Source of the DNA: a virus
Virus record (IMG/VR): IMGVR_UViG_3300045988_170206
Location: 1-64,000 of that record
Strand: one strand, 5' to 3'
Length of the DNA: 64,000 nucleotides
Shown: positions 1-64,000 of the stretch, one piece after another
Numbering within the stretch: the first letter of the stretch is position 1
Layout: every line of letters begins with the position of its first letter
Translations under genes and position numbers: made by a program
Notes under the pieces: generated by a model
Told to the model about the DNA's origin: nothing
Databases searched by the model: none
Seen by the model: only the letters and a program-made list of their open reading frames with translations

Positions 1-1553
1 TCGACAGTCTGGGCGTGAACTCCTCCAACCTCGACTTCTTCATCGGCACTCACCCACACTCCGACCATATCGGCTGGGCTGACACCCTGATCCACAGGTA
101 CCATCCCAAGCACATCTACACTCCCGTCTACGACGACTCGTACTCGGTCGGTGACGACGTGAACCCGCTGTGGGACAACCAGAAGATCTACGACGATCTC
201 GTGGCTGCGGCCTCGTGGGCGCAGGGCGCGTATGGGGCGACGTTCGACCAGCACGTCAAGCCCGGACAGGGTGACCTCATCCAGATGGGTGACATGCTCG
301 TCCAGATCATCCCCCTGTCTCCCGGCGAGGAGTACGCGCACCCCGGTAAGCTCGCGAACACGAACCTCATCAGCTACACGGCGAAGATCACCGCCCACGG
401 GCGCAGCGCATATCTGTCTGCCGACCTCGAGAGCGGCGAAGGCAAAGAAGACTACGTAGCGGGAGTAGTCGGTCACGTGGACTGGCTGAAAGCCGGTCAC
501 CACGGTCTCCATACGTCGAACAGTGAAGACTTCCTCGATGCGCTCTCTCCGTCGCTCGTCATGAACACGGGCTACGAGTTCCAGACCCCCGACCGTCTTG
601 GTCTGCCTGCACTCAGGGGCCGTTACGAGTGGTTCGAGGCGTACTCGATGCGTAACGCGGGCATCCCTGCCCTCGTCGGTACCTTCACTCCCGGCGGGAT
701 CACTCGCCCGTATATGAACGTCGGCATGGGGCATACCTTCGGATCGACTACGCCGCACACGTACTGGTTCCATGATGGTAAGCCAGCGGTCACGCGCGGA
801 TGGTGGAAGGGCTTCTACGACGGCTGGCACTACTTCGACGGATCCGTGTCCGCCGTCGAGAACGGCTGGGTGCTCGACAAAGGCAACTGGTACTGGATGG
901 ACGGCCTCTCCCACATGGCCGTGAATACGTGGGTCCAGGACGGCGACAAGTGGTACTGGATGGACGGCTCCGGGCACATGCTCCGCGGCGGCTGGTATCG
1001 CATCGGTGGCACCTGGTACTACCTCACCGGCTCCGGCGCTATGGCGACCGGCTGGCTCAACGACCGTGGTTCCTGGTACTACCTGCTCTCCAGCGGCAAG
1101 ATGGGGCAAGCGTGGGTTCACGACGGCACCGGATGGTACTGGATGGATCCCTCGAGCGGACGCATGGACGCTGGCGGCTGGCGTAACATCTGGGGTTCCT
1201 GGTACTACCTGAGCGGCAGTGGTAAGGCTGTCGAAGGCTGGATGCTGGACCGGGGCTCCTGGTACTACATGCAGCCCGGCATCGCGCAGATGCGCACCGG
1301 ATGGATCAACGACGGCACGGGCTGGTTCCTCCTGTCGAACAGTGGCGCTATGCGCTCGGGCGGCTGGGTACAGGACAACGGCAACTGGTACTGGCTCGAC
1401 GGCAACGGGAAGATGCTCACCGGCTGGCTCCAAACGGGCGGCGCATGGTACTGGCTTAACCCCGACAACGGGCGTATGGCAGTCGGCACGGCCACCGTTG
1501 ACGGTCGCGCCTCCCAGTTCGCCCCATCGGGACGCTGGCTCGGATACGCCTAA
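1..1553 (+). CDS. Secreted metallo-beta-lactamase-fold hydrolase with C-terminal cell-wall-binding (choline-binding-type) repeats; 5' end cut by window edge
   Basis: ORF track 15..1553 begins at a GTG only 12 aa before the MBL motif THPHSDH (HxHxDH), and the frame stays open back to nt 3, so the N-terminus and signal peptide lie outside the window. A later AGHHG motif is present. The C-terminal ~240 aa are tandem GW...G.WYY/WYW...G.M repeats. Confidence 0.8.
   Translation, partial: DSLGVNSSNLDFFIGTHPHSDHIGWADTLIHRYHPKHIYTPVYDDSYSVGDDVNPLWDNQKIYDDLVAAASWAQGAYGATFDQHVKPGQGDLIQMGDMLVQIIPLSPGEEYAHPGKLANTNLISYTAKITAHGRSAYLSADLESGEGKEDYVAGVVGHVDWLKAGHHGLHTSNSEDFLDALSPSLVMNTGYEFQTPDRLGLPALRGRYEWFEAYSMRNAGIPALVGTFTPGGITRPYMNVGMGHTFGSTTPHTYWFHDGKPAVTRGWWKGFYDGWHYFDGSVSAVENGWVLDKGNWYWMDGLSHMAVNTWVQDGDKWYWMDGSGHMLRGGWYRIGGTWYYLTGSGAMATGWLNDRGSWYYLLSSGKMGQAWVHDGTGWYWMDPSSGRMDAGGWRNIWGSWYYLSGSGKAVEGWMLDRGSWYYMQPGIAQMRTGWINDGTGWFLLSNSGAMRSGGWVQDNGNWYWLDGNGKMLTGWLQTGGAWYWLNPDNGRMAVGTATVDGRASQFAPSGRWLGYA
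790..1500 (+). repeat. Coding tandem array of about 12 cell-wall-binding (CW_binding_1-like) repeats of ~60 nt
   Basis: Repeats of the form GW-x3-4-G-x-WY(Y/W)-x4-5-G-x-M recur from WWKGFYDGWHYFDG to GGAWYWLNPDNGRM. Boundaries are approximate. Confidence 0.7.
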
Positions 1554-1582
1554 CACCCCCTCCCCAGTGGGGGATACATGAA

Positions 1583-1621
1583 GAAGCGCCCACCTCGACT
1601 CCTTTGTGAGGTGGGCGCTTC
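1583..1621 (+). terminator. Hairpin terminator after the MBL/CW-repeat gene
   Basis: Perfect 14-bp inverted repeat GAAGCGCCCACCTC (1583-1596) / GAGGTGGGCGCTTC (1608-1621) with an 11-nt loop, 30 nt after the stop. No clear T-tract, which is common in high-GC actinobacteria. Confidence 0.55.
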
Positions 1622-1800
1622 GCTATGTGCCTCTTGATGGCAACCATGCGCCACACCCAGTTTAATGTGCCGAAGAGTGCATCGTGTGGATACAATAGGG
1701 CCGTGGGTAGCTGCAACTACCCATAACCGATGACAATCGTCCGCCCAGTTCACACCCTGGGTGCTCATCGGATCAGAGGATTGAGTTTAGATTCTCGAAG

Positions 1801-1838
1801 ATCGCCGTGGCCAGGCCTAACGCCGCCACGGCGATTTT
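1801..1838 (+). terminator. Intrinsic-terminator-like hairpin in the leader upstream of the LAKTG protein gene (attenuator or end of a small RNA)
   Basis: Perfect 11-bp stem ATCGCCGTGGC (1801-1811) / GCCACGGCGAT (1825-1835) with a 13-nt loop, followed by TTTTCATT. Lies 160 nt upstream of the ATG at 1998. Confidence 0.45.
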
Positions 1839-1997
1839 CATTGTCTGGCCGGGAGTGAATCGACGGCGATCTTGTGCGGAACATGATGGAAGCCGCCCAC
1901 CATGTTTGAAGCCATGACCCGCTGGCAGCGGCTCTCTATCTCCCGCCACCAACCCACTACACTAGGAACCGCAACGCCCATAACCAGAAGGGAACCC

Positions 1998-3263
1998 ATG
2001 CTTACAACAACTAGGAACCGCGTGTTCGCTGGTGGTAGTGCTGCGCTCATCATGCTGGCCGGACTCGCCGGCTACGCCACCTCACCCGCTTACGCAGACC
2101 CCGCACCAAGCGGACTGAACGCACACCACATGGACACACTGCCCGTCCCCCCGTCGAGCAACCAGGACACGACCGTCACCGTCCGCTTCCGTTACGACGA
2201 TGCTGCATCCGCGTCAGGGCGAGGCTTCGTCGCCACCATCGGCGAGGGCGCGTCCTTCGAGCCTCACTCGTGGTCGATGCGCGAGCCTGTGGACAACACG
2301 CCCATCGGTGAGTGCTCTACGCCGGACTCCAAGACGCTTGTCTGCTCCGAAGATGAGCGCGCCGACGGTAGGACCGCCTACGAGAACGGCGTAGTCACCT
2401 GGACAGTGAATCTCGACCGCGAGCTCATCAACCAGAAGAACCTCCGCTACACGCTCGTCACCCTCAACGGGGACACGTTCCCCCTCACGTTCCACCCCGC
2501 GACTCTGGGTGCTGGCACCACGATCCCCGCGAACTTCGACCCCAAGGGCCTGGACTCCGAAGGGGCTGCAACTGACGTGCGCCCCGATGGCCAGCCTACG
2601 CCGACACCCTCCCCGACGGCGGCGACTCCAGCGCAGCCCAACGCTCCGCAATCCGGCCCGCAGTCAGGGCCTCAGTCTGGCCCGCAGAGCGGCATCACGG
2701 CCCCCGAAAAGCCTGCCCTCGATGAGACTAACCATCCGGGCGAGGGTACTCCCGCGACGAGTGAGCTAGTGACTCCCAACGTGCCGCCCCTGGACCCCAA
2801 TGCCCTCGACGGTAACGGCACCGGCGTGAACCCCCTCGACCCGCCCAACACGGGCGACGGGGAGCCGCTAGAGCGCCCCGACAACCCCAACGAGGGCCTG
2901 AGTAACAACGACGGCACCGGCAACCCCGTTGACCCCACCAAGCCAGTGGAAACTGCGCCGGGTGGCGCTACTGCGGCTCCCACAGGGGACCAGGCGACCA
3001 CGCAGACGACCCCGGCTCTGCCCACGGACCCCGCAGCTCCCGCCGCTGCTGAGGCAACCGGCACGACCGTTGCTCCCGCAGGGGCAGACAAGTCCCCAAC
3101 CGGCACCGCCAATGCCACGGTGGCAGCAGCCAAGTCTCCGACGCTCGCGAAGACCGGCGCATCCTTCTGGCCACTGGCCGGTTTCGCCGTTGGTCTCGCT
3201 GGTATCGGCTGCACCCTGCTGGGTGGTCGAGTCATGCAGAAAGCGCGCCTGCGCGTGAAATAA
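1998..3263 (+). CDS. Pro-rich cell-wall-anchored surface protein (LAxTG sorting signal)
   Basis: ATG at 1998 preceded by AGAAGGGA. Signal peptide MLTTTRNRVFAGGSAALIMLAGLAGYATSPAYA. C-terminal LAKTG + hydrophobic stretch + KARLRVK tail. Contains a PQSG x4 tandem repeat and a long Pro/Thr/Ala-rich stalk. The upstream part of ORF 1902..3263 lacks an RBS. Confidence 0.8.
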   Translation: MLTTTRNRVFAGGSAALIMLAGLAGYATSPAYADPAPSGLNAHHMDTLPVPPSSNQDTTVTVRFRYDDAASASGRGFVATIGEGASFEPHSWSMREPVDNTPIGECSTPDSKTLVCSEDERADGRTAYENGVVTWTVNLDRELINQKNLRYTLVTLNGDTFPLTFHPATLGAGTTIPANFDPKGLDSEGAATDVRPDGQPTPTPSPTAATPAQPNAPQSGPQSGPQSGPQSGITAPEKPALDETNHPGEGTPATSELVTPNVPPLDPNALDGNGTGVNPLDPPNTGDGEPLERPDNPNEGLSNNDGTGNPVDPTKPVETAPGGATAAPTGDQATTQTTPALPTDPAAPAAAEATGTTVAPAGADKSPTGTANATVAAAKSPTLAKTGASFWPLAGFAVGLAGIGCTLLGGRVMQKARLRVK

Positions 3264-3287
3264 CAGGCCACTCTGTTACACACACAG

Positions 3288-3327
3288 CCCCGCCAATGGT
3301 CTCACTCAGGCCTTGGCGGGGTTTTGT
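3288..3327 (+). terminator. Rho-independent terminator
   Basis: Stem CCCCGCCAA (3288-3296) / TTGGCGGGG (3313-3321) followed by TTTTGTG, 25 nt after the stop at 3261-3263. Confidence 0.7.
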
Positions 3328-3463
3328 GTCCCCAGAAACGCTTGTAGTGGGCACATTACAAGCCTTTGCGAGATACAAGCCACGCCATGCTGTACGCGAA
3401 TTGGGCGACCTGCCGGTCAGTATGATGGTTTCGCCCATCCGGCCCCGTAACTACAAGGGAAAC

Positions 3464-5149
3464 ATGAACATCACCGCAACACGACATACGCGAAAGGCTC
3501 TCGGCGCGCTCGCAATTCTGACCCTCGTCGGAACCAGCGTCGTCACCACGCAGCCAGCCGCCCACGCAGCCGCCCCCACAGGATACGAACTCTCCTGGAG
3601 CGACGAGTTCGACGGCTCCAATCTCGACACCTCCAAATGGGGATACGCCTACGGCTGCTTCGACCCGAGACTGAAAACCCAAACCCACTACACCGACAGC
3701 TCCGAGAACGTGAGCGTGTCCGGCGGCTACCTCCACCTGACCGCACGCCACTTGCCCACGCGCGAGAAGTGGAACAAGGAAACCCGGAAGATGGAAACCA
3801 TCGACCGGACCTGCACGCGCACCGAGAACGGCCAGAAAGTCACCTACCCGGCCCCCTTCACCTCTGGCATGGTCCAGACCCGCGACGATAAGGGCAACGT
3901 CAAGTACGCCGCCTACGGCGACTTCTACGCCGAGGCCCGCATCCAACTCCCCGACGGCCCATCTTCGTGGGCATCGTTCTGGTTCACTGGTACACAAGGT
4001 GGCCCCTGGCCGGGGAACGGCGAGATCGACGCGGTAGAAGCAAAGGGGTACGACCCGAACTACCTCCAAGCGAACACGCACACGCCTCGAGCAAGCGACC
4101 CGTCGAAGTCTGAACAGCACCATGGGCAGCTCGGCGGTGACGGCACCAGCCAGACGCAGTTCCACGTCTACGGCGTGGAGAAGACCGGCGAGAAGATCAC
4201 GTTCTACCTCGACGGCGTTCCGCGGCACACGGTCAACTACTCGGACATCGGTGGCGCTAACCCGTTCGTCGTGGACGGTAACGGCATGGTCATTCGCCTG
4301 AACCACATGGTTGGAGGCACCTTCCTCACCACTGATTCCGGCGACACGACCTACGTGGACGCAACCGCCTACGCGGATAGGTACGCGGGCGCTGGATCGG
4401 ACATGCTCGTCGATTACGTGCGCGTCTACTCGAAGAAGCCTGCCGTCGAGGAACCCGAGGCTCCGGTTGTGCCTACGCCAGAGCCAACTACTCCGGTTGA
4501 GCCTGCGCTACCGACGGATCCCAAGCCCGCCGACCCGACACCGGCAGAGCCGACCCCCGCTGATCCTGCTCCGGCCACCCCCGCGCCAGCGGAGCCCACA
4601 CCCGCCGACCCGGCCCCGGTAGATCCAGCCCCCGTGGAGCCCGCGCCGATTCCCTCCGCTCCGGCAGTGCCAGAAACACCGGCCACGCCCCCAGCGGATG
4701 ACGTTGTGACACCATCACCGGCAACACCGTCTCCCGCGACCCCGGCACCGGCATCGACTCCCGAAGCGCCCGCACCCACTCCTGCTCCGACAGAGCAGCC
4801 CACCCCAGAAGCCCCCACCCCTGCCCCCACAGTCGAAACCCCTGCGCCAAGCGCACCCACTCCGACCGTGGAACAGGCACCCCCAGTAAACCCTACCGAT
4901 GGGGCTACTCCTGGTACCGACGGGGTACATGGGGCCGGTCCCTCTACGTCTACACCTGGGACCAATGGGGCGGTTACTGGTGGGGTACTCCCCGCTGGTA
5001 CAGCCCCTACCGTTACGGCTACTACTCGTGGTGGTGACGGCACACTAGCGAAGACCGGAGCAGATGCGAACCTGCTCGTGGGCGCACTGTCCACAGCGTT
5101 CGCCGGCATCGTCTTCGTCGCCATGCGTAAACGCCAGACACGCCAGTAA
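3464..5149 (+). CDS. Glycoside hydrolase family 16 (beta-glucanase/laminarinase-like), wall-anchored via LAxTG
   Basis: ATG at 3464 with AAGGGA RBS and signal peptide ...TTQPAAHAAAP. GH16 hallmarks YELSWSDEFDG and catalytic GEIDAVEAKG (E-I-D-x-x-E). A ~170-aa Pro/Thr/Ala linker is followed by LAKTGADANLLVGALSTAFAGIVFVAMRKRQTRQ. Confidence 0.9.
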   Translation: MNITATRHTRKALGALAILTLVGTSVVTTQPAAHAAAPTGYELSWSDEFDGSNLDTSKWGYAYGCFDPRLKTQTHYTDSSENVSVSGGYLHLTARHLPTREKWNKETRKMETIDRTCTRTENGQKVTYPAPFTSGMVQTRDDKGNVKYAAYGDFYAEARIQLPDGPSSWASFWFTGTQGGPWPGNGEIDAVEAKGYDPNYLQANTHTPRASDPSKSEQHHGQLGGDGTSQTQFHVYGVEKTGEKITFYLDGVPRHTVNYSDIGGANPFVVDGNGMVIRLNHMVGGTFLTTDSGDTTYVDATAYADRYAGAGSDMLVDYVRVYSKKPAVEEPEAPVVPTPEPTTPVEPALPTDPKPADPTPAEPTPADPAPATPAPAEPTPADPAPVDPAPVEPAPIPSAPAVPETPATPPADDVVTPSPATPSPATPAPASTPEAPAPTPAPTEQPTPEAPTPAPTVETPAPSAPTPTVEQAPPVNPTDGATPGTDGVHGAGPSTSTPGTNGAVTGGVLPAGTAPTVTATTRGGDGTLAKTGADANLLVGALSTAFAGIVFVAMRKRQTRQ

Positions 5150-5179
5150 CGCGCCACAGCGCCTCTAGCGCACACAGAA

Positions 5180-5222
5180 CGCCCCAAGGGGGAGCAGACA
5201 CGCACTGCATCTCCTTGGGGCG
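5180..5222 (+). terminator. Hairpin downstream of the GH16 gene (convergent-gene terminator)
   Basis: Stem CGCCCCAAGG (5180-5189) / CCTTGGGGCG (5213-5222) with a 23-nt loop and no T-tract. The stem sequence closely resembles the hairpin at 5388-5427. Confidence 0.45.
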
Positions 5223-5260
5223 CTCCCGCGTCTCCTGCGGGCCTCTACGGCTTACAGAGG

Positions 5261-5370
5261 GGACGCTATGACCCGCACATACCCTCCTATGACGGGAAAA
5301 CTCATAGAACAAGGCCTCTATGACATAGAGACCCCCTCCTATGACATAGGAACAGGCCTCTATGAACGAC
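5261..5370. repeat. Phased array of five direct CTATGA(C/A) motifs (iteron-/operator-like), two of them palindromic, plus one inverted copy
   Basis: CTATGA starts at 5266, 5287, 5318, 5339 and 5360 (spacing 21, 31, 21, 21 bp). Flanks alternate GGCCT/CCCTC. Copies at 5318 and 5338 form palindromes CTATGaCATAG and CCTATGaCATAGG. An inverted TCATAG lies at 5302. Confidence 0.6.
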
Positions 5371-5387
5371 TCACGACCATATACATG

Positions 5388-5427
5388 AGCGCCCCAGGGG
5401 GATTGATGATCCTTGTCCTGGGGCGCT
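5388..5427 (-). terminator. Hairpin terminator after the 865-aa minus-strand gene
   Basis: Perfect 11-bp stem AGCGCCCCAGG (5388-5398) / CCTGGGGCGCT (5417-5427), 15 nt beyond the TAG at 5442-5444. Confidence 0.5.
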
Positions 5428-5441
5428 CTGCTGGGGCGTGG

Positions 5442-8039
5442 CTACTTGGTGAGGTTGGTCCTCACGAGGAGGCCACGCTGGCCTGGCAGGGCCTTCTCCA
5501 CAACCATGGCAGGCATGGCCACCCCGCGCTGACGGGCAATTTCCAGCATGTCCGCCGGGGTCAGCGCTGTCGCCAGGAGCTCGTGTCCGTCCACGAGGGA
5601 GCGGCGGGTCTTGTTGTCGCTGCCAGCCACGAAGTAGCGCACTGGCTCCCTCGAGGCGCGCACGTCCACCGTGAACTGGTCGAACACTTGCTTCCTGTCG
5701 TCCTCAAGCCCATGCGGCCACCAGGTATCGCCATAGCGCTTGTACATGCTGAAGCTCAGCGTCACACAGTCGGGGCCTTCGTCAACCGTGACCCTCACGG
5801 CTTTATCCTCGCCTGTGTGCGTGAATACTGTGGCTCCTTCGGCCAGTTTGTCTTCCTGGAGGTTGAAGAAACCAGCCGCGCCCTCGGGGCGCTGGAGGTA
5901 CACGACCATGTTCTCGGTAATGTAGCCGGCTGCGTTGCCCTTGAAGATCACTGGATGGCCAGGCTTCACGTAGGCGCGCAGCCACGATAGCACCTCTTCA
6001 AAGGCATACTCAGAAGGCTTGGAGGACGTGAGGAGTGTGTTAATGTCCTCCACATCCAGAAGATCCGCTACATCTCCTCCGTCCCACCATGAAGGATGAA
6101 CCTTAGCCACCTTAGCGACAGTGGCCGCAACCTCACGACGAGGATCCACAGGCTCCCCAAGAAGCTCACGCTCCCAATCAGCCAAACCCTCGGAATCGCC
6201 CGCAGCTGGCGCGGGGCCGTCAATCTGGGTGTACGCAGGCCAGTAGCCTTCTGCTACAGCAACAAACTCAGTGACAGCATCACGCACTTTCCCTACTTGC
6301 TGCACGAGTTCGGGGATCTCACTGATCGCCAGCATGTACGAGCCTTCGAGACGCGGGTCGGTGCCAACCATCCTGTAGAACTCTCCCAACTCGTGAACAC
6401 ACGTTGCGCGCATCTCGTTGAGGTGAACTCGACGCGCGCCGGAGACGACAGGGAGCGCAACATCGCTTTGGCGAGCTGCTTCAACATCATCCACGCTGAT
6501 GCTGGAACGGTAGTTCACCTTATAGGGGAACTTCGTGGAATCGTCCCATGCTTGCAGGCAGTATTCGATAGCGCCAAAGAAAAAGGCGTGCGGCACATGG
6601 CGGTCGGCCAGCACCACGTAATTGATTTTGTCTTCGATGCCAGCAAAAACGCGCTCTGCGTGTCGCTGTACCTCTTTTGCGTCAGTAATTTTTCCTACTG
6701 CATCAGTCCAGAACTTTGGGATCACGCCTCGCGTCTCGCGCCTAAGATCGACGAAATACTGCTTCATGTCGTCCATGCGCGCTTTACTAAAGTCCTCTTC
6801 CAGAGCTTTGCGCACACTTCGGTACATTACGTTAGTGGGAACGTTGAGGAAGAGCGGTGCACCGTCTTTATCGTACAGGCCCGCGCCTTCCTTGCGAGCC
6901 TCATCAGAAGTGCGCCATTCTATCGCAAACGATGCGCTCACCGTCTCGGTCTCGACGATGCCTCCAATGTTGGTGTATAGCTTGCTAGTGAACGTCTTTC
7001 CACTTAGCAGTGCAACGTTCTCCGAAAGGGTGCGGCCCCCATGCTCAAGTTTGCGCAGCTGCTCATCCTTGGTAGCCTCCCAATCGAGAACGGCCTGCAA
7101 GGCTTCACGCAAGATGGGCGTATCAGCTGTTGGCTCAGTCGCACGCAAACTCGGGACTTCCCTGTCTTCCTGCCTTTTCTCCAGCAAGAACGAGACCCTC
7201 TCAGAGATGTGCTTCTCTGCGATAACATTCGTCGCAGTAAGGAGGGCGGAGTCCTTCGGCTCAATACGCATGAGCTTCTGAATATTTTTGACGACAATAT
7301 CGTCGATGCCGCCATGGTAATCCTTGACGGGGAACATGTGGCGCAGGTTATCGTACACCTGGGATAGGGGGTTCCAACGGTCGTATTCGTCGTCGAGTTC
7401 CTTCACGCGCGTCTCGTACTCCACATCGCTAAGAGGCGGCAATTCGCCTTCGCACCAGAATTGGATCACCCTGTTTACTTGTTCCAGTGTGGGAGCATAG
7501 CTCTTAATCTGCCCGTCACAAGTGAACTCAACTTCGGACCCTTTTATGTTGTTGTTCTGGAGCGCGTAGTCCACAATATCGCTATTCCATTCGAGCAGGT
7601 CTGTAGGAAGGCTGTCATCGTAATACTCGTAGTCTTCTACTGCTAGGACATGGCGGAACGCTTCTTCACTTAGCGGACGGCTGGAAACATGCTCGCCGTC
7701 GCTAACGGAAAGCCACGCCTGTTGAAAGTCGCCGTAGGCGCTACCCATGCCACTGTTTGCACCAGGGGAAAGCGCCGCCTGGCGCGTGATGCCGACCGTG
7801 ATCGCTCCGCAGTCGTATGGGTAGAAGTAGATGCGCGTAATCACGTCGGCATCGACGTAAGCGGTTTCTGGGTGAAGTCTTCCATGGCGAGGCTTGAACG
7901 TTGGAAGTGTGATGATCTCGCGGATCTGCTCGTCCGTGATCCTGTTTGCTGCGTCTGGGCCTTGGAGGGTGTCGAGTAGCGTCTTTTCTTCTGTCATGCC
8001 AGTTTGGATGGCCTGGAGAAGATTGTCGGGGTTGTACAT
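5442..8039 (-). CDS. Large hypothetical protein (865 aa), no recognisable motif, lower GC than surroundings
   Basis: Long uninterrupted ORF. ATG at 8039 is preceded by GAAAGGAA (the ORF-track start 8054 is a TTG lying inside the RBS). Acidic, soluble-looking, with no TM segment or P-loop seen. Several 60-nt lines in 6500-7700 are only ~42-52% GC. Confidence 0.75.
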   Translation of the reverse strand: MYNPDNLLQAIQTGMTEEKTLLDTLQGPDAANRITDEQIREIITLPTFKPRHGRLHPETAYVDADVITRIYFYPYDCGAITVGITRQAALSPGANSGMGSAYGDFQQAWLSVSDGEHVSSRPLSEEAFRHVLAVEDYEYYDDSLPTDLLEWNSDIVDYALQNNNIKGSEVEFTCDGQIKSYAPTLEQVNRVIQFWCEGELPPLSDVEYETRVKELDDEYDRWNPLSQVYDNLRHMFPVKDYHGGIDDIVVKNIQKLMRIEPKDSALLTATNVIAEKHISERVSFLLEKRQEDREVPSLRATEPTADTPILREALQAVLDWEATKDEQLRKLEHGGRTLSENVALLSGKTFTSKLYTNIGGIVETETVSASFAIEWRTSDEARKEGAGLYDKDGAPLFLNVPTNVMYRSVRKALEEDFSKARMDDMKQYFVDLRRETRGVIPKFWTDAVGKITDAKEVQRHAERVFAGIEDKINYVVLADRHVPHAFFFGAIEYCLQAWDDSTKFPYKVNYRSSISVDDVEAARQSDVALPVVSGARRVHLNEMRATCVHELGEFYRMVGTDPRLEGSYMLAISEIPELVQQVGKVRDAVTEFVAVAEGYWPAYTQIDGPAPAAGDSEGLADWERELLGEPVDPRREVAATVAKVAKVHPSWWDGGDVADLLDVEDINTLLTSSKPSEYAFEEVLSWLRAYVKPGHPVIFKGNAAGYITENMVVYLQRPEGAAGFFNLQEDKLAEGATVFTHTGEDKAVRVTVDEGPDCVTLSFSMYKRYGDTWWPHGLEDDRKQVFDQFTVDVRASREPVRYFVAGSDNKTRRSLVDGHELLATALTPADMLEIARQRGVAMPAMVVEKALPGQRGLLVRTNLTK

Positions 8040-8091
8040 GAGGGTTCCTTTCAAGGGTTGTGTGGCGGCTACTGACTGTCAGTGCTGGTCG

Positions 8092-8985
8092 CTACGGTTC
8101 GAGGGTGAAGCGTTGTCCGTGCAGCATGAGCGCGTACTGTGCGAGTGTTCGCGCGGGCGTGTCGGCGGGGAGTAGGAGTGGTGGTTTGGCGATGGCAGTT
8201 TCGATGGTGGTTTCGGGGATGCCGAGTAGTGGGGCGTTGGTTCGGACCCAGGTGTGCCAGTGTGCCCACATGCGTTCGCATGACTGTGGTGATGGGGTGG
8301 TTTTCCCTTCCTCCCATAGTTCTGCGTCGCTTGTGGAGCCTGCGCCGGTGAGGTCGGCCCACACGGCCATGGGTGTGGCTGACGCTTCGCGTAGGGCTTT
8401 GATGACGGGACCGGGGAGGAGGCGCGCTTCGCGGACGGCTTGGAGGCGCAGTTCGTGTTCCTCGTGCGCAGCCTGGTGGGTGCGGGCGAATCCGTCGAAG
8501 ATGACGCTGAGGGCCGCGAGCTTGTCGCCTTCCCGTTGAGCGGCTTCACGCACCCCGTACATGGCTCTGCGCCCGTCCACGGCCTCGATGTAGGCCAGGC
8601 ATGAGGTGGCCTCGTCCTGCCCGAAGACCCTGCACGCCTCCTGCACGGCTTCATCACTGTCGGCGACGGTGATGAGGTGGATGCTCTCACGAGACGGCTT
8701 GCAAGGGAGCATTAGGAGGACTGATGGGCGCACGAGGCGCTTCTGGACGGCCACCTCCAGGTACTTTTCGGCGGCAACGACTTCGGGAGTTCTCTCGAAG
8801 CGTGGGGACTGTGCCCACTCCTCAAGGGTGTCGATGCAGTGGCGCGCGTGATCGTCGCAGGGGATGAAGTCCTGGAACCAGTACTCCAGAATCTCCCTCA
8901 CGTCTCCTTCGCCGTTCACGTTGATGTGGTCGCCCGAGCTACGGTTCCACAGTTCGACGCAGAAGCTCCCGTTCGCCGCCTCCAT
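8092..8985 (-). CDS. Hypothetical protein (297 aa)
   Basis: ATG start 1 nt after the stop of the upstream gene. Codon bias is consistent with neighbours. No motif recognised. Confidence 0.65.
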   Translation of the reverse strand: MEAANGSFCVELWNRSSGDHINVNGEGDVREILEYWFQDFIPCDDHARHCIDTLEEWAQSPRFERTPEVVAAEKYLEVAVQKRLVRPSVLLMLPCKPSRESIHLITVADSDEAVQEACRVFGQDEATSCLAYIEAVDGRRAMYGVREAAQREGDKLAALSVIFDGFARTHQAAHEEHELRLQAVREARLLPGPVIKALREASATPMAVWADLTGAGSTSDAELWEEGKTTPSPQSCERMWAHWHTWVRTNAPLLGIPETTIETAIAKPPLLLPADTPARTLAQYALMLHGQRFTLEP

Positions 8986-8986
8986 G

Positions 8987-9445
8987 TCAGCCCTCCAGGC
9001 CGAGAGTCGGCGGGGTTAGGACGCTTACCTTGAGCGCGCGGTGACGCTTCTCGGTAGACGGGTGGATGGTGTGCGTGACGACGTGACTGACCGTGTAGGC
9101 CCCTGCCCCGTACACCTGCGTAATCGACACGTCCAACGTGCAGCCGGTAGACACGAGGATGCTTTGAGCGAGGCGCGCGAGAGGGCGCAGCATTTCCTTG
9201 CTCAGCGTATCGCTGGCGCTCACAGTCGCCCCCTTGGCGTTTCCGCTGGGGATGGTTGTTGTTCCAGCGACTCCCTTACTGCCGTTCATGATGATCTTCT
9301 TGAGGGCATTCACGAGGCAGATGTGCGCTTCATTCCGACACGGCGGCTCAGGCACGTTAATGGCATAGTCTGCGATCATCTTCCACGCAGCTTCCATCCC
9401 CGCTGCGGGGCCGGTGAGGCGCGCTTCGACGGCGATGTGGTACAC
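8987..9445 (-). CDS. Hypothetical protein (152 aa) ending in PTLGLEG
   Basis: GTG start with GGAAAGGA RBS. Appears to be a distant paralog of 9473..9922: similar length, N-terminal I-x-V-E-A and a shared C-terminal P(T/S)LGLE(G/D). Confidence 0.65.
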   Translation of the reverse strand: MYHIAVEARLTGPAAGMEAAWKMIADYAINVPEPPCRNEAHICLVNALKKIIMNGSKGVAGTTTIPSGNAKGATVSASDTLSKEMLRPLARLAQSILVSTGCTLDVSITQVYGAGAYTVSHVVTHTIHPSTEKRHRALKVSVLTPPTLGLEG

Positions 9446-9472
9446 GAGGGTTCCTTTCCTTGCGGCGGGCCG

Positions 9473-9922
9473 TCAGTCCTCGAGGCCAAGGCTGGGGATC
9501 TTGTGCGTTGTGGTGGTGACACCATGGCTGCGTGGTGTCCACTTGAAGGGGTCGATCTGGTAGGTGACAACCTCCGTGTAGACGTGGCGGTGCGTCTCGG
9601 GGGACTTGAAGACGGTCACGCACACCTTGACGATACGGGCGAGTTTCGCGTCCACGAAGTACTTCTTGAGGAGGTCGCCGATCACGTGCGCCTCTTCGAT
9701 GCCGAAGGTGCCGTCTCGATGCGAGTAGGTCTCGTTTGCGGTCACGCAGAACTGCTTGTCCATCGTGCCGTCGGAGGCGGTGTAGATGCGTTCGCCGACG
9801 AGGATGATAGGGTAGCCGGGTCGCGCTTTTCGCGACTGGATGGCGAGTTCGTAGCCTGCCTGCTTGGCGGCTTCCGGGTTGGTGATTGCTCCGACGTGGG
9901 CTTCGACCTGTAGGCGGATCAT
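9473..9922 (-). CDS. Hypothetical protein (149 aa) ending in PSLGLED
   Basis: ATG with GAAAGGAA RBS. See the paralog 8987..9445. Confidence 0.65.
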   Translation of the reverse strand: MIRLQVEAHVGAITNPEAAKQAGYELAIQSRKARPGYPIILVGERIYTASDGTMDKQFCVTANETYSHRDGTFGIEEAHVIGDLLKKYFVDAKLARIVKVCVTVFKSPETHRHVYTEVVTYQIDPFKWTPRSHGVTTTTHKIPSLGLED

Positions 9923-9987
9923 GAGCGTTTCCTTTCGTTGGTTGGTTCAGTGCTCACTAGATGAGTGTCGCGTGTGGGTTGTGGCGG

Positions 9988-10827
9988 TTACTTGTTGCGG
10001 TGCAGGACGAGGACTGTCTTCGTCGGCCACGGCAGGCGGTCGATGTCGTAGAGGCGCTGGAAGTGCTCGAGGTAGCCTTCGTCCCACTCGTCGTACTCTT
10101 GCTCTAGCACGTACTCGTCCCACCTGTTGATAACCACGTTGAGCATGGAGCGCGTCCCACTGTAGGACTCTGTGGACTCTCGAGGGAGACTGTTGAGTCC
10201 CCACACGGAATGGAAGGCGATCTCGTAGAGGTTGGTGGGGTTCGCTTCAATCTTGAGGCTGTCCCAGTTGACGGAGTAGTCGTTTCCGCCCCTGAAATGG
10301 ATGATCTTGTTGATCGTGAGTGCCCCAACCCAGGTGAGGACTTCGCGCATCGCGTCTACGGAAACGACATTGAGGGACTTCAAGTTGCTGAACTCCTCCA
10401 CCTGGAACCTCGCCCCTGACCAGTCGCGGATGACGAGCACACCGCTAGGTGCAACTAGCTGTCGGATCAATTCAAGCTCCTTCAAGCTGTCTCCGTTGCG
10501 CTCTCCCAGGATCTCGTGCACGACGCTGGACAGGAACACCACGTCGTAGGTGCCCACACGCTCTTTGAGCTCTTCCTTCGTGCGGAAGGCAGCTCCAGCG
10601 TCCCGCATGGCGGTCTCAACTGTGGTGCTGATGTCGTGGCACTCGTACACGCCGCCAGCGGCTTCGACGCGCTCGCGGATACCGCCCTCGACGGGCATAC
10701 TGCACCCGTAGTCGAGGACACGCGCCCCTGGCGTGACGTAAGGGGCTAAGGCCTCCCACTTCGCGTTGAGCGACGAGGCCATACGACGCACGTATTCAGG
10801 GCTCGTAGAGTCCACGTAGTTGTCCAT
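9988..10827 (-). CDS. Class I SAM-dependent methyltransferase-like protein
   Basis: ATG with AAGGAGGAA RBS. Motif I-like VLDYGCSMP, motif II-like YDVVFLSSVVHEI and post-II VAPSGVLVIRD. No DPPY/NPPY-type DNA-MTase motif seen, so the substrate is unknown. Confidence 0.6.
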   Translation of the reverse strand: MDNYVDSTSPEYVRRMASSLNAKWEALAPYVTPGARVLDYGCSMPVEGGIRERVEAAGGVYECHDISTTVETAMRDAGAAFRTKEELKERVGTYDVVFLSSVVHEILGERNGDSLKELELIRQLVAPSGVLVIRDWSGARFQVEEFSNLKSLNVVSVDAMREVLTWVGALTINKIIHFRGGNDYSVNWDSLKIEANPTNLYEIAFHSVWGLNSLPRESTESYSGTRSMLNVVINRWDEYVLEQEYDEWDEGYLEHFQRLYDIDRLPWPTKTVLVLHRNK

Positions 10828-10986
10828 AAGGGGTTCCTCCTTGTTAGTTCACAGGCCCTAGGTTTGTGTGCTGTGGCTGCGTTTATTTGCGTGTGGGTAA
10901 GCGTGCGTCCCGCCGATAATCGCGCAGCTAATGCTTGTTGATGGGTGGTACGTGTAGAGCGGTGCTGGCGATCATTCGTTGTGGCC

Positions 10987-11280
10987 CTAGTCGCGCGGCC
11001 ATCCGAGTGAACCGTGAAATATTTTCTCAACGGTGTGACCAGTCAGGTAAGATTCGAGGAACTCACGAACGCCGATCCTCTTTCGGTCTTTTCCCATCCA
11101 GAATCCCTCAAGGTCGTTGGGAAGATATATCTCGTCGTTGCCATAGGAGTAAGTGTTGTCTCCGATTCGGATGGCGGTGCCTGCAACGAGAAAGTGCCCG
11201 TAACGTTCAGTGCCTTTGCCCACTGAGATAGGGGCTTCCCTTACTGCGCGGCAATCGTTGCAATAACAGGGTCGTGACAT
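10987..11280 (-). CDS. Hypothetical small protein (97 aa), N-terminal CYCNDC
   Basis: ATG with AGGAGAGAA RBS. No family recognised. Confidence 0.55.
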   Translation of the reverse strand: MSRPCYCNDCRAVREAPISVGKGTERYGHFLVAGTAIRIGDNTYSYGNDEIYLPNDLEGFWMGKDRKRIGVREFLESYLTGHTVEKIFHGSLGWPRD

Positions 11281-11289
11281 TGTTCTCTC

Positions 11290-11739
11290 CTAGTGTCGTT
11301 CGTTGAGTAGTGCTTGGGCGTGGGCCATGATGCGCACGAGCGCGTCGATGCGAGCTTCTGGTGTGGCGGTGGGAGTGCGCCAGGTGTTCCAGTCGTCGGC
11401 GCTGCCGTTGTCGGCGTTGTAGGCGTTGAGTGCTCGCGTGAGCGCCTGGTAATGGCCCTCTCCTGCGAGTGCGGTGGTTTCAGCGCGTAGGACGGTTGCT
11501 GCGGCTCCCAGGAGGATGATGAGGTCTGCGGGGGAACGCAGGGGATCGCCGTCGAGTTCCGCGTCCGCGTACACACTGAGGAGCGTCCGTTCAGCGTCGA
11601 TGGCCGCGGGGGTGAGCGGGGCTCGGTCGTAGCGCCAGGCGATCTCCTGGTCGAGGAGCCCGGATCCGATGATGACGGTGTACGTCGGGGCTTCCTCGAC
11701 TGCGGGGGTGTCAGTTGTTGTCAGCATGGTGCGCGTCAT
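11290..11739 (-). CDS. Hypothetical protein (149 aa)
   Basis: ATG start overlapping the end of the upstream small membrane gene. No motif recognised. Confidence 0.55.
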   Translation of the reverse strand: MTRTMLTTTDTPAVEEAPTYTVIIGSGLLDQEIAWRYDRAPLTPAAIDAERTLLSVYADAELDGDPLRSPADLIILLGAAATVLRAETTALAGEGHYQALTRALNAYNADNGSADDWNTWRTPTATPEARIDALVRIMAHAQALLNERH

Positions 11740-11926
11740 CTTCCTTGATGTAGTCCTGGGCGACGAAGGTGCCGATCAGGGCGGCGGCGGTGATTGTGAA
11801 GGCGATGCCCAGGCCGGAGTCCCATGCGCTGCCGTCGCCGGTGGCGGTCGTCCAGATGAGGACGTAAATGGTGAGGGCGAGTCCGGTGAGCGCGCCCGTG
11901 ATAAAGGTGCAGGTCTGTGACTTCAT
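11711..11926 (-). CDS. Small membrane protein (71 aa, two predicted TM helices)
   Basis: ATG with GAAGGAA RBS. Hydrophobic segments TFITGALTGLALTIYVLIW and LGIAFTITAAALIGTFV. First gene after the terminator/gap at 11927-12195. Confidence 0.6.
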   Translation of the reverse strand: MKSQTCTFITGALTGLALTIYVLIWTTATGDGSAWDSGLGIAFTITAAALIGTFVAQDYIKEDDAHHADNN

Positions 11927-12050
11927 TGTTGCTGGTTCCTTCTTTCTTTCTGGGGTTGGTTGGTAGTTTAGTCGGTTTTATTGCGCGCGCAAGCGTATTC
12001 AACCCGCATATTGGTTAAGTGGATCACATGAGGGGGTGAAAGGGAGGGCG

Positions 12051-12098
12051 CAAAAACAGGACCGGCCCAAACCCACACGGAGAGGTTCAGGCCGGTCC
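12051..12098 (-). terminator. Rho-independent terminator (minus strand)
   Basis: Perfect 9-bp stem GGACCGGCC (12059-12067) / GGCCGGTCC (12090-12098). On the minus strand it is followed by TGTTTTTG (complement of 12051-12058). Lies 98 nt after the stop of 12196..12648. Confidence 0.55.
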
Positions 12099-12195
12099 AT
12101 AACCCAGAAAGCGGAAGGAACCCGAAGGCCACCGCCAGAACGATCATACAGGCAAAACGCCTACACAGTCCACTCAGGCCCCGCTTTCACTGAGG

Positions 12196-12648
12196 CTATC
12201 TGGCGTACACGCGCATACGCGCCCTGTCTTTCGCCACACAGGTGTCCATGAATGAAAGGACGCTCGCCTTCGAGCCGACGCGCATCCCCTCACATTGGCA
12301 GTACCACTCGTACTCGCGGCGTCCCGTGGTTTCACAGAAATAAGTGCTCAACCCAAGGACCGCACTACGCAAGTCGCCGTCCCCCAGGTCAATACTGTCC
12401 GTTCCTAGGGGCTGGTGTCGCCCGTCAAGAGAAAAAATGCCTCGTCCGTAGCAGTTTGTCGTGTACCTGACTTGTGTGGGGTCTGATTCAGTATGTGGCA
12501 GGTCTTCATTTTGAAAGTCCCAGCCCCAACACCAGTGCCCCGCTGGCATCTGGTGCGCATTCAGGCCTAGTGCCTGAGCGACAGTTTCACTGTCCACGAG
12601 ATTGAACCACGTGGCGATTGCTTCGAGCTCACTCTTGTTGAAGTACAT
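12196..12648 (-). CDS. Hypothetical Cys/Trp-rich protein (150 aa), lower GC
   Basis: ATG at 12648 preceded by AAAAAGGAAAAG. The longer ORF-track form (to 12720) runs through the stop region of the upstream paralog gene. No motif recognised. Confidence 0.6.
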   Translation of the reverse strand: MYFNKSELEAIATWFNLVDSETVAQALGLNAHQMPAGHWCWGWDFQNEDLPHTESDPTQVRYTTNCYGRGIFSLDGRHQPLGTDSIDLGDGDLRSAVLGLSTYFCETTGRREYEWYCQCEGMRVGSKASVLSFMDTCVAKDRARMRVYAR

Positions 12649-12682
12649 GGTCTTTTCCTTTTTGTTTCGAGGCCGGTTAGCC

Positions 12683-12961
12683 CTACAGGACTCCACCCTC
12701 GTAGAAGTAGGCCCTGTCATTGCCGAACCAGATGGAGTAGTCGATGTGGCTGGGGCGGCGCATCAGCTTCTCATCGCTCGCGTAGGCCCCTCGGATGGGG
12801 AGCGTGAACCAGGAGCCTCCGATGTCTCTTCGTGTTTCTGTTTGGAGTTCCTGGGCCCAGATCGTTTTGGTGGTCGCTCGGACGACTTCGTAGTACTTGT
12901 CGCCTGCTCGGAGAATGGTTCCGACGGGCATGACCTGGGCATCGGCGGCTGGGGTATTCAT
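12683..12961 (-). CDS. Small protein, tandem paralog family member 1 (92 aa)
   Basis: ATG at 12961 with GAAAGGAAAA RBS. Shares PVGTIL-x8-12-(V/W)-x-V-x-R-(A/T)-x2-(T)-(I/V/L)-W and PIRGAY with 12991..13281. Confidence 0.65.
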   Translation of the reverse strand: MNTPAADAQVMPVGTILRAGDKYYEVVRATTKTIWAQELQTETRRDIGGSWFTLPIRGAYASDEKLMRRPSHIDYSIWFGNDRAYFYEGGVL

Positions 12962-12990
12962 TGGAGTTTTCCTTTCTATTTCGAGGTCGG

Positions 12991-13281
12991 TTAGCTTTCC
13001 CAGACGAAACCCGTGTAGGGGTAGCATCTGTAAATGCCGATCTTGATGAAGCGGTCGGTGGCGGGGTTGTAGCGGTACCTCATCGGCTTATCGTGTACGT
13101 AGGCTCCTCGGATGGGAACAGTGGACCAAGAGCCGCTAGGGGTTCTTCCTGTTTTTTCTCGGAGTCCCTTGACCCAGACAGTCTGGGCTGTCGCTCGGAC
13201 AACCTCGAAGAACAGGTGGTCGCTCGCGCAGAGGATGGTGCCGACGGGCATTGCCTGGGCGGCGGGGGTTGCGGTAGTCAT
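12991..13281 (-). CDS. Small protein, tandem paralog family member 2 (96 aa)
   Basis: ATG start. MPVGTILCASDHLFFEVVRATAQTVW...VPIRGAYVHD aligns by eye with member 1 (MPVGTILRAGDKYYEVVRATTKTIW...LPIRGAYASD). Confidence 0.65.
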   Translation of the reverse strand: MTTATPAAQAMPVGTILCASDHLFFEVVRATAQTVWVKGLREKTGRTPSGSWSTVPIRGAYVHDKPMRYRYNPATDRFIKIGIYRCYPYTGFVWES

Positions 13282-13293
13282 TGGGGTTCCTTT

Positions 13294-13572
13294 CTATTCG
13301 GGCTTGTATGCGATGTCCCTGGTGGGGTGGAGACTCGTGTTCACGTCGGGGCGGATGTGTCCCGTATTGTCGATGCGGCGCATGATCGTGTCCCCGATGG
13401 TTGCACTCCTGCTGATTATCGGAGGCTTGGTTCCCGAGTGGGTGACTTTGAGTTCTTGGAGCCAGAGCGTCCTCTCGGTGCGATTCACGACCTTCCACGC
13501 GCGCTCTCGCGCTTGGGACCAGTAGATAGTTCCTACTGGCGGGAGAGTGAAACGGTCTCTCATGGACGACAC
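13294..13572 (-). CDS. Small protein, tandem paralog family member 3 (92 aa, divergent)
   Basis: GTG with GAAGGAAGG RBS 7 nt upstream. Retains PPVGTIYW...WKVVNRTERTLWLQEL. Confidence 0.6.
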   Translation of the reverse strand: MSSMRDRFTLPPVGTIYWSQARERAWKVVNRTERTLWLQELKVTHSGTKPPIISRSATIGDTIMRRIDNTGHIRPDVNTSLHPTRDIAYKPE

Positions 13573-13593
13573 TTTGTTACCTTCCTTCTTCGA

Positions 13594-13884
13594 CTAGCTT
13601 GCTGGCCTGTAGATGTCGCGGTACAGATCCACGTACACGCCCTTACGGACGCACAGGCACGCATCTTGGAGGACTCGGCACTGACGTAGGGGGATGTCCG
13701 TGCGGGTCATGCCGAGTATCGGCTTTCCTTCGGTATTGGTGACGAGCTGGCGTAGCCACACGGTTTTTTCGGTGCGGCGTTCAACCTGCCAATACTCGTT
13801 ATCACGGAGGGCGGCGCGCCAGCCGTGGTGGCGTAGTTGGTAGATGGTTCCGACTGGCGGTGCAACGAGCTCGCGTTTTGTCAT
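13594..13884 (-). CDS. Small protein, tandem paralog family member 4 (96 aa, divergent)
   Basis: ATG at 13884 with GAAAGGAACAGAACC upstream. Retains PPVGTIYQ...WQVERRTEKTVWLRQL. Confidence 0.6.
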   Translation of the reverse strand: MTKRELVAPPVGTIYQLRHHGWRAALRDNEYWQVERRTEKTVWLRQLVTNTEGKPILGMTRTDIPLRQCRVLQDACLCVRKGVYVDLYRDIYRPAS

Positions 13885-13976
13885 GGTTCTGTTCCTTTCT
13901 TCCGTGGGTAATCGGATGCTATCCGTGTTCTCTGCGTTTGGATGTAGGCGCGCCGACATGGCGGACGGTTACCGCT

Positions 13977-14261
13977 TCATGCAACGTTCGTTTGATGGTG
14001 GTATTCGATAGTTGCGACCGTTCGCGTGTGCTCGTCGTGCTCGATCACGATTCGCGTGGGGAGAGGTGTGTCGCGAAGGTGGCGGCGCTTTTCTCCTGGT
14101 AGCGGGTTTTTAACGAGATACCGCACCTGTGCAGGCTCGAGGATGCGTCGGGTCTTCTGATGTTGCCTGCGCGACCAGGAACCGGACTCGGTACGGTGTT
14201 CGATCCAGCTTGTGTACGTTGCGCCGATGACAGCGCTGAGGGCTTCGTCAATGCTCATCAT
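13977..14261 (-). CDS. Hypothetical basic protein (94 aa)
   Basis: ATGA overlap with the stop of 14258..14827. Confidence 0.55.
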   Translation of the reverse strand: MMSIDEALSAVIGATYTSWIEHRTESGSWSRRQHQKTRRILEPAQVRYLVKNPLPGEKRRHLRDTPLPTRIVIEHDEHTRTVATIEYHHQTNVA

Positions 14262-14827
14262 GTGCGGCTTTTTCCTTTCATGCGGCGTTCGATCTCCTGG
14301 AAGATCTTGGCTGTGCCCTTGGGGGCTCGCTCGTAGGTTTCGCTGATGTGGATGTTGGTGCCGTCGGCTCGTTTGCGTAGGCCGCTCTGCGTGTATATCC
14401 AGGGTCCGCGAACGAGCGCGTACTCGGTGACAGTCCTGTAGTGTCGCTTGTCGATCCAGTGCGTGTAGGTGACGCGGGCCTTGCGTGGGGCGGCGATTTT
14501 CGCTGCCTGGGCTTTCTGCTGGCGTTGCAGCCAGTGCAGGTAGAGGTCATGCACATCCTCGGGTGTGTCACTGTCTGAGCCGAGTCTTGGTCGGAAGAAC
14601 TCGGTCCTGTTGTAGAGCTTCGACGTGTGATGCCACTCCTCCGGGTAGAGGAAGTACTCGCGTAGGAACTCGAGCGGGTAGCCGTCGAGCTGTAGGTACG
14701 CTCGAGCGTTCGCGGGGAGCGCGTTCAGGATGTCGGCTTTGCTCCACTTGGACCTGGGGCGTAGGCCGCGGTCGTATGCGTCGATGGCATTGTTGCTCAT
14801 CGAGAAGTCGTCAGCGTAACCGGCCAT
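14258..14827 (-). CDS. Hypothetical protein (189 aa)
   Basis: ATG start 3 nt after the upstream stop. N-terminal MSNNAIDAYDRGLRPRSKWSKADIL. No function recognised. Confidence 0.6.
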   Translation of the reverse strand: MAGYADDFSMSNNAIDAYDRGLRPRSKWSKADILNALPANARAYLQLDGYPLEFLREYFLYPEEWHHTSKLYNRTEFFRPRLGSDSDTPEDVHDLYLHWLQRQQKAQAAKIAAPRKARVTYTHWIDKRHYRTVTEYALVRGPWIYTQSGLRKRADGTNIHISETYERAPKGTAKIFQEIERRMKGKSRT

Positions 14828-14830
14828 GAG

Positions 14831-15106
14831 TCACCACGCTCCCGCGCTGTAGCCCATGGAGGTGAACGACGCGGGCGGGACAGGGAGGCCGTCGATGCAG
14901 GCCTGGCACATGAGTTGCCCACCTCGTTCGAGGACGATCTTGTAGGCGTTCACGGCGGTCGTCCTGAACGTGTGGGCGTTGATGCACCACCAGGTGTAGG
15001 TCTTGGTGGGGTCGCACTCGAGGATGGGTTTGTCCTCGCGCCAGTATGGCAGGAGCGCGCTTGCGTCCACGTAGGGGATCTCGGTGTTGTCGGCGTTGTT
15101 GCTCAT
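14831..15106 (-). CDS. Hypothetical small Cys-containing protein (91 aa)
   Basis: ATGA overlap with the upstream gene stop. Confidence 0.55.
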   Translation of the reverse strand: MSNNADNTEIPYVDASALLPYWREDKPILECDPTKTYTWWCINAHTFRTTAVNAYKIVLERGGQLMCQACIDGLPVPPASFTSMGYSAGAW

Positions 15107-15945
15107 AGTGGGTACCTGTTTCCGTATTGGCCGTTGACGGCCAGGTCGAGGCCGTCCTTGAGGATGCGTTCTGCGTAGTACGTGGGGTGACCGCGCTCAC
15201 CTGTGTACGTGGGGCAGGCTCCGCTGCCTTTGGGGCCGACCGTGATGAGGGCGCTCGAGCGGGCCCTGCTGGGTAGGTAGAGGCCCCTGGGGGTGGCGCG
15301 GGGGCGGGGGCGTTTCCCGGAGTGGCTGAGCCAGGCTGAGGTGTCGTCGTAGCCTAGCTGGAGCTGGTGGTAGTCGCGGATCTGGGAGATGAGGAGAGCT
15401 GTGAGAGACACGTTCTCCGTGAGGAGTGTGCGCAGGCGCGAAGTGGAGAGCGCGTTGGGGGAGACGAGGGTTGCGTTGTTCGCCTGAGCGTCGATGCCGC
15501 CCGCCCATCTGAACGGTTCATACTCCGCCTGGTAGTTGGCGATTATGTTGACTGCCTTGATGATCTTGGGAGTGTCGGGGGCGTGGACGATGGAGCCGTC
15601 GAGGTCAACCATGAGCGCGTCAGGGCTTCCCTTTTCGATGAGGTAGACAGCATCCGGGTACAGGAAGTCCATGCGGTACTCGTACTGTTTGCCGGGTTTG
15701 ATGTAGTTGGCGAGGAGGGCAGTGAGGCCGAGCTCGCGTGGGGTGCCGATCTGGAAGATGTTTGTCCACGTCAGGATGAAGTTGCGGGATGTATCTAGGA
15801 TGCGGACGACGGTTTCAGGTTGCCCGTCGTGGCCAGCCCACCGGATGCCGGCACGCTGGGGGTGATGGCTGTAGCCTCGTTGCATGTTGCCGTTGAGGAG
15901 GTCTTCGAGGGGGCGGTGATTGTGGGGGATGTGATCGTGGTACAC
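15103..15945 (-). CDS. Hypothetical protein (280 aa)
   Basis: GTG start with GAAAGG 9 nt upstream. No motif recognised. Confidence 0.6.
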   Translation of the reverse strand: MYHDHIPHNHRPLEDLLNGNMQRGYSHHPQRAGIRWAGHDGQPETVVRILDTSRNFILTWTNIFQIGTPRELGLTALLANYIKPGKQYEYRMDFLYPDAVYLIEKGSPDALMVDLDGSIVHAPDTPKIIKAVNIIANYQAEYEPFRWAGGIDAQANNATLVSPNALSTSRLRTLLTENVSLTALLISQIRDYHQLQLGYDDTSAWLSHSGKRPRPRATPRGLYLPSRARSSALITVGPKGSGACPTYTGERGHPTYYAERILKDGLDLAVNGQYGNRYPL

Positions 15946-15956
15946 GGTGGGGCCTT

Positions 15957-16367
15957 TCAGGCGTAGTGGGAGATTCCGACGGATCCGATCTGAACGCCGT
16001 TACGGTCGCGGATGGGTTCGCCGGGGACTCGGATGTCCGGGCGGTGGTAGATCTTGAGGGCTTCGGCGGCGACGCGGGACACGATGATGAACATGCCGTG
16101 GATCGGATCGGGCAAGCCGATGCACTGGTCTGGGTGAGTGATGTTCAGTGTCTCGGGGATGCCGGGGAAAGTCTCGGGTAGTGGCTGGTATTCGTCGGGG
16201 ACTCGGACGACGGTACCTGATAGCGGGATGACACACAGGGGTGCCTGCTTGTCGTACCCGTACATGGTGAGCGCGTGCGGAGTGCCGTTGATGTAGACGA
16301 CACCGTTATCGGCGGCGATACCTACGAGGGGGCCGACGCTCGTGTTGATTGTGACGTTGCGCAGCAT
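15957..16367 (-). CDS. Hypothetical protein (136 aa)
   Basis: ATG with GAAAGGACA RBS. No motif recognised. Confidence 0.6.
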   Translation of the reverse strand: MLRNVTINTSVGPLVGIAADNGVVYINGTPHALTMYGYDKQAPLCVIPLSGTVVRVPDEYQPLPETFPGIPETLNITHPDQCIGLPDPIHGMFIIVSRVAAEALKIYHRPDIRVPGEPIRDRNGVQIGSVGISHYA

Positions 16368-16391
16368 GTGGATGTGTCCTTTCTGACTGGC

Positions 16392-17357
16392 TTACTTGTG
16401 GAGCGTCGTAAACCAGGTGGTTTGGCCATTTAGGAGCGGCTTCGCCTGTGTCGCGTCGAGAACAGCGACGGGTGGGGGCGTGCGGTTGGGGCCGGGGCTG
16501 CTGGCGGTTGCTGCTGCCCATGCTGCTTGGTAGTTGTCGTCAGGCTGGGCGGGGGTGCGGTAGCCGGCGACGTAGAGTGTCGGTGTGGCGTTGAGGGTGG
16601 CGAGGTCAAACATGGATGCGACGGGGGTGGTGGGGGTCTGGTTCCACGGGTAGACGAGCGCGGCGATGTCCCACCCGTCGGGGAGGTTGCGGACCTGGAG
16701 GTGGTTGTCTGCGTCGAGGCTGCGGAACATGGCCTCCCATGTGGCCATGGAGGCGTTGGCGGTGACCATGTTCGTCACGTTGTCTGCGTCTGGGGTTCCG
16801 GCGTTCATGTGGGCGACGTAGAGGACGGGTGTTGCGCCGTCGGAGAGGAACACGTACCCGTCGAGGCTGGTGGGGCAGTCGTTGGGGGTGTCGGTGAGTG
16901 TGGGGGCGTAGGCGACGGGGTAGATGCCTGTCTTGAGGTACTGGTAGCGGCTGGTGAGCGCGTCTTGGACCTGTGTGCGTTGGGAGAGGCATGTGTCGTG
17001 GTAGGTGACGTTGCTGGTGTTCCAGGCTGCGCCGTCGGGGAGTGACGGGAATAGCGTCCATGCGGTCTCGTCGCCGTTGGCTGGCTTGTCGGTGCGGGTC
17101 TTGTCGAGGCCTCGTTCTGACCTGCGGGTGATGTCTTCGACGTGGGATTGGGCTTCCTGGTATGCGTCGCGCTCAGGGTTGAATGCTCCGGCTAGGTGCA
17201 TCACGATAGCAACGATGACGATGACGAGGAGGATGAGAGCTGCGGGGATCGTGAACACGGCGGTTGTGCGGGCTTTCTCCTGTCCTTCTTCGCTCTCGTA
17301 GTCCCAGGAGTCGATGGCGGCTTCTGCGCGCTTGTAGGGGCTGCGGGGGAGTCTCAT
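16392..17357 (-). CDS. Bitopic membrane protein with ~250-aa extracytoplasmic domain (321 aa)
   Basis: ATG at 17357 forms an ATGA overlap with the stop of the DUF4326 gene. TM segment AVFTIPAALILLVIVIVAIVMHLAG. The Arg-rich 23-aa extension in the ORF track was rejected. Confidence 0.6.
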   Translation of the reverse strand: MRLPRSPYKRAEAAIDSWDYESEEGQEKARTTAVFTIPAALILLVIVIVAIVMHLAGAFNPERDAYQEAQSHVEDITRRSERGLDKTRTDKPANGDETAWTLFPSLPDGAAWNTSNVTYHDTCLSQRTQVQDALTSRYQYLKTGIYPVAYAPTLTDTPNDCPTSLDGYVFLSDGATPVLYVAHMNAGTPDADNVTNMVTANASMATWEAMFRSLDADNHLQVRNLPDGWDIAALVYPWNQTPTTPVASMFDLATLNATPTLYVAGYRTPAQPDDNYQAAWAAATASSPGPNRTPPPVAVLDATQAKPLLNGQTTWFTTLHK

Positions 17358-17956
17358 TGCGCGTCTCCTACCGTCTCGTACTGAGCGTTGTACTCGTCTG
17401 TGGTCATGACTTCCCAGTCGCCCCACCCGTGGGGGCCTTCGACGATCACGGTGCCGGGGCGTGCGACGAGGCCCGTGTTGTGTCCGAGGGATAGGTAGTA
17501 GCCATGCTGGTCGCGGTTCAGGGTGAACGACTGGTAGTACTTCTCTGCGAGTTCTTCGATGGATGCTTCGGTGACGAAGAAGGCCGTATAGTCGGCATCT
17601 TCACGTCGAACTGCGTTCACTACGTGGACCGCAGACTTGGCGGCTTGCGGGTTGGCGACGGTGAGGAGCACGTCGGCGTGGCATGGCTTGTTGCTTGGGC
17701 ACCAGCACATGAGGTCGTGTCCGGCGAGGTGCTTGCGGGCATGGCGTGCGACTGCCTGCCCGTCTGGGGTGGAGCGCAGCCATTTGGTGAACAGGGCGAC
17801 TGCCTCCTCGTGGGTGGCGACGATCCCCGGCTGTGGTGCTGCTGCGGGGTCTACCTTCCACGGGTTGCCGTAGATACTTCCCCTACCGACGTAGACGGCC
17901 CCGGCGGGGGCTTTCCATCCGCGAGTGCGTTGACGTTGAATGCGCTTAGGGCTCAT
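17354..17956 (-). CDS. DUF4326-domain protein with extra C-terminal domain
   Basis: N-terminal GAVYVGRGSIYGNPWKV ... LAGHDLMCWCPSNKPCHADVLLTVAN matches the DUF4326 signature (vyvGRps.wGNPf ... L.Gk.L.CwC....CHadvL). ATGA overlap with the upstream gene. Confidence 0.65.
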   Translation of the reverse strand: MSPKRIQRQRTRGWKAPAGAVYVGRGSIYGNPWKVDPAAAPQPGIVATHEEAVALFTKWLRSTPDGQAVARHARKHLAGHDLMCWCPSNKPCHADVLLTVANPQAAKSAVHVVNAVRREDADYTAFFVTEASIEELAEKYYQSFTLNRDQHGYYLSLGHNTGLVARPGTVIVEGPHGWGDWEVMTTDEYNAQYETVGDAQ

Positions 17957-18519
17957 AGTGTGTCTCTTTCTGTGGGAGCGTTGACGGCTCCCAGGTAGCG
18001 GGTGATGATTCCTCGATGTTGAGGATGCCTCGTGATGAACTTCCAGAGGTTGCTCGCTGCCGTTGGGTGGATGGAGGCGTTCTCGATCATGACGGTCAGG
18101 TTCACGCCTTCGCGTTCGTACCGCTCGGTGAGGGCCTGTATCTCTTGCCTGAGTTCCGCATCTTCGTCGTAGATGCCGAAGTGCTGATCGGGCTTGTATG
18201 CCTCGGGAGCGCGGTTGATGAGCTCGTGTTCCGTGAGCCCGTATGCGGTAACAGCGAGGGGACTACCGTCGCTGGCGTGATCGGCTAGGAGGGGGATGTC
18301 GCGCTGCCACATGCTGCGCTGCCTGTGTCCAGCGTTGACTGCGACGGTACGCGAGTAGGCTGCGGCGTTGAGCTTCACTGCCTTGTCGGGGTTGGCGAGG
18401 AAGCTGGTGATGATCTCGACGGTTGGAACGTCAACATGCTTGGCGATGGTGTCGATGTTGGCGAAGATGCCCCAGACCTGGTGATGGCTGGGGCGACGCA
18501 CGCGGGGGAAGTACTTCAC
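17953..18519 (-). CDS. Hypothetical protein (188 aa)
   Basis: GTG start overlapping (GTGA) the stop of a 32-codon micro-ORF. Confidence 0.55.
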   Translation of the reverse strand: MKYFPRVRRPSHHQVWGIFANIDTIAKHVDVPTVEIITSFLANPDKAVKLNAAAYSRTVAVNAGHRQRSMWQRDIPLLADHASDGSPLAVTAYGLTEHELINRAPEAYKPDQHFGIYDEDAELRQEIQALTERYEREGVNLTVMIENASIHPTAASNLWKFITRHPQHRGIITRYLGAVNAPTERDTL

Positions 18520-18614
18520 GCTGCCTTCTTTGCGACTTGCTTAAGGCGTTGTTCGCGCAGGAAGTCCTTGAGCTTGGCCAAGTCGTAGTACGTGGCGGTC
18601 TCTGTCTGCTTCAT
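18516..18614 (-). CDS. Candidate micro-ORF (32 aa, MKQTETATYYDLAKLKDFLREQRLKQVAKKAA)
   Basis: Not in the ORF track (<60 aa). It exactly fills the gap between two genes, with an ATGA overlap at its start (18611-18614) and a GTGA overlap at its stop (18516-18519). Predicted amphipathic helix. Confidence 0.4.
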   Translation of the reverse strand: MKQTETATYYDLAKLKDFLREQRLKQVAKKAA

Positions 18615-19099
18615 GAGCCCTCTCCCATCTTCTTCGTAGTGGCCTCTACCGCAACGACTGTGGGGCGCGCGCACGCAGCGAGGATGAATAGGTTCACGCC
18701 GGGAACAACCACTAGGAGCGATGGTGTCCAGTGGTAGCCCGCATCAACGAGCCTGCGGCTTGTGGCGGCGAGGAACGGGAACGTCTGGATGATGAGCCAG
18801 ACCGAGAACCCGAGAATGATGGGGATCGCTCGAGCGATGGCCTCGTGCCGGTTATGGAAGAAGTCGCCGCGGGTGGTAGCGACGTAGATGAGGCCGGTTG
18901 TCCACCACCACCACACGATCAGGGTTGTGGCGGCGTAGAAGCCTGCGGTGGGCCAGTAGTCGCGTCGGCTCATGGGCGTAGCAAAATCAAGAGCTTGCGT
19001 GTAGAAGTTCTTGACGATGGAGCCAGCGCGTTTGAGGGCTGGGGGAATGGGGATGTCGGTGATCTGAACGTCTGGGTCGAGGTCTGGGTGTTTTGTCAT
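18611..19099 (-). CDS. DUF805-family inner-membrane protein
   Basis: MSRRDYWPTAGFYAATTLIV (GRasRreFWwf-like) and LAATSRRLVDAGYHWTPSLLVVVPGVNLF (vRRLHDtGrsGWw-like) around several TM segments. ATGA overlap with the upstream gene. Confidence 0.55.
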   Translation of the reverse strand: MTKHPDLDPDVQITDIPIPPALKRAGSIVKNFYTQALDFATPMSRRDYWPTAGFYAATTLIVWWWWTTGLIYVATTRGDFFHNRHEAIARAIPIILGFSVWLIIQTFPFLAATSRRLVDAGYHWTPSLLVVVPGVNLFILAACARPTVVAVEATTKKMGEGS

Positions 19100-19560
19100 G
19101 GGTGTGGTCTTTCTGTGTTGTCTGGCTGGTCGGGCATGATGCTGACGTACTCTTCGGGTTCGCGTGGCGCGTTGAGAAGTGCCTTGGCTTTCGGGTTTGC
19201 TCTGATCGCCACTTCGACGACGGGCTGAGGGAGACGGTCAATGCCTTGCCACATGAGGGGCCGGATCAGGTTCCGGTACTTCTCAGGCTGATGACCTTCC
19301 CAGAGGATGCGCGCGATGATGGGTGAACGCACCTGGAAGATGACCGGGTACTGGACTTTCTTCGCGAGCGCCGGGAGCGCGAGATTAAGTTTCGCGAGGA
19401 GTTCCCCGGTGCGGCTGACGTTCTCCGCGTCGGACGGGCGGTATGTGCGCCACCAGACGGGTTCCTTAACGCCCTTGATGAACAGGGCGACGCACGTGTG
19501 CCCGGCGGCGTTCGTGTAGACGCTGATGAGGTTGCGGGGGGTCTTGCGGGGCGTGGTCAC
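19096..19560 (-). CDS. Hypothetical protein (154 aa)
   Basis: GTG start in a GTGA overlap with the upstream stop. Confidence 0.55.
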   Translation of the reverse strand: MTTPRKTPRNLISVYTNAAGHTCVALFIKGVKEPVWWRTYRPSDAENVSRTGELLAKLNLALPALAKKVQYPVIFQVRSPIIARILWEGHQPEKYRNLIRPLMWQGIDRLPQPVVEVAIRANPKAKALLNAPREPEEYVSIMPDQPDNTERPHP

Positions 19561-20165
19561 TTCTTCTCCAGTTGCTTCCAGGTTGTCGTGAGGTCTTCCT
19601 CGAACTCGAGGAGGGTTTCGTACACGCGGCCAGCGTGTAGGGATACCGTGTCGTTGGGGATCGCGAGGCGGGCCTGCACGTAGGGCACGCCGCCGTCCTT
19701 GATGGGCTTGTAGGCTCGCTCGAGTGGCGCATCGTCGGCGTATAGAGCGTCAGCTTCATCTTGGCCCACGTGGGGGAGATGCGGGAGGGCAACAAACTCA
19801 GCCGGTGTCAGGTCCGCGAGCGCGACTGCTTCGCTGATGTCGTCCGCGAGCGCAGGGTCCGCGCCTTCGTAGAGAGGTTCCCCTGGCTGCACTGTGAGGA
19901 TCGAGAGCGGGTTGCGAGTGCCTGTCTGTTCGACGTACTTGTGCACATCGTCAGGGCTGACGGTCGCCACTCCGATCCCCTGAATGGCGCGGTAGGCGTA
20001 GTCCTCGATCTTTGCGGGGCAGCGCGGGTTTACGCAGGTGATCGCTGCGAGGTCGATCCTGGATGCGAGGGGCCACTCGCATCGTGGACACTGCGCGGGG
20101 AGGGCTGATGCGAGCTTGGGGGCTACAGCGTGTAGGCGTTTGGCGACCTCGGTGATGAGGGGCAC
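19557..20165 (-). CDS. Stand-alone protein resembling the C4 zinc-finger + helix-hairpin-helix region of NAD-dependent DNA ligase LigA (no adenylation domain)
   Basis: CPRCEWPLASRIDLAAITCVNPRCPAKIEDYAYRAIQGIG parallels LigA CPvCgs.L....ge...rC.N..CPAq..e.l.Hf.sr.amdI.GlG. Downstream, LTPAEFVALPHLPHVGQDEADAL is HhH-like. Preferred start is GTG 20165, 7 nt after GGAAGGAG. An alternative ATG lies at 20204. Confidence 0.45.
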   Translation of the reverse strand: MPLITEVAKRLHAVAPKLASALPAQCPRCEWPLASRIDLAAITCVNPRCPAKIEDYAYRAIQGIGVATVSPDDVHKYVEQTGTRNPLSILTVQPGEPLYEGADPALADDISEAVALADLTPAEFVALPHLPHVGQDEADALYADDAPLERAYKPIKDGGVPYVQARLAIPNDTVSLHAGRVYETLLEFEEDLTTTWKQLEKK

Positions 20166-20270
20166 CGGCTCACTCCTTCCTGTGAGTCGTTTCGTTACCC
20201 TCATAGTTTATCGCATTTTGGGGCAAAACCACGGGAAATAGCCCATTGTGAGCATGTTTCGGGGCATGGG

Positions 20271-20309
20271 AAACCCCCTGCCGTTCCCAAAGCGAGATGC
20301 GGCAGGGGG
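20271..20309 (-). terminator. Terminator hairpin after the HD-domain gene (minus strand)
   Basis: Perfect 10-bp stem CCCCCTGCCG (20274-20283) / CGGCAGGGGG (20300-20309). On the minus strand it is followed by TTTCCC. Starts 9 nt after the stop at 20318. Confidence 0.55.
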
Positions 20310-20317
20310 TGGTGGGG

Positions 20318-20779
20318 TCAGAGCCAGGACGTTGGTAGGCCTCGCTTGGCGAGCTCGTACTTGATGCGGTCGGCGACTTCGCGCGCAAGGGCGAGGCGCG
20401 GGTTGTCGGCTCCGTAGCGTTCTTCGATGTCCTTGAGGCGGTCCTCCATGCGCATGGGCGCGCCGGTCGGTGAGGTTGTCATGTCGGCGGCGTTGATAAT
20501 CAGGAGCTCATCATCCATGTAGCCGACGGTGGGGTCTCCGTGATCGTAGACGGCATCTGCTGCGACTCCCAGGCCGATGAGGACCCTGCCGCCTGCGTGA
20601 GCGTGGTCGTCAGGGTCGAAGGCGTATCCAACGTCGTGTAGGAGCCCAAAGATGTAGATCTCGCGCGCCCGATCCTCGGTCTTCCCGAAGACGGTCTTGG
20701 CGATCTCGTAGGCGCGGTTCGCGGTGGCGTTCATGTGGGCGAGGCGGCTGGGAGTAAGGGGTGTGAGGGTGGTGGTCAT
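20318..20779 (-). CDS. HD-domain phosphohydrolase (153 aa)
   Basis: IFGLLHDVGY (H...HD) and DDHAHAGG. ATG at 20779 is in an ATGA overlap with the metallophosphoesterase stop. The Arg/Pro-rich 121-aa extension in the ORF track (to 21142) overlaps that gene out of frame and was rejected. Confidence 0.7.
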   Translation of the reverse strand: MTTTLTPLTPSRLAHMNATANRAYEIAKTVFGKTEDRAREIYIFGLLHDVGYAFDPDDHAHAGGRVLIGLGVAADAVYDHGDPTVGYMDDELLIINAADMTTSPTGAPMRMEDRLKDIEERYGADNPRLALAREVADRIKYELAKRGLPTSWL

Positions 20780-21417
20780 GCGCGGGTTCCTTTCGGGGTG
20801 ATGTGGGCGCGGATTTGGTCGAGGCTGACGGGCTGGTAGGCCCATGCGTCTACTCCGACGTTGATGTCGAAGGTGCCCCATTCGGGGCGGGTGGGTGTTT
20901 GGTCGTGGGTGTGTCCGTAGAGGAGGATGTGGGTCGCGTCGCGGGTGAGTGAGTTGCTGTAGAGGACTTTCGGGTCGAAGGCGTTGGATGAACACCCGGC
21001 GGGTACGCCTGTGTGGGCGACCATGTTGGCAACCTGCCTGGACGGGTAATGCGACAGGATGAGCATCGGCATGTCGGCGACCTGGAGGACCATCGAGTCG
21101 GTGATCGTCGAGAACACTTCCGCGAGGTGCAGTGTCGCCCACCTGGCCTTCGGATCATGGTTGCCGCGGACGAGGTGCATGTGCTTGTAACCGACACGCT
21201 TGGACACTGGGGCCAGGAGTGCGACGGCATGGTCGATGTCGCGTTTCCTACCGAGCGAGAGGTCACCGAGGATGTAGAGGTCATCCCCGGATTGGAGGCA
21301 GCGTAGGAGGTTGCTGACGATCAACTGGTCGTGCTGTTCGACGCTGCGCGCCCCACGATGCACAAGGGCGACGCTCTCGTGGCCAAGGTGTAGGTCGCTA
21401 GTGAACCAGTGCGTCAT
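20776..21417 (-). CDS. Calcineurin-like metallophosphoesterase
   Basis: Motifs SDLHLGH (DxH), ILGDLSLG (GD), VRGNHD (GNHD/E) and LLYGHTHD (GHxH). ATGA overlap with the SpoVG-like gene. Confidence 0.8.
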   Translation of the reverse strand: MTHWFTSDLHLGHESVALVHRGARSVEQHDQLIVSNLLRCLQSGDDLYILGDLSLGRKRDIDHAVALLAPVSKRVGYKHMHLVRGNHDPKARWATLHLAEVFSTITDSMVLQVADMPMLILSHYPSRQVANMVAHTGVPAGCSSNAFDPKVLYSNSLTRDATHILLYGHTHDQTPTRPEWGTFDINVGVDAWAYQPVSLDQIRAHITPKGTRA

Positions 21418-21698
21418 GGGCGAGCGCCTTTCATGCTTTCGTATGCGGCGACGATACTGTCACGTAGGGCGGCGTAGAAGTCTCGGTTGATGGGGTGGTA
21501 GACCTCGTAGCGTCGCCCTTTGGAGACGTTGTACTGCGAGGGCATTCGGAGACTGTAGGTCGAGTCTGGTTCTCTGATGAGGCGCATGTCTGTGATGACG
21601 AGGAAGTCGCCGATATAGGCGGCTGCTTCGCAGAGGAACCCGCGTGTTGTTTCGTCGGGGATGTGGGTGATCTTCACGCGCGTGATTTCCGGTGTCAT
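21414..21698 (-). CDS. spoVG: SpoVG-family nucleic-acid-binding protein
   Basis: ITRVKITHIPDETTRGFLCEAAAYIGDFLVITDMRLI...YSLRMPSQ...YEVYHPINRDFYAALRDSIVAAYE follows the SpoVG pattern (i.dVri..i...g.lkAfasv..dd.fvihdirvi.g..G.fvaMPS......d.aHPin...r..i...v..aY). Confidence 0.65.
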   Translation of the reverse strand: MTPEITRVKITHIPDETTRGFLCEAAAYIGDFLVITDMRLIREPDSTYSLRMPSQYNVSKGRRYEVYHPINRDFYAALRDSIVAAYESMKGARP

Positions 21699-22390
21699 AG
21701 GTAGAGCCGTCCTTGTCTGCTGACGATGTTGCCGACGCGGATCTGCTTTTCGACGGCGGCGCGTGGGAAGTATCGGATGGTGTCCTCGAAGGTTGCGCCG
21801 GGGTGGGCGCGTAGGAACTCGCTGATGGTGGCGGGCGCTTCGTACACGGAGTCCGTGACGGCCCCTGTAGGCGCGTGTGCGGCACGAACAGGCTTCGACA
21901 CTACCGCTGGGCCTTTGGCGCGCCCTGCGGGACTCTGTGAGGCTTGCTGAGTGCGACGGCGGCGCTCACCATCAGCATCACGACGAGAATCCTTGCTGCT
22001 CGTCGCCTTGGTCTGTGTGACACGGCTGCGGGTGGCCTTCCGGTCGGGAGCACTTGGCGCTGGCCGTTGATGGTTAGGATCAGCACTCATGGCCTCCAGT
22101 TCAGAGTCGGGGAAGCTACTGACCAGAGCCGTGAGAGCATCGCCAGTCAGGGGCGCTTCGCCTTGGATCCGTCGTAGCGGCTCGATGTACTCCGAGCGGG
22201 TGGCCGGAGTGATGGGGCGGGGGTGGGAGAGGAACGCAAAGCCTTGCTCTCGTTCTGTCTGCTCGAACTCGTCGAACATCTCCTGCATGAGGGCTTCGTA
22301 GTCGCCGGTGCCGATCACCCGGTTCTGGTGGTAGGTGGTTTGAGCGGCTTGGAGCTGCTGTGCGACTTCGGGGTCGATGTCCAGGATCAT
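21695..22390 (-). CDS. Hypothetical protein (231 aa) with basic disordered centre
   Basis: ATG with AGGAGA RBS, 12 nt after the T4CP stop. The centre is rich in R/S/T/K. The C-terminus (ISEFLRAHPGATFEDTIRYFPRAAVEKQIRVGNIV) could be wHTH-like, at low certainty. Confidence 0.6.
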   Translation of the reverse strand: MILDIDPEVAQQLQAAQTTYHQNRVIGTGDYEALMQEMFDEFEQTEREQGFAFLSHPRPITPATRSEYIEPLRRIQGEAPLTGDALTALVSSFPDSELEAMSADPNHQRPAPSAPDRKATRSRVTQTKATSSKDSRRDADGERRRRTQQASQSPAGRAKGPAVVSKPVRAAHAPTGAVTDSVYEAPATISEFLRAHPGATFEDTIRYFPRAAVEKQIRVGNIVSRQGRLYL

Positions 22391-22402
22391 GATTCGTGTC
22401 TC

Positions 22403-24898
22403 CTAGAAGGTGTCCCAGAAGGACTCGCGGTCGAGGTTGGCGCTTTCCTCACTGCTCAGTGCTGGCGGTTCCGGCTCGTCGCCCGTGTCGTCACCCTGGA
22501 ATGCCGACTGGAATGGATCGTCACCCGCCGGAGTCTCCTCGCGTGCGGGAACCATGTCGGTGTCGTCCTGGTCGCCGAAGGGGAAGAAAGCGTCGGTCTC
22601 TGCCGGGGCGGGCGTTGAGGGCGAGCTGTCTGCGTGCGCAGCGCCGATCCGGTCGAACATGGCCTTAGTGCTACTGCGCTTCCTACCAGAAGGACGCGGG
22701 GCTGCTGGAGCTGGCCTCGGCTCGGGAGCCGGGGGTTCGGCCTCCTCGTTAACGGGGTCGAGCTTGTCCCAGTAGTGGCCGATGTAGGACTCGAGGCGTT
22801 CCATGCCCTTCGTGTCGGGGGCGAGGACCGCTGCTCGCAGGTACGTGGGCGCGCCGTCGTTGATGTCGGCGATGCGCACTGCCACATCACCAGCGTTGGA
22901 GAGCTTGTACGGGAACTCGCTGGCTGAGTTCAGGCCGAGGTTTTCGGCGGCGCTCGCGTCGCTGGCTGACTTCGCAGTGATGCGCACGGAGATCAGCTCG
23001 GACACGCTCTTGGGGATCACGTCGTTCTTCACTCGGTGGGGGATGAAGATGGCGCGCATACCCAGGGCCGGGAACTCGGACACGAACCGCTCGATGAGCT
23101 CACGATATTCGCGAGCGTCTTCCTTGCCCATGGCGTTGGCGAGGGACATCATCTCATCGAGGACGACATACAGGAACGGGAAGGTAACTTCGGGGTGGTC
23201 ACGTCGGAACTCGAGGACGTTGACGTACCCGTACTGCTGCATGATGTTCTTGCGGCGTGGGGCTTCGGTGTTGACGAGATAGCGGAGCATGTCGATCACC
23301 GAGTCCACGGTGTACTCCTTACGACGCACGTGCGGCAGGTCGTAATTGGCGTACTCGCTGATCTGGTTCTTCGGGTCGCCGATGTAGAGGTGCAGGTCGT
23401 TGGGGCTCATGTACGCGCACATCTGGTTGAGGATGAGCTTGACGATCCAGGACTTGCCGCTTCGGGGCTCGCCGGAGACGACGATGGCGGGGGCTTTGAG
23501 GAGGTCCACGGCCTTGACACTGCCGTCGCCGGTTGTTCCGATAACGACGGGCATCTCGGTCTTGGGGTTGCGCACGAACTTCTGCGTGTCGGGGGATGCA
23601 GCATACATGTCGGCGAGGGAGATCATGTCGATCTTGGCTCCCTTGTAGATGCTGATGAACGCGCGAGAGCCGGACTCGGCGCTTGTGGCGTATGCGTTGG
23701 GGTATTCGAGGTTGCCGTTGTCGTCGTACTTGTAGATGTTGACGACTTCATCGGCGATTGCCTGGGTCTTCATGCGTGGGGTGCGGCTGATCGTCAGCTT
23801 GAACATGAAGGGGTTCTCGGAGGCATCCTTGAGGTCGGGGAGGAGATCTTCGCGCGTGCCTACCTGCTTGGCTGCGTCGCGGATCAGTTCAGCCCAGATC
23901 GCCCATTCCTTGCTGCCTTTACGGAGGTTGCGCATGTCTGCGAACTTGGGGCTGATGGACGGTAGGCCCTTCGTCAGGGTCTCGTAGATGAACTGGCGAG
24001 TCTGGGTGCCCTTCTGCATGTTCAGGTTCTCGAGGTCGGACTCGAGGGAGTCGTAGTCCACGTCCTCGGCGGGTTCCTCGTCGGGGATGAGGTCGTTCCA
24101 GTCCCAGCTGTCCGATTCCTGTTCAGGCTCAGGCTCGGGGGTGGGGGCGCTCGCGGGTTCCGGCTCGTCGAACACGGGGAGGGGCTGCGGCTCGATGACG
24201 GGGGCGGGTTCCGGCTCGGGGGCGGGGCGGCGCAGTTGCTCGCGCACGTCGTCTTTCTGGTCGATGATGTAGCCGCCGGCGAAGGTTGCGATGCCGATGA
24301 GGGCGGAGACGGCTGCGCCGACGAAGATGTAGTAGCCGACTGCGAGCGCTGGGAGGAAGTTCGATAGTAGCCACATGCCCGCGCCCACTACTGAGATAAC
24401 GCCGCTGGTCTTCATGGTGGCTGCACCCATGCCGCTCACGGATGCTGCTGTGTGGGTCTTCGCTGCGACCACAGCGGCTTTTGTAAACTCGTAGGAGTTG
24501 CGCCCGGCTTTCGACGCTGCCTGATGTGCGGCCTGGCTGATCGCCTCGGATGCTGTCTGCGGCTGCTGCCCTGACTGGCCGAAGGCTGCGGGCGGCGGGC
24601 CCTGCTGTCCGAAGGATGGAGAGAACGGGTCAGCGGACGGGCCGCCAAACGGCGACGGAGAGGGCGCGCCGAAACCGGATCGGGAGGAACCGAAGGGGTC
24701 ATTGCCGCCGCCACCGAAGGGGCTGTCGAACGAGGATGAGCGCGACGGGCCACCGAAGGGATCGTCGAAGGAACTGCTGGACGGGCCGGAGTCCATGCCC
24801 CAGATAGACTCGTCACCCATGCCGGGCGCGAACTCGGGTTCCTGGTTGCGGGCGTTGAAACGTGCGAGCGCGTCGTCGCCGTTGGTGGGGAGGGCCAT
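22403..24898 (-). CDS. FtsK/SpoIIIE-family ATPase, type IV coupling protein (TcpA/Orf21-like)
   Basis: Walker A VVSGEPRSGKSW and Walker B LYVVLDEMMSLA. Disordered FG-rich N-terminal tail, then TM segments (VISVVGAGMWLLSNFLPALAVGYYIFVGAAVSALIGIATFAGGYII), and an acidic C-terminal tail. GAAAGG RBS. Confidence 0.85.
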   Translation of the reverse strand: MALPTNGDDALARFNARNQEPEFAPGMGDESIWGMDSGPSSSSFDDPFGGPSRSSSFDSPFGGGGNDPFGSSRSGFGAPSPSPFGGPSADPFSPSFGQQGPPPAAFGQSGQQPQTASEAISQAAHQAASKAGRNSYEFTKAAVVAAKTHTAASVSGMGAATMKTSGVISVVGAGMWLLSNFLPALAVGYYIFVGAAVSALIGIATFAGGYIIDQKDDVREQLRRPAPEPEPAPVIEPQPLPVFDEPEPASAPTPEPEPEQESDSWDWNDLIPDEEPAEDVDYDSLESDLENLNMQKGTQTRQFIYETLTKGLPSISPKFADMRNLRKGSKEWAIWAELIRDAAKQVGTREDLLPDLKDASENPFMFKLTISRTPRMKTQAIADEVVNIYKYDDNGNLEYPNAYATSAESGSRAFISIYKGAKIDMISLADMYAASPDTQKFVRNPKTEMPVVIGTTGDGSVKAVDLLKAPAIVVSGEPRSGKSWIVKLILNQMCAYMSPNDLHLYIGDPKNQISEYANYDLPHVRRKEYTVDSVIDMLRYLVNTEAPRRKNIMQQYGYVNVLEFRRDHPEVTFPFLYVVLDEMMSLANAMGKEDAREYRELIERFVSEFPALGMRAIFIPHRVKNDVIPKSVSELISVRITAKSASDASAAENLGLNSASEFPYKLSNAGDVAVRIADINDGAPTYLRAAVLAPDTKGMERLESYIGHYWDKLDPVNEEAEPPAPEPRPAPAAPRPSGRKRSSTKAMFDRIGAAHADSSPSTPAPAETDAFFPFGDQDDTDMVPAREETPAGDDPFQSAFQGDDTGDEPEPPALSSEESANLDRESFWDTF

Positions 24899-24922
24899 AA
24901 CCGTTTAGGCCTTTCTGTGAGG

Positions 24923-25078
24923 TTACCGGACAGTGATGAGAGCAATGACGAGGGCGACGGCTGCGACGATGCAGGAGATCGCATGGAAGCCATTACGGTA
25001 CTTCTCGTCGAGGTCTTTGAGGGAGTGGACTCCGACGTTAGTGAGGATCAACAACATGGTGAGGATTGACCAGATCAT
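24923..25078 (-). CDS. Candidate small membrane protein (51 aa, MIWSILTMLLILTNVGVHSLKDLDEKYRNGFHAISCIVAAVALVIALITVR)
   Basis: Below the ORF-track cutoff. The ATG at 25078 is in an ATGA overlap with the stop of 25075..26142. Two hydrophobic helices. TAA at 24923-24925, 24 nt before the T4CP start. Confidence 0.5.
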   Translation of the reverse strand: MIWSILTMLLILTNVGVHSLKDLDEKYRNGFHAISCIVAAVALVIALITVR

Positions 25079-26142
25079 CGGTTCGCGTCCTTGTACTGCT
25101 CGCGGATGTAGGTTGCCACGTCAACGCCGTCAGTGTTGCGCAGGAGGTTGTCCAGATCCTTGTCGATGGACACGAGCCACCCACTGTTCTGCGCGGGGTA
25201 GCGCTGGACGGTGAGGTCGAACGTCACGTCACGCATGGGAGCGTCACCTTCTTGCGGGCCAGTGGTTTGGAGGTGATCGACGGCCTGCTGGTAGGCGTTC
25301 GTGATGTACGTGTAGACATACTGGTCGCCCTTGCTCGTGTCGGCCTCACCCTTGTTGTAGTCGCGGAGATTCTGGAAGATCGTGTCGCGGTCCTTGTTCC
25401 AGAAGGTCTTGTTGGTGAAGTCGAGCATCTTGGCGCGCACCGTGTAGACCTGCTTGTCGGTGGAGAAGTTCGCGCCGCGGGTGACGGATTGGACCTGTAG
25501 GGACAGGAGACCGAGGCGGTAGCGGTCGCGCTGGTACTGGTCCTTGTAGTCGGTGCTCGAGGCGGTGTCGGTGTCGAAGAAGTCCGCGTAGGTCGTCGTG
25601 ACGGAGGATCGACGCGAGTTCGCTTCGGCGGTGGTGAAGTCCAGGGTATTCAGGGCACGCAGGTAGGCGTAGGTCACCTCATCGGGCGGGGTGTCGGGAT
25701 TGCCGAGGGAGAGGAGGGTGCCGTCCACATCCCAGATAAACCCGGACTTCGGGGTGCCGTACTTCTCGCGCAGGGTGGGCTGCTGGTTCATGAGGAGCTG
25801 GTCAACACCGTCAGGGCCCGCAGACTCGGACGCGGATGGTGTCGAGCCAGACTGAGCGAGGGCGCGGACTCTCTCTTCATTCGCGCGCGCTGAGGACGCT
25901 GAGTGCGAGAACCAGTAGACCACGCCGATGACGACGACGAGGACCACGGGGAGAATGATCTTCCACTTGGTGCGCACGAACTTGATGACGCGCTCGGAAG
26001 CGGTGAGGTCTTCCTCCTCGTCACGCATGTTGTCGGCCACTGCGGGCTGCTGCGGGCGTGGCGCGGGACGGGGGGCTGGCGTAGGGGCCTGCTGGCGCTG
26101 TGGGGGGCGCTGCTGACCGGAGGGGGAGGCCGTAACCTTCAT
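25075..26142 (-). CDS. Bitopic membrane protein, possible VirB8/TcpC-like T4SS component
   Basis: Pro/Gln-rich cytoplasmic N-tail, one TM (WKIILPVVLVVVIGVVYWF), then a ~260-aa extracytoplasmic domain. Size, topology and position between VirB4 and the T4CP match TcpC/Orf13-type proteins. No sequence motif was verified. Confidence 0.4.
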   Translation of the reverse strand: MKVTASPSGQQRPPQRQQAPTPAPRPAPRPQQPAVADNMRDEEEDLTASERVIKFVRTKWKIILPVVLVVVIGVVYWFSHSASSARANEERVRALAQSGSTPSASESAGPDGVDQLLMNQQPTLREKYGTPKSGFIWDVDGTLLSLGNPDTPPDEVTYAYLRALNTLDFTTAEANSRRSSVTTTYADFFDTDTASSTDYKDQYQRDRYRLGLLSLQVQSVTRGANFSTDKQVYTVRAKMLDFTNKTFWNKDRDTIFQNLRDYNKGEADTSKGDQYVYTYITNAYQQAVDHLQTTGPQEGDAPMRDVTFDLTVQRYPAQNSGWLVSIDKDLDNLLRNTDGVDVATYIREQYKDANR

Positions 26143-26168
26143 TTTGACTCCCTAGTGTGTCTAGCTGG

Positions 26169-28481
26169 TTAGTTGAGGGCTGAAAAGTCCCAGCCGTCCG
26201 AAGCGGGTGCCGCTTCTGTCGGCGGCTCGACGGCGGCCTCCTGTGCGCGTCGTGAGCGTCGGCGTAGCGGTGGCCCCGCTTGGAGGAGACTGTCGATCTC
26301 GCGTTGGAGGTCGTCGGGATCCTGGAACGCTGTTGCGCCACTCGAGGCCTCCTCAATGGCGGTGTCCTCGACCGCTTCGACAGAGCCGGTCTTAAACAGC
26401 TCGGACTGTGCAATACCGTCGGGGAGTACCACCTTCCCCAGGGTAACCTCTCCAGTGGACAGCTTGATAACAAACGCGCGTTTATAGGGCGATTCTGCGC
26501 CATCTTCGGATGTTTTACTGGTCGCTGTGGCGAGCATGGTGAGTTCATCCTTGAGGTAGCCGATGCTGAGCTTGTCGGCGATTTCGTTGCGGACGTTCGC
26601 GTCACGGATCGCGCCGATAGCGACCGACTGGACGTTCTCGAAGATCTTGAGCTTCGACCCTGCATCCATGAACATCGAGGGCTGGTTGCTGATGATGAGG
26701 TTGATGTCGCCCATCTTGCGGCCACCCGTGATAGCGGTACCGAGGATACCGGCAGCGCTGGGGAACTCGGCCCAACGCTGGAGCTCTTCCCACACGGTGA
26801 CGTTGAACTTACCCTCGCGCTTGCAGGTCAGGGAACGCACGTGGTGGATCGACGCTGCGGACAGCTGAGAGAGCTGGAGCTGCACCTCGTCCACCATGAC
26901 GGTGGCCTTCGACTTCATGCCGAAGGAGCACAGGACGACGCGGGCGTTGGCTACGTCTTCGGTGGAGACTCGGTTGGAGAAGACGCTGGCGCGGGAGCCG
27001 TCGGGCTCGAAGTACTCGGCGAGCTGGGCGCGCACGAACGTAAGGGACTTGATGTAGTCCTCGTCGCTGGCGCGGTAGTCTCCCATGGCGGCTCCGGTGC
27101 GGAGTGCTTCATGGCCATCTTTGATGACCTGGTAGACGTGGTAGAGGGTGAGGCCCTTGCTGTTCTTCCAGGTGCGCGCGTCGTCGCCGAGCACGCCCGC
27201 GTCGCGGTAGACGACACTAATTGCGTTCTTGAGGATGCTTTCGGCCCACTGGTAGGTGTGGAGGTGGGAGCCCATGAGGGCGCTGAGGTAGGAGAGCGTG
27301 TAGTTCACGCCCAGGCCGTAGGTGCCGTTCTCAGCGTCGATTGCGAGGTCGCCGGAGGTCATGATCTCAACGGGGTCGAAGTAGCTGCCCTGGCCTTCGG
27401 CCATGTTGAGGATGAGGCAGGAGTCGTGGTTGGCGTAGAAGCTGACGAGCGGCGTGTACTCGTCGCCTTCCACGTCGTTGATGGTGAGTCGGACGCGGGA
27501 GTACTTCATGAGTTCGTTGAGGAGGTTCTTCACGAAGAAGGACTTGCCGCCACCTGTTTCGGCGATGACGACGAAGTTTTCCGCGTCCACGTCGTTCGCT
27601 CGGAACTTGTAGAGGATTGGGTAGCCGGAGTTCACGTCGCGGGCGATGTAGGAGCCGTGTGTGCCGATGCGGCCCTGGTCGTAGCCGGTGAAGCGGGCGA
27701 TGATCTCGTCTGAGAGCACGTTCTTTCCGACGCGACCGAAGGACTTGCGGCTGTGGTCCATGCTGAACGGGGAGAACGCAGCGGTGAAGTCAGCGAGGTG
27801 CTGGACGACACGGTTGACGGTGATGCCTCTGTCGGTGCAGAACTGCTCGATCTTCTCGAGTGATTCGTCGAAGTCTTCACCACGGATGCCCATGACGATT
27901 GCGTGGCATCGGTACTCGAAGAACTCAAGCTGTCGCTCGGTGCTGGTTGCGTTGGAGAGGTAAACAACGCTTTCTTCGCGCCACTGGTCGCGTGCGAGGT
28001 CGGTGCGGTTCTTCTGGTACTCGAAGGCGTTGTCACCGATGCTCTTGTTTTCCTCAGCGGTGTTCTGGTAATTGCGTAGGAGTGCCTTGAGTTTGGGGTC
28101 TTCCCAGTTGATCCTAGTGGGGATGCTGTAGTCCGTGAAGAACATGCGCATCGTGGGGTGGAGGCGCTTGCGCATCTCGGCGCGGAACCGCATGGGGAAC
28201 GTGGTGCTGTAGCCGTCGAAGGACAGGAATACGACGAGGTTGTCCTTGCCGGAGAAAGAGGCTCGGTTGTTCGTGTAGAGGTTGTAGTCGCGCTCGGGGA
28301 ATGTGCGAGAGTCCCGCATCTGGGTGTTCGTCGTGAACACGTCGGCCCACACGTGGTACCAGGCGATGCGGTTCATCAGATCCCAGCGTCCCACTTTCTT
28401 GGGTCGTCCGGGTTCGTGGATGCGACCTCCGAAAAGGAGACGCACGAGCGGGTTGGTCTTCTTCGTTTTCGTTGCTGCCAT
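26169..28481 (-). CDS. VirB4-family conjugative T4SS ATPase (TcpF/PrgJ/Orf16-like)
   Basis: 770 aa. Walker A VVIAETGGGKSFFVKNLL and Walker B-like FNVTVWEELQRW. Size and context are typical of VirB4. Confidence 0.8.
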   Translation of the reverse strand: MAATKTKKTNPLVRLLFGGRIHEPGRPKKVGRWDLMNRIAWYHVWADVFTTNTQMRDSRTFPERDYNLYTNNRASFSGKDNLVVFLSFDGYSTTFPMRFRAEMRKRLHPTMRMFFTDYSIPTRINWEDPKLKALLRNYQNTAEENKSIGDNAFEYQKNRTDLARDQWREESVVYLSNATSTERQLEFFEYRCHAIVMGIRGEDFDESLEKIEQFCTDRGITVNRVVQHLADFTAAFSPFSMDHSRKSFGRVGKNVLSDEIIARFTGYDQGRIGTHGSYIARDVNSGYPILYKFRANDVDAENFVVIAETGGGKSFFVKNLLNELMKYSRVRLTINDVEGDEYTPLVSFYANHDSCLILNMAEGQGSYFDPVEIMTSGDLAIDAENGTYGLGVNYTLSYLSALMGSHLHTYQWAESILKNAISVVYRDAGVLGDDARTWKNSKGLTLYHVYQVIKDGHEALRTGAAMGDYRASDEDYIKSLTFVRAQLAEYFEPDGSRASVFSNRVSTEDVANARVVLCSFGMKSKATVMVDEVQLQLSQLSAASIHHVRSLTCKREGKFNVTVWEELQRWAEFPSAAGILGTAITGGRKMGDINLIISNQPSMFMDAGSKLKIFENVQSVAIGAIRDANVRNEIADKLSIGYLKDELTMLATATSKTSEDGAESPYKRAFVIKLSTGEVTLGKVVLPDGIAQSELFKTGSVEAVEDTAIEEASSGATAFQDPDDLQREIDSLLQAGPPLRRRSRRAQEAAVEPPTEAAPASDGWDFSALN

Positions 28482-28491
28482 GGTTGTGTCC

Positions 28492-29736
28492 TTATGAGCG
28501 GGCGGCTAGGCTACCGAAGCCCTTCATGAGGTCTTCGTACTGGCTGGTCAGCTGAGCGTAGGAGCTGACGCGACGGTTGGCGTTTTCTGGGTACTGGGTG
28601 AACATGGGCACGTAGGTGAGGGTATCCGCGTAGAGGGTGTGCGAGGTGATGAGTCGTCCCCGTGGGAAGTTGGTGTAGCCCGCGACGGAGCTGAGGCCGT
28701 TCGCTGCGTACACCGTCCGCGACGCGGAGCCGGTCACCATGTGCGAGTGACTGTGGACTGTGCGGTCCACGCAGATGACGGCGTTGTAGTTGTTGTCCTG
28801 GATGAGCTTGTCGTGCAGAAGCGCTGCGGTGGGTCTGCTCGTGAAGACCACGGGGGCGTGCAGCGCAGGGTCGTCGCTGGACATGGAGTCGTCAACCCAG
28901 GGGAACTCTCGATAGTGAATGCGGGTCACTGCGGAGGGGGACTCGATGAAGATGAGGCGGGGCCGCATGTTGAGGCGGTCTTGGAGGTAGTCGCGGAACC
29001 CGAGCATGAAGCTGGTCAGGTACTTCATGTGACCGAGGTCTTTGACCCTGTAGATGGGCTTGTTGCCCTGATAATCCACCGGCGGAAAGTTCGTGATGCG
29101 CGGGCCACCGTTTCCGCTCGTGTGAGCGCTCTGGAGCTGAGCGCGAGCGGCCTTGAGCGTTGCCTCGGACCTGCGCGCGTGCTCTTTCAGGGTGGCGAGA
29201 CTGTCGTTCATGTCGCTGAGGATCCCGACGGACACCTCTGCTTGCTCACGGCGCTCTTCCTCGGAGCGCTCGTATGCGGCAATGACGTTGGATGATGACT
29301 CCGCAATGAGCGCAAGGGCTGCGCTCGGCAGAGTCTTCCCCTCGCGGACTGATTCGCGGAAGGCGCGCAGGATGTCCTTGTCGCCGGATACGTCGTCGGC
29401 GAGTACGAGGTCGGTTCCCGCTGCCAGGATCCCCTCAAGGAGGTCTGGACTTTCGAGGAGGTAGGAGTCCGTGTAGATCGCGCCGTTCAGGCCGGTGATG
29501 GCCATGGCGAGTGCCGTGTCTGGCTCGTCATTGACGTAGATGAGCTGAGCGTCTTGCAGTCGCGGGTCTTTGAGGGCAGCGATTGCTTCGGGCGCTTCTT
29601 CTTCCGTGTCGTGGATGACGACAGCTTCGACGGTCAGCGCGCTCGGCGCTGTCGCGAGGAAGTCTCTGACGGATGCGGCGATGAGCCAGTCAGGGAACCT
29701 GTCTGGCTGGATCGTCGTGGAGATGAGGGCTTTCAT
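28492..29736 (-). CDS. Hypothetical protein (414 aa): receiver-like N-domain, coiled coil, degenerate ParA/MinD-like C-domain (TadZ/CpaE-like architecture, tentative)
   Basis: ATG at 29736 in an ATGA overlap with the upstream stop (the Arg/Pro-rich extension was rejected). Coiled coil EEERREQAEVSVG...ATLKAARAQLQ. The C-terminal alpha/beta region lacks a P-loop. Confidence 0.6.
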   Translation of the reverse strand: MKALISTTIQPDRFPDWLIAASVRDFLATAPSALTVEAVVIHDTEEEAPEAIAALKDPRLQDAQLIYVNDEPDTALAMAITGLNGAIYTDSYLLESPDLLEGILAAGTDLVLADDVSGDKDILRAFRESVREGKTLPSAALALIAESSSNVIAAYERSEEERREQAEVSVGILSDMNDSLATLKEHARRSEATLKAARAQLQSAHTSGNGGPRITNFPPVDYQGNKPIYRVKDLGHMKYLTSFMLGFRDYLQDRLNMRPRLIFIESPSAVTRIHYREFPWVDDSMSSDDPALHAPVVFTSRPTAALLHDKLIQDNNYNAVICVDRTVHSHSHMVTGSASRTVYAANGLSSVAGYTNFPRGRLITSHTLYADTLTYVPMFTQYPENANRRVSSYAQLTSQYEDLMKGFGSLAARS

Positions 29737-31091
29737 CGCTGCGGTCCTGTGAGGGCTTCGATCTGTCGGATGAACGGGTCGCGGTCCCACACGATGCGGG
29801 GGGCGACGCTGGCGAGGAAGTTGAGGGTGCTCGGGTTCGCGCCGCCGGGGTGCAGCCATGCTGTCTCGGAGAGTAGGCGGCAGAGCTTGTTGCTGATCTG
29901 GTCGGAGTCGTAGATCGTGTTCAGGAGGGTTGCGAACCCTTCAGGTGACCCTTGGGGGGCAAGGAAGTGCGTCTGGGTGGGGTGCGCGTCGTTGAGGGCA
30001 GTCAGGAATGCTTCCGTCTTGCCAGTTGCCTCCAGGGGTACGTCAACGACCGTGTAGTCGAAGTAGGGGATGAATGGCAGGACGGCCTCGAGGTCGTCGA
30101 GGTTCGTGCTTTTGTCCTCCCTGCCGTCTTCGTCCACTCTCGCCCCGTTGGACATGAAGTAGATGCCGCCGTCGAGGAACGGTGAGCTCTCCTTCATGGA
30201 CGGGCGGGTGGCTGCAAATCCGTCGGCGTTCTCCAGGAACGCGAGGATTGGGTGTTCGTCTGACTGGAGGTCGATGTAGAGGACGGTGTGCCCACTCTTG
30301 GCGTAGGCATCCGCGAGCGCGGCACTGTAGATGGCTGTCTGCTGGCTGTCTGCGGATAGGACGGCGTTGACGCGGGCTCCTGTGCGGAAGATCGGCATGT
30401 CCGGGTTCGCCGATGGGGTGAGTTGCGGGGTGTGTGCACTGAGTGGCTGGAAGTCGCGTAGCTGTGGTGGTGGGCAGGCTGCGAGGCGGTCTTCGACGGT
30501 GAGGTTTTCGTCGTCGAAGAAGCCGGTGTCTGCGTGGCTTGAGCCTGCTGCGCCAAGGCTGAGGAGTTCATTGGGGATTGCGCTGGCGGCGCTGTAGGTA
30601 CGGTCGTCGCTGATGGGCTGCGAGGTCAGGGTGGGAGAGGTGATGCGCGTGTCGGTGTAGGTGTCGGCGATGTCCTTGAGCGACAGCGTGAGGAGGTCAG
30701 CGAGGAAGGAAGCCTCAAGTCTATCTGACAGTGGAATGACGAGGCTGTGCGGGTGGTTAACGTTTGCTCGATACTGGTTGATGCGGTCCTCACGCGCCTT
30801 CTTCACGAGGGCGATGCTCTCGATCTTCTCGGCTTTGCCGAGGAACATGTTGAGGATCTGTAGGTTGGTATCCAGGAGGTTGCCGGTACCAAGCGTAGTA
30901 TCGCTGTCAAAGATGATGAGGCGGTCGATGCCGATGGCGCTCGCGTCAGTGCTGGAGTAGCGTCCATTCAGCTCTACAACAGAGTTGAACACCTCGTATG
31001 CGTTGGAGTCAACCTGGTTGCGCGCGCTGCGCAGGAGCGCGTCTGCGGAGGCCTTCTCAACGATGAGCGCGATGCTCATAGCCTTTTTCAT
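29733..31091 (-). CDS. Hypothetical protein (452 aa): receiver-like N-domain plus degenerate ParA/MinD-like domain (TadZ/CpaE-like, tentative)
   Basis: N-terminus SIALIVEKASADALLRSAR...DRLIIFDSD looks beta-alpha-beta. VNAVLSADSQQTAIYSAALADAYAKSGHTVLYIDLQSD occupies the place of the ParA deviant Walker A + Switch region but lacks KGGxGK(T/S). GAAAGG RBS. Confidence 0.6.
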   Translation of the reverse strand: MKKAMSIALIVEKASADALLRSARNQVDSNAYEVFNSVVELNGRYSSTDASAIGIDRLIIFDSDTTLGTGNLLDTNLQILNMFLGKAEKIESIALVKKAREDRINQYRANVNHPHSLVIPLSDRLEASFLADLLTLSLKDIADTYTDTRITSPTLTSQPISDDRTYSAASAIPNELLSLGAAGSSHADTGFFDDENLTVEDRLAACPPPQLRDFQPLSAHTPQLTPSANPDMPIFRTGARVNAVLSADSQQTAIYSAALADAYAKSGHTVLYIDLQSDEHPILAFLENADGFAATRPSMKESSPFLDGGIYFMSNGARVDEDGREDKSTNLDDLEAVLPFIPYFDYTVVDVPLEATGKTEAFLTALNDAHPTQTHFLAPQGSPEGFATLLNTIYDSDQISNKLCRLLSETAWLHPGGANPSTLNFLASVAPRIVWDRDPFIRQIEALTGPQR

Positions 31092-31115
31092 GTTCTATAA
31101 CCTTTCGAGCGTCTG

Positions 31116-32075
31116 TTACTGGATGGGGGTGGTGGTGCCGTCAGCGTGGATGATGCGTGTGGGGCGCAGGAAGCGCTTGTAGTTGACCTGGCCTGTGGAT
31201 TGGCGGATCGCGTCGGATGCGGAGAACGTCAGGAGTGCGAAGTACTTCTTCGCGAGGGCACCGATCTCGTGCGGGGGCATGTAGGAGGCCGATGCCCAGT
31301 TGGCCTCTTCGCACAGTGCAGTCTTAAAGGCGATTGCCGCCTCGTGCAGATCCTCGTAGCTGCCGGTGCCTTTGGTGGTGGCCAGAAGGTACACGTCGCC
31401 AGGGGTGGTGGCGTGTTCTTGGAGGGCTGCGAGGTTTTCGTAGGTGGGCCGTAGCACGTCGTTGCGCAGTGAGGGGTTCTCCGTGTTGGCGAGATCTTCG
31501 TTGAGCCCTTCGATGCGCTCGTCTTTGCCGATGCTACCCATGTAGTCAATGTGACCGACCATGATGCCGCGCCTGCCGGCTTCGCGCATCGCGTATGCGT
31601 AACCCTCGTAGTGGTCGAAGACCGCCTGAGCGGTGTCGTTTCCGACGCGGGAGCCTTTGTTGGCGTGAATGAAGATTCCCATGCGTCCGCCGGTCTTGAA
31701 GTAGCAGACGTAGGGCGGCGTGTTCTCGATTCGGTAGATGGCCCAGATGTTACTGGTGGCCATCCGGTAGTCGTTGGCGAGCTGTTCCATGAGGTCAGCT
31801 CGGAACTCGCGTTCCTCGAGGATAAGGTGCCGGATGATGAGCGACGCGACCGATGGGATGAGGACGATGCAGACGATCAGCTTGGCTCCGAGGCCCGCGC
31901 CTGAGCCGATCAGGTAGGCGAGATCCAGGAAGAATGCGATTGCGCCTGCGCCTGCTGCCATGTAGAGGCGGTTACGCCACCGCTCTTTGCCGTTCACTTG
32001 CGGCTTGTCGAGTGTCAGGGGGATGGAGATGGACTCGTCTCCCACCTGTGGCCGCATGTCGTTTCTGGTGCTCAT
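31116..32075 (-). CDS. T4SS-associated membrane protein (two N-terminal TM helices + cytoplasmic domain)
   Basis: TM helices LYMAAGAGAIAFFLDLAYLIGSG and LIVCIVLIPSVASLIIRHLIL followed by a ~230-aa soluble domain. The position next to the wall hydrolase suggests a VirB3-like or assembly role. No motif recognised. Confidence 0.5.
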   Translation of the reverse strand: MSTRNDMRPQVGDESISIPLTLDKPQVNGKERWRNRLYMAAGAGAIAFFLDLAYLIGSGAGLGAKLIVCIVLIPSVASLIIRHLILEEREFRADLMEQLANDYRMATSNIWAIYRIENTPPYVCYFKTGGRMGIFIHANKGSRVGNDTAQAVFDHYEGYAYAMREAGRRGIMVGHIDYMGSIGKDERIEGLNEDLANTENPSLRNDVLRPTYENLAALQEHATTPGDVYLLATTKGTGSYEDLHEAAIAFKTALCEEANWASASYMPPHEIGALAKKYFALLTFSASDAIRQSTGQVNYKRFLRPTRIIHADGTTTPIQ

Positions 32076-32128
32076 GCCCCTATTTTACTGTGTTTTTGAC
32101 GGTAAAGGCTGGTATGTGGGGTGCGTGT

Positions 32129-33088
32129 TTACCCGAAATGGACGTATCCGGTAACCCACTGGTTGAGGTAGCCCTTCTGGAAGCCAACATCGTGAGTTGC
32201 TGCGGAGGACTCGTCGGGGGAAACATTGAGGCCGGTTGCGCCGTAGTCGGAGGCGTGGACGATCCATCCGTCCCCGACGTAGATGCCGACGTGGCCGGGG
32301 CCCGTGATGATGTCGCCGGGAGTGAGGACTGACTCGTCACCGTTGTAGGGGGTAGCGTGGGCAGCGAAGAAGGCGCTGTTGGCCGATAGGAGGCTGGTGA
32401 CCTGCGCGGAGGATGACTGTCCGACGACAATGCGGTCCTGGTCAGCTCCGAGCTGTACGGGGTTGCCAGAGTCGTCCATGGTCCACCCGGCCATAAGGAT
32501 GAGGGCGCTCACCCAGCCGGAGCAGTCGTAGCCGGTGGGGCCGCGGCCTCCCCAGTCGTAGGAGTAGTAGCCCTGTGCAGGGAGGTTCGCCATGGCGTAT
32601 TTGGCGTTCGCGAGCATGGCGGGGCCGATTTGGCCGGGGGAGGCTGCGACGGTCGGAACACCGTTACCGCCGTCGTATGCGTTGACAGCGGATGCGGCAC
32701 TGACGGTTCCGTTGTTGCCAATGCCCATAACCTCGGGGGAGACCTTATCCGACAGGTTGGTGAGCCAGAACCACCCGCCGCCCGCGAGGACGAGCGCGAC
32801 GATAGCGAAGATCGCGAGGACGGTCACCCAGCCCATCATGACGAGGCTGAGGAGCGCATCGACGGCGCGGGCGGCGAACTTGATTGCCCCGAGGGTTGCC
32901 TGTCGGGCGATGCGAATGATCTTGGTGGTGTCGCTGTTTTCGCTGCCCGTTGCCTTCGCTGTCCCCTCGAGGGCGGCTTTGGAGGCAACGTCTGCTGTGG
33001 CGACGGCGGCGTTGAGGCCGACGCGAGCGGTGAGGGCGACGATCTTGAGGGAGATCGACAGGCATAGGAGGAGGAAGGAGAGAATCAC
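32129..33088 (-). CDS. Membrane-anchored NlpC/P60 (C40) peptidoglycan hydrolase of the T4SS
   Basis: Catalytic Cys in GYDCSGWVS, His in GPGHVGIYVGDG, and a third residue in WIVHAS. N-terminal TM segments. GTG start in a GTGA overlap with the VirB6-like gene. Confidence 0.85.
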   Translation of the reverse strand: MILSFLLLCLSISLKIVALTARVGLNAAVATADVASKAALEGTAKATGSENSDTTKIIRIARQATLGAIKFAARAVDALLSLVMMGWVTVLAIFAIVALVLAGGGWFWLTNLSDKVSPEVMGIGNNGTVSAASAVNAYDGGNGVPTVAASPGQIGPAMLANAKYAMANLPAQGYYSYDWGGRGPTGYDCSGWVSALILMAGWTMDDSGNPVQLGADQDRIVVGQSSSAQVTSLLSANSAFFAAHATPYNGDESVLTPGDIITGPGHVGIYVGDGWIVHASDYGATGLNVSPDESSAATHDVGFQKGYLNQWVTGYVHFG

Positions 33089-36000
33089 TTCGCCTCTCCC
33101 TTCTTCGCACCTCCTGAGCTCTTGCCGCCCACGAGTTTCTTAGCGCCTGCCTTGATCTTGGAGTTGATGCTGGAGGCAGTGCTTTGAGTCTGCTTCTTGG
33201 ACGACTGGACGGTATCGGTGAGAGCGTCGCGTCGGATCTTGTCGGCGAGGTCGGAGCGTCCGAGCTTTTCTTGCATCTCGGCTTCGGCCTGTGCTGTCTG
33301 GATCTTCGTCTGGCGCGTACTGGTTGCAGTGGCTTCGTCCTGCGCAGCCTGCGTCTTCTTGTCCTGTCGGCGCTGCATGACCTGCTGGCCTGCGTTGACG
33401 GTCCCGCCGACAGCGTTGGAGAAGCCCTGTTTCATTGCTGCACCGATGCCGCCCACTGCTGCGATCTTCGAAAGGGCGCTGCCGAACACGCCGGAGACGC
33501 TGTTGTACGCAGCGGTGGCGTAGTGACGCATGTCCTTGAACACTCCCCGCAGGGTGCGGAAGTACAGGAGGGCCACGATGACGTTGAGCGCGCAGATCGC
33601 GAGGAGCACGAACACTGGGTCACCGAGGCGCACGGATGAGCTGAGCTGTCCGGTCACTCCATCGACGGGATCGCCCATGAGGAGGCTGATAATCCACGTC
33701 ATGCCGAGCGTGATGAGGAGGAACTTGCCCAGTGGTGCGAGGATCGCTCTGGATGCCTTGGAGGCCAGTTTCCCGTCGGTCGCTTGGAAGACTGCGGCGA
33801 GGAGGAAAACGAGGGCGCACACGGCGATTGCGAGGAGTGTCCCGTACTTGAGGAGCGGGACCACGTAGATGCTCAGGAAGTCCGTGAGGATGAGCATGAC
33901 GGAGGTCGTCATGGACGATTCCTGCGTGACCTGCTTGTAGAAGTTGTAGTCGCCGGCCTCGAGAGCGTCCTTCTGGAGGCTGTTCGACAGGATGAGACGC
34001 AGGTAGGAGTCGTAGGAGAAGTTCTTGAGCTCGTAGGACTGTGGGTAGAGCTGCACGCCCTGCTTGATGCCGAAGAACTCCGTATCGGAGAACGCCCGGT
34101 TGAACTCGAACGTGGTGAGCATCGAGGTCGCACTGTTGAGCACGCTGTCCTGGAAGCTGTAGTAGTTCAGCATCTCGTTGAACGGCTTGCGGCTGTTCTC
34201 GAGGACGCTCATGATGCGCGCTTCGACGCTCGTCAGGTCGGCCTTGGTGAGGCCGTAGGCGTTCATCTCGGAGGGGGAGAACACCATGGGGCGCTCTTCG
34301 GGGTAGGAGGCCGGGTCGAGGGGGTCGGTGATCGTGTAGGTCTTGCCGTTATGGCGGATCGTCTGTTGCTTGGCGTAGGAAGCGTCGTAGAGCTGGTCCA
34401 CCCATGCGGAGTGCATGTTGGCGAGCTGGGCAACATTGACGTTCTGCCAATATTTCTGGCGGTTCTCGGGGTCGTCGCGGAACTCTGCGTCGTGACCTGG
34501 CTCGAACGGGAGGTTCGGGTAGGTCTTAAGGCTGTAGCGCTTGTCGTATTCGACGACGACGTTGTTAGCTGCCTTGAGGTAGGGGATGGTGTAGGTGAAG
34601 AGTTCCTTCATGCCCAGGTAGTCCTTGAGCTCGCCGTCGTTGTCGGCGGTCTCGTCCTCGTTCTCCCCGGAGGCGTTGTTGTAGAAGAACCCCTGGTTGG
34701 GCTTGTTCAGGAGCATATCCTTGTAGCCGCCGGACGCGCTGTTCTTCGCGGAGAGGCCGTGGTCGTAGGTGTACCAGGAGAAGTGGTAGTAGGGGGATTC
34801 GGATGCGAGCGCGAAGGCTCCCAGGCCGTTGTAGTCGGCATCCGTGTACGTCTCGTCGTCGGGGTTGTATCCGGCGGGGTTGGCGCTCTTGATCTGCTCA
34901 CGCGCGGACTTGCCCTGCGTGTAGGTGCCGAGGCTGAACTGGAATGCGCCGCCGGGGATGCCTACGTGGTCGTTGTACGACAGGTTGTCGAGCTTGTTCA
35001 CGTCGGCGAAGTGGTCGGCGACGATCTTGCTGGACAGGACGGGCGTGATGTAGGACAGGGTGGCGGGGTTGGAGTCGCCGGTTGGGCGGTTCGCAAAGCC
35101 GGACCCCATGTAGGTGTCGAGGTCCGCCTTGTAGTTCCCGTAGCTGTCCTTAAGGCCCTGCGGCCAGGTGTCGGTAGCGGGGTCGGTGTTGACGGTGGCC
35201 TTACCGTCGCCGCGGGCCGCTACGCCGAGGTAGGTGTAGCGGGAGGAGTTGGAGATGTCCACGTAGGAGCGGTACAGGTATGTGGAATTGGGGTCGTCGA
35301 GGTAGGTTTCGCCGCCGTAGGCCTGCTGAGTGGCGCTGTTGAGGAGCTTGGAGAGGCTGGGGCTGTTCTGTGTGGCGTTGGCGAGGTCTTTGCCGTATTC
35401 GACAGCGGTGCGCTTCTTCGGGGACTGCCACTTCAGGAGGATGTTTTCGCCGCCTCGGTTGCTGATCGAGTTGGCCTTGCCGTCGGTGCCGTCGGACACG
35501 AAGGAGCCCATGTCGGCACTGTTGTTGAACACGGTTTGCAGGTAGTTCGAGTAGTCGTCACCTGCTGCGGCCTTGTCGATCTCCGTGGAGTACGTCTGGT
35601 GGGTGATAACGGCCCAGTACGTGAACTTTTGGCTGTAGACGGCGTTGCTGAACCTGTTCGTCGTGTCCACGACTCCGTTGATGACGGGGAAGATAGACAG
35701 GGCGATGACGACGAAGATTGTGAAGGAGCCGAGGGCTTGCTTCCAGCTCATCATGCTCATGACGGTGTAGACGCACAGGACGATGAGGATGACGAGGAGC
35801 AGGTAGACAACGTAGTCGTTGTAGACCTTGATGAGGGTGTCGGTCCAAGACAGATCGTGCAGGTTGGGTGTGGACACGTATCCAGCGAAGCCGGTGTAAC
35901 GGGTGGTGCCTTGGACGATACTGATGGCCTGGGTGCCGGTCATGTCGTCGTGCCAGCGGATGAGAAGGCCGGAGATTTTGCTCGTGATGAGCTGCGCCGC

Positions 36001-37926
36001 GTAATTCGTGTGCTCCCAGTTCGGGGACAGGAAGAAGTACAGGTAGTTGGTGATCGCGTCGGCCTTCTCGTTTTTCACCTGCGCGGGGTCGGCCTCGAGC
36101 TTCACGTCGGACTTAACGGCAGGGAGGGATGCGTTGTACTTCCATCCCATCTTCTGATTCACCTTGTCGTCGCCGAATGCGGCCATGACGTAGCTGGCGT
36201 AGAGGCTGACGGCGGTGGGCTTGGGCATTGACGCTGCGGTCTGGGCGAGGTTCGACGCGGGGTCGAGGGCTTTCTGCCAGGCGTTTGAGGTCGTGTTCTT
36301 GTCGAGGTTGCCTGCCTTGGCGAAGACCTCACCGGAGGGAGCGGTGATCGCATCCTGGTACATGCCGTCTTCGGGCACGTCGCCCTTGAATGCCTGGATG
36401 TCGTCGAGGACGACCATCTTGTTGGTCGTGTAGACGGTCGTGGAGGCCTGTCCTTCGTGTGCGCCGACCCATTCCTTGTAGATGAACGGGGAGCGGGACT
36501 GGTTGGTTTGCGTCGCGGAGCGCATGACGGCGAAGGCGTTCTGGTTGTTGCCGCCGAACATGTTGTGCACGTAGTCGTCTGAGGCTACGCCTGCTGTCTT
36601 GTACTTCTCTTTGAGCTGTTCTTCGAGCTTTTCTTTGGTGGTGGTCCAGGAGTCAGTGAAGAACCCGTCGTTGGCGGTGGTGTTACTCGCGGAGCCGGGC
36701 TGCGTCTTACCGAAGAAGCTGGAGATCGGCATGAAGCCAGAGCCGTTCGCGTCATCGAGGGTTCCGCTGATCTTGGTGGTCGCGTAGTTTGTGTTGTAGC
36801 CGCTCGAGGTCTCCCAGGGAGTCGTGAGCTGCTGCTCGATGTTCGACAGGACAAGGTTCTGGAAGTTCACGGTGTTGTAGGCGCTCGCGGGCCCGTACTT
36901 GGTGCCGGAGGAGTCTACCTTGGTCCAGGTGCCAGGGTTCATGGATGCGGGGATCGCGACCCACGTGTGGTTGGGGCCGCGGTACACGATGTCGCCGAAG
37001 GGGCTGATCGCCATTTTGCCGGAGAAGCTGGACTGGTCGAGGGCAGTATCGGCGAGGGCTTTAGCTGCTGCGGTTGCGTCCACGCCGTCGGTGAATGCGT
37101 CGGCCTCACCCTTGGAGAGGTCCGCATCGGCGGTGGAGAGGTCGAACAGGCTGGAGCCGTATCCGTTGCCGAGGTCGGCCATGGCGAGCGCCTGGTAGAG
37201 GGCGACAGTGGAGGGAGTGAGGTTCACGCCGGTGGGATCCCAGACGAAAGCGGGAACTGTCTTACCGTCCACCTGGTAGACGAGAGCGTTCCACTTAGCT
37301 TTCATCGCCGGGTCGTCTTCCTTGAGGAAGGTGTAGTTCGGGTTGGTGAGGCTACCGCCGGACACCATACGCAGGAAGGAACGCCAGTCGGTCGGGTAGG
37401 AGTCCTTGACTGTCCAGGAGGTGTTCTGGTCCCAGTAGTCGCCGTCGGAGTATGCGAAGGATAGGTCGGTGCCGCCCTGCCAGACGTTGCCGATGATGTA
37501 GGCGGCAACCGAGTCGGCGGAGTCGGCGCTCATGCCGACGGTGGACTGTAGGGCGCTGGACACGGACTTCTGTGTCGCGTCGCGAGCGTCGCTGTCCTTC
37601 TTCATGATCGAGCCGTTGTAGTTGAACTGGCTCTGGAAGGGCACGTAGAAGTTCGATGCGAAGGTGCCGAGGATCCGCAGTTCTTCCGGCTTGAGGCTAC
37701 TGGCATTGGTGTCTGCGAGCTTCTGGTTCTTCGCCAGGTTGATGATCGCAGCGGTACGGCTCGTCGCGTTGCCGCCCGTGGGGGTTTTCTCGTCGGCGGC
37801 GAACGCTGCGGGGGCGACGATAACGCCGCTCGTGACGACGAGGGCCATGAGGAACATGACGACGCGGGGCGCTGCCTTCTTGATGCGGCGCACAGTCGAG
37901 CGCATAATGCTGCGGATCTTCTTCAT
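33085..37926 (-). CDS. Giant polytopic membrane protein (1613 aa), VirB6/TcpH/Orf15-like T4SS channel candidate
   Basis: ATG at 37926 with GAAAGG RBS and signal/anchor VVMFLMALVVTSGVIVAPAAFA. A ~650-aa exported domain, then TM pair (VVYLLLVILIVLCVYTVMSMM; FTIFVVIALSIFPVINGVV), then a second ~560-aa exported domain, then a C-terminal TM cluster (4-5 helices) and a Lys/Gln-rich coiled tail. Confidence 0.7.
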   Translation of the reverse strand: MKKIRSIMRSTVRRIKKAAPRVVMFLMALVVTSGVIVAPAAFAADEKTPTGGNATSRTAAIINLAKNQKLADTNASSLKPEELRILGTFASNFYVPFQSQFNYNGSIMKKDSDARDATQKSVSSALQSTVGMSADSADSVAAYIIGNVWQGGTDLSFAYSDGDYWDQNTSWTVKDSYPTDWRSFLRMVSGGSLTNPNYTFLKEDDPAMKAKWNALVYQVDGKTVPAFVWDPTGVNLTPSTVALYQALAMADLGNGYGSSLFDLSTADADLSKGEADAFTDGVDATAAAKALADTALDQSSFSGKMAISPFGDIVYRGPNHTWVAIPASMNPGTWTKVDSSGTKYGPASAYNTVNFQNLVLSNIEQQLTTPWETSSGYNTNYATTKISGTLDDANGSGFMPISSFFGKTQPGSASNTTANDGFFTDSWTTTKEKLEEQLKEKYKTAGVASDDYVHNMFGGNNQNAFAVMRSATQTNQSRSPFIYKEWVGAHEGQASTTVYTTNKMVVLDDIQAFKGDVPEDGMYQDAITAPSGEVFAKAGNLDKNTTSNAWQKALDPASNLAQTAASMPKPTAVSLYASYVMAAFGDDKVNQKMGWKYNASLPAVKSDVKLEADPAQVKNEKADAITNYLYFFLSPNWEHTNYAAQLITSKISGLLIRWHDDMTGTQAISIVQGTTRYTGFAGYVSTPNLHDLSWTDTLIKVYNDYVVYLLLVILIVLCVYTVMSMMSWKQALGSFTIFVVIALSIFPVINGVVDTTNRFSNAVYSQKFTYWAVITHQTYSTEIDKAAAGDDYSNYLQTVFNNSADMGSFVSDGTDGKANSISNRGGENILLKWQSPKKRTAVEYGKDLANATQNSPSLSKLLNSATQQAYGGETYLDDPNSTYLYRSYVDISNSSRYTYLGVAARGDGKATVNTDPATDTWPQGLKDSYGNYKADLDTYMGSGFANRPTGDSNPATLSYITPVLSSKIVADHFADVNKLDNLSYNDHVGIPGGAFQFSLGTYTQGKSAREQIKSANPAGYNPDDETYTDADYNGLGAFALASESPYYHFSWYTYDHGLSAKNSASGGYKDMLLNKPNQGFFYNNASGENEDETADNDGELKDYLGMKELFTYTIPYLKAANNVVVEYDKRYSLKTYPNLPFEPGHDAEFRDDPENRQKYWQNVNVAQLANMHSAWVDQLYDASYAKQQTIRHNGKTYTITDPLDPASYPEERPMVFSPSEMNAYGLTKADLTSVEARIMSVLENSRKPFNEMLNYYSFQDSVLNSATSMLTTFEFNRAFSDTEFFGIKQGVQLYPQSYELKNFSYDSYLRLILSNSLQKDALEAGDYNFYKQVTQESSMTTSVMLILTDFLSIYVVPLLKYGTLLAIAVCALVFLLAAVFQATDGKLASKASRAILAPLGKFLLITLGMTWIISLLMGDPVDGVTGQLSSSVRLGDPVFVLLAICALNVIVALLYFRTLRGVFKDMRHYATAAYNSVSGVFGSALSKIAAVGGIGAAMKQGFSNAVGGTVNAGQQVMQRRQDKKTQAAQDEATATSTRQTKIQTAQAEAEMQEKLGRSDLADKIRRDALTDTVQSSKKQTQSTASSINSKIKAGAKKLVGGKSSGGAKKGEAK

Positions 37927-37940
37927 TTGCTTAACCTTTC

Positions 37941-38723
37941 TTAGTTCACTCCGGCGACCTGGAGGAACCACCCCATGATCTCATAGATACTGCCGCTCAC
38001 GAGGTAGACCAGCACGATGGCGAGTCCAGCCATGACGAAGACTCTCCGCTTGAACCAGATCCACACGGCGCTCTTATTGCTGTCCATTTCTTCGCGCACC
38101 GCTCGTCGGGCTGCTGACGAGACGAACCTGCGGGTGATGCCCTTGTCCGCGTCGCCGACTTGGAACACGGGGATCGCGATGAAGGCCAGGTCGATGAGGA
38201 GGCTCGTCGTCACGAAAACGATAATGAGGATCGCGACGAGCCCCAAGAATGTGCTGAATGGGCCAGTGAAGGGCTTGAGGAGCGCCATGGCGCTGTAGAA
38301 GTTTGCGGATGCGTCAGTCGTTAGGTTACTGACCGCTGCTGAGACCTTGCCGTCTTGCTGACTGATGAAGGAATAGAGCTTGGACTTACGCTGCCCACCG
38401 AGGCCGCTCTTGCTGGTAGCCGACAGCGCAGCCTGCATGAAGGTCTGCTTGTCCTTGCTGTCGAGCTTGTTGTACGTCGTGAAGTCAAAGCTGACGGATC
38501 CTTCTTTGGCATCGTAGGCCATGATCTCGGGCGAGTTTTTGAGGCTCCGGTTCGCCTCGGTAACGATGGCGGAGATGTTGACATCGTTCTTGGCGATGTA
38601 GGTGGTGGCGCGCACGTTGTCGTCCGCGAAGGCTGGCCCGACAGAGATGATGAGCGCGACGAGGGTAGCGAGGAGCGTCAGGAGCGCCTTGCGGGGGCCT
38701 GCGAGTGTCTGCGTGGGGGTCAT
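37941..38723 (-). CDS. Exported protein with C-terminal TM hairpin, paralog of 38815..39780
   Basis: Signal peptide ...ISVGPAFADD. The C-terminal block FTGPFSTFLGLVAILIIVFVTTSLLIDLAFIAIPVFQV ... SSAARRAVREEMDSNKSAVWIWFKRRVFVMAGLAIVLVYLVSG aligns with the neighbour. Confidence 0.7.
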   Translation of the reverse strand: MTPTQTLAGPRKALLTLLATLVALIISVGPAFADDNVRATTYIAKNDVNISAIVTEANRSLKNSPEIMAYDAKEGSVSFDFTTYNKLDSKDKQTFMQAALSATSKSGLGGQRKSKLYSFISQQDGKVSAAVSNLTTDASANFYSAMALLKPFTGPFSTFLGLVAILIIVFVTTSLLIDLAFIAIPVFQVGDADKGITRRFVSSAARRAVREEMDSNKSAVWIWFKRRVFVMAGLAIVLVYLVSGSIYEIMGWFLQVAGVN

Positions 38724-38770
38724 TGGGTCATTTGCCTTTGCGTGAGCGTGTGCGTGTTGTGGATGTCGAT

Positions 38771-38807
38771 GAGGGCAGGGGAGCTGGCATGTTGCTCCCC
38801 TGCCCTC
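38771..38807 (-). terminator. Intra-operon hairpin (attenuating terminator or mRNA stabiliser)
   Basis: Perfect 14-bp stem GAGGGCAGGGGAGC (38771-38784) / GCTCCCCTGCCCTC (38794-38807) with a 9-nt loop, 8 nt after the stop of 38815..39780. No T-tract. Confidence 0.45.
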
Positions 38808-38814
38808 GAGCGGA

Positions 38815-39780
38815 TCAGAAGAGGCTTCCGGTCACAAGGTCCATGGCCGTACCGACAAGGCTCCAGAGGAGGTTGTAGGCGAGGAAGCACAGAGCAAGGC
38901 CAACCATTAGGTACTTCATAAAGGCCTTCTTGAAGTACACCCAGACGGCGTTCTGGCCATTCTCTTCAGCTTCGACGGCCTTTCGGGCTGCTGTGGACAC
39001 GAGCTTGGTGCTCGCCTGACGTAGGCCACCGCCGCCGCCACTACCGTTACCACCACCGTTGGCGACGGCATCGGAAAGCACCTGGAACGCGGGGATGCTG
39101 ATGTACGCCAGGTCGATGACCGCTGAAATTGTTGTCCCCGCGAGGATCAGGATAGCCAGGAAGCCCAGGGCGGTGGACAGTGGGCCGCTGAACGGCGCGA
39201 ACCAGCGCGCGCCGCCGTCAAGGTCGGCATACACGCCGCGAGCGAGCGTCGAGGTCAGGAGCTTCGAACCGAGGCCCGAGTTGGAGCGCAGTTCCTTGAA
39301 CCAGTTCTGCTTCGTCTCTGAGCTCACGCCAGCGGACTTAGCAAGGGACGGAGTGTAGTCCTGAGCAGTCGGCTCCGTGTAGCTGTCGGTCTTGGCCATC
39401 AGGTCGTTGGCGAACTGGCTCTGTGCCGAAGATGTGAGCTGTTCGTAGATGGCCTGGTTAATCGTGCCCTCGGGCTTGATAATGTCCGAACCGTTGACGG
39501 TGCCGCCGCCGCTGAGCTGGTAGGTGTTCCCAGCCAGATCCTTAGCGACGGTGGTACGTAGAGCCTTGTCGGCCTCCTGTGTGGCGTTACCAGCGCCGTT
39601 GCCGTCGGCTGCGGGCAGCACGCCAACTGTTGTGGGTGCAGTGACGCTGATCGACGCGCTCGCGGGCGCAGTGACGGGAGCCGCTGTCGCAGCGGTTGTG
39701 GTGGCAACGATTGGGGCGACGGCCAGGAACAGCGTTGCGAGTGCCGCTCGGCCCATGCCCATGCGTGGGGAGAGTTTCAT
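38815..39780 (-). CDS. Exported protein with C-terminal TM hairpin and Gly-rich loop, paralog of 37941..38723
   Basis: Signal peptide ...TTAATAAPVTAPASA. C-terminal FAPFSGPLSTALGFLAILILAGTTISAVIDLAYISIPAFQV, then an NGGGNGSGGGGG loop, then VSTAARKAVEAEENGQNAVWVYFKKAFMKYLMVGLALCFLAYNLLWS. Confidence 0.7.
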   Translation of the reverse strand: MKLSPRMGMGRAALATLFLAVAPIVATTTAATAAPVTAPASASISVTAPTTVGVLPAADGNGAGNATQEADKALRTTVAKDLAGNTYQLSGGGTVNGSDIIKPEGTINQAIYEQLTSSAQSQFANDLMAKTDSYTEPTAQDYTPSLAKSAGVSSETKQNWFKELRSNSGLGSKLLTSTLARGVYADLDGGARWFAPFSGPLSTALGFLAILILAGTTISAVIDLAYISIPAFQVLSDAVANGGGNGSGGGGGLRQASTKLVSTAARKAVEAEENGQNAVWVYFKKAFMKYLMVGLALCFLAYNLLWSLVGTAMDLVTGSLF

Positions 39781-39804
39781 TCTTCGGTGTCTTTCTGTGT
39801 CGAT

Positions 39805-40569
39805 TCAGATGATCTGGAACGATGTGTACGGGGCGATTCCGAGCCTGTAGATCAGCCAGCCCAGGAGTCCTAGGTTGACTGCGTGCAGGATGTTGAACAC
39901 GATCTTCTTCTCCCAAGTGCCACCAGTGGAGAAGAAGCCGGGCTCGCCCTTTCGTCGGGGTTTGACGTGAGGGATTATTTTGATCCGTTCGGGCAGGATC
40001 TTCTTCCTGAGTATCACTCGGTTGATGAAGAGTCCCGTTGCGAACGGTAGTCCCTCGGGGGTGAGGAGGTCGAGGGTGAGGTGGGCGATGAGGCCCATGA
40101 TGATGCCGGTGAGTACAAGCTGGGTTAGAGCCTCCCCTAGGTTGGTCGTGAGTGGATTAAGTTGCGTGAGTGCTCCGAAGAGGAGCAGGAATGGCAACTC
40201 GCTGTGGGTCTGCCAAGACCTGTGCTTACAGTCAAGGATACTGAGTATCTGCGCCGTTCGTGACTTACGGGGCGCAATGTCACGCAGTGGTCGCGTGAGG
40301 TGCAGGATATGGCTGATTGTCCTGGATACGGGATCCTGGGAGGGGATCGTGTGGCCTGAGCGTTCGCCGGCGAGCTTCACTTCATCCCACACGCTGCCGG
40401 GGTGGTGGTCAAGGTCGCTTGCTGTGGATCCCCACAGGGCGAAGGGGTAGAGGACGACCAGTGAGGCGAGCGGGGCTGCTTCAATGAGTGGCGCGTGGTG
40501 TGCTGCGAGGGCCGTGTAACCGATCATGCACGCTGCTGCGCCTCCGGCGCGGTGGGTTGCTCCCTGCAT
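39805..40569 (-). CDS. YdjM/DUF457-family membrane-bound metal-dependent hydrolase
   Basis: MQGATHRAGG start, STASDLDHH, CKHRSWQTHSELPF (HRg.tHS) and GLIAHLTLDLLTPEGLPF (aHl.lD..T..Gv..l.P). Visibly lower GC than its neighbours. Confidence 0.65.
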   Translation of the reverse strand: MQGATHRAGGAAACMIGYTALAAHHAPLIEAAPLASLVVLYPFALWGSTASDLDHHPGSVWDEVKLAGERSGHTIPSQDPVSRTISHILHLTRPLRDIAPRKSRTAQILSILDCKHRSWQTHSELPFLLLFGALTQLNPLTTNLGEALTQLVLTGIIMGLIAHLTLDLLTPEGLPFATGLFINRVILRKKILPERIKIIPHVKPRRKGEPGFFSTGGTWEKKIVFNILHAVNLGLLGWLIYRLGIAPYTSFQII

Positions 40570-41057
40570 TAGGCTGTGGCCTCCTGTAGGTCGTTGAAGC
40601 GCTGACGGAAGGCAGGGTTAACGCATGTGCGGAACGTGGTGTCGGTGCCGTCCCATTTGGCGACGGCGGTTGCCCGGTTGAATCGGACTTTCCCGGTGTC
40701 GCTGACGTGGAGTGCGCCGATACCGCGGAGGACTGCGCGCCCCGACGTGGCGAGCTCTCGGATGATGGCGTTCGCGTATGCGGCGAGCACCATGCGGGCG
40801 AGTTCAATGTCGTAGCCGTAGTCGGCTGCGAAGGCTGCGTACTGGGCCTCGAGGGGCTGTCGCTCGTTCAGCCCGTAGCTGGGGGTGCCGTTGGAGAACT
40901 CGATGATGCCGAGGTAGCTGACGGTGGTTGGCTGGGTAGCGCTGGTTGCCTGGCTGGCCGTCCATTCACCGTATCGGGTGATGATCTCGTGTGCGAGGGC
41001 GTGGCTGACCTGGCATGTTTCCGCTGTCTGTCGGATGCGGGGGGTTCTGACGGTCAT
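40569..41057 (-). CDS. Hypothetical protein (162 aa), possibly HU/IHF-like DNA-binding fold
   Basis: ATGA overlap with the upstream gene. DIELARMVLAAYANAIIRELATSGRAVLRGIGALHVSDTGKVRFN loosely resembles the HU helix-arm region (..a....i...L..G..V.l.GfG.F.v). Weak evidence. Confidence 0.5.
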   Translation of the reverse strand: MTVRTPRIRQTAETCQVSHALAHEIITRYGEWTASQATSATQPTTVSYLGIIEFSNGTPSYGLNERQPLEAQYAAFAADYGYDIELARMVLAAYANAIIRELATSGRAVLRGIGALHVSDTGKVRFNRATAVAKWDGTDTTFRTCVNPAFRQRFNDLQEATA

Positions 41058-41347
41058 GCGAACTCCAGGGTCTTGATGGAGGCGTAGTACTTGGTGCGTA
41101 CCTCCGTGTCCTGCCAGATGTTGTATGTGGCCATGATCTTGGGGTCGGACATGGCCTGAATGACGGCGGCTTCCTCTGCTGTCCGGGTGATGTCGAACTC
41201 GAGCACGTCTCCGTTAGTGGGGACGTGCTCCTTGAGCATGGTGAGGAGTGCGTCTGCTGTGGATGCGGAGACGCGCGCGCTTTCGGTGGCCTGGCGGCGG
41301 CTGTTAGGCATGAAGCGCTGCTTGAACACTTCCTTGAAGGTGCTCAT
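41054..41347 (-). CDS. Hypothetical protein (97 aa)
   Basis: ATG with GAAAGGAAG RBS just after the hairpin at 41371-41414. Confidence 0.55.
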   Translation of the reverse strand: MSTFKEVFKQRFMPNSRRQATESARVSASTADALLTMLKEHVPTNGDVLEFDITRTAEEAAVIQAMSDPKIMATYNIWQDTEVRTKYYASIKTLEFA

Positions 41348-41370
41348 GGGCTTCCTTTCTGGCGGGTGCG

Positions 41371-41414
41371 GGGGCGACGCTCCCCACTGTTGTTTGGCGG
41401 ATGAGCGTCGCCCC
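41371..41414 (-). terminator. Intra-operon hairpin after the exported Gly/Met-rich membrane protein gene
   Basis: Perfect 12-bp stem GGGGCGACGCTC (41371-41382) / GAGCGTCGCCCC (41403-41414) with a 20-nt loop, 9 nt after the stop at 41423. Confidence 0.45.
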
Positions 41415-41422
41415 GGTGGGGG

Positions 41423-42370
41423 TTAGAAGATCTGGGACAGGATCCAGTAGAGAACCTGGCTGAGGCCGTTGCCGAAGGCGATACCGGTATCAACAAGGAC
41501 GCTGGACAGGACCAGGAGAATGATCGCTACGCCGAGGGCTACGAGCTCGAGTGCCTGCTTCTGGAGGTAGTAGCGGATCGGCGTGATGGGCTTCGCGCTG
41601 CCTCCAACCTGCTGCGGGGCCCCGCCGAAGCTGCCGGGCATCATTGCGCCCATCTGGTTACCAGAGGGGCCTCCGCGTTCGCCAGACTCGGCCATCTCGA
41701 CTGCCTGAATAGCTGCGGCGGGGATAACTCGGATGCCTTTGAGCCAACCGCCCTGCGCCTTTGCACCACCGTTGGGGTTACCGCTCATGCCCATGCCCAT
41801 TCCCATGGAGTTCGCGCCGGACTGGCTTCCGGTGCCGTTGCCGTACATGCCACCCGAGAGGATGGTGCGGATGAAGCCGATACTGACGGCGACGTAGAAC
41901 AGGCCAAGCATGTTGCTAACTGTGACGAGCGCGATCATGATGCTGAGAAGCCAGCCGATAGCAAAAGAGAGGAAGCCCAGGAGTGGGCGGGCGCTCTCTG
42001 CGCCCTGCTTGACGCTCTCATCGTCGGTCCAACCGCCCGACAGCCAGCCGCCCTTGTCCTTCGAGTGGTCGGTTTTGACCAGCGGATCATTGCCGGGGTT
42101 GGTCACGTCGATCTGGGGCTTGGATGGGCCGCTGCTACCCTGCGTGGGCTGCGGCTGGTTGGGGGTCTGCTGCGTGCCCTGCTGAGTAGTGCCGGGCGCT
42201 TGCGTGGGCTGTGGGGTGGGCGTGTTGGTGTTCGCGTCACTGTCGTAGGCGGCGACGACTCCCTGCGTGGGGGCGGCGAGGGCTGCGCTAACGGCTGTTC
42301 CGGTGGCTGCTGGGGCCACGATGAGGGCGCATGTCAGAGCAGCGCGTGTGATCGCGGGGGCGAGTTTCAC
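41423..42370 (-). CDS. Exported Pro/Gln-rich protein with TM segments and Gly/Met-rich loop (candidate T4SS surface/channel subunit)
   Basis: GTG with GAAAGGAA RBS. Signal peptide ...GTAVSAALAAP, a PTQ-rich spacer, TM helices (LLGFLSFAIGWLLSIMIALVTV; GLFYVAVSIGFIRTIL), the loop GNGTGSQSGANSMGMGMGMSGNPNGG, and a C-terminal TM (LVALGVAIILLVLSSVLV). Confidence 0.7.
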   Translation of the reverse strand: MKLAPAITRAALTCALIVAPAATGTAVSAALAAPTQGVVAAYDSDANTNTPTPQPTQAPGTTQQGTQQTPNQPQPTQGSSGPSKPQIDVTNPGNDPLVKTDHSKDKGGWLSGGWTDDESVKQGAESARPLLGFLSFAIGWLLSIMIALVTVSNMLGLFYVAVSIGFIRTILSGGMYGNGTGSQSGANSMGMGMGMSGNPNGGAKAQGGWLKGIRVIPAAAIQAVEMAESGERGGPSGNQMGAMMPGSFGGAPQQVGGSAKPITPIRYYLQKQALELVALGVAIILLVLSSVLVDTGIAFGNGLSQVLYWILSQIF

Positions 42371-42447
42371 GGCAGGCGTTCCTTTCTTGCGGTTGATGGG
42401 TGTGGGGTAAGAGCGTTGACGACCGTGCGGGGATACGTCTTGCTCTG

Positions 42448-43239
42448 TCAGTCGCCGCTGTCGGGGTAGAGGTCGGAGAACAGCTTCGACATCTTCGCTG
42501 ATTCCTCAGCCACCTTCTGTTCTCGGCTCTTCTTGGGGGCAGGTGGGTTGTCGGCGGCGTTGTAGCCGAGTGGTGCGAACTTGGTCCCCTCGAACTCGGG
42601 GCGTAGAGCTCTATAGCCCTTGGCCTTGAAATACTGAACCCCTTCGCTTTCCTCGTATCCTTCCGTCTGGACGTAGTTGAGGACGGGGATCTCGGGATAC
42701 AGGCCGATGAGCGTCTTGGCTCCCATGGCGCGAGTGTCGGGGCGCAGGAGGACTGCGCTGGGGCGACTGTCAGGGCCGGAGCCGCGGCCCCATCGCGCCT
42801 CGATCATGAGAGCCTGCTCCTGGTCGATGTCCGGGTTCTGGCCGGTAATGCGTGTGCCGACCTTTCCTGCGAATGCGGCGAGTTCCCCTCGCGTGAGGTC
42901 GAAGTCTGTGTCCGCTTCGATGTTCTTGTAGCGTGTGGGGTCTTCGACTGCGTAAGCGTCGCGCCGGAACTTGTCTCCTGTTCCGAAGTCGGGGATGCGC
43001 AGCGGGACGTTGGTGTGGAACCTGTATCCGACGACCGTGCCCCGCTGTGGCGTACCGTCGGGGTTCTTCTTACCGGGGATCACCTTGGATGGGTCGGTGA
43101 TGAGGCCAACGAGGTAGATCTCGTCCGCGAGTGCCTTGAGGTTCTGGGCGGCAGGAGCGTCTTCGACGCGCTTGAGCACGTCTCGTTTCGTCATGCCCTT
43201 CGAGCGGGCAATGTGTGGAGGTGTGATTGGTGTCGGCAT
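42448..43239 (-). CDS. Hypothetical soluble protein (263 aa)
   Basis: ATG with GAAAGG RBS. No TM segment or motif recognised. Confidence 0.6.
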   Translation of the reverse strand: MPTPITPPHIARSKGMTKRDVLKRVEDAPAAQNLKALADEIYLVGLITDPSKVIPGKKNPDGTPQRGTVVGYRFHTNVPLRIPDFGTGDKFRRDAYAVEDPTRYKNIEADTDFDLTRGELAAFAGKVGTRITGQNPDIDQEQALMIEARWGRGSGPDSRPSAVLLRPDTRAMGAKTLIGLYPEIPVLNYVQTEGYEESEGVQYFKAKGYRALRPEFEGTKFAPLGYNAADNPPAPKKSREQKVAEESAKMSKLFSDLYPDSGD

Positions 43240-43326
43240 GAATATGGCCTTTCGTGCGGAGGTAGTTTCTGCGTGTTTATCTCCATTATCCCCTATGGGA
43301 TCGTGTTGCGGTGTGTACGGCGCTCG

Positions 43327-43959
43327 TTAGCGGACGATAGCGATGCGACCGTCCTGATCGACTCGGTACTGCACGTCAATGAGGGAGCCTGATTCGTAGG
43401 AGTCGTACTGGCTCTTGGTAACGACATAGTCGACGGTACCGCCCTGCGCAGCTTGGGGGATGTTGGGGATGTTGATGCGCAGGGTGAAGACCAGCTGACC
43501 GTTGACTGCGGTGATGTCTTTCCCGATGACGACGGCACGCGCCTGCTGTGCCGGTGCGAACGTCAGACTGTTGGGGTCGATGGTCGCGTTTGGTGTCGGC
43601 TGCGCGGGGGTGGCTGGTGCTGTGGTTGCAGGGTCTTGCGTGGGTGTCTGCTGGGAGGGTGCCGGCTGCGGGGCTGCTGTCGTGTCGGGTGCGGGGATTG
43701 TGGGTGCGATGGTTGCTTGCGGCGTGGAGGCTTCTGCCCCTGCGTTGGCGGGGGTGCTGTGCCAGTTTTTGAGGCCGATAGCGACCACGAGGGCCACGAG
43801 GATCACGAGGGCGAGCGTGATGCTGCCGAGGATCACGGTGCGCGCGTTGCGCTTCTTCTCCACTTCGGGAGCTGGCTCGTCTGCGGTGGGGAGTGTCGTT
43901 GTCTCGTAGGTGTCTTCGTCGGCGACTGGGAGATCCCAGAAGTCATCGTTGTTGTCCAT
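43327..43959 (-). CDS. Bitopic membrane protein with acidic N-tail and Pro/Thr/Ala-rich exported region (210 aa)
   Basis: ATG with GAAAGGACA RBS. TM segment TVILGSITLALVILVALVVAIGL. Confidence 0.6.
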   Translation of the reverse strand: MDNNDDFWDLPVADEDTYETTTLPTADEPAPEVEKKRNARTVILGSITLALVILVALVVAIGLKNWHSTPANAGAEASTPQATIAPTIPAPDTTAAPQPAPSQQTPTQDPATTAPATPAQPTPNATIDPNSLTFAPAQQARAVVIGKDITAVNGQLVFTLRINIPNIPQAAQGGTVDYVVTKSQYDSYESGSLIDVQYRVDQDGRIAIVR

Positions 43960-44197
43960 TGGGGGTGTCCTTTCTGAGTGTTCCGTATCGGCGTGTGGTC
44001 CTGCACGCCTGTTCGTATTTGCGCCATGCGATTTGGCGCAGGACGGCTTTCGGATTGATTGCGGGGTCGGGGGTGAGGATGTCGCGGGCTTCTGCGAGCT
44101 CGGCGAGGGCGTGGGGGCCTTCTTGTTCGGCGGCGCGCGCGGGGAGGCCTACGTCGTTGATGGGGGCGACCCATAGGCTCGTGTAGTCGTCGATCAT
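43943..44197 (-). CDS. Hypothetical small protein (84 aa)
   Basis: ATG at 44197 in an ATGA overlap with the stop of 44194..44958. The longer 188-aa ORF-track form is Arg/Pro-rich and overlaps the upstream gene out of frame. Confidence 0.5.
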   Translation of the reverse strand: MIDDYTSLWVAPINDVGLPARAAEQEGPHALAELAEARDILTPDPAINPKAVLRQIAWRKYEQACRTTRRYGTLRKDTPNGQQR

Positions 44198-44958
44198 AGT
44201 TCGCTCACTCTCACTTGCGCTTGGAGGTGGAGGATCACCTGCTGGGGTGTGGTGAAGTCGGGGTGCGCGTTGAGGATCGCGACGATGAGGGGCAGGGGGA
44301 TGTGGGCGCTGCCGGAGGCCATGTTCTCGGCCCATTCTGCGAAGGAGTAGCCCTGGCGCTTGTAGGCTGACAGGTTGAGGTTCACGGTGCCTGTTGCGTG
44401 GGTTTCGCGTACTGCTCCGACGCGGAGTCCAGCGTCCATGAGGGCACGTAGTCGGCGCATGTGGGCGGTGAGTGCCTGCTGTTTGCCCTGGGGTGGGAGC
44501 TTGGCCCATTGGAGGAGGTCAGCGTCGATAGCGAGTGCTGGTTCCATGAGATCCACCCATGAGAACAGGTCCGTGTAGGTGGAGCTGTAGGGAGCGTTGT
44601 GGAGGATGTTGAGGGCGGGCGCGTACCAGGTGGCGGGGTTGCGTGTTGGTAGGAGAGTGTCGGGGGCCGTGTGCTTCAAGGGGCTGGGCGCGTGGTCTTG
44701 GAAGGCGACGTAGTAGAACTCTGAGCGCAGGGCTGCGTTGTTGTGCCCGTAGGGGCGGTTGCGGGGATCCTTAGCGGCTTCTGGCGTTGGGGAGATCGGC
44801 GCGCTGCCTGGACCGGCTGGCCCCATTGCTGGGGGCTGCGGGATGGGTGCTGTAGGGACAATCGGGCCGGAGAGGACGCTCTGGGGGCCGCGGAGTGTGA
44901 AGGTTTTGTTGTGGCGCACGAAGATTCGTAGCGCACTTTTGATGCTAGTAGAGGTCAT
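44194..44958 (-). CDS. Hypothetical protein (254 aa)
   Basis: ATG start overlapping the end of the upstream gene by 14 nt. No motif recognised. Confidence 0.6.
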   Translation of the reverse strand: MTSTSIKSALRIFVRHNKTFTLRGPQSVLSGPIVPTAPIPQPPAMGPAGPGSAPISPTPEAAKDPRNRPYGHNNAALRSEFYYVAFQDHAPSPLKHTAPDTLLPTRNPATWYAPALNILHNAPYSSTYTDLFSWVDLMEPALAIDADLLQWAKLPPQGKQQALTAHMRRLRALMDAGLRVGAVRETHATGTVNLNLSAYKRQGYSFAEWAENMASGSAHIPLPLIVAILNAHPDFTTPQQVILHLQAQVRVSEL

Positions 44959-46027
44959 TGTTGTACTCCTCGAGGGTGGCGTTTGGTGTCATCGTGTAAG
45001 TGACGACATGGCCGGGTGCGGCGTGCGTAATTCCTGGTTCGGCGGCGTGCTCGACGGTGATTTGGTCCAGTGGTGGGAGAGGGACGGATGAGGGGAGTCC
45101 TGCGAGGTCGGGGTCGTCGATGCTGATGGTATCGCCGTTGAGGTGGAGAGTGAGACTGTCTCCATAGGTGAGTGGGCCTGCGAGCCCGAGGTCGATGAAT
45201 GGGGGGCGGGCGAACAGGTCGGTGGGTTCGAGGCTGGAGTACTCGTCAGGGAAGGCGACCATCTGTCGCCCGAGGGTGAAGTCGATGGTCCACCATCCGC
45301 CTCGTGAGCGCCATTCGTTCTCGTCAAGGCGCGCCGGTAGTGGGGCATCGTCGGTGGCGAAGTGTTCCCAGGCCCATTTCTGCCAGGGTTGCCCGTCGTG
45401 TGTGCGCATCCAGTTGAGTGATGCGTCTGTGAGGGGCGTGTGTTGGCCGGTGGAGAATTGGCCGTCGAGGGCTACCCACATGTCGAAGCCTGCGGGGAGC
45501 GCGTCGAGGGCTTCGATCATGGGCGTGGTGGTGCCGATGGTGTTGTGGAAGAGTTCTTGCACGTCGGGGTGTTCCCACCATGTATGGAAGGTGGGCATTC
45601 CTTGTCCGAAGGTGCGTGCCTCGAGGATCCATCGGCAGTTGGGGGTGTTGGTTTTGCGGCGTTCGAGGCGGGTGTCTGCGTCGAGTGTTTCTTGGTTGGT
45701 GTGCAGGTCGAGGAGGTGTGTGCGCCAGCGGAGGGCCTGCCATGCGTCGTAGATGATCTGCTTATCGTCGTCGGTGATGAAAGGGTCGTCTTTGATGGTG
45801 GAGTAGGCGAGTCGGTAGTGGGCTGCTGTGGTGATGGCTGTGCCGTCGAGCTTCCAGCTGAGGGTGGGGATGATGGAGCGCGCAACGTCGTGCAGCTCCG
45901 TCTTGTTGAGGATCCACGGTTGGGTTTGCGCGTAGGCGAGGTAGAGGTTCGCGAGGTGCAGCTTGTAGAGCCCGAAGTAGGACAGGGCGCTCACGGTGCG
46001 TTTTTCGAGGGTTTCGATGCTGCTCAT
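44945..46027 (-). CDS. Hypothetical Trp-rich protein (360 aa) translationally coupled to the sortase gene
   Basis: ATG at 46027 in an ATGA overlap with the sortase stop. The His/Arg-rich 34-aa extension in the ORF track was rejected. Confidence 0.6.
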   Translation of the reverse strand: MSSIETLEKRTVSALSYFGLYKLHLANLYLAYAQTQPWILNKTELHDVARSIIPTLSWKLDGTAITTAAHYRLAYSTIKDDPFITDDDKQIIYDAWQALRWRTHLLDLHTNQETLDADTRLERRKTNTPNCRWILEARTFGQGMPTFHTWWEHPDVQELFHNTIGTTTPMIEALDALPAGFDMWVALDGQFSTGQHTPLTDASLNWMRTHDGQPWQKWAWEHFATDDAPLPARLDENEWRSRGGWWTIDFTLGRQMVAFPDEYSSLEPTDLFARPPFIDLGLAGPLTYGDSLTLHLNGDTISIDDPDLAGLPSSVPLPPLDQITVEHAAEPGITHAAPGHVVTYTMTPNATLEEYNNDLY

Positions 46028-46911
46028 GCGTCCCCCTGTGGTCGTGGGCGTTTCTTCTTGGGTATCGCCATGACGATGCCCGTGGTGAGAGCGCCGAGGG
46101 ATGCGGCTCCCATGAGACGCATGTACCAAGGTAGGGGTGTGATTGTGTTGAGGATGAACTCGACGGGGCCGGGAGTCGTTGTTGTTGCAGCGGGGTCTGT
46201 TTCGGGGTTGTAGGGGATGCGTTCGCCGGTGACGAGGAGGCGGTGGGAGTTGACTGCGTAGGGGGTGCAGGTCATGAGGGTCACGAGGTCTTTGCCGGGG
46301 ACGGGGGCGAGGGCTTCGATTTGGTCGGGTGTGATGACATCAATGCTGGTGACTTCGTAGGCGAGGGTTTCGCCGTACACGTCCACGTAGAACATGTCGC
46401 CGACCTTTACGTCGCTGAGGCGGTCGAAGAGTGTGGCGCTGCGTAGGCCTGTGTGGGTGGAGAGGACGGGGCGGGTACCCGTGTCGCCGACGGGGAGTGC
46501 TGTGCCGTAGAGGTGGCCTGCGCCGGTACGCATGGCTTCGTCACTGGTGCCATGGTGGACGGGTAGGTCGATGCTGACGTTGGGGACTCTGATGCGAGCC
46601 ATTACGTCGGTGTCGGCGAGTTGGTGCAGGTAGTTGTCGTAGGCGGCTGCGTCGTGTTCACTCGGGGCAGTGTAGGGGTCGGCGAGGGGAACGCCTGCGA
46701 GGGACTGGTTGTAGGCGTGAGCGTCGCGGAGTGCTTGTTCGACTTTCTCGGGCTGCTGTCGCTTGAGGGTTTCGGCCTGCTGGGCTTGCTGGGCTGCTGC
46801 TTCGCGCGCCTGCTGATTCTCCCAGATGGTGCCTACAGTGGGGTAGGCGAGCATGAGGGCGACGGCGAGCATGAGTGCTGCTGCGAAGCGTCGCATGGTT
46901 GCTGCCTTCAT
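46024..46911 (-). CDS. srtC: Class C (pilus-assembly) sortase
   Basis: N-terminal anchor FAAALMLAVALMLAYP, catalytic His in VLSTHTGL, Cys in LVTLMTCTPY (TLxTC) and Arg in HRLLVTGER. C-terminal TM + KKKRPRP typical of class C. AGGAAGGGAAG RBS. Confidence 0.9.
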   Translation of the reverse strand: MKAATMRRFAAALMLAVALMLAYPTVGTIWENQQAREAAAQQAQQAETLKRQQPEKVEQALRDAHAYNQSLAGVPLADPYTAPSEHDAAAYDNYLHQLADTDVMARIRVPNVSIDLPVHHGTSDEAMRTGAGHLYGTALPVGDTGTRPVLSTHTGLRSATLFDRLSDVKVGDMFYVDVYGETLAYEVTSIDVITPDQIEALAPVPGKDLVTLMTCTPYAVNSHRLLVTGERIPYNPETDPAATTTTPGPVEFILNTITPLPWYMRLMGAASLGALTTGIVMAIPKKKRPRPQGDA

Positions 46912-47023
46912 GACTTCCCTTCCTGCATTGACGTTACCGTATAAAGAATATCATCTGTCTAGGGTTTTCCAGATGAATTGCTGCTGTTTGTCCCGTGTTA
47001 TGTAGTCGATTTTGAGGCATGGG

Positions 47024-47068
47024 GAAGCCCCGCGCTTCGCAGCATGTGGCCGGTCAGCGCGGGGCTTC
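47024..47068 (-). terminator. Hairpin terminator after the major pilin gene
   Basis: Perfect 12-bp stem GAAGCCCCGCGC (47024-47035) / GCGCGGGGCTTC (47057-47068), 13 nt after the stop at 47081. Followed on the minus strand by an AT-richer ~110-nt gap before the sortase gene. Confidence 0.55.
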
Positions 47069-47080
47069 AAGAGGCAGGGG

Positions 47081-48727
47081 TCAGGCGGTCTCGCCCTGCT
47101 TGCTGTTGCGGCGCGAACGGAAGGCGAAGAACCCAGCTGCGCCCGCCATGATGGTAGCGGCAGAGCCGATCAGGCCGATGCCTGCGCCACCCGTGAACGG
47201 GAGGAGCTGCTTCTTTGTGTCCACGATGGTGCGGGAACCACCCGCGTTGTCCGTGGTGTCTGCGTCGCGCTGTGCGTCGGCGAACGCTGCGGCCATGTCA
47301 GTGACCTCACCGGCGACAGTCAGGTCGAACTTGACGGGGCTCGGTAGGAGGTTGTAGCCCTCGGGGGCCTTGGACTCGACGAGGCAGTAGGAGTGCAGGT
47401 CGGTCTGCTCTGCGCCGTTGTACCAGTTGGAGAGCTGGAGGCCGGAGACCTTTGTGAGGCCCTGAGCGTCGGTGGGTGCAGACGTGGCGATGGGCTCGCC
47501 GGAGACGGCGGCAGCGTCACAGACGGTACCACCTGTGGCGCGGTAGACCTTGAACTCCGCGCCCGCGAGCACAGTGCCGTCAGTCCCCGTCTTCTTGAGC
47601 ACGATGTCACCGTACTTGGAGACGACCTCGGGCGACTTTGGCGGCTTGTTGGGGGTCTCAGGCGGGGTGTTGCCGGGGGTGCCCGGCTTGTTGCCGTTAT
47701 TGATGAGCCAGTTGTTTGACGGGATGAACCAGGCCTGGTTCTTCAGCTCACCCGTGACGTTGTTCGCCGTCACGCGGGTGACGATCTCGACGGTGAACTT
47801 CTTGCCGGTGTTGGCGGCGAGCTTGTTCAGGCCGTCCGATGTCACGGACCAGCCGAGCTGGTTGCCGGTCTGGGAGAGCACGTAGTCCGCGCCTTCGGTG
47901 AGCGCAGTGTCGCCGACGGAGACCTTGCTGGACACGTACTCGGTGCCCTCGGGGAGGGTGTCCTGCACGTAGTAGTAGCCCAGGTCTGCGCCGTTGACCT
48001 GGCCGTCGCCGTTGCTGTCACCTGCGAGGACGGTGGAGGCGAGTGTGTAGGTCAGGTTCTCGCCGACCTTGTAGCCGTCCTGGTTCTGGGTGCCGGTGTT
48101 GCCGTCCTTGACGGTCTTCTCGATGCTGTTCTCCGTGTTCTTCGGGTAGATGTCGATGTCGTACATCCAATCCGAGTGATTACGAGGGTTCGTCTGAGGC
48201 ATGATCGCCAGGAACGGCGCTGCTGGCGTGATCGCCGATGCGTCACCTGGGTAGTTCGCCAGGTTCTCGTTGACGATGTACACACCGAGCTCGACGGTCG
48301 CTGATGCGTCGCCGGTGGCGTTGGTGGTGACGCTCGTCGCCTTCGTGAAGGTGTAATCCTTGCCGTCGATGGACAGCTTGCCGGAGGCGACGATCTCCGG
48401 GGTGAGCGTGAGGTCCGCGGCCTTCTCTGCGATGGCCATGCCTGCGGTGGAGTGCAGGTCGATGCCGTCGATCTTGTAGAGATCGAACGTCACGTCGGCG
48501 AGGGGTTCGCCGAGTGCCTGGCGGGCCTGGTCGGAGAGCGGCGTGCCGTCAGCGCGGGTACCGCTCTCCACACCCTTGATCTTGTGGATCTTGATGGTGC
48601 CCTGGGTGGGGCCACCGTCGAGAATGGGGCTGGGGGCTGCGTTGGCGATACCTGCGCCCATGAGGCTCACGAGCGCGAGGGCGGCGGTCGCGGATGCGAC
48701 GGTGTATCGGTGGGTCGTCTTCTTCAT
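47081..48727 (-). CDS. Major (shaft) pilin, SpaA/FimA-type LPxTG protein
   Basis: Signal peptide ...GAGIANAAP, pilin motif DIDIYPKN, E-box YCLVESKAPEGYNLL, and sorting signal LPFTGGAGIGLIGSAATIMAGAAGFFAFRSRR. GAAAGGAAC RBS. Confidence 0.85.
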   Translation of the reverse strand: MKKTTHRYTVASATAALALVSLMGAGIANAAPSPILDGGPTQGTIKIHKIKGVESGTRADGTPLSDQARQALGEPLADVTFDLYKIDGIDLHSTAGMAIAEKAADLTLTPEIVASGKLSIDGKDYTFTKATSVTTNATGDASATVELGVYIVNENLANYPGDASAITPAAPFLAIMPQTNPRNHSDWMYDIDIYPKNTENSIEKTVKDGNTGTQNQDGYKVGENLTYTLASTVLAGDSNGDGQVNGADLGYYYVQDTLPEGTEYVSSKVSVGDTALTEGADYVLSQTGNQLGWSVTSDGLNKLAANTGKKFTVEIVTRVTANNVTGELKNQAWFIPSNNWLINNGNKPGTPGNTPPETPNKPPKSPEVVSKYGDIVLKKTGTDGTVLAGAEFKVYRATGGTVCDAAAVSGEPIATSAPTDAQGLTKVSGLQLSNWYNGAEQTDLHSYCLVESKAPEGYNLLPSPVKFDLTVAGEVTDMAAAFADAQRDADTTDNAGGSRTIVDTKKQLLPFTGGAGIGLIGSAATIMAGAAGFFAFRSRRNSKQGETA

Positions 48728-48752
48728 GGAGAAGGTTCCTTTCTTTTGGGGG

Positions 48753-50999
48753 TCAGTTCTCGTCGCTCGAGGCAGAGCGGCGCTTGTATGTGAGGGTCAT
48801 TCCTGCGACTCCGAGGAGCGCGATGGTGGCGATGCCTGCGATGAGGATGATGCCGGTGCCGCCGGTCATGGGCAGACGCGGGCTGACCGTGACAGGAGTC
48901 AGTTTACCCACAGTTTTGGCTGTAGATTGCGCCGACTCGACATTGCGGTTGCGCCCGTCGGAGATGCCGGTTGCGTGCGCAGTGTTTGTCACATCGCCCT
49001 GTCGGATGTCGTCGTCGTTCGTGTCGGATGTGGCCGTGCAGGTCATGGATGCGCCTGCGTCGAGCGTCGTGCCGGGGCATGTGACCGTTGACAGGGGCTT
49101 GTGGCCGTTGTAGGAATCCTCGACGACGGTCACGTCGTGCAGGCTGATGTCGCCGGTGTTACGCACGGTGAAGGTCCAGGTGAGTTTGTCGCCGGAGTGG
49201 AACTCTGGCTTATCTACGGTCTTCTCGATTTCGAGCGCCGGCTTGGCGGGGACGTAGGTGGATGAGTCGGAGGACGGGTCGGACGTGACAGGGATGCCTG
49301 CGGGGCTCATGCCGGTGGCCTTCGCCGTGTTCGTGATGGTCTTGCCTGCGTCAGGGAAGTCAGCGTCCACGAGGGGGCTGGTGATGTTCTTCCAGGTGCA
49401 GGTGTTGCCGGGCTGGACGGTTGCGCAGGCTTCGGTGACGGTGTTGACGGTGTTCGGGTCGGTGCCTGTGTAGCCGCCGTCGTAGGTGTCGTCGATGATG
49501 TGGACGTTCGTCAGGGGGACGTTGCCGGTGTTGGTGGCCGTGTAGGTCCAGTGGAGTTCCGTGGCCGTGTCGCCGTAGGTCTTTTCGGTGACGGTCTTAG
49601 TCAGGGCGATGGAAGGGGTTTCGGGGGTGAAGGTGCCGTGCCATTCGCGTGCTTCGCCGGAGCGCGCCCAGGTGTCGATGATTCGACCGTCGCCGTGCGT
49701 TCCTCGTTCTGACAGCGCACATTCGGGGTGGAGCTTCGGGTTCGCGTTGTTCACGTTCCAGCCGTGCACACCGGAGGGGGTGTCGGAGTTTACGCCTGCG
49801 AGAGCTTCCCATGGGGTGCGGGTGTTCTCTACGTAGCGGCAGGACGTGAGGTTACGGTCGTCCCAGTAAACGGTTGCGTCACCTGCGGAGGGGCCGTTGA
49901 GGGCCTTGATGGTGAGGCCTCCAAGCATTTCTACGTCACTGAACATCAGGTGCATCTCGTTACTCGATGCGGCCTTGAGGGTCCAGTCCACGGCCTTGTC
50001 TGCGTCGATGTTGATGGTGACGCTGGTCTTGCCCTGGACGGTAGTTTCCTTGCCTGCGGCGGTGAATGTGTAGGCGGCGAACTTGTCGAGGCCTGTGATG
50101 ACTGCCTGGGCTTTGTGGTTGCCGAGGTCTTTCAGTTCGACGGTGGGGGTGCCCAGCGTCTTGGGGGTGGGGAGGATACTCTCGGGGAGGTCGGCTGCGG
50201 GGGTGGTGAAGAACAGCTTGTAGCGTTCGCCGCACTTGTAGTTGGTGCGGTAGTGGTTGACCCAAGAGCCGGCGAGTTGCCCGTTAGGTGCGTATGCGTC
50301 GTAGCCGGAGCCGTCACGGATAGCCCAGTCGTCGTATGACTGGTAGGTCGGCTCACAGTAATCCTGCCCGTCCTTCGTGACGATCTTGTTGATGCCGGAC
50401 GAGGTGGCGGCAATGACTGACTGGATGCCACCGTACTCACGGGCCACGAATTGATACCTGTAGCCAGTCGGTGAGACAGCGATGAGGCTGACCTCGCCGA
50501 TAGAGCCCGGCTGCGGGGTTGAGGGGTTGTCCCAGTCGAAGGAGGCTCGCTGGCCGACGAACACCTTGTCGGCCCATACGCGACCTGGGATCGTCTTGTC
50601 ATCATGACTAACGGCCTGGATGTTCCAGAAGAACTGGTTGTCCGAGTACTGGTTGTTCGCGTCGATGTGGGGCACGTAGTACACCTGAAAGATGCCGTCG
50701 TGCTTTGCGTAGTGGGAGGCCATGCCGCCCTGCCACGCCGTCATGTTGGCGATGTTGCCGTCCTCGTCGAGGACGTACTCGGGTTGCTTTCCAAGGAAGG
50801 TGTACCACAGGTATTCACCCTTCTTCACGTAGACGTAGAAAACGTCGGGCGCGAAGGTGGGCGTGTTGTAGGCGGGCACCGTTTCCGCGTGTGCTGCCTG
50901 TTGGACGGTGGGGGTAGCAACAAGTCCCACTGCTGCGATGGCGGCAACTGCGAGCGCAGTAATTGCTCGCCGCAGTCGGGACGGCTTTCTGGATACCAT
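48753..50999 (-). CDS. LPxTG surface adhesin / candidate tip or ancillary pilin with DUF11-like repeats
   Basis: ATG at 50999 with GAAGGAG RBS. Signal peptide ...ATPTVQQAAHAE. Two repeats of the type TATNTGNVPLTNVHIID / TVRNTGDISLHDVTVVED. C-terminal LPMTGGTGIILIAGIATIALLGVAGMTLTYKRR. Confidence 0.8.
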   Translation of the reverse strand: MVSRKPSRLRRAITALAVAAIAAVGLVATPTVQQAAHAETVPAYNTPTFAPDVFYVYVKKGEYLWYTFLGKQPEYVLDEDGNIANMTAWQGGMASHYAKHDGIFQVYYVPHIDANNQYSDNQFFWNIQAVSHDDKTIPGRVWADKVFVGQRASFDWDNPSTPQPGSIGEVSLIAVSPTGYRYQFVAREYGGIQSVIAATSSGINKIVTKDGQDYCEPTYQSYDDWAIRDGSGYDAYAPNGQLAGSWVNHYRTNYKCGERYKLFFTTPAADLPESILPTPKTLGTPTVELKDLGNHKAQAVITGLDKFAAYTFTAAGKETTVQGKTSVTINIDADKAVDWTLKAASSNEMHLMFSDVEMLGGLTIKALNGPSAGDATVYWDDRNLTSCRYVENTRTPWEALAGVNSDTPSGVHGWNVNNANPKLHPECALSERGTHGDGRIIDTWARSGEAREWHGTFTPETPSIALTKTVTEKTYGDTATELHWTYTATNTGNVPLTNVHIIDDTYDGGYTGTDPNTVNTVTEACATVQPGNTCTWKNITSPLVDADFPDAGKTITNTAKATGMSPAGIPVTSDPSSDSSTYVPAKPALEIEKTVDKPEFHSGDKLTWTFTVRNTGDISLHDVTVVEDSYNGHKPLSTVTCPGTTLDAGASMTCTATSDTNDDDIRQGDVTNTAHATGISDGRNRNVESAQSTAKTVGKLTPVTVSPRLPMTGGTGIILIAGIATIALLGVAGMTLTYKRRSASSDEN

Positions 51000-51081
51000 A
51001 TCTGCTCCTTCTGGCTGATGTTTCCTGAACAATCCTAGCATTTTCCAGGTGCCCCTCTTCTACTTGTATCGGGGCATGTCG

Positions 51082-51128
51082 AAGGGGGAGGGGATTCCAA
51101 CATGGTGCTGGTCCCCCTCCCCCCCCTT
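51082..51128 (-). terminator. Imperfect G/C hairpin between the giant surface-protein gene and the adhesin gene
   Basis: AAGGGGGAGGGGA (51082-51094) pairs with TCCCCCTCCCCCCCCTT (51112-51128) with a one-base bulge. Lies 16 nt after the stop at 51144. Confidence 0.35.
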
Positions 51129-51143
51129 ATCGGTGAGCGCGGG

Positions 51144-54100
51144 TCAGTTGTCCGCGTTCTTGCGTCGGCGTGCCAACACGATCAGCGCTGCGGCTGCTGC
51201 GAGGATGCCGCCTGCGGCGCTGGTTGCGAGCACGTGGTGGCGGATCCAGTTGATGACCTGCCCGAAGGTGGAGGCGTTGACATACACGTCGCTGATAGTC
51301 GTCTCGGTGACGTTGCCTGCCATGTCGGTGGCCTTGAGGACAACCGTGTGCGCGCTCGTGGACTGCGGCAGAGTGCCCGTGTAGATCCCATTCTCGTCGG
51401 AGAGGAGCTGCATAGGCTTTCCGTCCACCTGGGCCTCGAGAGTCACGGTGGTCATGTCTCGGGGGGTGACGGTGAAGTCGCGGCTTTCGGAACGGTAGGC
51501 CGCGTCGGTTCGGATGCCGGACACCTGGAGCTCAGGGTTCGTGGAGTCCACGACGAAGGAGTAGCTGAGGCGGCTCACCTGGTCGAGGCCTCCCTCAGTC
51601 TGGGAGACAACCTGGATGAGGTAGGTGCCTTCCTTCTGGAATGCTGCCTTGTCGATGTGGTAGGCGTACACGTAGTCCCCGGCGTCTCCGCCCGTGCGGG
51701 TGGTGGACTGGAGCGCGGGGGCGACGGGGTAGGGTGCGCCGTCGAGGGTGACCTTGATGTCGGTCTTGTCCTCGTTGAGGGCTTCGACGGTGGTCTCCTC
51801 GAGGTCAACGTCCACGGGGGCTTGGAGGTAGCGGCCCTGGTAGTTGGTGCCGGTCACGTCCACGTTGGAGCCGTAGCGGTTGAGGATGAACTCGACGCTG
51901 GCGGTCTGGTCGTTGCCTGCGAGGTCGGTGCCCTTGATGGTGAGGGTGTAGAGGTCGTCGTACTTGGCTTCATCGGGGATCTCGGAGAGGTCGAGGTAGC
52001 CGCCGCTGACTGCGGGCTTGAAGACGTTGCCCTTGCGGCCTACGAGGACGGCGGTGACGCTGCTCGTGTCCGCGTTGGTGTCACTGTAGGTCACGCCGAC
52101 GGTGGGGAGCTGGTAGTAGGCGGTGCCCTTCGTGAGGCCACTGATGCTGATTTCCGGCTTCGTGGTATCGACGATGAACTCGCCTTCGGTGACCTCGTTG
52201 CTGGGGTTGCCTGCCTGGTCGGTGGTGCGGAACCCGAAGGTGTGGACTCCCTCGGGGAATGTCACGGTCGCCGTGTGCGTGGATCCGACGCTGCTCCAAC
52301 CACTGATGCTGCCGGTGCCGGTGAGCTGGTTGAGGGCGGGGTCGAAGTGCTCTTCGACGACGGTGATAGTGGCAGTACGTACTTGGTTGTAGTACTTGCC
52401 GTTGCGCACGTCGGTGGTGTTCCAGGCGACGGAGACGACGGGGGCTACCTTGTCTACGGTGAAGCGGCCCGATGTGAAGGTGTTGGACTGGTGGCCCACC
52501 ATGTCCGCTGCGGACAGGGTGAAGTCGTAGTCCGTGTTGTCGGAGAACGTGATGGTGTTCGTCCAGGTGTCGCCGGAGTGGACCCATGTGCCCCACGTGC
52601 CGACGAGGCCGGTGGTGGTGAGGCTACCGGGGTCGAAGTTGTTGTCGCGGACGGTAACCGTGGCGTGGCGGTCGGTGTTGTAGAAGCCGGACTGGTTGGT
52701 CTGGTCGAACGTGACCGTGAGCTCGGGGGCGGTTGCGTCCACGCTGATGGTGCGGCGCGTTTCGGCCTCGTAGCCAGCATTGTCGGCGACGTGGATCCAC
52801 ACATCCTGAGCGGGGTATTCACCGGCGAGCGTCAGGGGGACGGATACGCCGGTGACGAGGTTCTTGTCGGTGGCGGTCACCTGGACTGCGGGGTTATCGA
52901 CCTGGCCGTCGGGGGAGACGGTTGCAGTACCCAGGGTTGTGTCACCGTATCCCCAGGTGAGGGTACGGATGCCAGAGTGTGTGGCGACGGCGGTGAGAGT
53001 GCCGGATGCGGAGTCCTTGTAGAGGGGCACGCCAGCGCTGTTGGTCGCTGCTGGGGCTCCGAGTTCGACGCTCAGGTCGGTGCTGGTGATCGTCGTGTTC
53101 GAGTCCTCGGACACGAGGCCGTCGGGGCGCTGGCTGTCGCTGATGTTGCCCACCTTGTCGGTGGCGGTAGCGGACACGAAGCCCTTGAAGCCGCTGGGGA
53201 TGTCGAACTCGGCCACGCCGGAGTTGATGGGGGCCGACTCGGTGCGGATGACGGTGCCGGACGGCGTGTAGAACGTCATGAGAGCGTTACCCATGCCCGA
53301 AGATGGGGCGGGGTCGGAGACCTGAGCCTTGATGCGTGTGGCTCCCTGAACGAACAGGCCGTAGCGGTCGGAACCGTTGATGGTCTTGCCCGGCGCGTAG
53401 GACGGGTTCACGACGACGAAGTTCGTGATCGTCGGTGCCTGGTCGTCCACGTAGAACGTGTAGTTGCGGGCACTGACGTTACCTGCGAGGTCAGTCATGG
53501 TGATGGTGACCTGGTAGGAACCATCCTCCGCGCGTGCGGCTTTCGCGTAGTCCACGTCGAGGGTTCCAGTAGTAGCGGCTTCACCGGCCTTGTCGCTGGG
53601 GTTGACGGTGGCGACTTGGGTGCCGTTGACGGTGGCTGTCATGGTGGCGATGCCATTGTCGTCGTGGGCGGTGAAGCTGTTGATCGCCCCGCTGGTTGAT
53701 GAGAACCATGTCCCATCCGTGGCAGTGATGTCGGTGGTCATCGTGGGGGCCTGAGTGTCCACGGCTGCGTGCTTGGATGGCCAGCCGAGTGCGGTTGCGA
53801 CGTGGAGTGTCTGGGAGCGGCCCAGCGGGTCGGTGACGGTGACGGTGGGGTCGTTGACGCTGCCGGTGATGGTGGCAACGCCGTCGGGGGAGACGGTCAT
53901 GCCACTGCTGGGGTCGTTGTAGGTCTGCGCGAGGCCACCGCCGCCCTGTGGGGTGAGCTGCACCTGGATGGGGGTGCGGGAGAACACGCCGTAGGGGGTG
54001 ACGTTCATGTCGCCGGGGTTGCGGACAGTGGCGTTGATGGTGGCCTGGCTGGTGGATGTGGAGATCGTGCCGGTCCAGGAGGTGCGGTGGAGGCCGCGGT

Positions 54101-55535
54101 CTGCGCCGTAGAAGTCGATCTGGTGGCGCGTGCCGTCGGTGAACTCGGACGCGGGGATCGTGAAGGTGTACTTGTTGTCGGCTTCGCGGGTGGGGGCGAT
54201 GGGGCGACCGTCGAAGATGAGGCTCATGCCGCGCGGGGAGAGGGCCTGGTCGTCGCTGAATGTGAACGTCAGGTCTTCTGTGGGGGCGGAGGTGAGCCAG
54301 TACTGGCCGTCGCCGAGGGTCTTGGCGTTGGTGATCGCGTCGGGGACGGTGAGGGTGGGGATGGTGGAGTCCACGGCTACCACGTCGGTGTCGCCGCCGG
54401 TGAAGGCGCTGAGACCGACCTCGTTGGTGAGGCCTGCTTCGTCCATGGTCTGTACCTTGTAGGTGCCTGCTTCGGTGATCGTGAATGTGAAGTTGCCGCC
54501 CTGGCGCTTGAGGGTGGTGACAACTTCGCCGTCCTTGACGAGCTCCACGGAGTACACGCCCGATGGGCTGTCGGTGGCGGTGCCGCTGATGGTGACGTTG
54601 CCGGAGGTGGCGTAGTCGCCGTATGCGTTGACCTGGCCTCCGGTTGCGCGGAGGTTGGAGAACTGCGGGCCTTCGTCGTCGTAGGGGACGTTGATGGACT
54701 GGCTGGCGGTGCGGCCAAACTCGTCGGTGATGCGCAGTGTGGCCTTGCTGGGCTTGCCAGTCAGGTTGATGGTGGCGGTGGTGCCGCTGACGCTCACCGA
54801 GTAGCCCTCATCGGTCGTTGCGGACACGATCTGCGTGTCGGAGCTGATCGTTGCCGTGAGGGCGGGGATGGTTGTGTAGAAGCCCCATGCGGGGCCGGTG
54901 GCCGGGTCGAGCATCATGGCTGTGATCGACGGTTCGCCGACGGTGGTGTGTGCGCCGAGCGTGAAGGTCGTGTTGTCCCACGTGACGGTGGGGGTACCGG
55001 ACGCGGGGACGCGACTGGTGCCGACAGTGTAGGAGCCGTCCGCGAGCGCGAGCGCGCCGGAGTCCGTGGGGATGACTCCGGTCATGGTGATGGGTGTTGC
55101 TCCGGTGTTGGTGGCGAGGATGCCCGCAGCGTACACGCCCTTGTCGGTGTGGACGATGTAGACGATGCGTGTGGGGGCTGTGATGTCGGTGGGGAGCTGG
55201 TTCACGCCCGCTGTCCCCTGGCCTGCTGCGGTGAGCGCGCCGGAAGCGTCGTAGCGGCGCATTTCGACGCTGGTGATCGTTGCGCCGGATTGTGGGGCGA
55301 TGGTGGCGGTGCCCCGCCACTTGCGAACCTGCGAGTAGTTGCCGAGGTCGAAGTCAACGGACGCTGTAGGGGCGGGCGCTGCGGTGACGGCTGCGGGTGC
55401 GACGGTGGCGGCGGGCTGGGTGGTGCCGAAAGCGTTGGTGGCGAGCGCTGCGGGTGCGACGGTGGTGGTGGCTGTGGCGAATGCCAGGAGGGCAGCGATG
55501 CGCACTGTCGTCTTGGTCGTCTTCCGGGGAGTCAT
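51144..55535 (-). CDS. Giant surface protein (1463 aa) of tandem bacterial Ig-like domains with C-terminal TM anchor
   Basis: GAAAGG RBS and signal peptide ...APAALATNAFG. At least seven domain-boundary motifs V-D-x-x-x-P-x-(L/I/V)-(T/S/Q) (VDSTIPTLTV, VDTQAPTMTT, VDDQAPTITN, VDATAPELTV, VDKVAPVVSV, VDTTKPEISI, VDSTNPELQV). The C-terminus LATSAAGGILAAAAALIVLARRRKNADN has no canonical LPxTG. Confidence 0.8.
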   Translation of the reverse strand: MTPRKTTKTTVRIAALLAFATATTTVAPAALATNAFGTTQPAATVAPAAVTAAPAPTASVDFDLGNYSQVRKWRGTATIAPQSGATITSVEMRRYDASGALTAAGQGTAGVNQLPTDITAPTRIVYIVHTDKGVYAAGILATNTGATPITMTGVIPTDSGALALADGSYTVGTSRVPASGTPTVTWDNTTFTLGAHTTVGEPSITAMMLDPATGPAWGFYTTIPALTATISSDTQIVSATTDEGYSVSVSGTTATINLTGKPSKATLRITDEFGRTASQSINVPYDDEGPQFSNLRATGGQVNAYGDYATSGNVTISGTATDSPSGVYSVELVKDGEVVTTLKRQGGNFTFTITEAGTYKVQTMDEAGLTNEVGLSAFTGGDTDVVAVDSTIPTLTVPDAITNAKTLGDGQYWLTSAPTEDLTFTFSDDQALSPRGMSLIFDGRPIAPTREADNKYTFTIPASEFTDGTRHQIDFYGADRGLHRTSWTGTISTSTSQATINATVRNPGDMNVTPYGVFSRTPIQVQLTPQGGGGLAQTYNDPSSGMTVSPDGVATITGSVNDPTVTVTDPLGRSQTLHVATALGWPSKHAAVDTQAPTMTTDITATDGTWFSSTSGAINSFTAHDDNGIATMTATVNGTQVATVNPSDKAGEAATTGTLDVDYAKAARAEDGSYQVTITMTDLAGNVSARNYTFYVDDQAPTITNFVVVNPSYAPGKTINGSDRYGLFVQGATRIKAQVSDPAPSSGMGNALMTFYTPSGTVIRTESAPINSGVAEFDIPSGFKGFVSATATDKVGNISDSQRPDGLVSEDSNTTITSTDLSVELGAPAATNSAGVPLYKDSASGTLTAVATHSGIRTLTWGYGDTTLGTATVSPDGQVDNPAVQVTATDKNLVTGVSVPLTLAGEYPAQDVWIHVADNAGYEAETRRTISVDATAPELTVTFDQTNQSGFYNTDRHATVTVRDNNFDPGSLTTTGLVGTWGTWVHSGDTWTNTITFSDNTDYDFTLSAADMVGHQSNTFTSGRFTVDKVAPVVSVAWNTTDVRNGKYYNQVRTATITVVEEHFDPALNQLTGTGSISGWSSVGSTHTATVTFPEGVHTFGFRTTDQAGNPSNEVTEGEFIVDTTKPEISISGLTKGTAYYQLPTVGVTYSDTNADTSSVTAVLVGRKGNVFKPAVSGGYLDLSEIPDEAKYDDLYTLTIKGTDLAGNDQTASVEFILNRYGSNVDVTGTNYQGRYLQAPVDVDLEETTVEALNEDKTDIKVTLDGAPYPVAPALQSTTRTGGDAGDYVYAYHIDKAAFQKEGTYLIQVVSQTEGGLDQVSRLSYSFVVDSTNPELQVSGIRTDAAYRSESRDFTVTPRDMTTVTLEAQVDGKPMQLLSDENGIYTGTLPQSTSAHTVVLKATDMAGNVTETTISDVYVNASTFGQVINWIRHHVLATSAAGGILAAAAALIVLARRRKNADN

Positions 55536-55560
55536 TCTTGAACCTTTCCGATGATGGGGT

Positions 55561-56211
55561 TTATTGCCAACTATGGGCTTCTGCTACCAAGGTTACGCGA
55601 CTGAGCGGGTCGGTTGGCTGCGCGGATGGTTGTGGCGCAAGGTTTGCGGCAGGAATCTCGGTGTCCTCGAAGAAGGCAGTGTCTGCTTCTTCGGTGGTTT
55701 CCGTGCTTGCGTCTGAGAAGAACGTGGTGTCGTCGTCTTCTCCGACGTTAGCGGAGCGCTCGAGCGGTGCCGGTGCGGGTGGCTGTGTGGTTCGCGTGGG
55801 GGTGTCTGCGACCTGTAGGGGTGCAGGCTGAGCTGGCGCAGGCTTGGGGGCGGCAATGGGCGCAGGGGCGACTGTGGTGGGCTGTGGTGGGGTTGGGGTG
55901 AGGTCGCCGGAGAGCACGCCGCTTGTGTCGTCGGCGAGTGTACCGCTATCGAACGAGTCACTGTTCGTCGCGTCGTTCAGGGGCGAGTGTTCACCGAGAG
56001 ATAGGGCGGACATCTTGCGGTACGCTTCGACGGCTCCGTCGCTACTCAGTGTCGAGGTGAGGGTTTCAACGGTGTCGGTGAACGCCTGTCCCTTGAGTTC
56101 CCTGCGTGCTGCTGGGATGTCCCATTGGAAGAACAGGATGAGAGCGGTGAAGAACAGGATGAGGGCTGCGACTGCGAGGCCGATTGCCGTTGCGGTGAAT
56201 ACGGTCATCAC
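55561..56211 (-). CDS. Bitopic membrane protein with Pro-rich and acidic C-terminal region (216 aa)
   Basis: The start (GTG 56211 or ATG 56208) overlaps the kinase stop (GTGATGA). TM segment FTATAIGLAVAALILFFTALILFF. Confidence 0.6.
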   Translation of the reverse strand: MMTVFTATAIGLAVAALILFFTALILFFQWDIPAARRELKGQAFTDTVETLTSTLSSDGAVEAYRKMSALSLGEHSPLNDATNSDSFDSGTLADDTSGVLSGDLTPTPPQPTTVAPAPIAAPKPAPAQPAPLQVADTPTRTTQPPAPAPLERSANVGEDDDTTFFSDASTETTEEADTAFFEDTEIPAANLAPQPSAQPTDPLSRVTLVAEAHSWQ

Positions 56212-57920
56212 TTGGTGGCTCCTTCGGCTGCGTACACAGCATCGACGAGGGTGCGGGACTGGTCGAGCTTCGTGGAGAGCTGGGCTGACAGTTCAGCCGG
56301 TCTTCCTGGTGTCGGGTTGGGGTGCTGCGTGAGGTAGTCTTTCGCGCGCTCGAGCTGCGCGTCAACGTCGGCTTTGGGCACGCCGTCGGTTCGGAGCCTG
56401 TATGTGTAGTTGTTGATGCAGTCCACGATGTAGTTGAGGAGCTGCAACTGTACGACCTCGCCGGAGTTGTCGGTGTTGAGGCTGGTGAGGTTGTTCCAGT
56501 AGGCCCGGTACATGCCGGTGTCGCTGCTGGTTTGGATCGCGGATGCGATGTCGCGGTTGAACGAGCCCATGTTGTAGAGGGCGCTCGCCTGTTCGACGTT
56601 GTAGTTGCCGCTGATCGCGTCCTTGAACCATGGGGCGGATAGGGCGAGGCCGTCGGCGTTTGCGTCGCTGGTGTAGAAAAACCAGTAGAGTTCACCGATC
56701 TGGTAAGCGAGCTCAGGGTAGCGCGGGTTGTCCTGAATGTCCTTAATGTGTTCGCGGACGAGGGGGATGAAGGCAGCTTCCTCAGCGGAGGTGAACCTGC
56801 CGTCTCCCTGCTTGATGGCGGTAATCGTGTCGAAGTATGAGTCGATGTTGGAGGGGCGCGCGTTGATGACTGGCTCCCACGCTTCGACGGTGCCGGCTTT
56901 TTGGGCAGCGCTGGTTAGTGCTGCGTAGGAGTTCGCGTCGGCGTTGGCCCCGTAGGTGTAAGTGCCCGCTGACGCTATTGACATGACGAGGGCTGCTGCT
57001 GCGAGCGCGCCGACGGTGCGGATGCGCCTGCGGTGCTTGGCTCGGTGACGACTATCGGCGGTCTTGTAGGTGTTGAGCGCAGCGATAACTTCGACCATGG
57101 ACGAGTAGCGGTCATCTGGGCGCAGGGCGACACATTTGGCGATCACGTCGGAGAGGGCGCGGCTAACTTCGGGGTTGGCTGCGTGCGCGTCCACGGGGCC
57201 TGTGGGGATGCCCCTGCGGTCGGACGCGGGAAGGTCGCCGACGAGGAGCTGGTACATCGTCATACCGAGGCTGTAGATGTCGCTTCGGATGTCGAGCGGC
57301 GCGCCCTTGGTGATCTGCTCGGGGGGCGCATATCCCTTGGTGCCGAGGGCGTGGGTGTTGATCTGATTGTCAGGGGTGATGACTTCGGCCAGGCCGTAGT
57401 CCATGAGCACCATGGAACCGTTCTGGTACATGATGTTCTTCGGCTTGATGTCGCGGTGGACGACAGGGCCGGGGTGAATATGTGGCGGGAGGGTGTGGAG
57501 GTACTGGAGGATGGTGGCGACCTGCACCATCTTGGAGACAACGAACTGCTCACTGAACCGGCCTTTGTCGGTGCGCTTGGCCGCATCAGCGAGGTCGTAG
57601 CCGCCGATGTAGTCCATGAGGACGGAGTACTTGCCACCCGGCTTGTCGGTACGATCTCGCACGTCGAGGATGCGAGGAATACCGGGGTGGGTGAGGGGCT
57701 GCATGAGGCGCGTTTCGCGCTTGAGGCTATCAACGGCGATTTTGCCGCGGCCTTTAGGGTCGGGGACGGGAGCTGCAACCTCTTTGAGGACGACGAGCTT
57801 ACCGTTCTTAGCGTCGGAAACTCCGTACACCTGGCTAAAAGTGCCGTTGTGGAGTACGGAGCTGATGACGTAGCGGTCCCCCTTGCCGAAGGTTGAGCCC
57901 TTTTTGCGCAGGTTCGTCAT
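56208..57920 (-). CDS. Hanks-type Ser/Thr protein kinase, transmembrane, with non-PASTA extracellular domain
   Basis: ATG at 57920 in an ATGA overlap with the PP2C stop. G-loop region NGTFSQVYG, Lys in LVVLKEV, catalytic loop VVHRDIKPKN, DYG (DFG variant) and GTKGYAPPE. TM segment TVGALAAAALVMSIASAG, then ~190 aa of helical-looking exported sequence. Confidence 0.85.
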   Translation of the reverse strand: MTNLRKKGSTFGKGDRYVISSVLHNGTFSQVYGVSDAKNGKLVVLKEVAAPVPDPKGRGKIAVDSLKRETRLMQPLTHPGIPRILDVRDRTDKPGGKYSVLMDYIGGYDLADAAKRTDKGRFSEQFVVSKMVQVATILQYLHTLPPHIHPGPVVHRDIKPKNIMYQNGSMVLMDYGLAEVITPDNQINTHALGTKGYAPPEQITKGAPLDIRSDIYSLGMTMYQLLVGDLPASDRRGIPTGPVDAHAANPEVSRALSDVIAKCVALRPDDRYSSMVEVIAALNTYKTADSRHRAKHRRRIRTVGALAAAALVMSIASAGTYTYGANADANSYAALTSAAQKAGTVEAWEPVINARPSNIDSYFDTITAIKQGDGRFTSAEEAAFIPLVREHIKDIQDNPRYPELAYQIGELYWFFYTSDANADGLALSAPWFKDAISGNYNVEQASALYNMGSFNRDIASAIQTSSDTGMYRAYWNNLTSLNTDNSGEVVQLQLLNYIVDCINNYTYRLRTDGVPKADVDAQLERAKDYLTQHPNPTPGRPAELSAQLSTKLDQSRTLVDAVYAAEGATK

Positions 57921-58618
57921 GCTAGTCCTTCCGTTGAGGCGAGTAAAGCGGTGATGTTGTCCTGTTCTCCCGCTGTTTGTGCGCGCGTAGCGAGGTCGTT
58001 GAGGCCTGCTTCTGTGAGAGCGTCGAGCTTGTTGCCGACGGCCTCGTAAGCGTGCCAAAACCCGTCTGAGCATAGGAGGAATGTGTCGCCACTCTGGTAG
58101 GTGCCGGTGTAGATGTCAGGGGTGTGACCGTCGGCTTTGGGCTTTCCGAGTGCGCGGGTGATGCGGCTGGCGTAGGTGCGGGCGATGTCGGGGGTGATGG
58201 TGACTCCGCGGCGCTTGAAGGCGTTGAGGGCTGAGTGGTCCTCGGTGAGCTGTGTGCCCTCGAGGGTGCCTGCTGGGATCTTGTAGGCGCGGGAGTCGCC
58301 GATTTGGAGGATCCAGTACTGGCCGTCGTAGAGGCGTAGGAGGGTGAGAGTTGTACCTCCTCCCGTGTCGGTGACCTTCTGGTGGGCGGTGGTGACGGCT
58401 TCGATGAGGGTGTCGTCAGTGATGTCTCCGGCCTTGATTGCGTCCATGTAGGTGCGGGCGGCGCTTTGGGAGGCTTGTGCGCCGTTGGCGACTCCGCCCA
58501 TGCCGTCGGCGATGAGTGCGAGGATGCCGGTCTTGCCGTCGGCGGTGAAGGTGGCCCAGGCGTAGGTGTCCTGGTTTTCTTTTCGTTGGTTGCGGTGGGT
58601 GATCGTGTGGACGCTCAT
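57917..58618 (-). CDS. PP2C-family Ser/Thr phosphatase
   Basis: RKENQDTY, LIADGMGG, LQIGDSRAY and LLCSDGFWH. ATGA overlap with the FHA gene stop. Confidence 0.85.
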   Translation of the reverse strand: MSVHTITHRNQRKENQDTYAWATFTADGKTGILALIADGMGGVANGAQASQSAARTYMDAIKAGDITDDTLIEAVTTAHQKVTDTGGGTTLTLLRLYDGQYWILQIGDSRAYKIPAGTLEGTQLTEDHSALNAFKRRGVTITPDIARTYASRITRALGKPKADGHTPDIYTGTYQSGDTFLLCSDGFWHAYEAVGNKLDALTEAGLNDLATRAQTAGEQDNITALLASTEGLA

Positions 58619-59733
58619 GCCTGCTCCTTGACGACGTTGAAGGCGACGTGGCCGAGGCGTAGGAGTGCGCCGTCGGGGACGATGGTGGGGGTGTGTGGTT
58701 GGAGGCGGTGTGCGCCGATGTGGGTACCGTTCTTGGAGCCCAGGTCGGTGACGATGACTTGGCCGTCCTGCTCGTAGATCTGGGCGTGGCTGCGGCTGAG
58801 GCTGCTGTCGCGGCTGACGCTGATCTCGCTGCGTGTGGAGGAGCGCCCGATGATGACGGGGCGGGTGAGGATCGGCCAGCTTTCCTCTGTGGTGAGGCTG
58901 TGGAGGCTGTAGGTCGTGGCCGTGGGTTCGTCGTCGTCGAAGAAGCCGGTCATGTCGTCTTCGTTGGTTGCGGCGGATGCTACCGGCTTGGGTACGACAG
59001 GCGCAGGGGCGACGGGCGCGGGGGCAGGTGCGGGGCGCACCGGGGTTTCGACAACTGGAGTTGGCGCGGGAGCCGGTGCTAGAGGTGGCGTAACCGGCGC
59101 GGGGGACTGAACGATGGGGGCCGGTGGGGCTGGAGGTTCAGGGAGCGTCGGCGCAGGGAGAGCTGCTTGTGGCTGTGGCGGCTCTGGGGCTACTACCGGC
59201 GGGGCTGGCGGCTGCGGGGTGGACGCACGGTCGAACAGGGACTTGCGTGCGGGTTGTGGGGTCATCATGGCCTCGAGCTCGGCCACCGCTGACTGTTCGA
59301 CGGCTGGGATGCTCTTGTCCTTGACTGATGAGCGTAGGGCTGCTGCGAGAGCGTCGGGAGTGCCGATGGTCGCGAGAGGACCGTTGGCGGGGGCAACGAT
59401 CTGGCTGAGCGTTACGGGCGACAGGTTGGTGGATACGAGGCGAGGTCCGCCGTTTGCGAGCGCCGCCCAGTGTGGTGCGACCTTGGGCATGATGAAGGTC
59501 CACAGGTTGAAGGTGGGGTTGTCCTGCGGCGGTGCGACGGCGACCCAGAAGTCGCCTTGGCCGTTGGTGACGATGCCGGTTGCTGTGCGGTAGTCGCCTC
59601 CTTCACGGATGAAAGCTCGCCACACGTTGATGATGCCGTCGAGGGAGGCTTTCCCGTTGAGGGTTTCGACGGGGGCGAGTCCGAGCTGCTGTGCGTGGGC
59701 TGCGGGGACGGCTGTCATTGGGGTGATGGTCAT
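58615..59733 (-). CDS. FHA-domain protein (N-terminal unknown domain, Pro-rich linker, C-terminal FHA)
   Basis: C-terminus VIIGRSSTRSEISVSRDSSLSRSHAQIYEQDGQVIVTDLGSKNGTHI (G-R ... S-x-x-H ... N-G). ATG at 59733, 8 nt after the upstream stop. The Pro/Ser-rich 73-aa extension in the ORF track was rejected. Confidence 0.8.
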   Translation of the reverse strand: MTITPMTAVPAAHAQQLGLAPVETLNGKASLDGIINVWRAFIREGGDYRTATGIVTNGQGDFWVAVAPPQDNPTFNLWTFIMPKVAPHWAALANGGPRLVSTNLSPVTLSQIVAPANGPLATIGTPDALAAALRSSVKDKSIPAVEQSAVAELEAMMTPQPARKSLFDRASTPQPPAPPVVAPEPPQPQAALPAPTLPEPPAPPAPIVQSPAPVTPPLAPAPAPTPVVETPVRPAPAPAPVAPAPVVPKPVASAATNEDDMTGFFDDDEPTATTYSLHSLTTEESWPILTRPVIIGRSSTRSEISVSRDSSLSRSHAQIYEQDGQVIVTDLGSKNGTHIGAHRLQPHTPTIVPDGALLRLGHVAFNVVKEQA

Positions 59734-59740
59734 TGTCTGC

Positions 59741-61222
59741 TCACTTTCCGCTGGAGGGGTTTCCGGCGAGGACGCGGAACCAGATCGGATTGGTGGATCG
59801 GTCGTAGGAGGCTCCCCAGATGAGGTAGAGCTCGGAGAGTCGCGTAGAGGAGGTCCAGGACTCGAGAGTCCCAGATTCACCTGGCGCGAGGGTAACGCTG
59901 TTCGTGAGGCCGTACACGGTGCCGGTCCTGGTGTAGGGGTTGCGTGTGGCATCGACGAGGGTGTCGTCGGGGGTGAGTGTGATGGTCTCGGTGCCGAGGT
60001 TGCGGACCTTGAACGTGTAGAAGGCGTACTGCACTTCGCTCGCTTCGACGAAGCCTCGGTTTTGTGCAGACTTTTGGCTCATGGCGCGGAATGCGTCGGG
60101 GCCGGTGAGGAACGCACTGAGGGTAACTTCGATGGGGGTGTCGGTACCGTCGGTGGTTTTGACGACGACGGGCGTGTTCAGACCTGCGGGAGCGTTGAAG
60201 GTGCCATCTCCAACTCGGGGGAGCGCGCTCGTATCAGGCAGGGATCCGTCTTGTCCTGCACTGGTGAGGGCGTGTGCGCCGATCCAGTTGGGCTCGGTGT
60301 AGTAGTTATCCGCGTATTTGCGGCTGGTTTTGGCTTCTTCGGTGTCTTCGTCGCGCGTGGTGGCGGTAGTATGCTCGGGATCGAGAGCGTCTACGGCGAG
60401 TTCGCTGAATGTGTCTTGGAGCTTGTGGAAGCTGTCGGACGCGAACAGGGTGTCATCCATATACACGTCCTCAGCGCTGGAGAGTCGGCAGGAGGAGCCG
60501 AGGCCGGTGCCGGTGCAGTCCATGACGGGAGGGCGGCTGACGGTGGTCGTGGGGAGGTTGGCGGCGTTGGCTGCAATGTAGCTGGCGAACGCATCCGTGA
60601 CTTTACGGCTGAACTCCACGTCGCTGATCGACGTGAGCTTCGCTTTGGCGAGCGCGTCCTTCACGCCGGTCTTGTCGAGGGTGACTGCCCCGTAGTCTAC
60701 GAGCTGGAAGTCCACGTTCTCACCGTTGTTGAGCGTCGAGGGGGCGGTGGTGGGTTTCCAGGTGAAGGGGTTGCGGTGGGGCTGGCCTGTCCAAGTGAGC
60801 TGCCCAGTTTCAGGAAGCTGGTAGGTGACGGTGGCGAGGATGGCTCGCACGGCGTTGGTGCGTGCTTCGTTACCGTTGAGGTAGTCGTACTCCCGCGCCA
60901 CCCAGGACTGCTCGATGACCGAGTTGAGTCCGTCGGTGTCGAAGTCGTGGAGGGCCGTCATGTAGGGCACGAACGTGGAGGTGCCTTTAGCGGCCTCGGG
61001 GAGGCTCTTCGCCGGCGGGACAATGACCCCGAAGTAGGTGCCGATCAGTGCGACGGGCACTAGGGCGATGAGGGAGCGCTTGAGGAGCTTCTTCTTTCCG
61101 CGCTTCTTCTTGGCTGACGTTGCAGGTGTAGCGGGTGACCCCCACGAGTCCCAGGCCTCGCCTTGCGCGGGCACGTTGTTCTGCATGGGGGTGGTGGGGA
61201 TGTTGGTGTCCCAAGAAGCCAT
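59741..61222 (-). CDS. Bitopic membrane protein with ~410-aa exported domain (493 aa)
   Basis: Cytoplasmic Lys-rich tail KKKRGKKKLLKR and TM segment SLIALVPVALIGTYFGVIV. No motif recognised. Confidence 0.65.
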   Translation of the reverse strand: MASWDTNIPTTPMQNNVPAQGEAWDSWGSPATPATSAKKKRGKKKLLKRSLIALVPVALIGTYFGVIVPPAKSLPEAAKGTSTFVPYMTALHDFDTDGLNSVIEQSWVAREYDYLNGNEARTNAVRAILATVTYQLPETGQLTWTGQPHRNPFTWKPTTAPSTLNNGENVDFQLVDYGAVTLDKTGVKDALAKAKLTSISDVEFSRKVTDAFASYIAANAANLPTTTVSRPPVMDCTGTGLGSSCRLSSAEDVYMDDTLFASDSFHKLQDTFSELAVDALDPEHTTATTRDEDTEEAKTSRKYADNYYTEPNWIGAHALTSAGQDGSLPDTSALPRVGDGTFNAPAGLNTPVVVKTTDGTDTPIEVTLSAFLTGPDAFRAMSQKSAQNRGFVEASEVQYAFYTFKVRNLGTETITLTPDDTLVDATRNPYTRTGTVYGLTNSVTLAPGESGTLESWTSSTRLSELYLIWGASYDRSTNPIWFRVLAGNPSSGK

Positions 61223-61231
61223 GTCTTTTCC

Positions 61232-61858
61232 TTACCCGAATATGTTGCTGAAGAAGGTATCTGCGTTCGCCGTGTCTTCCGGCTCTGGTTCCGGCTCTGG
61301 CTCGTCTGCCCTGTGGGGCGATGGAGTGTCGTCGATGCGGGGGGCGAAGTCGTCCTCGTTGTCACCCGTGGGGAACACCCAAGGGCTCACAGCGTTAGAA
61401 CCAGTTGTTTCCACCTGAACCTGTTGGGGTTCTTGGGGTTTTTGCTGGGTTCTGAGCAGTTCTCGGACGAGGGATTCAAGCTCGTCCATACGGTCGTCCT
61501 TCTTGGGCTGTGCCTGTGGGGCCTGAACGACGACCTGCGGTTGTACGGGCGCAACCTGCTCGAAGTAGCTTATCCCCTGCTGTGTGCGCATGGTGAGTGA
61601 GTCAAGCATGAACTGGAGGCGGTCGTTCTCCCGCTGCGCTTCATCCAGGGCTGTTTGGAGCTGAGCGCGCTCGAAGTCTTCCTCGTAGCCGAGCATGACG
61701 TTGACGATGCGTCGCACTTCCTCATTGTCGCGGTAAGCGGTCAGTAGGGTGATGACGAGGGGGGATGCCTGCCGTTGCTGAGCGAACGGGCGGATCACGT
61801 CGTCGTAGATGTCCTGCGGGAGGCCCTTGACGACCAGTGTGTGTTTACTCGATGACAT
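61232..61858 (-). CDS. Possible ribbon-helix-helix DNA-binding protein with coiled coil (ParR/ParG-like adaptor candidate)
   Basis: N-terminus KHTLVVKGLPQDIYDDVIRPF looks like an RHH beta-strand + helix. Central coiled coil (FERAQLQTALDEAQRENDRLQFMLDSL) and an acidic tail. The ATG overlaps the upstream gene by 14 nt. Confidence 0.45.
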   Translation of the reverse strand: MSSSKHTLVVKGLPQDIYDDVIRPFAQQRQASPLVITLLTAYRDNEEVRRIVNVMLGYEEDFERAQLQTALDEAQRENDRLQFMLDSLTMRTQQGISYFEQVAPVQPQVVVQAPQAQPKKDDRMDELESLVRELLRTQQKPQEPQQVQVETTGSNAVSPWVFPTGDNEDDFAPRIDDTPSPHRADEPEPEPEPEDTANADTFFSNIFG

Positions 61859-63206
61859 CGGTCAGCCTATCTCCCTCGCGGACAACGTTCGTAGCAACTG
61901 ATCTGGCGATGAACTGGATCAACTGCTGCGCCTGCCCAGCTGTTGAGGGTTTGTAGATGAGGGCTCGAGGCTGAGGGTTCAGGCCTCCGAGGTTGATGAG
62001 GGTCGCTCGTAGCGACTGGATGATTCCGTCGATGATGACGGTGGGGAGCTTGTGGGCTGCGAACGCCATGTAGAGGACGCGCGCGACCATGCTGTTGGCG
62101 GGTGGGCCGACGAGGATGATCTGCTTGCCGTCGTGGGCGACCTGTGCGAGGCGAGCTGCCCAGTCCACGAGCAGATAGGAGAGGTCGTTCATGTAGGAGC
62201 GCGCTCCCATGGTGATGAAGCTGACCTGGTTGACACTGGTGTCCGTGTAGGGGACCGGGCCGGTGCCTTTGGTGAGCCATGTGCGCCCATCGGTCACATC
62301 GTTGGTGCCGAAGCGGTAGTCGATGAGGCTGTCCACGTTCAGGTCGATGATGCAGACGGGACCGTTGTAGGCGAGTTCTGCGGCGTACTTCTGGATGAGC
62401 TTGTACGTCGTTTGGACGGCTCCCCCGGTGCCGGGGAAGAGCACGTGTAGGCTCTTGACGACCGTCGGTGAGAGTGTGGCGACCGTCGGCAGGCTCAGCG
62501 TCAGGATGGAGTCTGCGTTGGAGAATGCGTCAAGGCGCGCGAACGGGGATCGCTCAAAAGCTGCGAGCCGTTTGCGGAGTTCCACGTCACTGCCGCCGTG
62601 CATGACCTGCTTTTCGAGTTCGGCCTTTTCTCGGGCGAGGCGCGTCGCGTCGGCTTCGAGCGCGGCAATGCGGTCACTCTCTGACGCTCGAGTGTTCAGG
62701 AGAGCTTCCTGTTCCGCGAGCTTCTGGTTCGCTGCGTCGAGGTCGGCTTGCAGTCGCGCCACGTCGGCATTGGGGGACGTGACGGCAGGCGCGACAGTTG
62801 AGGTGGCCAGTTGGGGAGTCACCGTGTTAGCTCCTTGAGCGGCGGCAAACGTGGCGAGCACCTGCATGAAGGCTGTGGGATCTAGCGGCTGTTCTCCCGT
62901 GGGAGCGTCGAGCTTCGCTCCTCGAGCATTCAGAGCTTCAGCGAGGCGCGCGTCAGTTGAGTAGGGGATGTACTTGTCGGTGCTCACGATGCTGGGTGCG
63001 ATGCGACCACTATCCGCGTACCCGTCAGGGACGATGAAGGCCACCACGTCATTGCGCGTGGCGCTCCTGTGCGACTGGAGCTTGAGGCTGGTGGCTGACA
63101 CTTCCGACAGTTCGACAACATCCTCAGCCCCGTAAATCTGCGCGAAGCCCTCGCGTGCGAGTTTCACCGCGGAGGCGGGGAGGCCGTAGTAGTAGGCCTT
63201 GAACAT
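61845..63206 (-). CDS. Hypothetical protein (453 aa): receiver-like N-domain, coiled coil, degenerate ParA/MinD-like C-domain (TadZ/CpaE-like, tentative)
   Basis: AGGAAGGAG RBS. Coiled coil ADVARLQADLDAANQKLAEQEALL...RLAREKAELEKQ. LHVLFPGTGGAVQTTYKLIQKYAAELAYNGPVCIIDLN sits where ParA has KGGxGKT...vlviDlD, but the P-loop Lys/Thr are absent. Confidence 0.6.
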   Translation of the reverse strand: MFKAYYYGLPASAVKLAREGFAQIYGAEDVVELSEVSATSLKLQSHRSATRNDVVAFIVPDGYADSGRIAPSIVSTDKYIPYSTDARLAEALNARGAKLDAPTGEQPLDPTAFMQVLATFAAAQGANTVTPQLATSTVAPAVTSPNADVARLQADLDAANQKLAEQEALLNTRASESDRIAALEADATRLAREKAELEKQVMHGGSDVELRKRLAAFERSPFARLDAFSNADSILTLSLPTVATLSPTVVKSLHVLFPGTGGAVQTTYKLIQKYAAELAYNGPVCIIDLNVDSLIDYRFGTNDVTDGRTWLTKGTGPVPYTDTSVNQVSFITMGARSYMNDLSYLLVDWAARLAQVAHDGKQIILVGPPANSMVARVLYMAFAAHKLPTVIIDGIIQSLRATLINLGGLNPQPRALIYKPSTAGQAQQLIQFIARSVATNVVREGDRLTDVIE

Positions 63207-63232
63207 GCTGGGCTCCTTCCTATGTGGTGGGG

Positions 63233-63296
63233 CCTCCGCGCCCCTACCTGTTCGACTGGGTGAGCAGGGGGCCAGTGAACCGTGGGGGCGCGGAGG
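63233..63296 (-). terminator. Long-loop hairpin between the actin-like gene and the next gene
   Basis: 12-bp stem CCTCCGCGCCCC (63233-63244) / GGGGCGCGGAGG (63285-63296) with a 40-nt loop. Function uncertain (attenuator or protein-binding site). Confidence 0.3.
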
Positions 63297-63307
63297 GGCT
63301 TGTGGGA

Positions 63308-64000
63308 TTACTTCTTCGCGTTCTTGTCGGCGAATCGCGCGAAGTTGATGGCACCTTCAATGTTGAGGGTGCGCAGGTTGACGCCCTCCTTGATGGGGAG
63401 GAGTTCGATGTCGGGGGCGAAGGAGCGGACCTGACGTACAACCGACTCAGCGATGGGTTCCATCTCTTCTGCCCTGTCGAGAGAGGGGTCTGTCTGTTCC
63501 GTCTTGATCGCGCCGCCGCCTATGACGAGGAGGTAGGCGAACTCATCGGGCGCGAAGCGGTTGGCTTCGAAGGTGTTTCGCAGGTTGGCCGTGATAGTGC
63601 CTGCAACCTCGTTGCGGGCGGCGTTGACCTGGCGGGACACGTCCTTGCGCTTCACGCCTGAACGGATGGTGCCGGTGAGGACCGCTTCTGTGGCGGCTTC
63701 ACGGGAGAGTGCGCGACCGTGTTCCTGGTGCACGTACTTGGCGACCAGGGAGGCAATGGTGTTGCCGCCAACGGGGTAGGAAGCGGACGCGGACGTAATG
63801 GGGTTGAGGTTCTTGATGAACGTCACGTCGGCAGTGCCGGCCCCGAGGTCGAGGACAATGATCGGCTCGTTTACACAGTCTGCATAGTCGGCGACTGTGC
63901 CCATCGCAGGAGTGAAGACGGTGGCACTGAAGCCTGCCAGACCCTCCGCGAGGACGGACACGTCGCCCACCTTGATCGGGATGCTGACACGCTCAGGAGC
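63308..64000 (-). CDS. Actin-like ATPase (ParM/StbA/Alp-type), N-terminus beyond window edge
   Basis: Phosphate-2 motif IIVLDLGAGTADVTFI and adenosine motif YLLVIGGGA. The frame stays open upstream of the ORF-track GTG (..APERVSIPIKVGDVSV) to nt 64000. Confidence 0.7.
   Translation of the reverse strand, partial: APERVSIPIKVGDVSVLAEGLAGFSATVFTPAMGTVADYADCVNEPIIVLDLGAGTADVTFIKNLNPITSASASYPVGGNTIASLVAKYVHQEHGRALSREAATEAVLTGTIRSGVKRKDVSRQVNAARNEVAGTITANLRNTFEANRFAPDEFAYLLVIGGGAIKTEQTDPSLDRAEEMEPIAESVVRQVRSFAPDIELLPIKEGVNLRTLNIEGAINFARFADKNAKK

Follow-up and report, generated by a model that had tools for sequence, protein, structure and literature searches.

Within the 64,000-nucleotide stretch of DNA analyzed here (the window), five adjacent genes encoding an FHA protein, a PP2C phosphatase, a bitopic Ser/Thr kinase, a small transmembrane (TM) protein, and a giant Ig-like protein constitute one functional unit, here referred to as the cassette. 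It is well supported that the cassette is a conserved backbone module of a ∼140-kb extrachromosomal element and that the host of this element is an uncultured high-GC Gram-positive organism, probably an actinobacterium (GC, 62%). Comparison of sequences gives good support to two further relationships: the element is a distant relative of the Bacillus thuringiensis conjugative plasmid pXO16, and the cassette proteins are homologous to the T7SSe/T7SSd components TseJ-TseF-TsxD-TsxH-TsxI. Overall, we estimate a probability of about one-half that the cassette is a membrane-anchored phospho-threonine (pThr) switch that would license the envelope machinery of the element. The genes concerned are as follows.

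59741..63970, minus strand: upstream ParM-type block, whole; abuts the cassette here
63308-63970, minus strand: actin-like protein of the ParM-type block, cut by the window end (MreB-like_C, 7e-14)
61845-63206, minus strand: 453-aa protein of the ParM-type block
61232-61858, minus strand: 208-aa protein of the ParM-type block
59741-61222, minus strand: 493-aa bitopic exported protein of the ParM-type block
58615..59733, minus strand: FHA protein, TseJ-like (372 aa; Pfam FHA)
57917..58618, minus strand: PP2C/PPM phosphatase, TseF-like (233 aa; predicted cytoplasmic and active)
56208..57920, minus strand: bitopic Hanks Ser/Thr kinase, TsxD-like (570 aa; Pkinase)
55561..56211, minus strand: small single-pass membrane protein, TsxH-like (216 aa; HMM)
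51144..55535, minus strand: giant Ig-like protein (1463 aa; Big_13, Big_3_3, Big_3_2; termini from sequence)
46024..51041, minus strand: accessory adhesin/pilus insert, whole (Pfam; absent from relative L003)
48753-51041, minus strand: DUF7507 LPXTG protein of the insert (Pfam)
47081-48727, minus strand: SpaA-type pilin of the insert (Pfam)
46024-46911, minus strand: sortase of the insert (Pfam)
40569..46129, minus strand: six conserved genes joining the cassette to the transfer locus (order same in L003)
21414..40569, minus strand: pXO16 "tip"-type transfer locus, whole (nine genes match pXO16)
39805-40569, minus strand: YdjM-like hydrolase of the tip-type locus
Within 21414..40569, minus strand: two paralogous proteins of the tip-type locus, ∼260 to 320 aa each
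33085-37971, minus strand: 1628-aa protein of the tip-type locus (pXO16 homologue, E 6e-140)
32129-33088, minus strand: NlpC/P60 hydrolase of the tip-type locus
26169-28481, minus strand: VirB4-like DUF87 ATPase of the tip-type locus (pXO16 homologue, 35%, E 1e-119)
22403-24898, minus strand: FtsK/SpoIIIE ATPase of the tip-type locus
21414-21698, minus strand: SpoVG of the tip-type locus (annotation)

Every gene named in a preliminary description of this DNA was recovered on the minus strand with its coordinates; the FHA, PP2C, and kinase genes have the corresponding Pfam domains, and the downstream Ig-like protein, pilin, sortase, and T4SS genes are confirmed, the last being corrected to the unusual pXO16 tip type, with DUF87/VirB4-like and FtsK-like ATPases. 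The overlapped chain it described is borne out by 4-nt overlaps at three junctions (FHA/PP2C, PP2C/kinase, and kinase/216-aa gene). The 1463-aa gene starts 25 nt beyond the small gene, and no terminator-like sites were predicted on the minus strand from 46 to 64 kb of the window. An FHA-PP2C-kinase triad had been proposed as the unit joined to the T4SS and pilus genes; we find instead a unit of five genes, in which the small TM protein and the Ig-like giant are the invariant partners. The pilin, sortase, and LPXTG genes count as accessory, being missing from a 53%-identity relative (L003), where homologues of window positions 40.5 to 46.1 kb, the linking genes with no significant Pfam match, directly follow the Ig-like gene in the same order. 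The insert is a functional analogue of the probable agr region of pXO16 (263.7 to 289.5 kb).

The cassette gene order was repeated in 129 independent loci, far beyond chance. Partners occurred in fixed order in 86 loci (small TM protein, 77, at position +1; PP2C, 74; Ig-like giant, 60; FHA, 56). All 43 giant-element loci from IMG/VR carry the cassette. Homologues of the Ig-like giant were present in 58 of 80 genome loci and in almost every IMG/VR locus; four short IMG/VR loci end before the gene. Cassette loci of Bacillota contain EssC-like, YukD, WXG100, and DUF6382-FHA proteins, and the cassette there usually adjoins the EssC, YukD, and WXG100 genes; these loci agree with a published account in the T7SSe parts list, the Neobacillus host, and the lipase toxins (PMC11217815). 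The T7SSd/e components TseJ, TseF, TsxD, TsxH, and TsxI were predicted by sequence analysis alone (Garrett 2024, PMC11217815). They share with the window cassette five protein types, their topologies, and their gene order: an active bitopic kinase with a helical ectodomain, a PPM phosphatase, an FHA protein, a small protein that has one TM helix and whose cytoplasmic tail is unstructured, and a giant Ig-like protein in which a signal peptide is paired with a C-terminal TM helix. In addition, HMMs or BLAST profiles derived from loci holding EssC, YukD, and WXG100 recover the window proteins. The cassette had been thought to have no described equivalent; its counterpart is this set of predicted components. 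In contrast to T7SSd/e loci, the window is without EssC/TsxC, WXG100/TsxA, YukD/TsxB, and TseK, and its cassette neighbors tip T4SS genes on a giant element of the conjugative type. Despite the high-GC host, the composition of the cassette, PP2C and FHA proteins included, is of the Bacillota type (T7SSe); its FHA-protein N-domain is not DUF6382, and its kinases fall in a separate clade.

Three blocks of the window, the tip transfer locus, the cassette, and the ParM block, are colinear with pXO16. Nine tip-locus genes match 329.9 to 349.2 kb plus 0 to 3.2 kb of pXO16 in the same order, and in both elements the annotation places SpoVG after the FtsK-like gene. Of the ParM-block proteins, the actin-like one has its pXO16 counterpart in ParM/StbA at 243 kb (3e-20) and the 493-aa one in a 691-aa protein at 246 to 248 kb (4e-25). 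The ParM block adjoins the cassette in the window, with the same gene order in L004 and L006, but is a separate module in pXO16; the 493-aa gene, described earlier as preceding the chain, does end 7 nt before the FHA start but belongs to this block. Homologues in pXO16 were found for ∼19 of the 50 window proteins tested, including four cassette proteins, and because the cassette is among them, it belongs to a small core kept across phylum-level divergence. The kinase aligns with its pXO16 counterpart over its full length, ectodomain included (29.8%, E 5e-76), the PP2C proteins are 31% identical (E 7e-23), and the Ig-like protein aligns over 1222 aa, at 26.6% identity, with a 2402-aa Ig-like protein (E 2e-118); for the small TM protein, the match is by HMM only.

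Plasmid pXO16, from B. thuringiensis sv. israelensis, is a ∼350-kb, aggregation-mediated conjugative plasmid whose tip locus is needed for conjugation (PMC9673590); the available pXO16 literature makes no mention of the cassette. Both elements have nearly all genes in one orientation, mostly unannotated proteins, and no recognizable relaxase (PMC9673590, PMC6199540). They differ in host phylum and size (∼140 kb for the window element), protein identities are only 20 to 35%, and the three blocks occupy ∼42 kb here versus lying 90 to 145 kb apart in pXO16.

The triad was said to be carried by the mobile element itself, and it is present in pXO16 and in giant IMG/VR contigs. It is also kept in homologous elements: 17 giant IMG/VR contigs carry the kinase with tip-type VirB4, namely, all 14 contigs with a window-like kinase and three more distant ones. 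No tip-type VirB4 was detected with three seed sets in 26 kinase-bearing contigs of a GC-38% clade, and no kinase was seen in three large VirB4-positive contigs; both scans are seed-pattern dependent. "Hard-wired into an operon" applies to the window's clade only; the cassette lies 58 to 145 kb from VirB4 in pXO16 and other relatives. Since it is not adjacent in pXO16 and several relatives, linkage of the cassette to the tip locus is at the level of the element only.

Judged by their sequences, the kinase, PP2C, and FHA proteins all look catalytically competent. The kinase (Pkinase, 1.4e-36) comprises a kinase domain (57099-57866), a TM helix (56952-57014), and an all-helical, TPR-like ectodomain (56211-56951). 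The position of the TM helix at aa 303 to 323 makes this ectodomain ∼247 aa long rather than the ∼190 aa first given; Pfam confirmed that the kinase has no PASTA domain. Its catalytic residues are invariant in 13 family members (K46, E69, D157, K159, N162, D174-x-G176, and APE). An AF2 model of the ectodomain (pLDDT, 86; pTM, 0.80) has ten helices and no significant fold match in the PDB, including EssB, YukC, and TraF. Kinases of giant elements form their own clade, with GC from 32 to 63%. The PP2C (PP2C_2, 1.1e-12; family HMM, 3.5e-43) keeps the metal-binding aspartates D17, D38-G, D185-G, and D220-N. In the 372-aa FHA protein, which matches an HMM of Bacillota TseJ-like proteins (1.6e-19), the FHA domain (1.2e-14; aa 293 to 361) keeps the pThr-binding set G-R...S-R-x-H...N. 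Its N-domain, common to L159 and L186-188, gave a low-confidence AF2 model (pLDDT, 37); its identification as DUF6382 was rejected (hhalign probability, 0.1%).

The small protein, which matches an HMM of Bacillota +1 neighbors (7e-8), has an N-terminal TM helix (56125-56202); its cytoplasmic tail is acidic and rich in Ser/Thr/Pro and contains the motif D-T-x-F-F-x-D twice (55717-55728 and 55669-55680). Across the family, T-x-[VILMF]-[LF] is present in 83 of 83 tails and enriched 12-fold (454 observed versus 37.2 ± 5.8 expected). FHA-protein linkers contain 106 copies of T-x-hydrophobic-L/F versus 23 expected, the last copy being ∼14 aa before the FHA domain; the motif is invariant in this hypervariable linker, the length of which differs among P0274-P0325. 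Most control regions showed no enrichment; the PP2C proteins have a twofold excess of the bare motif, which is probably a structural GTT[LV] element. The occurrence of this motif both in the small-protein tails and before the FHA domain is a new observation. Many FHA domains prefer a hydrophobic residue at pT+3, which the T-x-x-L/F motif fits, and the acidic repeats are probable pThr docking sites, with their phosphorylation predicted. The 1463-aa Ig-like protein is a tail-anchored surface protein and has no LPXTG motif.

The window kinase has the cytoplasmic kinase fold, single TM helix, and extracellular helical domain of EssB/YukC (T7SSb) and TraF (pIP501 T4SS). The T7SSb pseudokinase contacts FHA domains of EssC, and Gram-positive conjugation cannot proceed without TraF (PMC9600267, PMC13037476), so a bitopic pseudokinase was already known in such a T4SS when an equivalent for Gram-positive conjugation was said to be undescribed; the TraF authors point out that TsxD kinases have a TraF-like arrangement (PMC13037476). 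The window kinase differs in keeping every catalytic residue and having a dedicated phosphatase. No sequence similarity to EssB/YukC or TraF was detected, and the ectodomain shows no fold similarity to them; the hub analogy is one of topology. A resemblance to the T6SS proteins PpkA/PppA/Fha1 (TssL-Fha in Agrobacterium) is functional only: there, a membrane kinase, PP2C, and FHA protein gate assembly of an envelope-spanning secretion machine, with a membrane component as the pThr-dependent docking site, but the system is Gram-negative, PpkA has a periplasmic vWA domain, and the window contains no T6SS genes.

In the switch that we propose, the membrane-anchored kinase would sense, through its TPR-like ectodomain, what state the envelope-spanning Ig-like stalk is in, for example, whether it contacts a partner cell or wall; the stalk gene lies two genes downstream. 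Once activated, it would phosphorylate threonines of the acidic T-x-hydrophobic-L/F repeats in the cytoplasmic tail of the small protein and in the FHA protein's own linker. Docking of the FHA domain on the pT-x-x-L/F sites would recruit or release the N-terminal output domain of the FHA protein at the membrane, and PP2C would reset the switch. The switch would most likely act by licensing or assembling the tip-type DNA-transfer channel, its contact structure, or both, in parallel with the proposed control of EssC by the cassette in T7SSd/e and with the hub role of EssB and TraF. That the output on giant elements may be the element's own envelope machinery is the least certain part. Experimental precedents exist for a path from an Ig-like filament through a kinase/phosphatase pair to pThr in a disordered FHA-protein linker (PMC13622651) and a Gram-positive T4SS supplies one for a bitopic hub with a kinase fold (PMC13037476). 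The earlier idea of a phosphorylation checkpoint on the element is partly supported: the element carries the triad with its active-site residues; its tie to the T4SS holds at the element level only.

A possible, though less favored, reading is that the cassette is an autonomous surface-contact or threat sensor riding varied backgrounds, like Esr of Schaalia odontolytica, with an output that is transcriptional or unrelated to DNA transfer (donor-donor exclusion, sensing of competitors or epibionts, or regulation of adhesin expression). Linkage is invariant only inside the cassette, which adjoins T7SS genes, T4SS genes, or neither; among the 57 chromosomal loci whose upstream sequence reaches 9 kb or more, 27 had a T7SS marker, leaving about half with none in reach. 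The FHA N-domains differ by clade (DUF6382 versus a short domain), as interchangeable outputs would. The Esr pathway, which was shown by experiment, works by the same logic, with an Ig-like surface filament, a Ser/Thr kinase and phosphatase, and an FHA protein phosphorylated on threonine in a disordered linker, the output being a secretion system or transcription (preprint PMC13622651). This likeness is by description, with no homology claimed: Esr is chromosomal, and its hallmarks (MoxR, vWA, beta-propeller tip, and transglutaminase) were not found in the window. Against such autonomy, the cassette is among the ∼19 genes common, together with transfer and partition genes, to elements of two phyla, it occurs at every T7SSe locus of Garrett et al. 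(PMC11217815), and Pfam shows no DNA-binding domain in the window FHA protein.

We consider it unlikely that the cassette is the membrane and regulatory half of a genuine, protein-exporting T7SS whose EssC and WXG100 would come from another part of the element or from the host chromosome. Every earlier described occurrence of the components is in T7SSd/e loci, the Agathobacter cassette adjoins WXG100, EsxB, and a TNT toxin, and T7SS genes are present on the chromosomes of such hosts as B. thuringiensis. However, EssC, YukD, and WXG100 are absent from the 64-kb window and from the whole ∼349 kb of pXO16, and T7SS markers are missing within 10 kb in all 43 giant-element loci. An IMG/VR scan for T7SSd/e-type EssC matched four unrelated contigs and no kinase-bearing contig, complete 135- to 144-kb copies of the element included. 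Giant-element kinases are also in a separate clade from T7SS-linked ones, and the B. cereus group chromosomal system, T7SSc (found in the B. anthracis group [PMC11217815]), has its own, different kinase.

Far less probable is an anti-phage or abortive-infection cargo kinase like Stk2 or PD-T4-6, a role that the preliminary description had also entertained. The kinase scores against the PADLOC models PD-T4-6, mad6, and MkoA (E 3e-45 to 1e-28) and the PP2C weakly against PDC-M21C, but the kinase matches span only the generic kinase domain (aa 14 to 300; ∼100 aa for the Stk2 model), and the FHA, small, Ig-like, and flanking proteins match no PADLOC defense family. The membrane topology, conserved ectodomain, and fixed surface-stalk partnership are foreign to such systems, and the cassette is backbone rather than variable cargo. 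A displaced actinobacterial cell-division/wall-growth cluster (PknA/B-PstP-FhaA/B), with which the triad shares three domain types and probably an actinobacterial host, is refuted, and the triad is not orthologous to it: there are no PASTA domain and no RodA/PbpA neighbors, the ectodomain differs, PASTA kinases match the kinase domain only (∼30% identity, ∼50% coverage), and the closest relatives over the full length come from giant elements and Bacillota T7SSe loci.

Carried on a relative of pXO16 and without a T7SS motor, the cassette has a role that is directly testable.

The window carries on its minus strand a chain of genes that joins an FHA protein, a PP2C phosphatase and a bitopic Ser/Thr kinase to a small transmembrane (TM) protein and a giant Ig-like protein. 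The minus-strand ORFs, their Pfam domains and three junctions made of 4-nt start/stop overlaps agree with the chain and the coordinates given in a preliminary description of this DNA.

Genes of the chain, from its upstream end
59741-61222, minus strand: 493-aa exported protein, at the upstream end of the chain
58615-59733, minus strand: FHA protein (Pfam FHA, 1.2e-14)
57917-58618, minus strand: PP2C (Pfam PP2C_2, 1.1e-12)
56208-57920, minus strand: kinase (Pfam Pkinase, 1.4e-36)
55561-56211, minus strand: 216-aa protein, the small TM protein of the cassette
51144-55535, minus strand: 1463-aa Ig-like protein, the last gene of the chain

No minus-strand terminator-like site was predicted across 46-64 kb of the window, and a scan for sigma-70 promoters, a consensus that may not suit a high-GC host, gave no match. 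An actin-like protein is encoded 5′ of the cassette chain, and 3′ of it lie genes for a DUF7507 LPXTG protein, a SpaA-type pilin, a sortase, an NlpC/P60 hydrolase, a DUF87/VirB4-like ATPase and an FtsK-like ATPase. All catalytic residues of the kinase are invariant, and the metal-binding aspartates of the PP2C and the phosphothreonine-binding residues of the FHA protein are conserved; from their sequences, all three proteins look competent. The kinase has its TM helix at aa 303-323, which leaves an ectodomain of ~247 aa rather than the ~190 aa claimed earlier.

The SpaA-type pilin (47081-48727) occurs in 548-aa and roughly 748-aa forms within one 90%-identity cluster, both on contigs of the same size class, which suggests a domain insertion/deletion polymorphism in the pilus shaft. 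At the other end of the window, positions 1-8000 are its sole plus-strand region and encode a choline-binding-repeat protein with a weak metallo-beta-lactamase N terminus (15-1553) and a GH16 glycosyl hydrolase (3296-5149); GC falls to 55% at 6-8 kb, the point of the switch to the long minus-strand gene train.

Relatives at 39-53% kinase identity share one gene order, namely actin-like protein, two unknown proteins, exported protein, FHA protein, PP2C, kinase, small protein and Ig-like giant. Scanning species-representative genomes with an alignment of the kinase ectodomain yielded 135 confirmed loci, nearly all in Bacillota with a few in Coriobacteriia, and all of them at most 35% identical to the window. 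Neighbour clustering placed the PP2C at position -1 to the kinase in 74 of 86 loci, the small TM protein (~200 aa) at +1 in 77/86, the Ig-like giant at +2 or +3 in 60/86 and the FHA protein at -2 in 56/86; for other window proteins, no homologue was found among the 80 genome loci searched. The triad has two constant partners, the small TM protein and the Ig-like stalk.

On the 5′ side of the cassette in Bacillota, genes for WXG100 proteins, a multi-domain EssC-like ATPase, YukD and lipase-type toxins recur, and DUF6382 is part of the FHA protein at these loci. Of the 57 loci with at least 9 kb of upstream sequence, 27 have one or more type VII secretion (T7SS) markers within reach. A parts list for T7SSe, and for T7SSd in Actinomycetota, was defined bioinformatically by Garrett et al. 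in 2024 (PMC11217815), in which the kinase TsxD has a helical ectodomain, TseF is a PPM phosphatase, TseJ joins DUF6382 to FHA, and the small protein TsxH combines a single TM helix with a cytoplasmic region that is unstructured. The window kinase matches TseD, an active Ser/Thr kinase of the membrane whose extracellular domain is helical, and is homologous over its full length to kinases from EssC/WXG100-bearing loci. HMMs built from the neighbour clusters match the window PP2C (3.5e-43), the counterpart of TseF, the FHA protein (1.6e-19) and the 216-aa protein at +1 (7e-8), which resembles TseH in its TM helix, acidic tail and family motif; the 1463-aa protein matches TseI, an Ig-like giant that carries a signal peptide and, at its C terminus, a TM helix (best E 7e-84). 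A C-terminal FHA domain is shared with TseJ, but DUF6382 is rejected for the ~90-aa N-domain of the window protein (Pfam; hhalign probability 0.1%), whereas pXO16 and the kinase-bearing locus L162 have it. T7SSd, which consists of TsdA, C, D, H and I, has no separate phosphatase or FHA protein, whereas the window has both; TsdA and TsdC are absent from the window by HMM search, and the window kinase clusters in the tree with low-GC giant elements, apart from the Coriobacteriia loci L054, L070 and L074. The triad therefore has a described equivalent, contrary to the preliminary description, as part of a five-gene cassette already recorded for T7SSd/e. That work did not tie these components to plasmids or conjugation and called the plasmid carriage of non-T7SSa variants unclear (PMC11217815).

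The T7SS motor does not accompany the cassette here. No window ORF of at least 50 aa matched the EssC HMM, and WXG100, YukD and EssC HMMs run against six-frame ORFs of the window and all 349 kb of pXO16 gave no true match (the sole score was a 23-bit generic match to the pXO16 FtsK protein), so the TseA/TseA2 WXG100 proteins and the YukD-like TseB have no counterpart in either. The one FtsK-like protein of the window has a single ATPase domain, and three small window proteins searched against Pfam gave no WXG100 or YukD match. In IMG/VR, a broader scan for the kinase recovered about 43 family members of full length, on contigs that measure 100-278 kb and have a GC content of 32-63%; the cassette is present in 43/43 loci, with the Ig-like gene found wherever downstream sequence suffices, and T7SS markers occur within 10 kb in 0/43. 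A T7SSd/e-type EssC alignment searched against IMG/VR matched four unrelated contigs and no kinase-bearing contig, full-length element copies included. What is new is that giant elements of the pXO16 type, in two phyla, have the cassette as a module of their backbone, without T7SS motor or substrate genes.

Kinship to pXO16, the 350-kb conjugative plasmid of Bacillus thuringiensis sv. israelensis, emerged at the protein level. A near-identity DNA search with the 5.6-kb region found no match among plasmids; the best plasmid match for both the kinase (96% coverage) and the VirB4-like ATPase is pXO16, and the kinase match, given its extent, includes the ectodomain. Comparison of the whole plasmid (349 kb) with every window protein revealed three colinear blocks.

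Colinear blocks of pXO16 and the window
tip transfer locus: pXO16 329.9-349.2 kb plus 0-3.2 kb, window 22.4-40.6 kb; nine genes in the same order
signalling block: pXO16 127.9-152.0 kb, window 51.1-59.7 kb; FHA protein, PP2C, kinase and Ig-like giant
ParM block: pXO16 242.5-248.5 kb, window actin-like protein and 493-aa exported protein

The tip-type set in the window includes the VirB4-like ATPase (35% identity to its pXO16 counterpart, E 1e-119), the FtsK-like ATPase and the NlpC/P60 cell-wall hydrolase, and the small TM protein has a counterpart in the pXO16 signalling block that was matched by HMM. We are highly confident that the cassette is a T7SSd/e-type module residing on a pXO16-type element.

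Around the transfer locus, an unexpected conserved neighbour in both elements is a SpoVG homologue 3′ of the FtsK-like ATPase with one gene between (window 21414-21698, pXO16 4545-4889). Small conserved genes past the locus (window 17354-17956, 19557-20204 and 20776-21417) encode a DUF4326 protein, a DNA-ligase-type zinc finger protein with a homologue at pXO16 82.0-82.6 kb (E 2e-22) and a metallophosphoesterase. Within the cassette, the pXO16 locus (L010, 131-142 kb) and loci L160-L185 of a GC-38% clade have 4-11 kb between FHA/PP2C and kinase, filled in pXO16 by tandem small paralogous genes and an HD-domain protein; this junction is the exact point where the cassette tolerates insertion.

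pXO16 mobilises "non-mobilizable" DNA, and its conjugation mechanism is largely unexplained. Conjugation needs the tip locus, no relaxase or oriT is known, and pXO16 alone among these elements has had its self-transfer shown by experiment (PMC9673590); neither a kinase nor an FHA protein is mentioned in reviews on this plasmid. The probable aggregation (agr) region, as placed from annotation, is pXO16 263.7-289.5 kb, where a sortase and two giant proteins of surface-anchored or isopeptide type are encoded. This region is distinct from the Ig-like protein beside the kinase, so that TsxI-like protein is unlikely to be the aggregation factor of the literature.

The window kinase belongs to a cluster of 741 members at 90% identity, on metagenomic contigs of 135-147 kb; IMG/VR copies of the element are 135-144 kb, and none of the species-representative genomes has a close relative. 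The element and dozens of relatives (100-278 kb) are filed as viral in IMG/VR, e.g., IMGVR_UViG_3300045988_174140 (144,147 bp). The backbone is plasmid-like (ParM, tip T4SS), and PHROGs identified none of ten large window proteins as structural proteins of a phage; these entries are probably misfiled giant plasmids. The giant extrachromosomal "Inocle" elements of oral Streptococcus (245-368 kb, GC 24-32%) carry VirB4 and VirD4, and their report mentions no kinase or FHA protein (PMC12340149); as a lead, they might belong to the same superfamily as the kinase-bearing giant contigs.

How closely the triad is bound to transfer genes can be judged by intersecting the contig names of kinase and VirB4 scans of IMG/VR, both seed-dependent. 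Tip-type VirB4 is present on 14/14 contigs bearing a window-like kinase, and the two genes also occur together, at 58-120 kb from each other, on three contigs that are more distant. Near-identical contigs with VirB4 only all end on the kinase side, three large VirB4-positive contigs had no kinase match in the seed-dependent scan, and for the 26 kinase-bearing contigs of the GC-38% clade neither tip-type VirB4 nor the 1628-aa protein was detected with three seed sets, again seed-dependent. A neighbour-joining tree of 129 kinases, without bootstrap support, suggests that nearly all giant-element kinases form one clade spanning low- and high-GC hosts, with the window's kinase clade nested among its low-GC members; chromosomal T7SS-linked kinases appear to form another clade, near whose base the pXO16 kinase falls. 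The preliminary description had proposed an element-borne phosphorylation checkpoint hard-wired into a conjugation/pilus operon. Carriage by the element and conservation in related elements hold, given the pXO16 blocks and the co-occurrence with VirB4; the link to the T4SS stands at the level of the element and not of an operon, the pilus genes are accessory, and the checkpoint would be built from a cassette already described.

Two other arrangements deserve mention. L183 and L184 (IMG/VR 3300045988_180675 and 3300045988_178166; GC 36%) encode a 574-aa FHA protein that begins with a signal sequence; a long stretch that looks extracellular and then a TM helix precede its motif and FHA domain. 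The kinases of both loci cluster with a T7SS-linked Agathobacter locus, apart from other giant elements. In Agathobacter rectalis NZ_CP143948.1 (L007), the cassette is rearranged (Ig-like, PP2C, kinase, hypothetical protein, FHA) and adjoins WXG100, EsxB and a TNT toxin. Although labelled plasmid, the record (252 kb) has housekeeping-type genes (methionyl aminopeptidase, GatB/YqeY) and may be a chromosomal fragment or secondary replicon.

Among other known systems, T6SS assembly is gated by PpkA, PppA and Fha. In Schaalia, a kinase/phosphatase pair switched on by an Ig-like filament at the cell surface targets an FHA protein, phosphorylating a threonine of its disordered linker, and the output is transcription or Esx secretion (preprint PMC13622651). 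Bitopic kinase-like hubs also invite comparison: the T7SSb pseudokinase EssB contacts the FHA domains of EssC (PMC9600267, PMC13037476), and the bitopic pseudokinase TraF is essential for pIP501 conjugation, its authors noting the same arrangement in TsxD kinases (PMC13037476). The catalytic site of EssB, YukC and TraF is degenerate, whereas the catalytic residues of the window kinase are intact. Its ectodomain was modelled as ten helices (pLDDT 86, pTM 0.80) with weak TPR-like Foldseek matches (E at least 0.2, TM at most 0.42); a sequence search of the PDB was empty and Foldseek found no EssB-type extracellular fold there, so homology to EssB, YukC or TraF is rejected and bitopic topology is the sole shared feature. 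Orthology with the PknB/PstP/FhaA-B division cluster is rejected because the kinase has no PASTA repeats by Pfam and the triad has no RodA or PbpA neighbours. A role in abortive infection or defence finds no support, since matches to the anti-phage kinase systems Stk2, PD-T4-6, mad and Mko are limited to the generic kinase domain and their system-specific proteins are unmatched.

The small TM protein offers a candidate substrate. Its N-terminal TM helix is followed by basic residues, which places the acidic, Ser/Thr-rich tail in the cytoplasm, and these tails repeat a motif of consensus acidic-[G/E/A]-T-[E/T]-V-L-x-acidic, which we scored as T-x-[VILMF]-[LF].

Motif copies observed and expected from shuffled sequences
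Small-protein tails: observed 454, expected 37.2 +/- 5.8; at least one copy in 83/83, median 4, maximum 18
FHA-protein linkers: observed 106, expected 22.9 +/- 4.8; present in 55/62
PP2C: observed 99, expected 45.1
Kinase domain: observed 29, expected 37.6
Kinase ectodomain: observed 17, expected 31.2
FHA-protein N-domain: observed 28, expected 30.5
FHA domain: observed 13, expected 12.1

In the FHA-protein linkers the final copy lies ~14 residues ahead of the FHA domain; in the window, the small protein has the versions DTTFFSD and DTAFFED, and the FHA protein has DMTGFFDDD. Linker length is highly variable among close relatives while the motif is invariant. FHA domains commonly prefer a hydrophobic residue at pT+3, from which we infer that the motif threonines are kinase substrates and FHA ligands. 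The repeated T-x-hydrophobic-L/F motif thus provides new, specific predicted phosphosites, and we lean towards a phosphothreonine docking switch acting on it.

The Pro-rich linker (window 58858-59433) varies by PAPxP-type indels across P0274-P0325, close relatives of the window FHA protein of 326-378 aa from otherwise near-identical element copies, in which the N-domain, the FHA domain and the EDDMTGFFDDDE motif are invariant. All relatives recovered by a homologue search with the FHA protein were 70% or more identical to it; the N-domain is common to the nearest low-GC giant elements, and its AF2 model, from a shallow alignment, has no usable fold (pLDDT 37).

That the cassette acts on the transfer or contact machinery of the element is a tentative proposal, somewhat less favoured than its alternatives taken together. 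Joining these parts, we give a probability of roughly 0.3 to a reading of a hybrid DNA-transfer machine, in which the cassette is the half that spans the envelope and senses contact. pXO16-type giant elements would have united a T4SS-like motor set (VirB4-like and FtsK-like ATPases) with a T7SSd/e-type membrane module; phosphorylation of the threonines of the T-x-hydrophobic-L repeats in the small protein would license channel assembly, and would do so only once the Ig-like stalk has engaged a recipient. Such a machine could help explain the relaxase-less, very fast and promiscuous transfer of pXO16, which is genetically tractable, with mating and aggregation assays established, so the hypothesis is testable at once. 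The motif supplies concrete predicted phosphosites and FHA ligands for both T7SSd/e and plasmid systems.

The analysis places an active kinase switch in the pXO16 family and shows that this plasmid does not stand alone: human-associated metagenomes commonly hold relatives of 100-280 kb, which span two phyla and are at present filed as viral contigs. The kinase/phosphatase/FHA/small-TM/Ig-like module is now separable from the T7SS motor, and its persistence on many giant elements without EssC or WXG100 genes questions its status as a T7SS-specific core. If the hybrid reading is true, the D, F, H, I and J "core components" of T7SSd/e would be an autonomous, portable gating module; the module itself suggests a portable device for gating or sensing in the envelope machines of Gram-positive bacteria.
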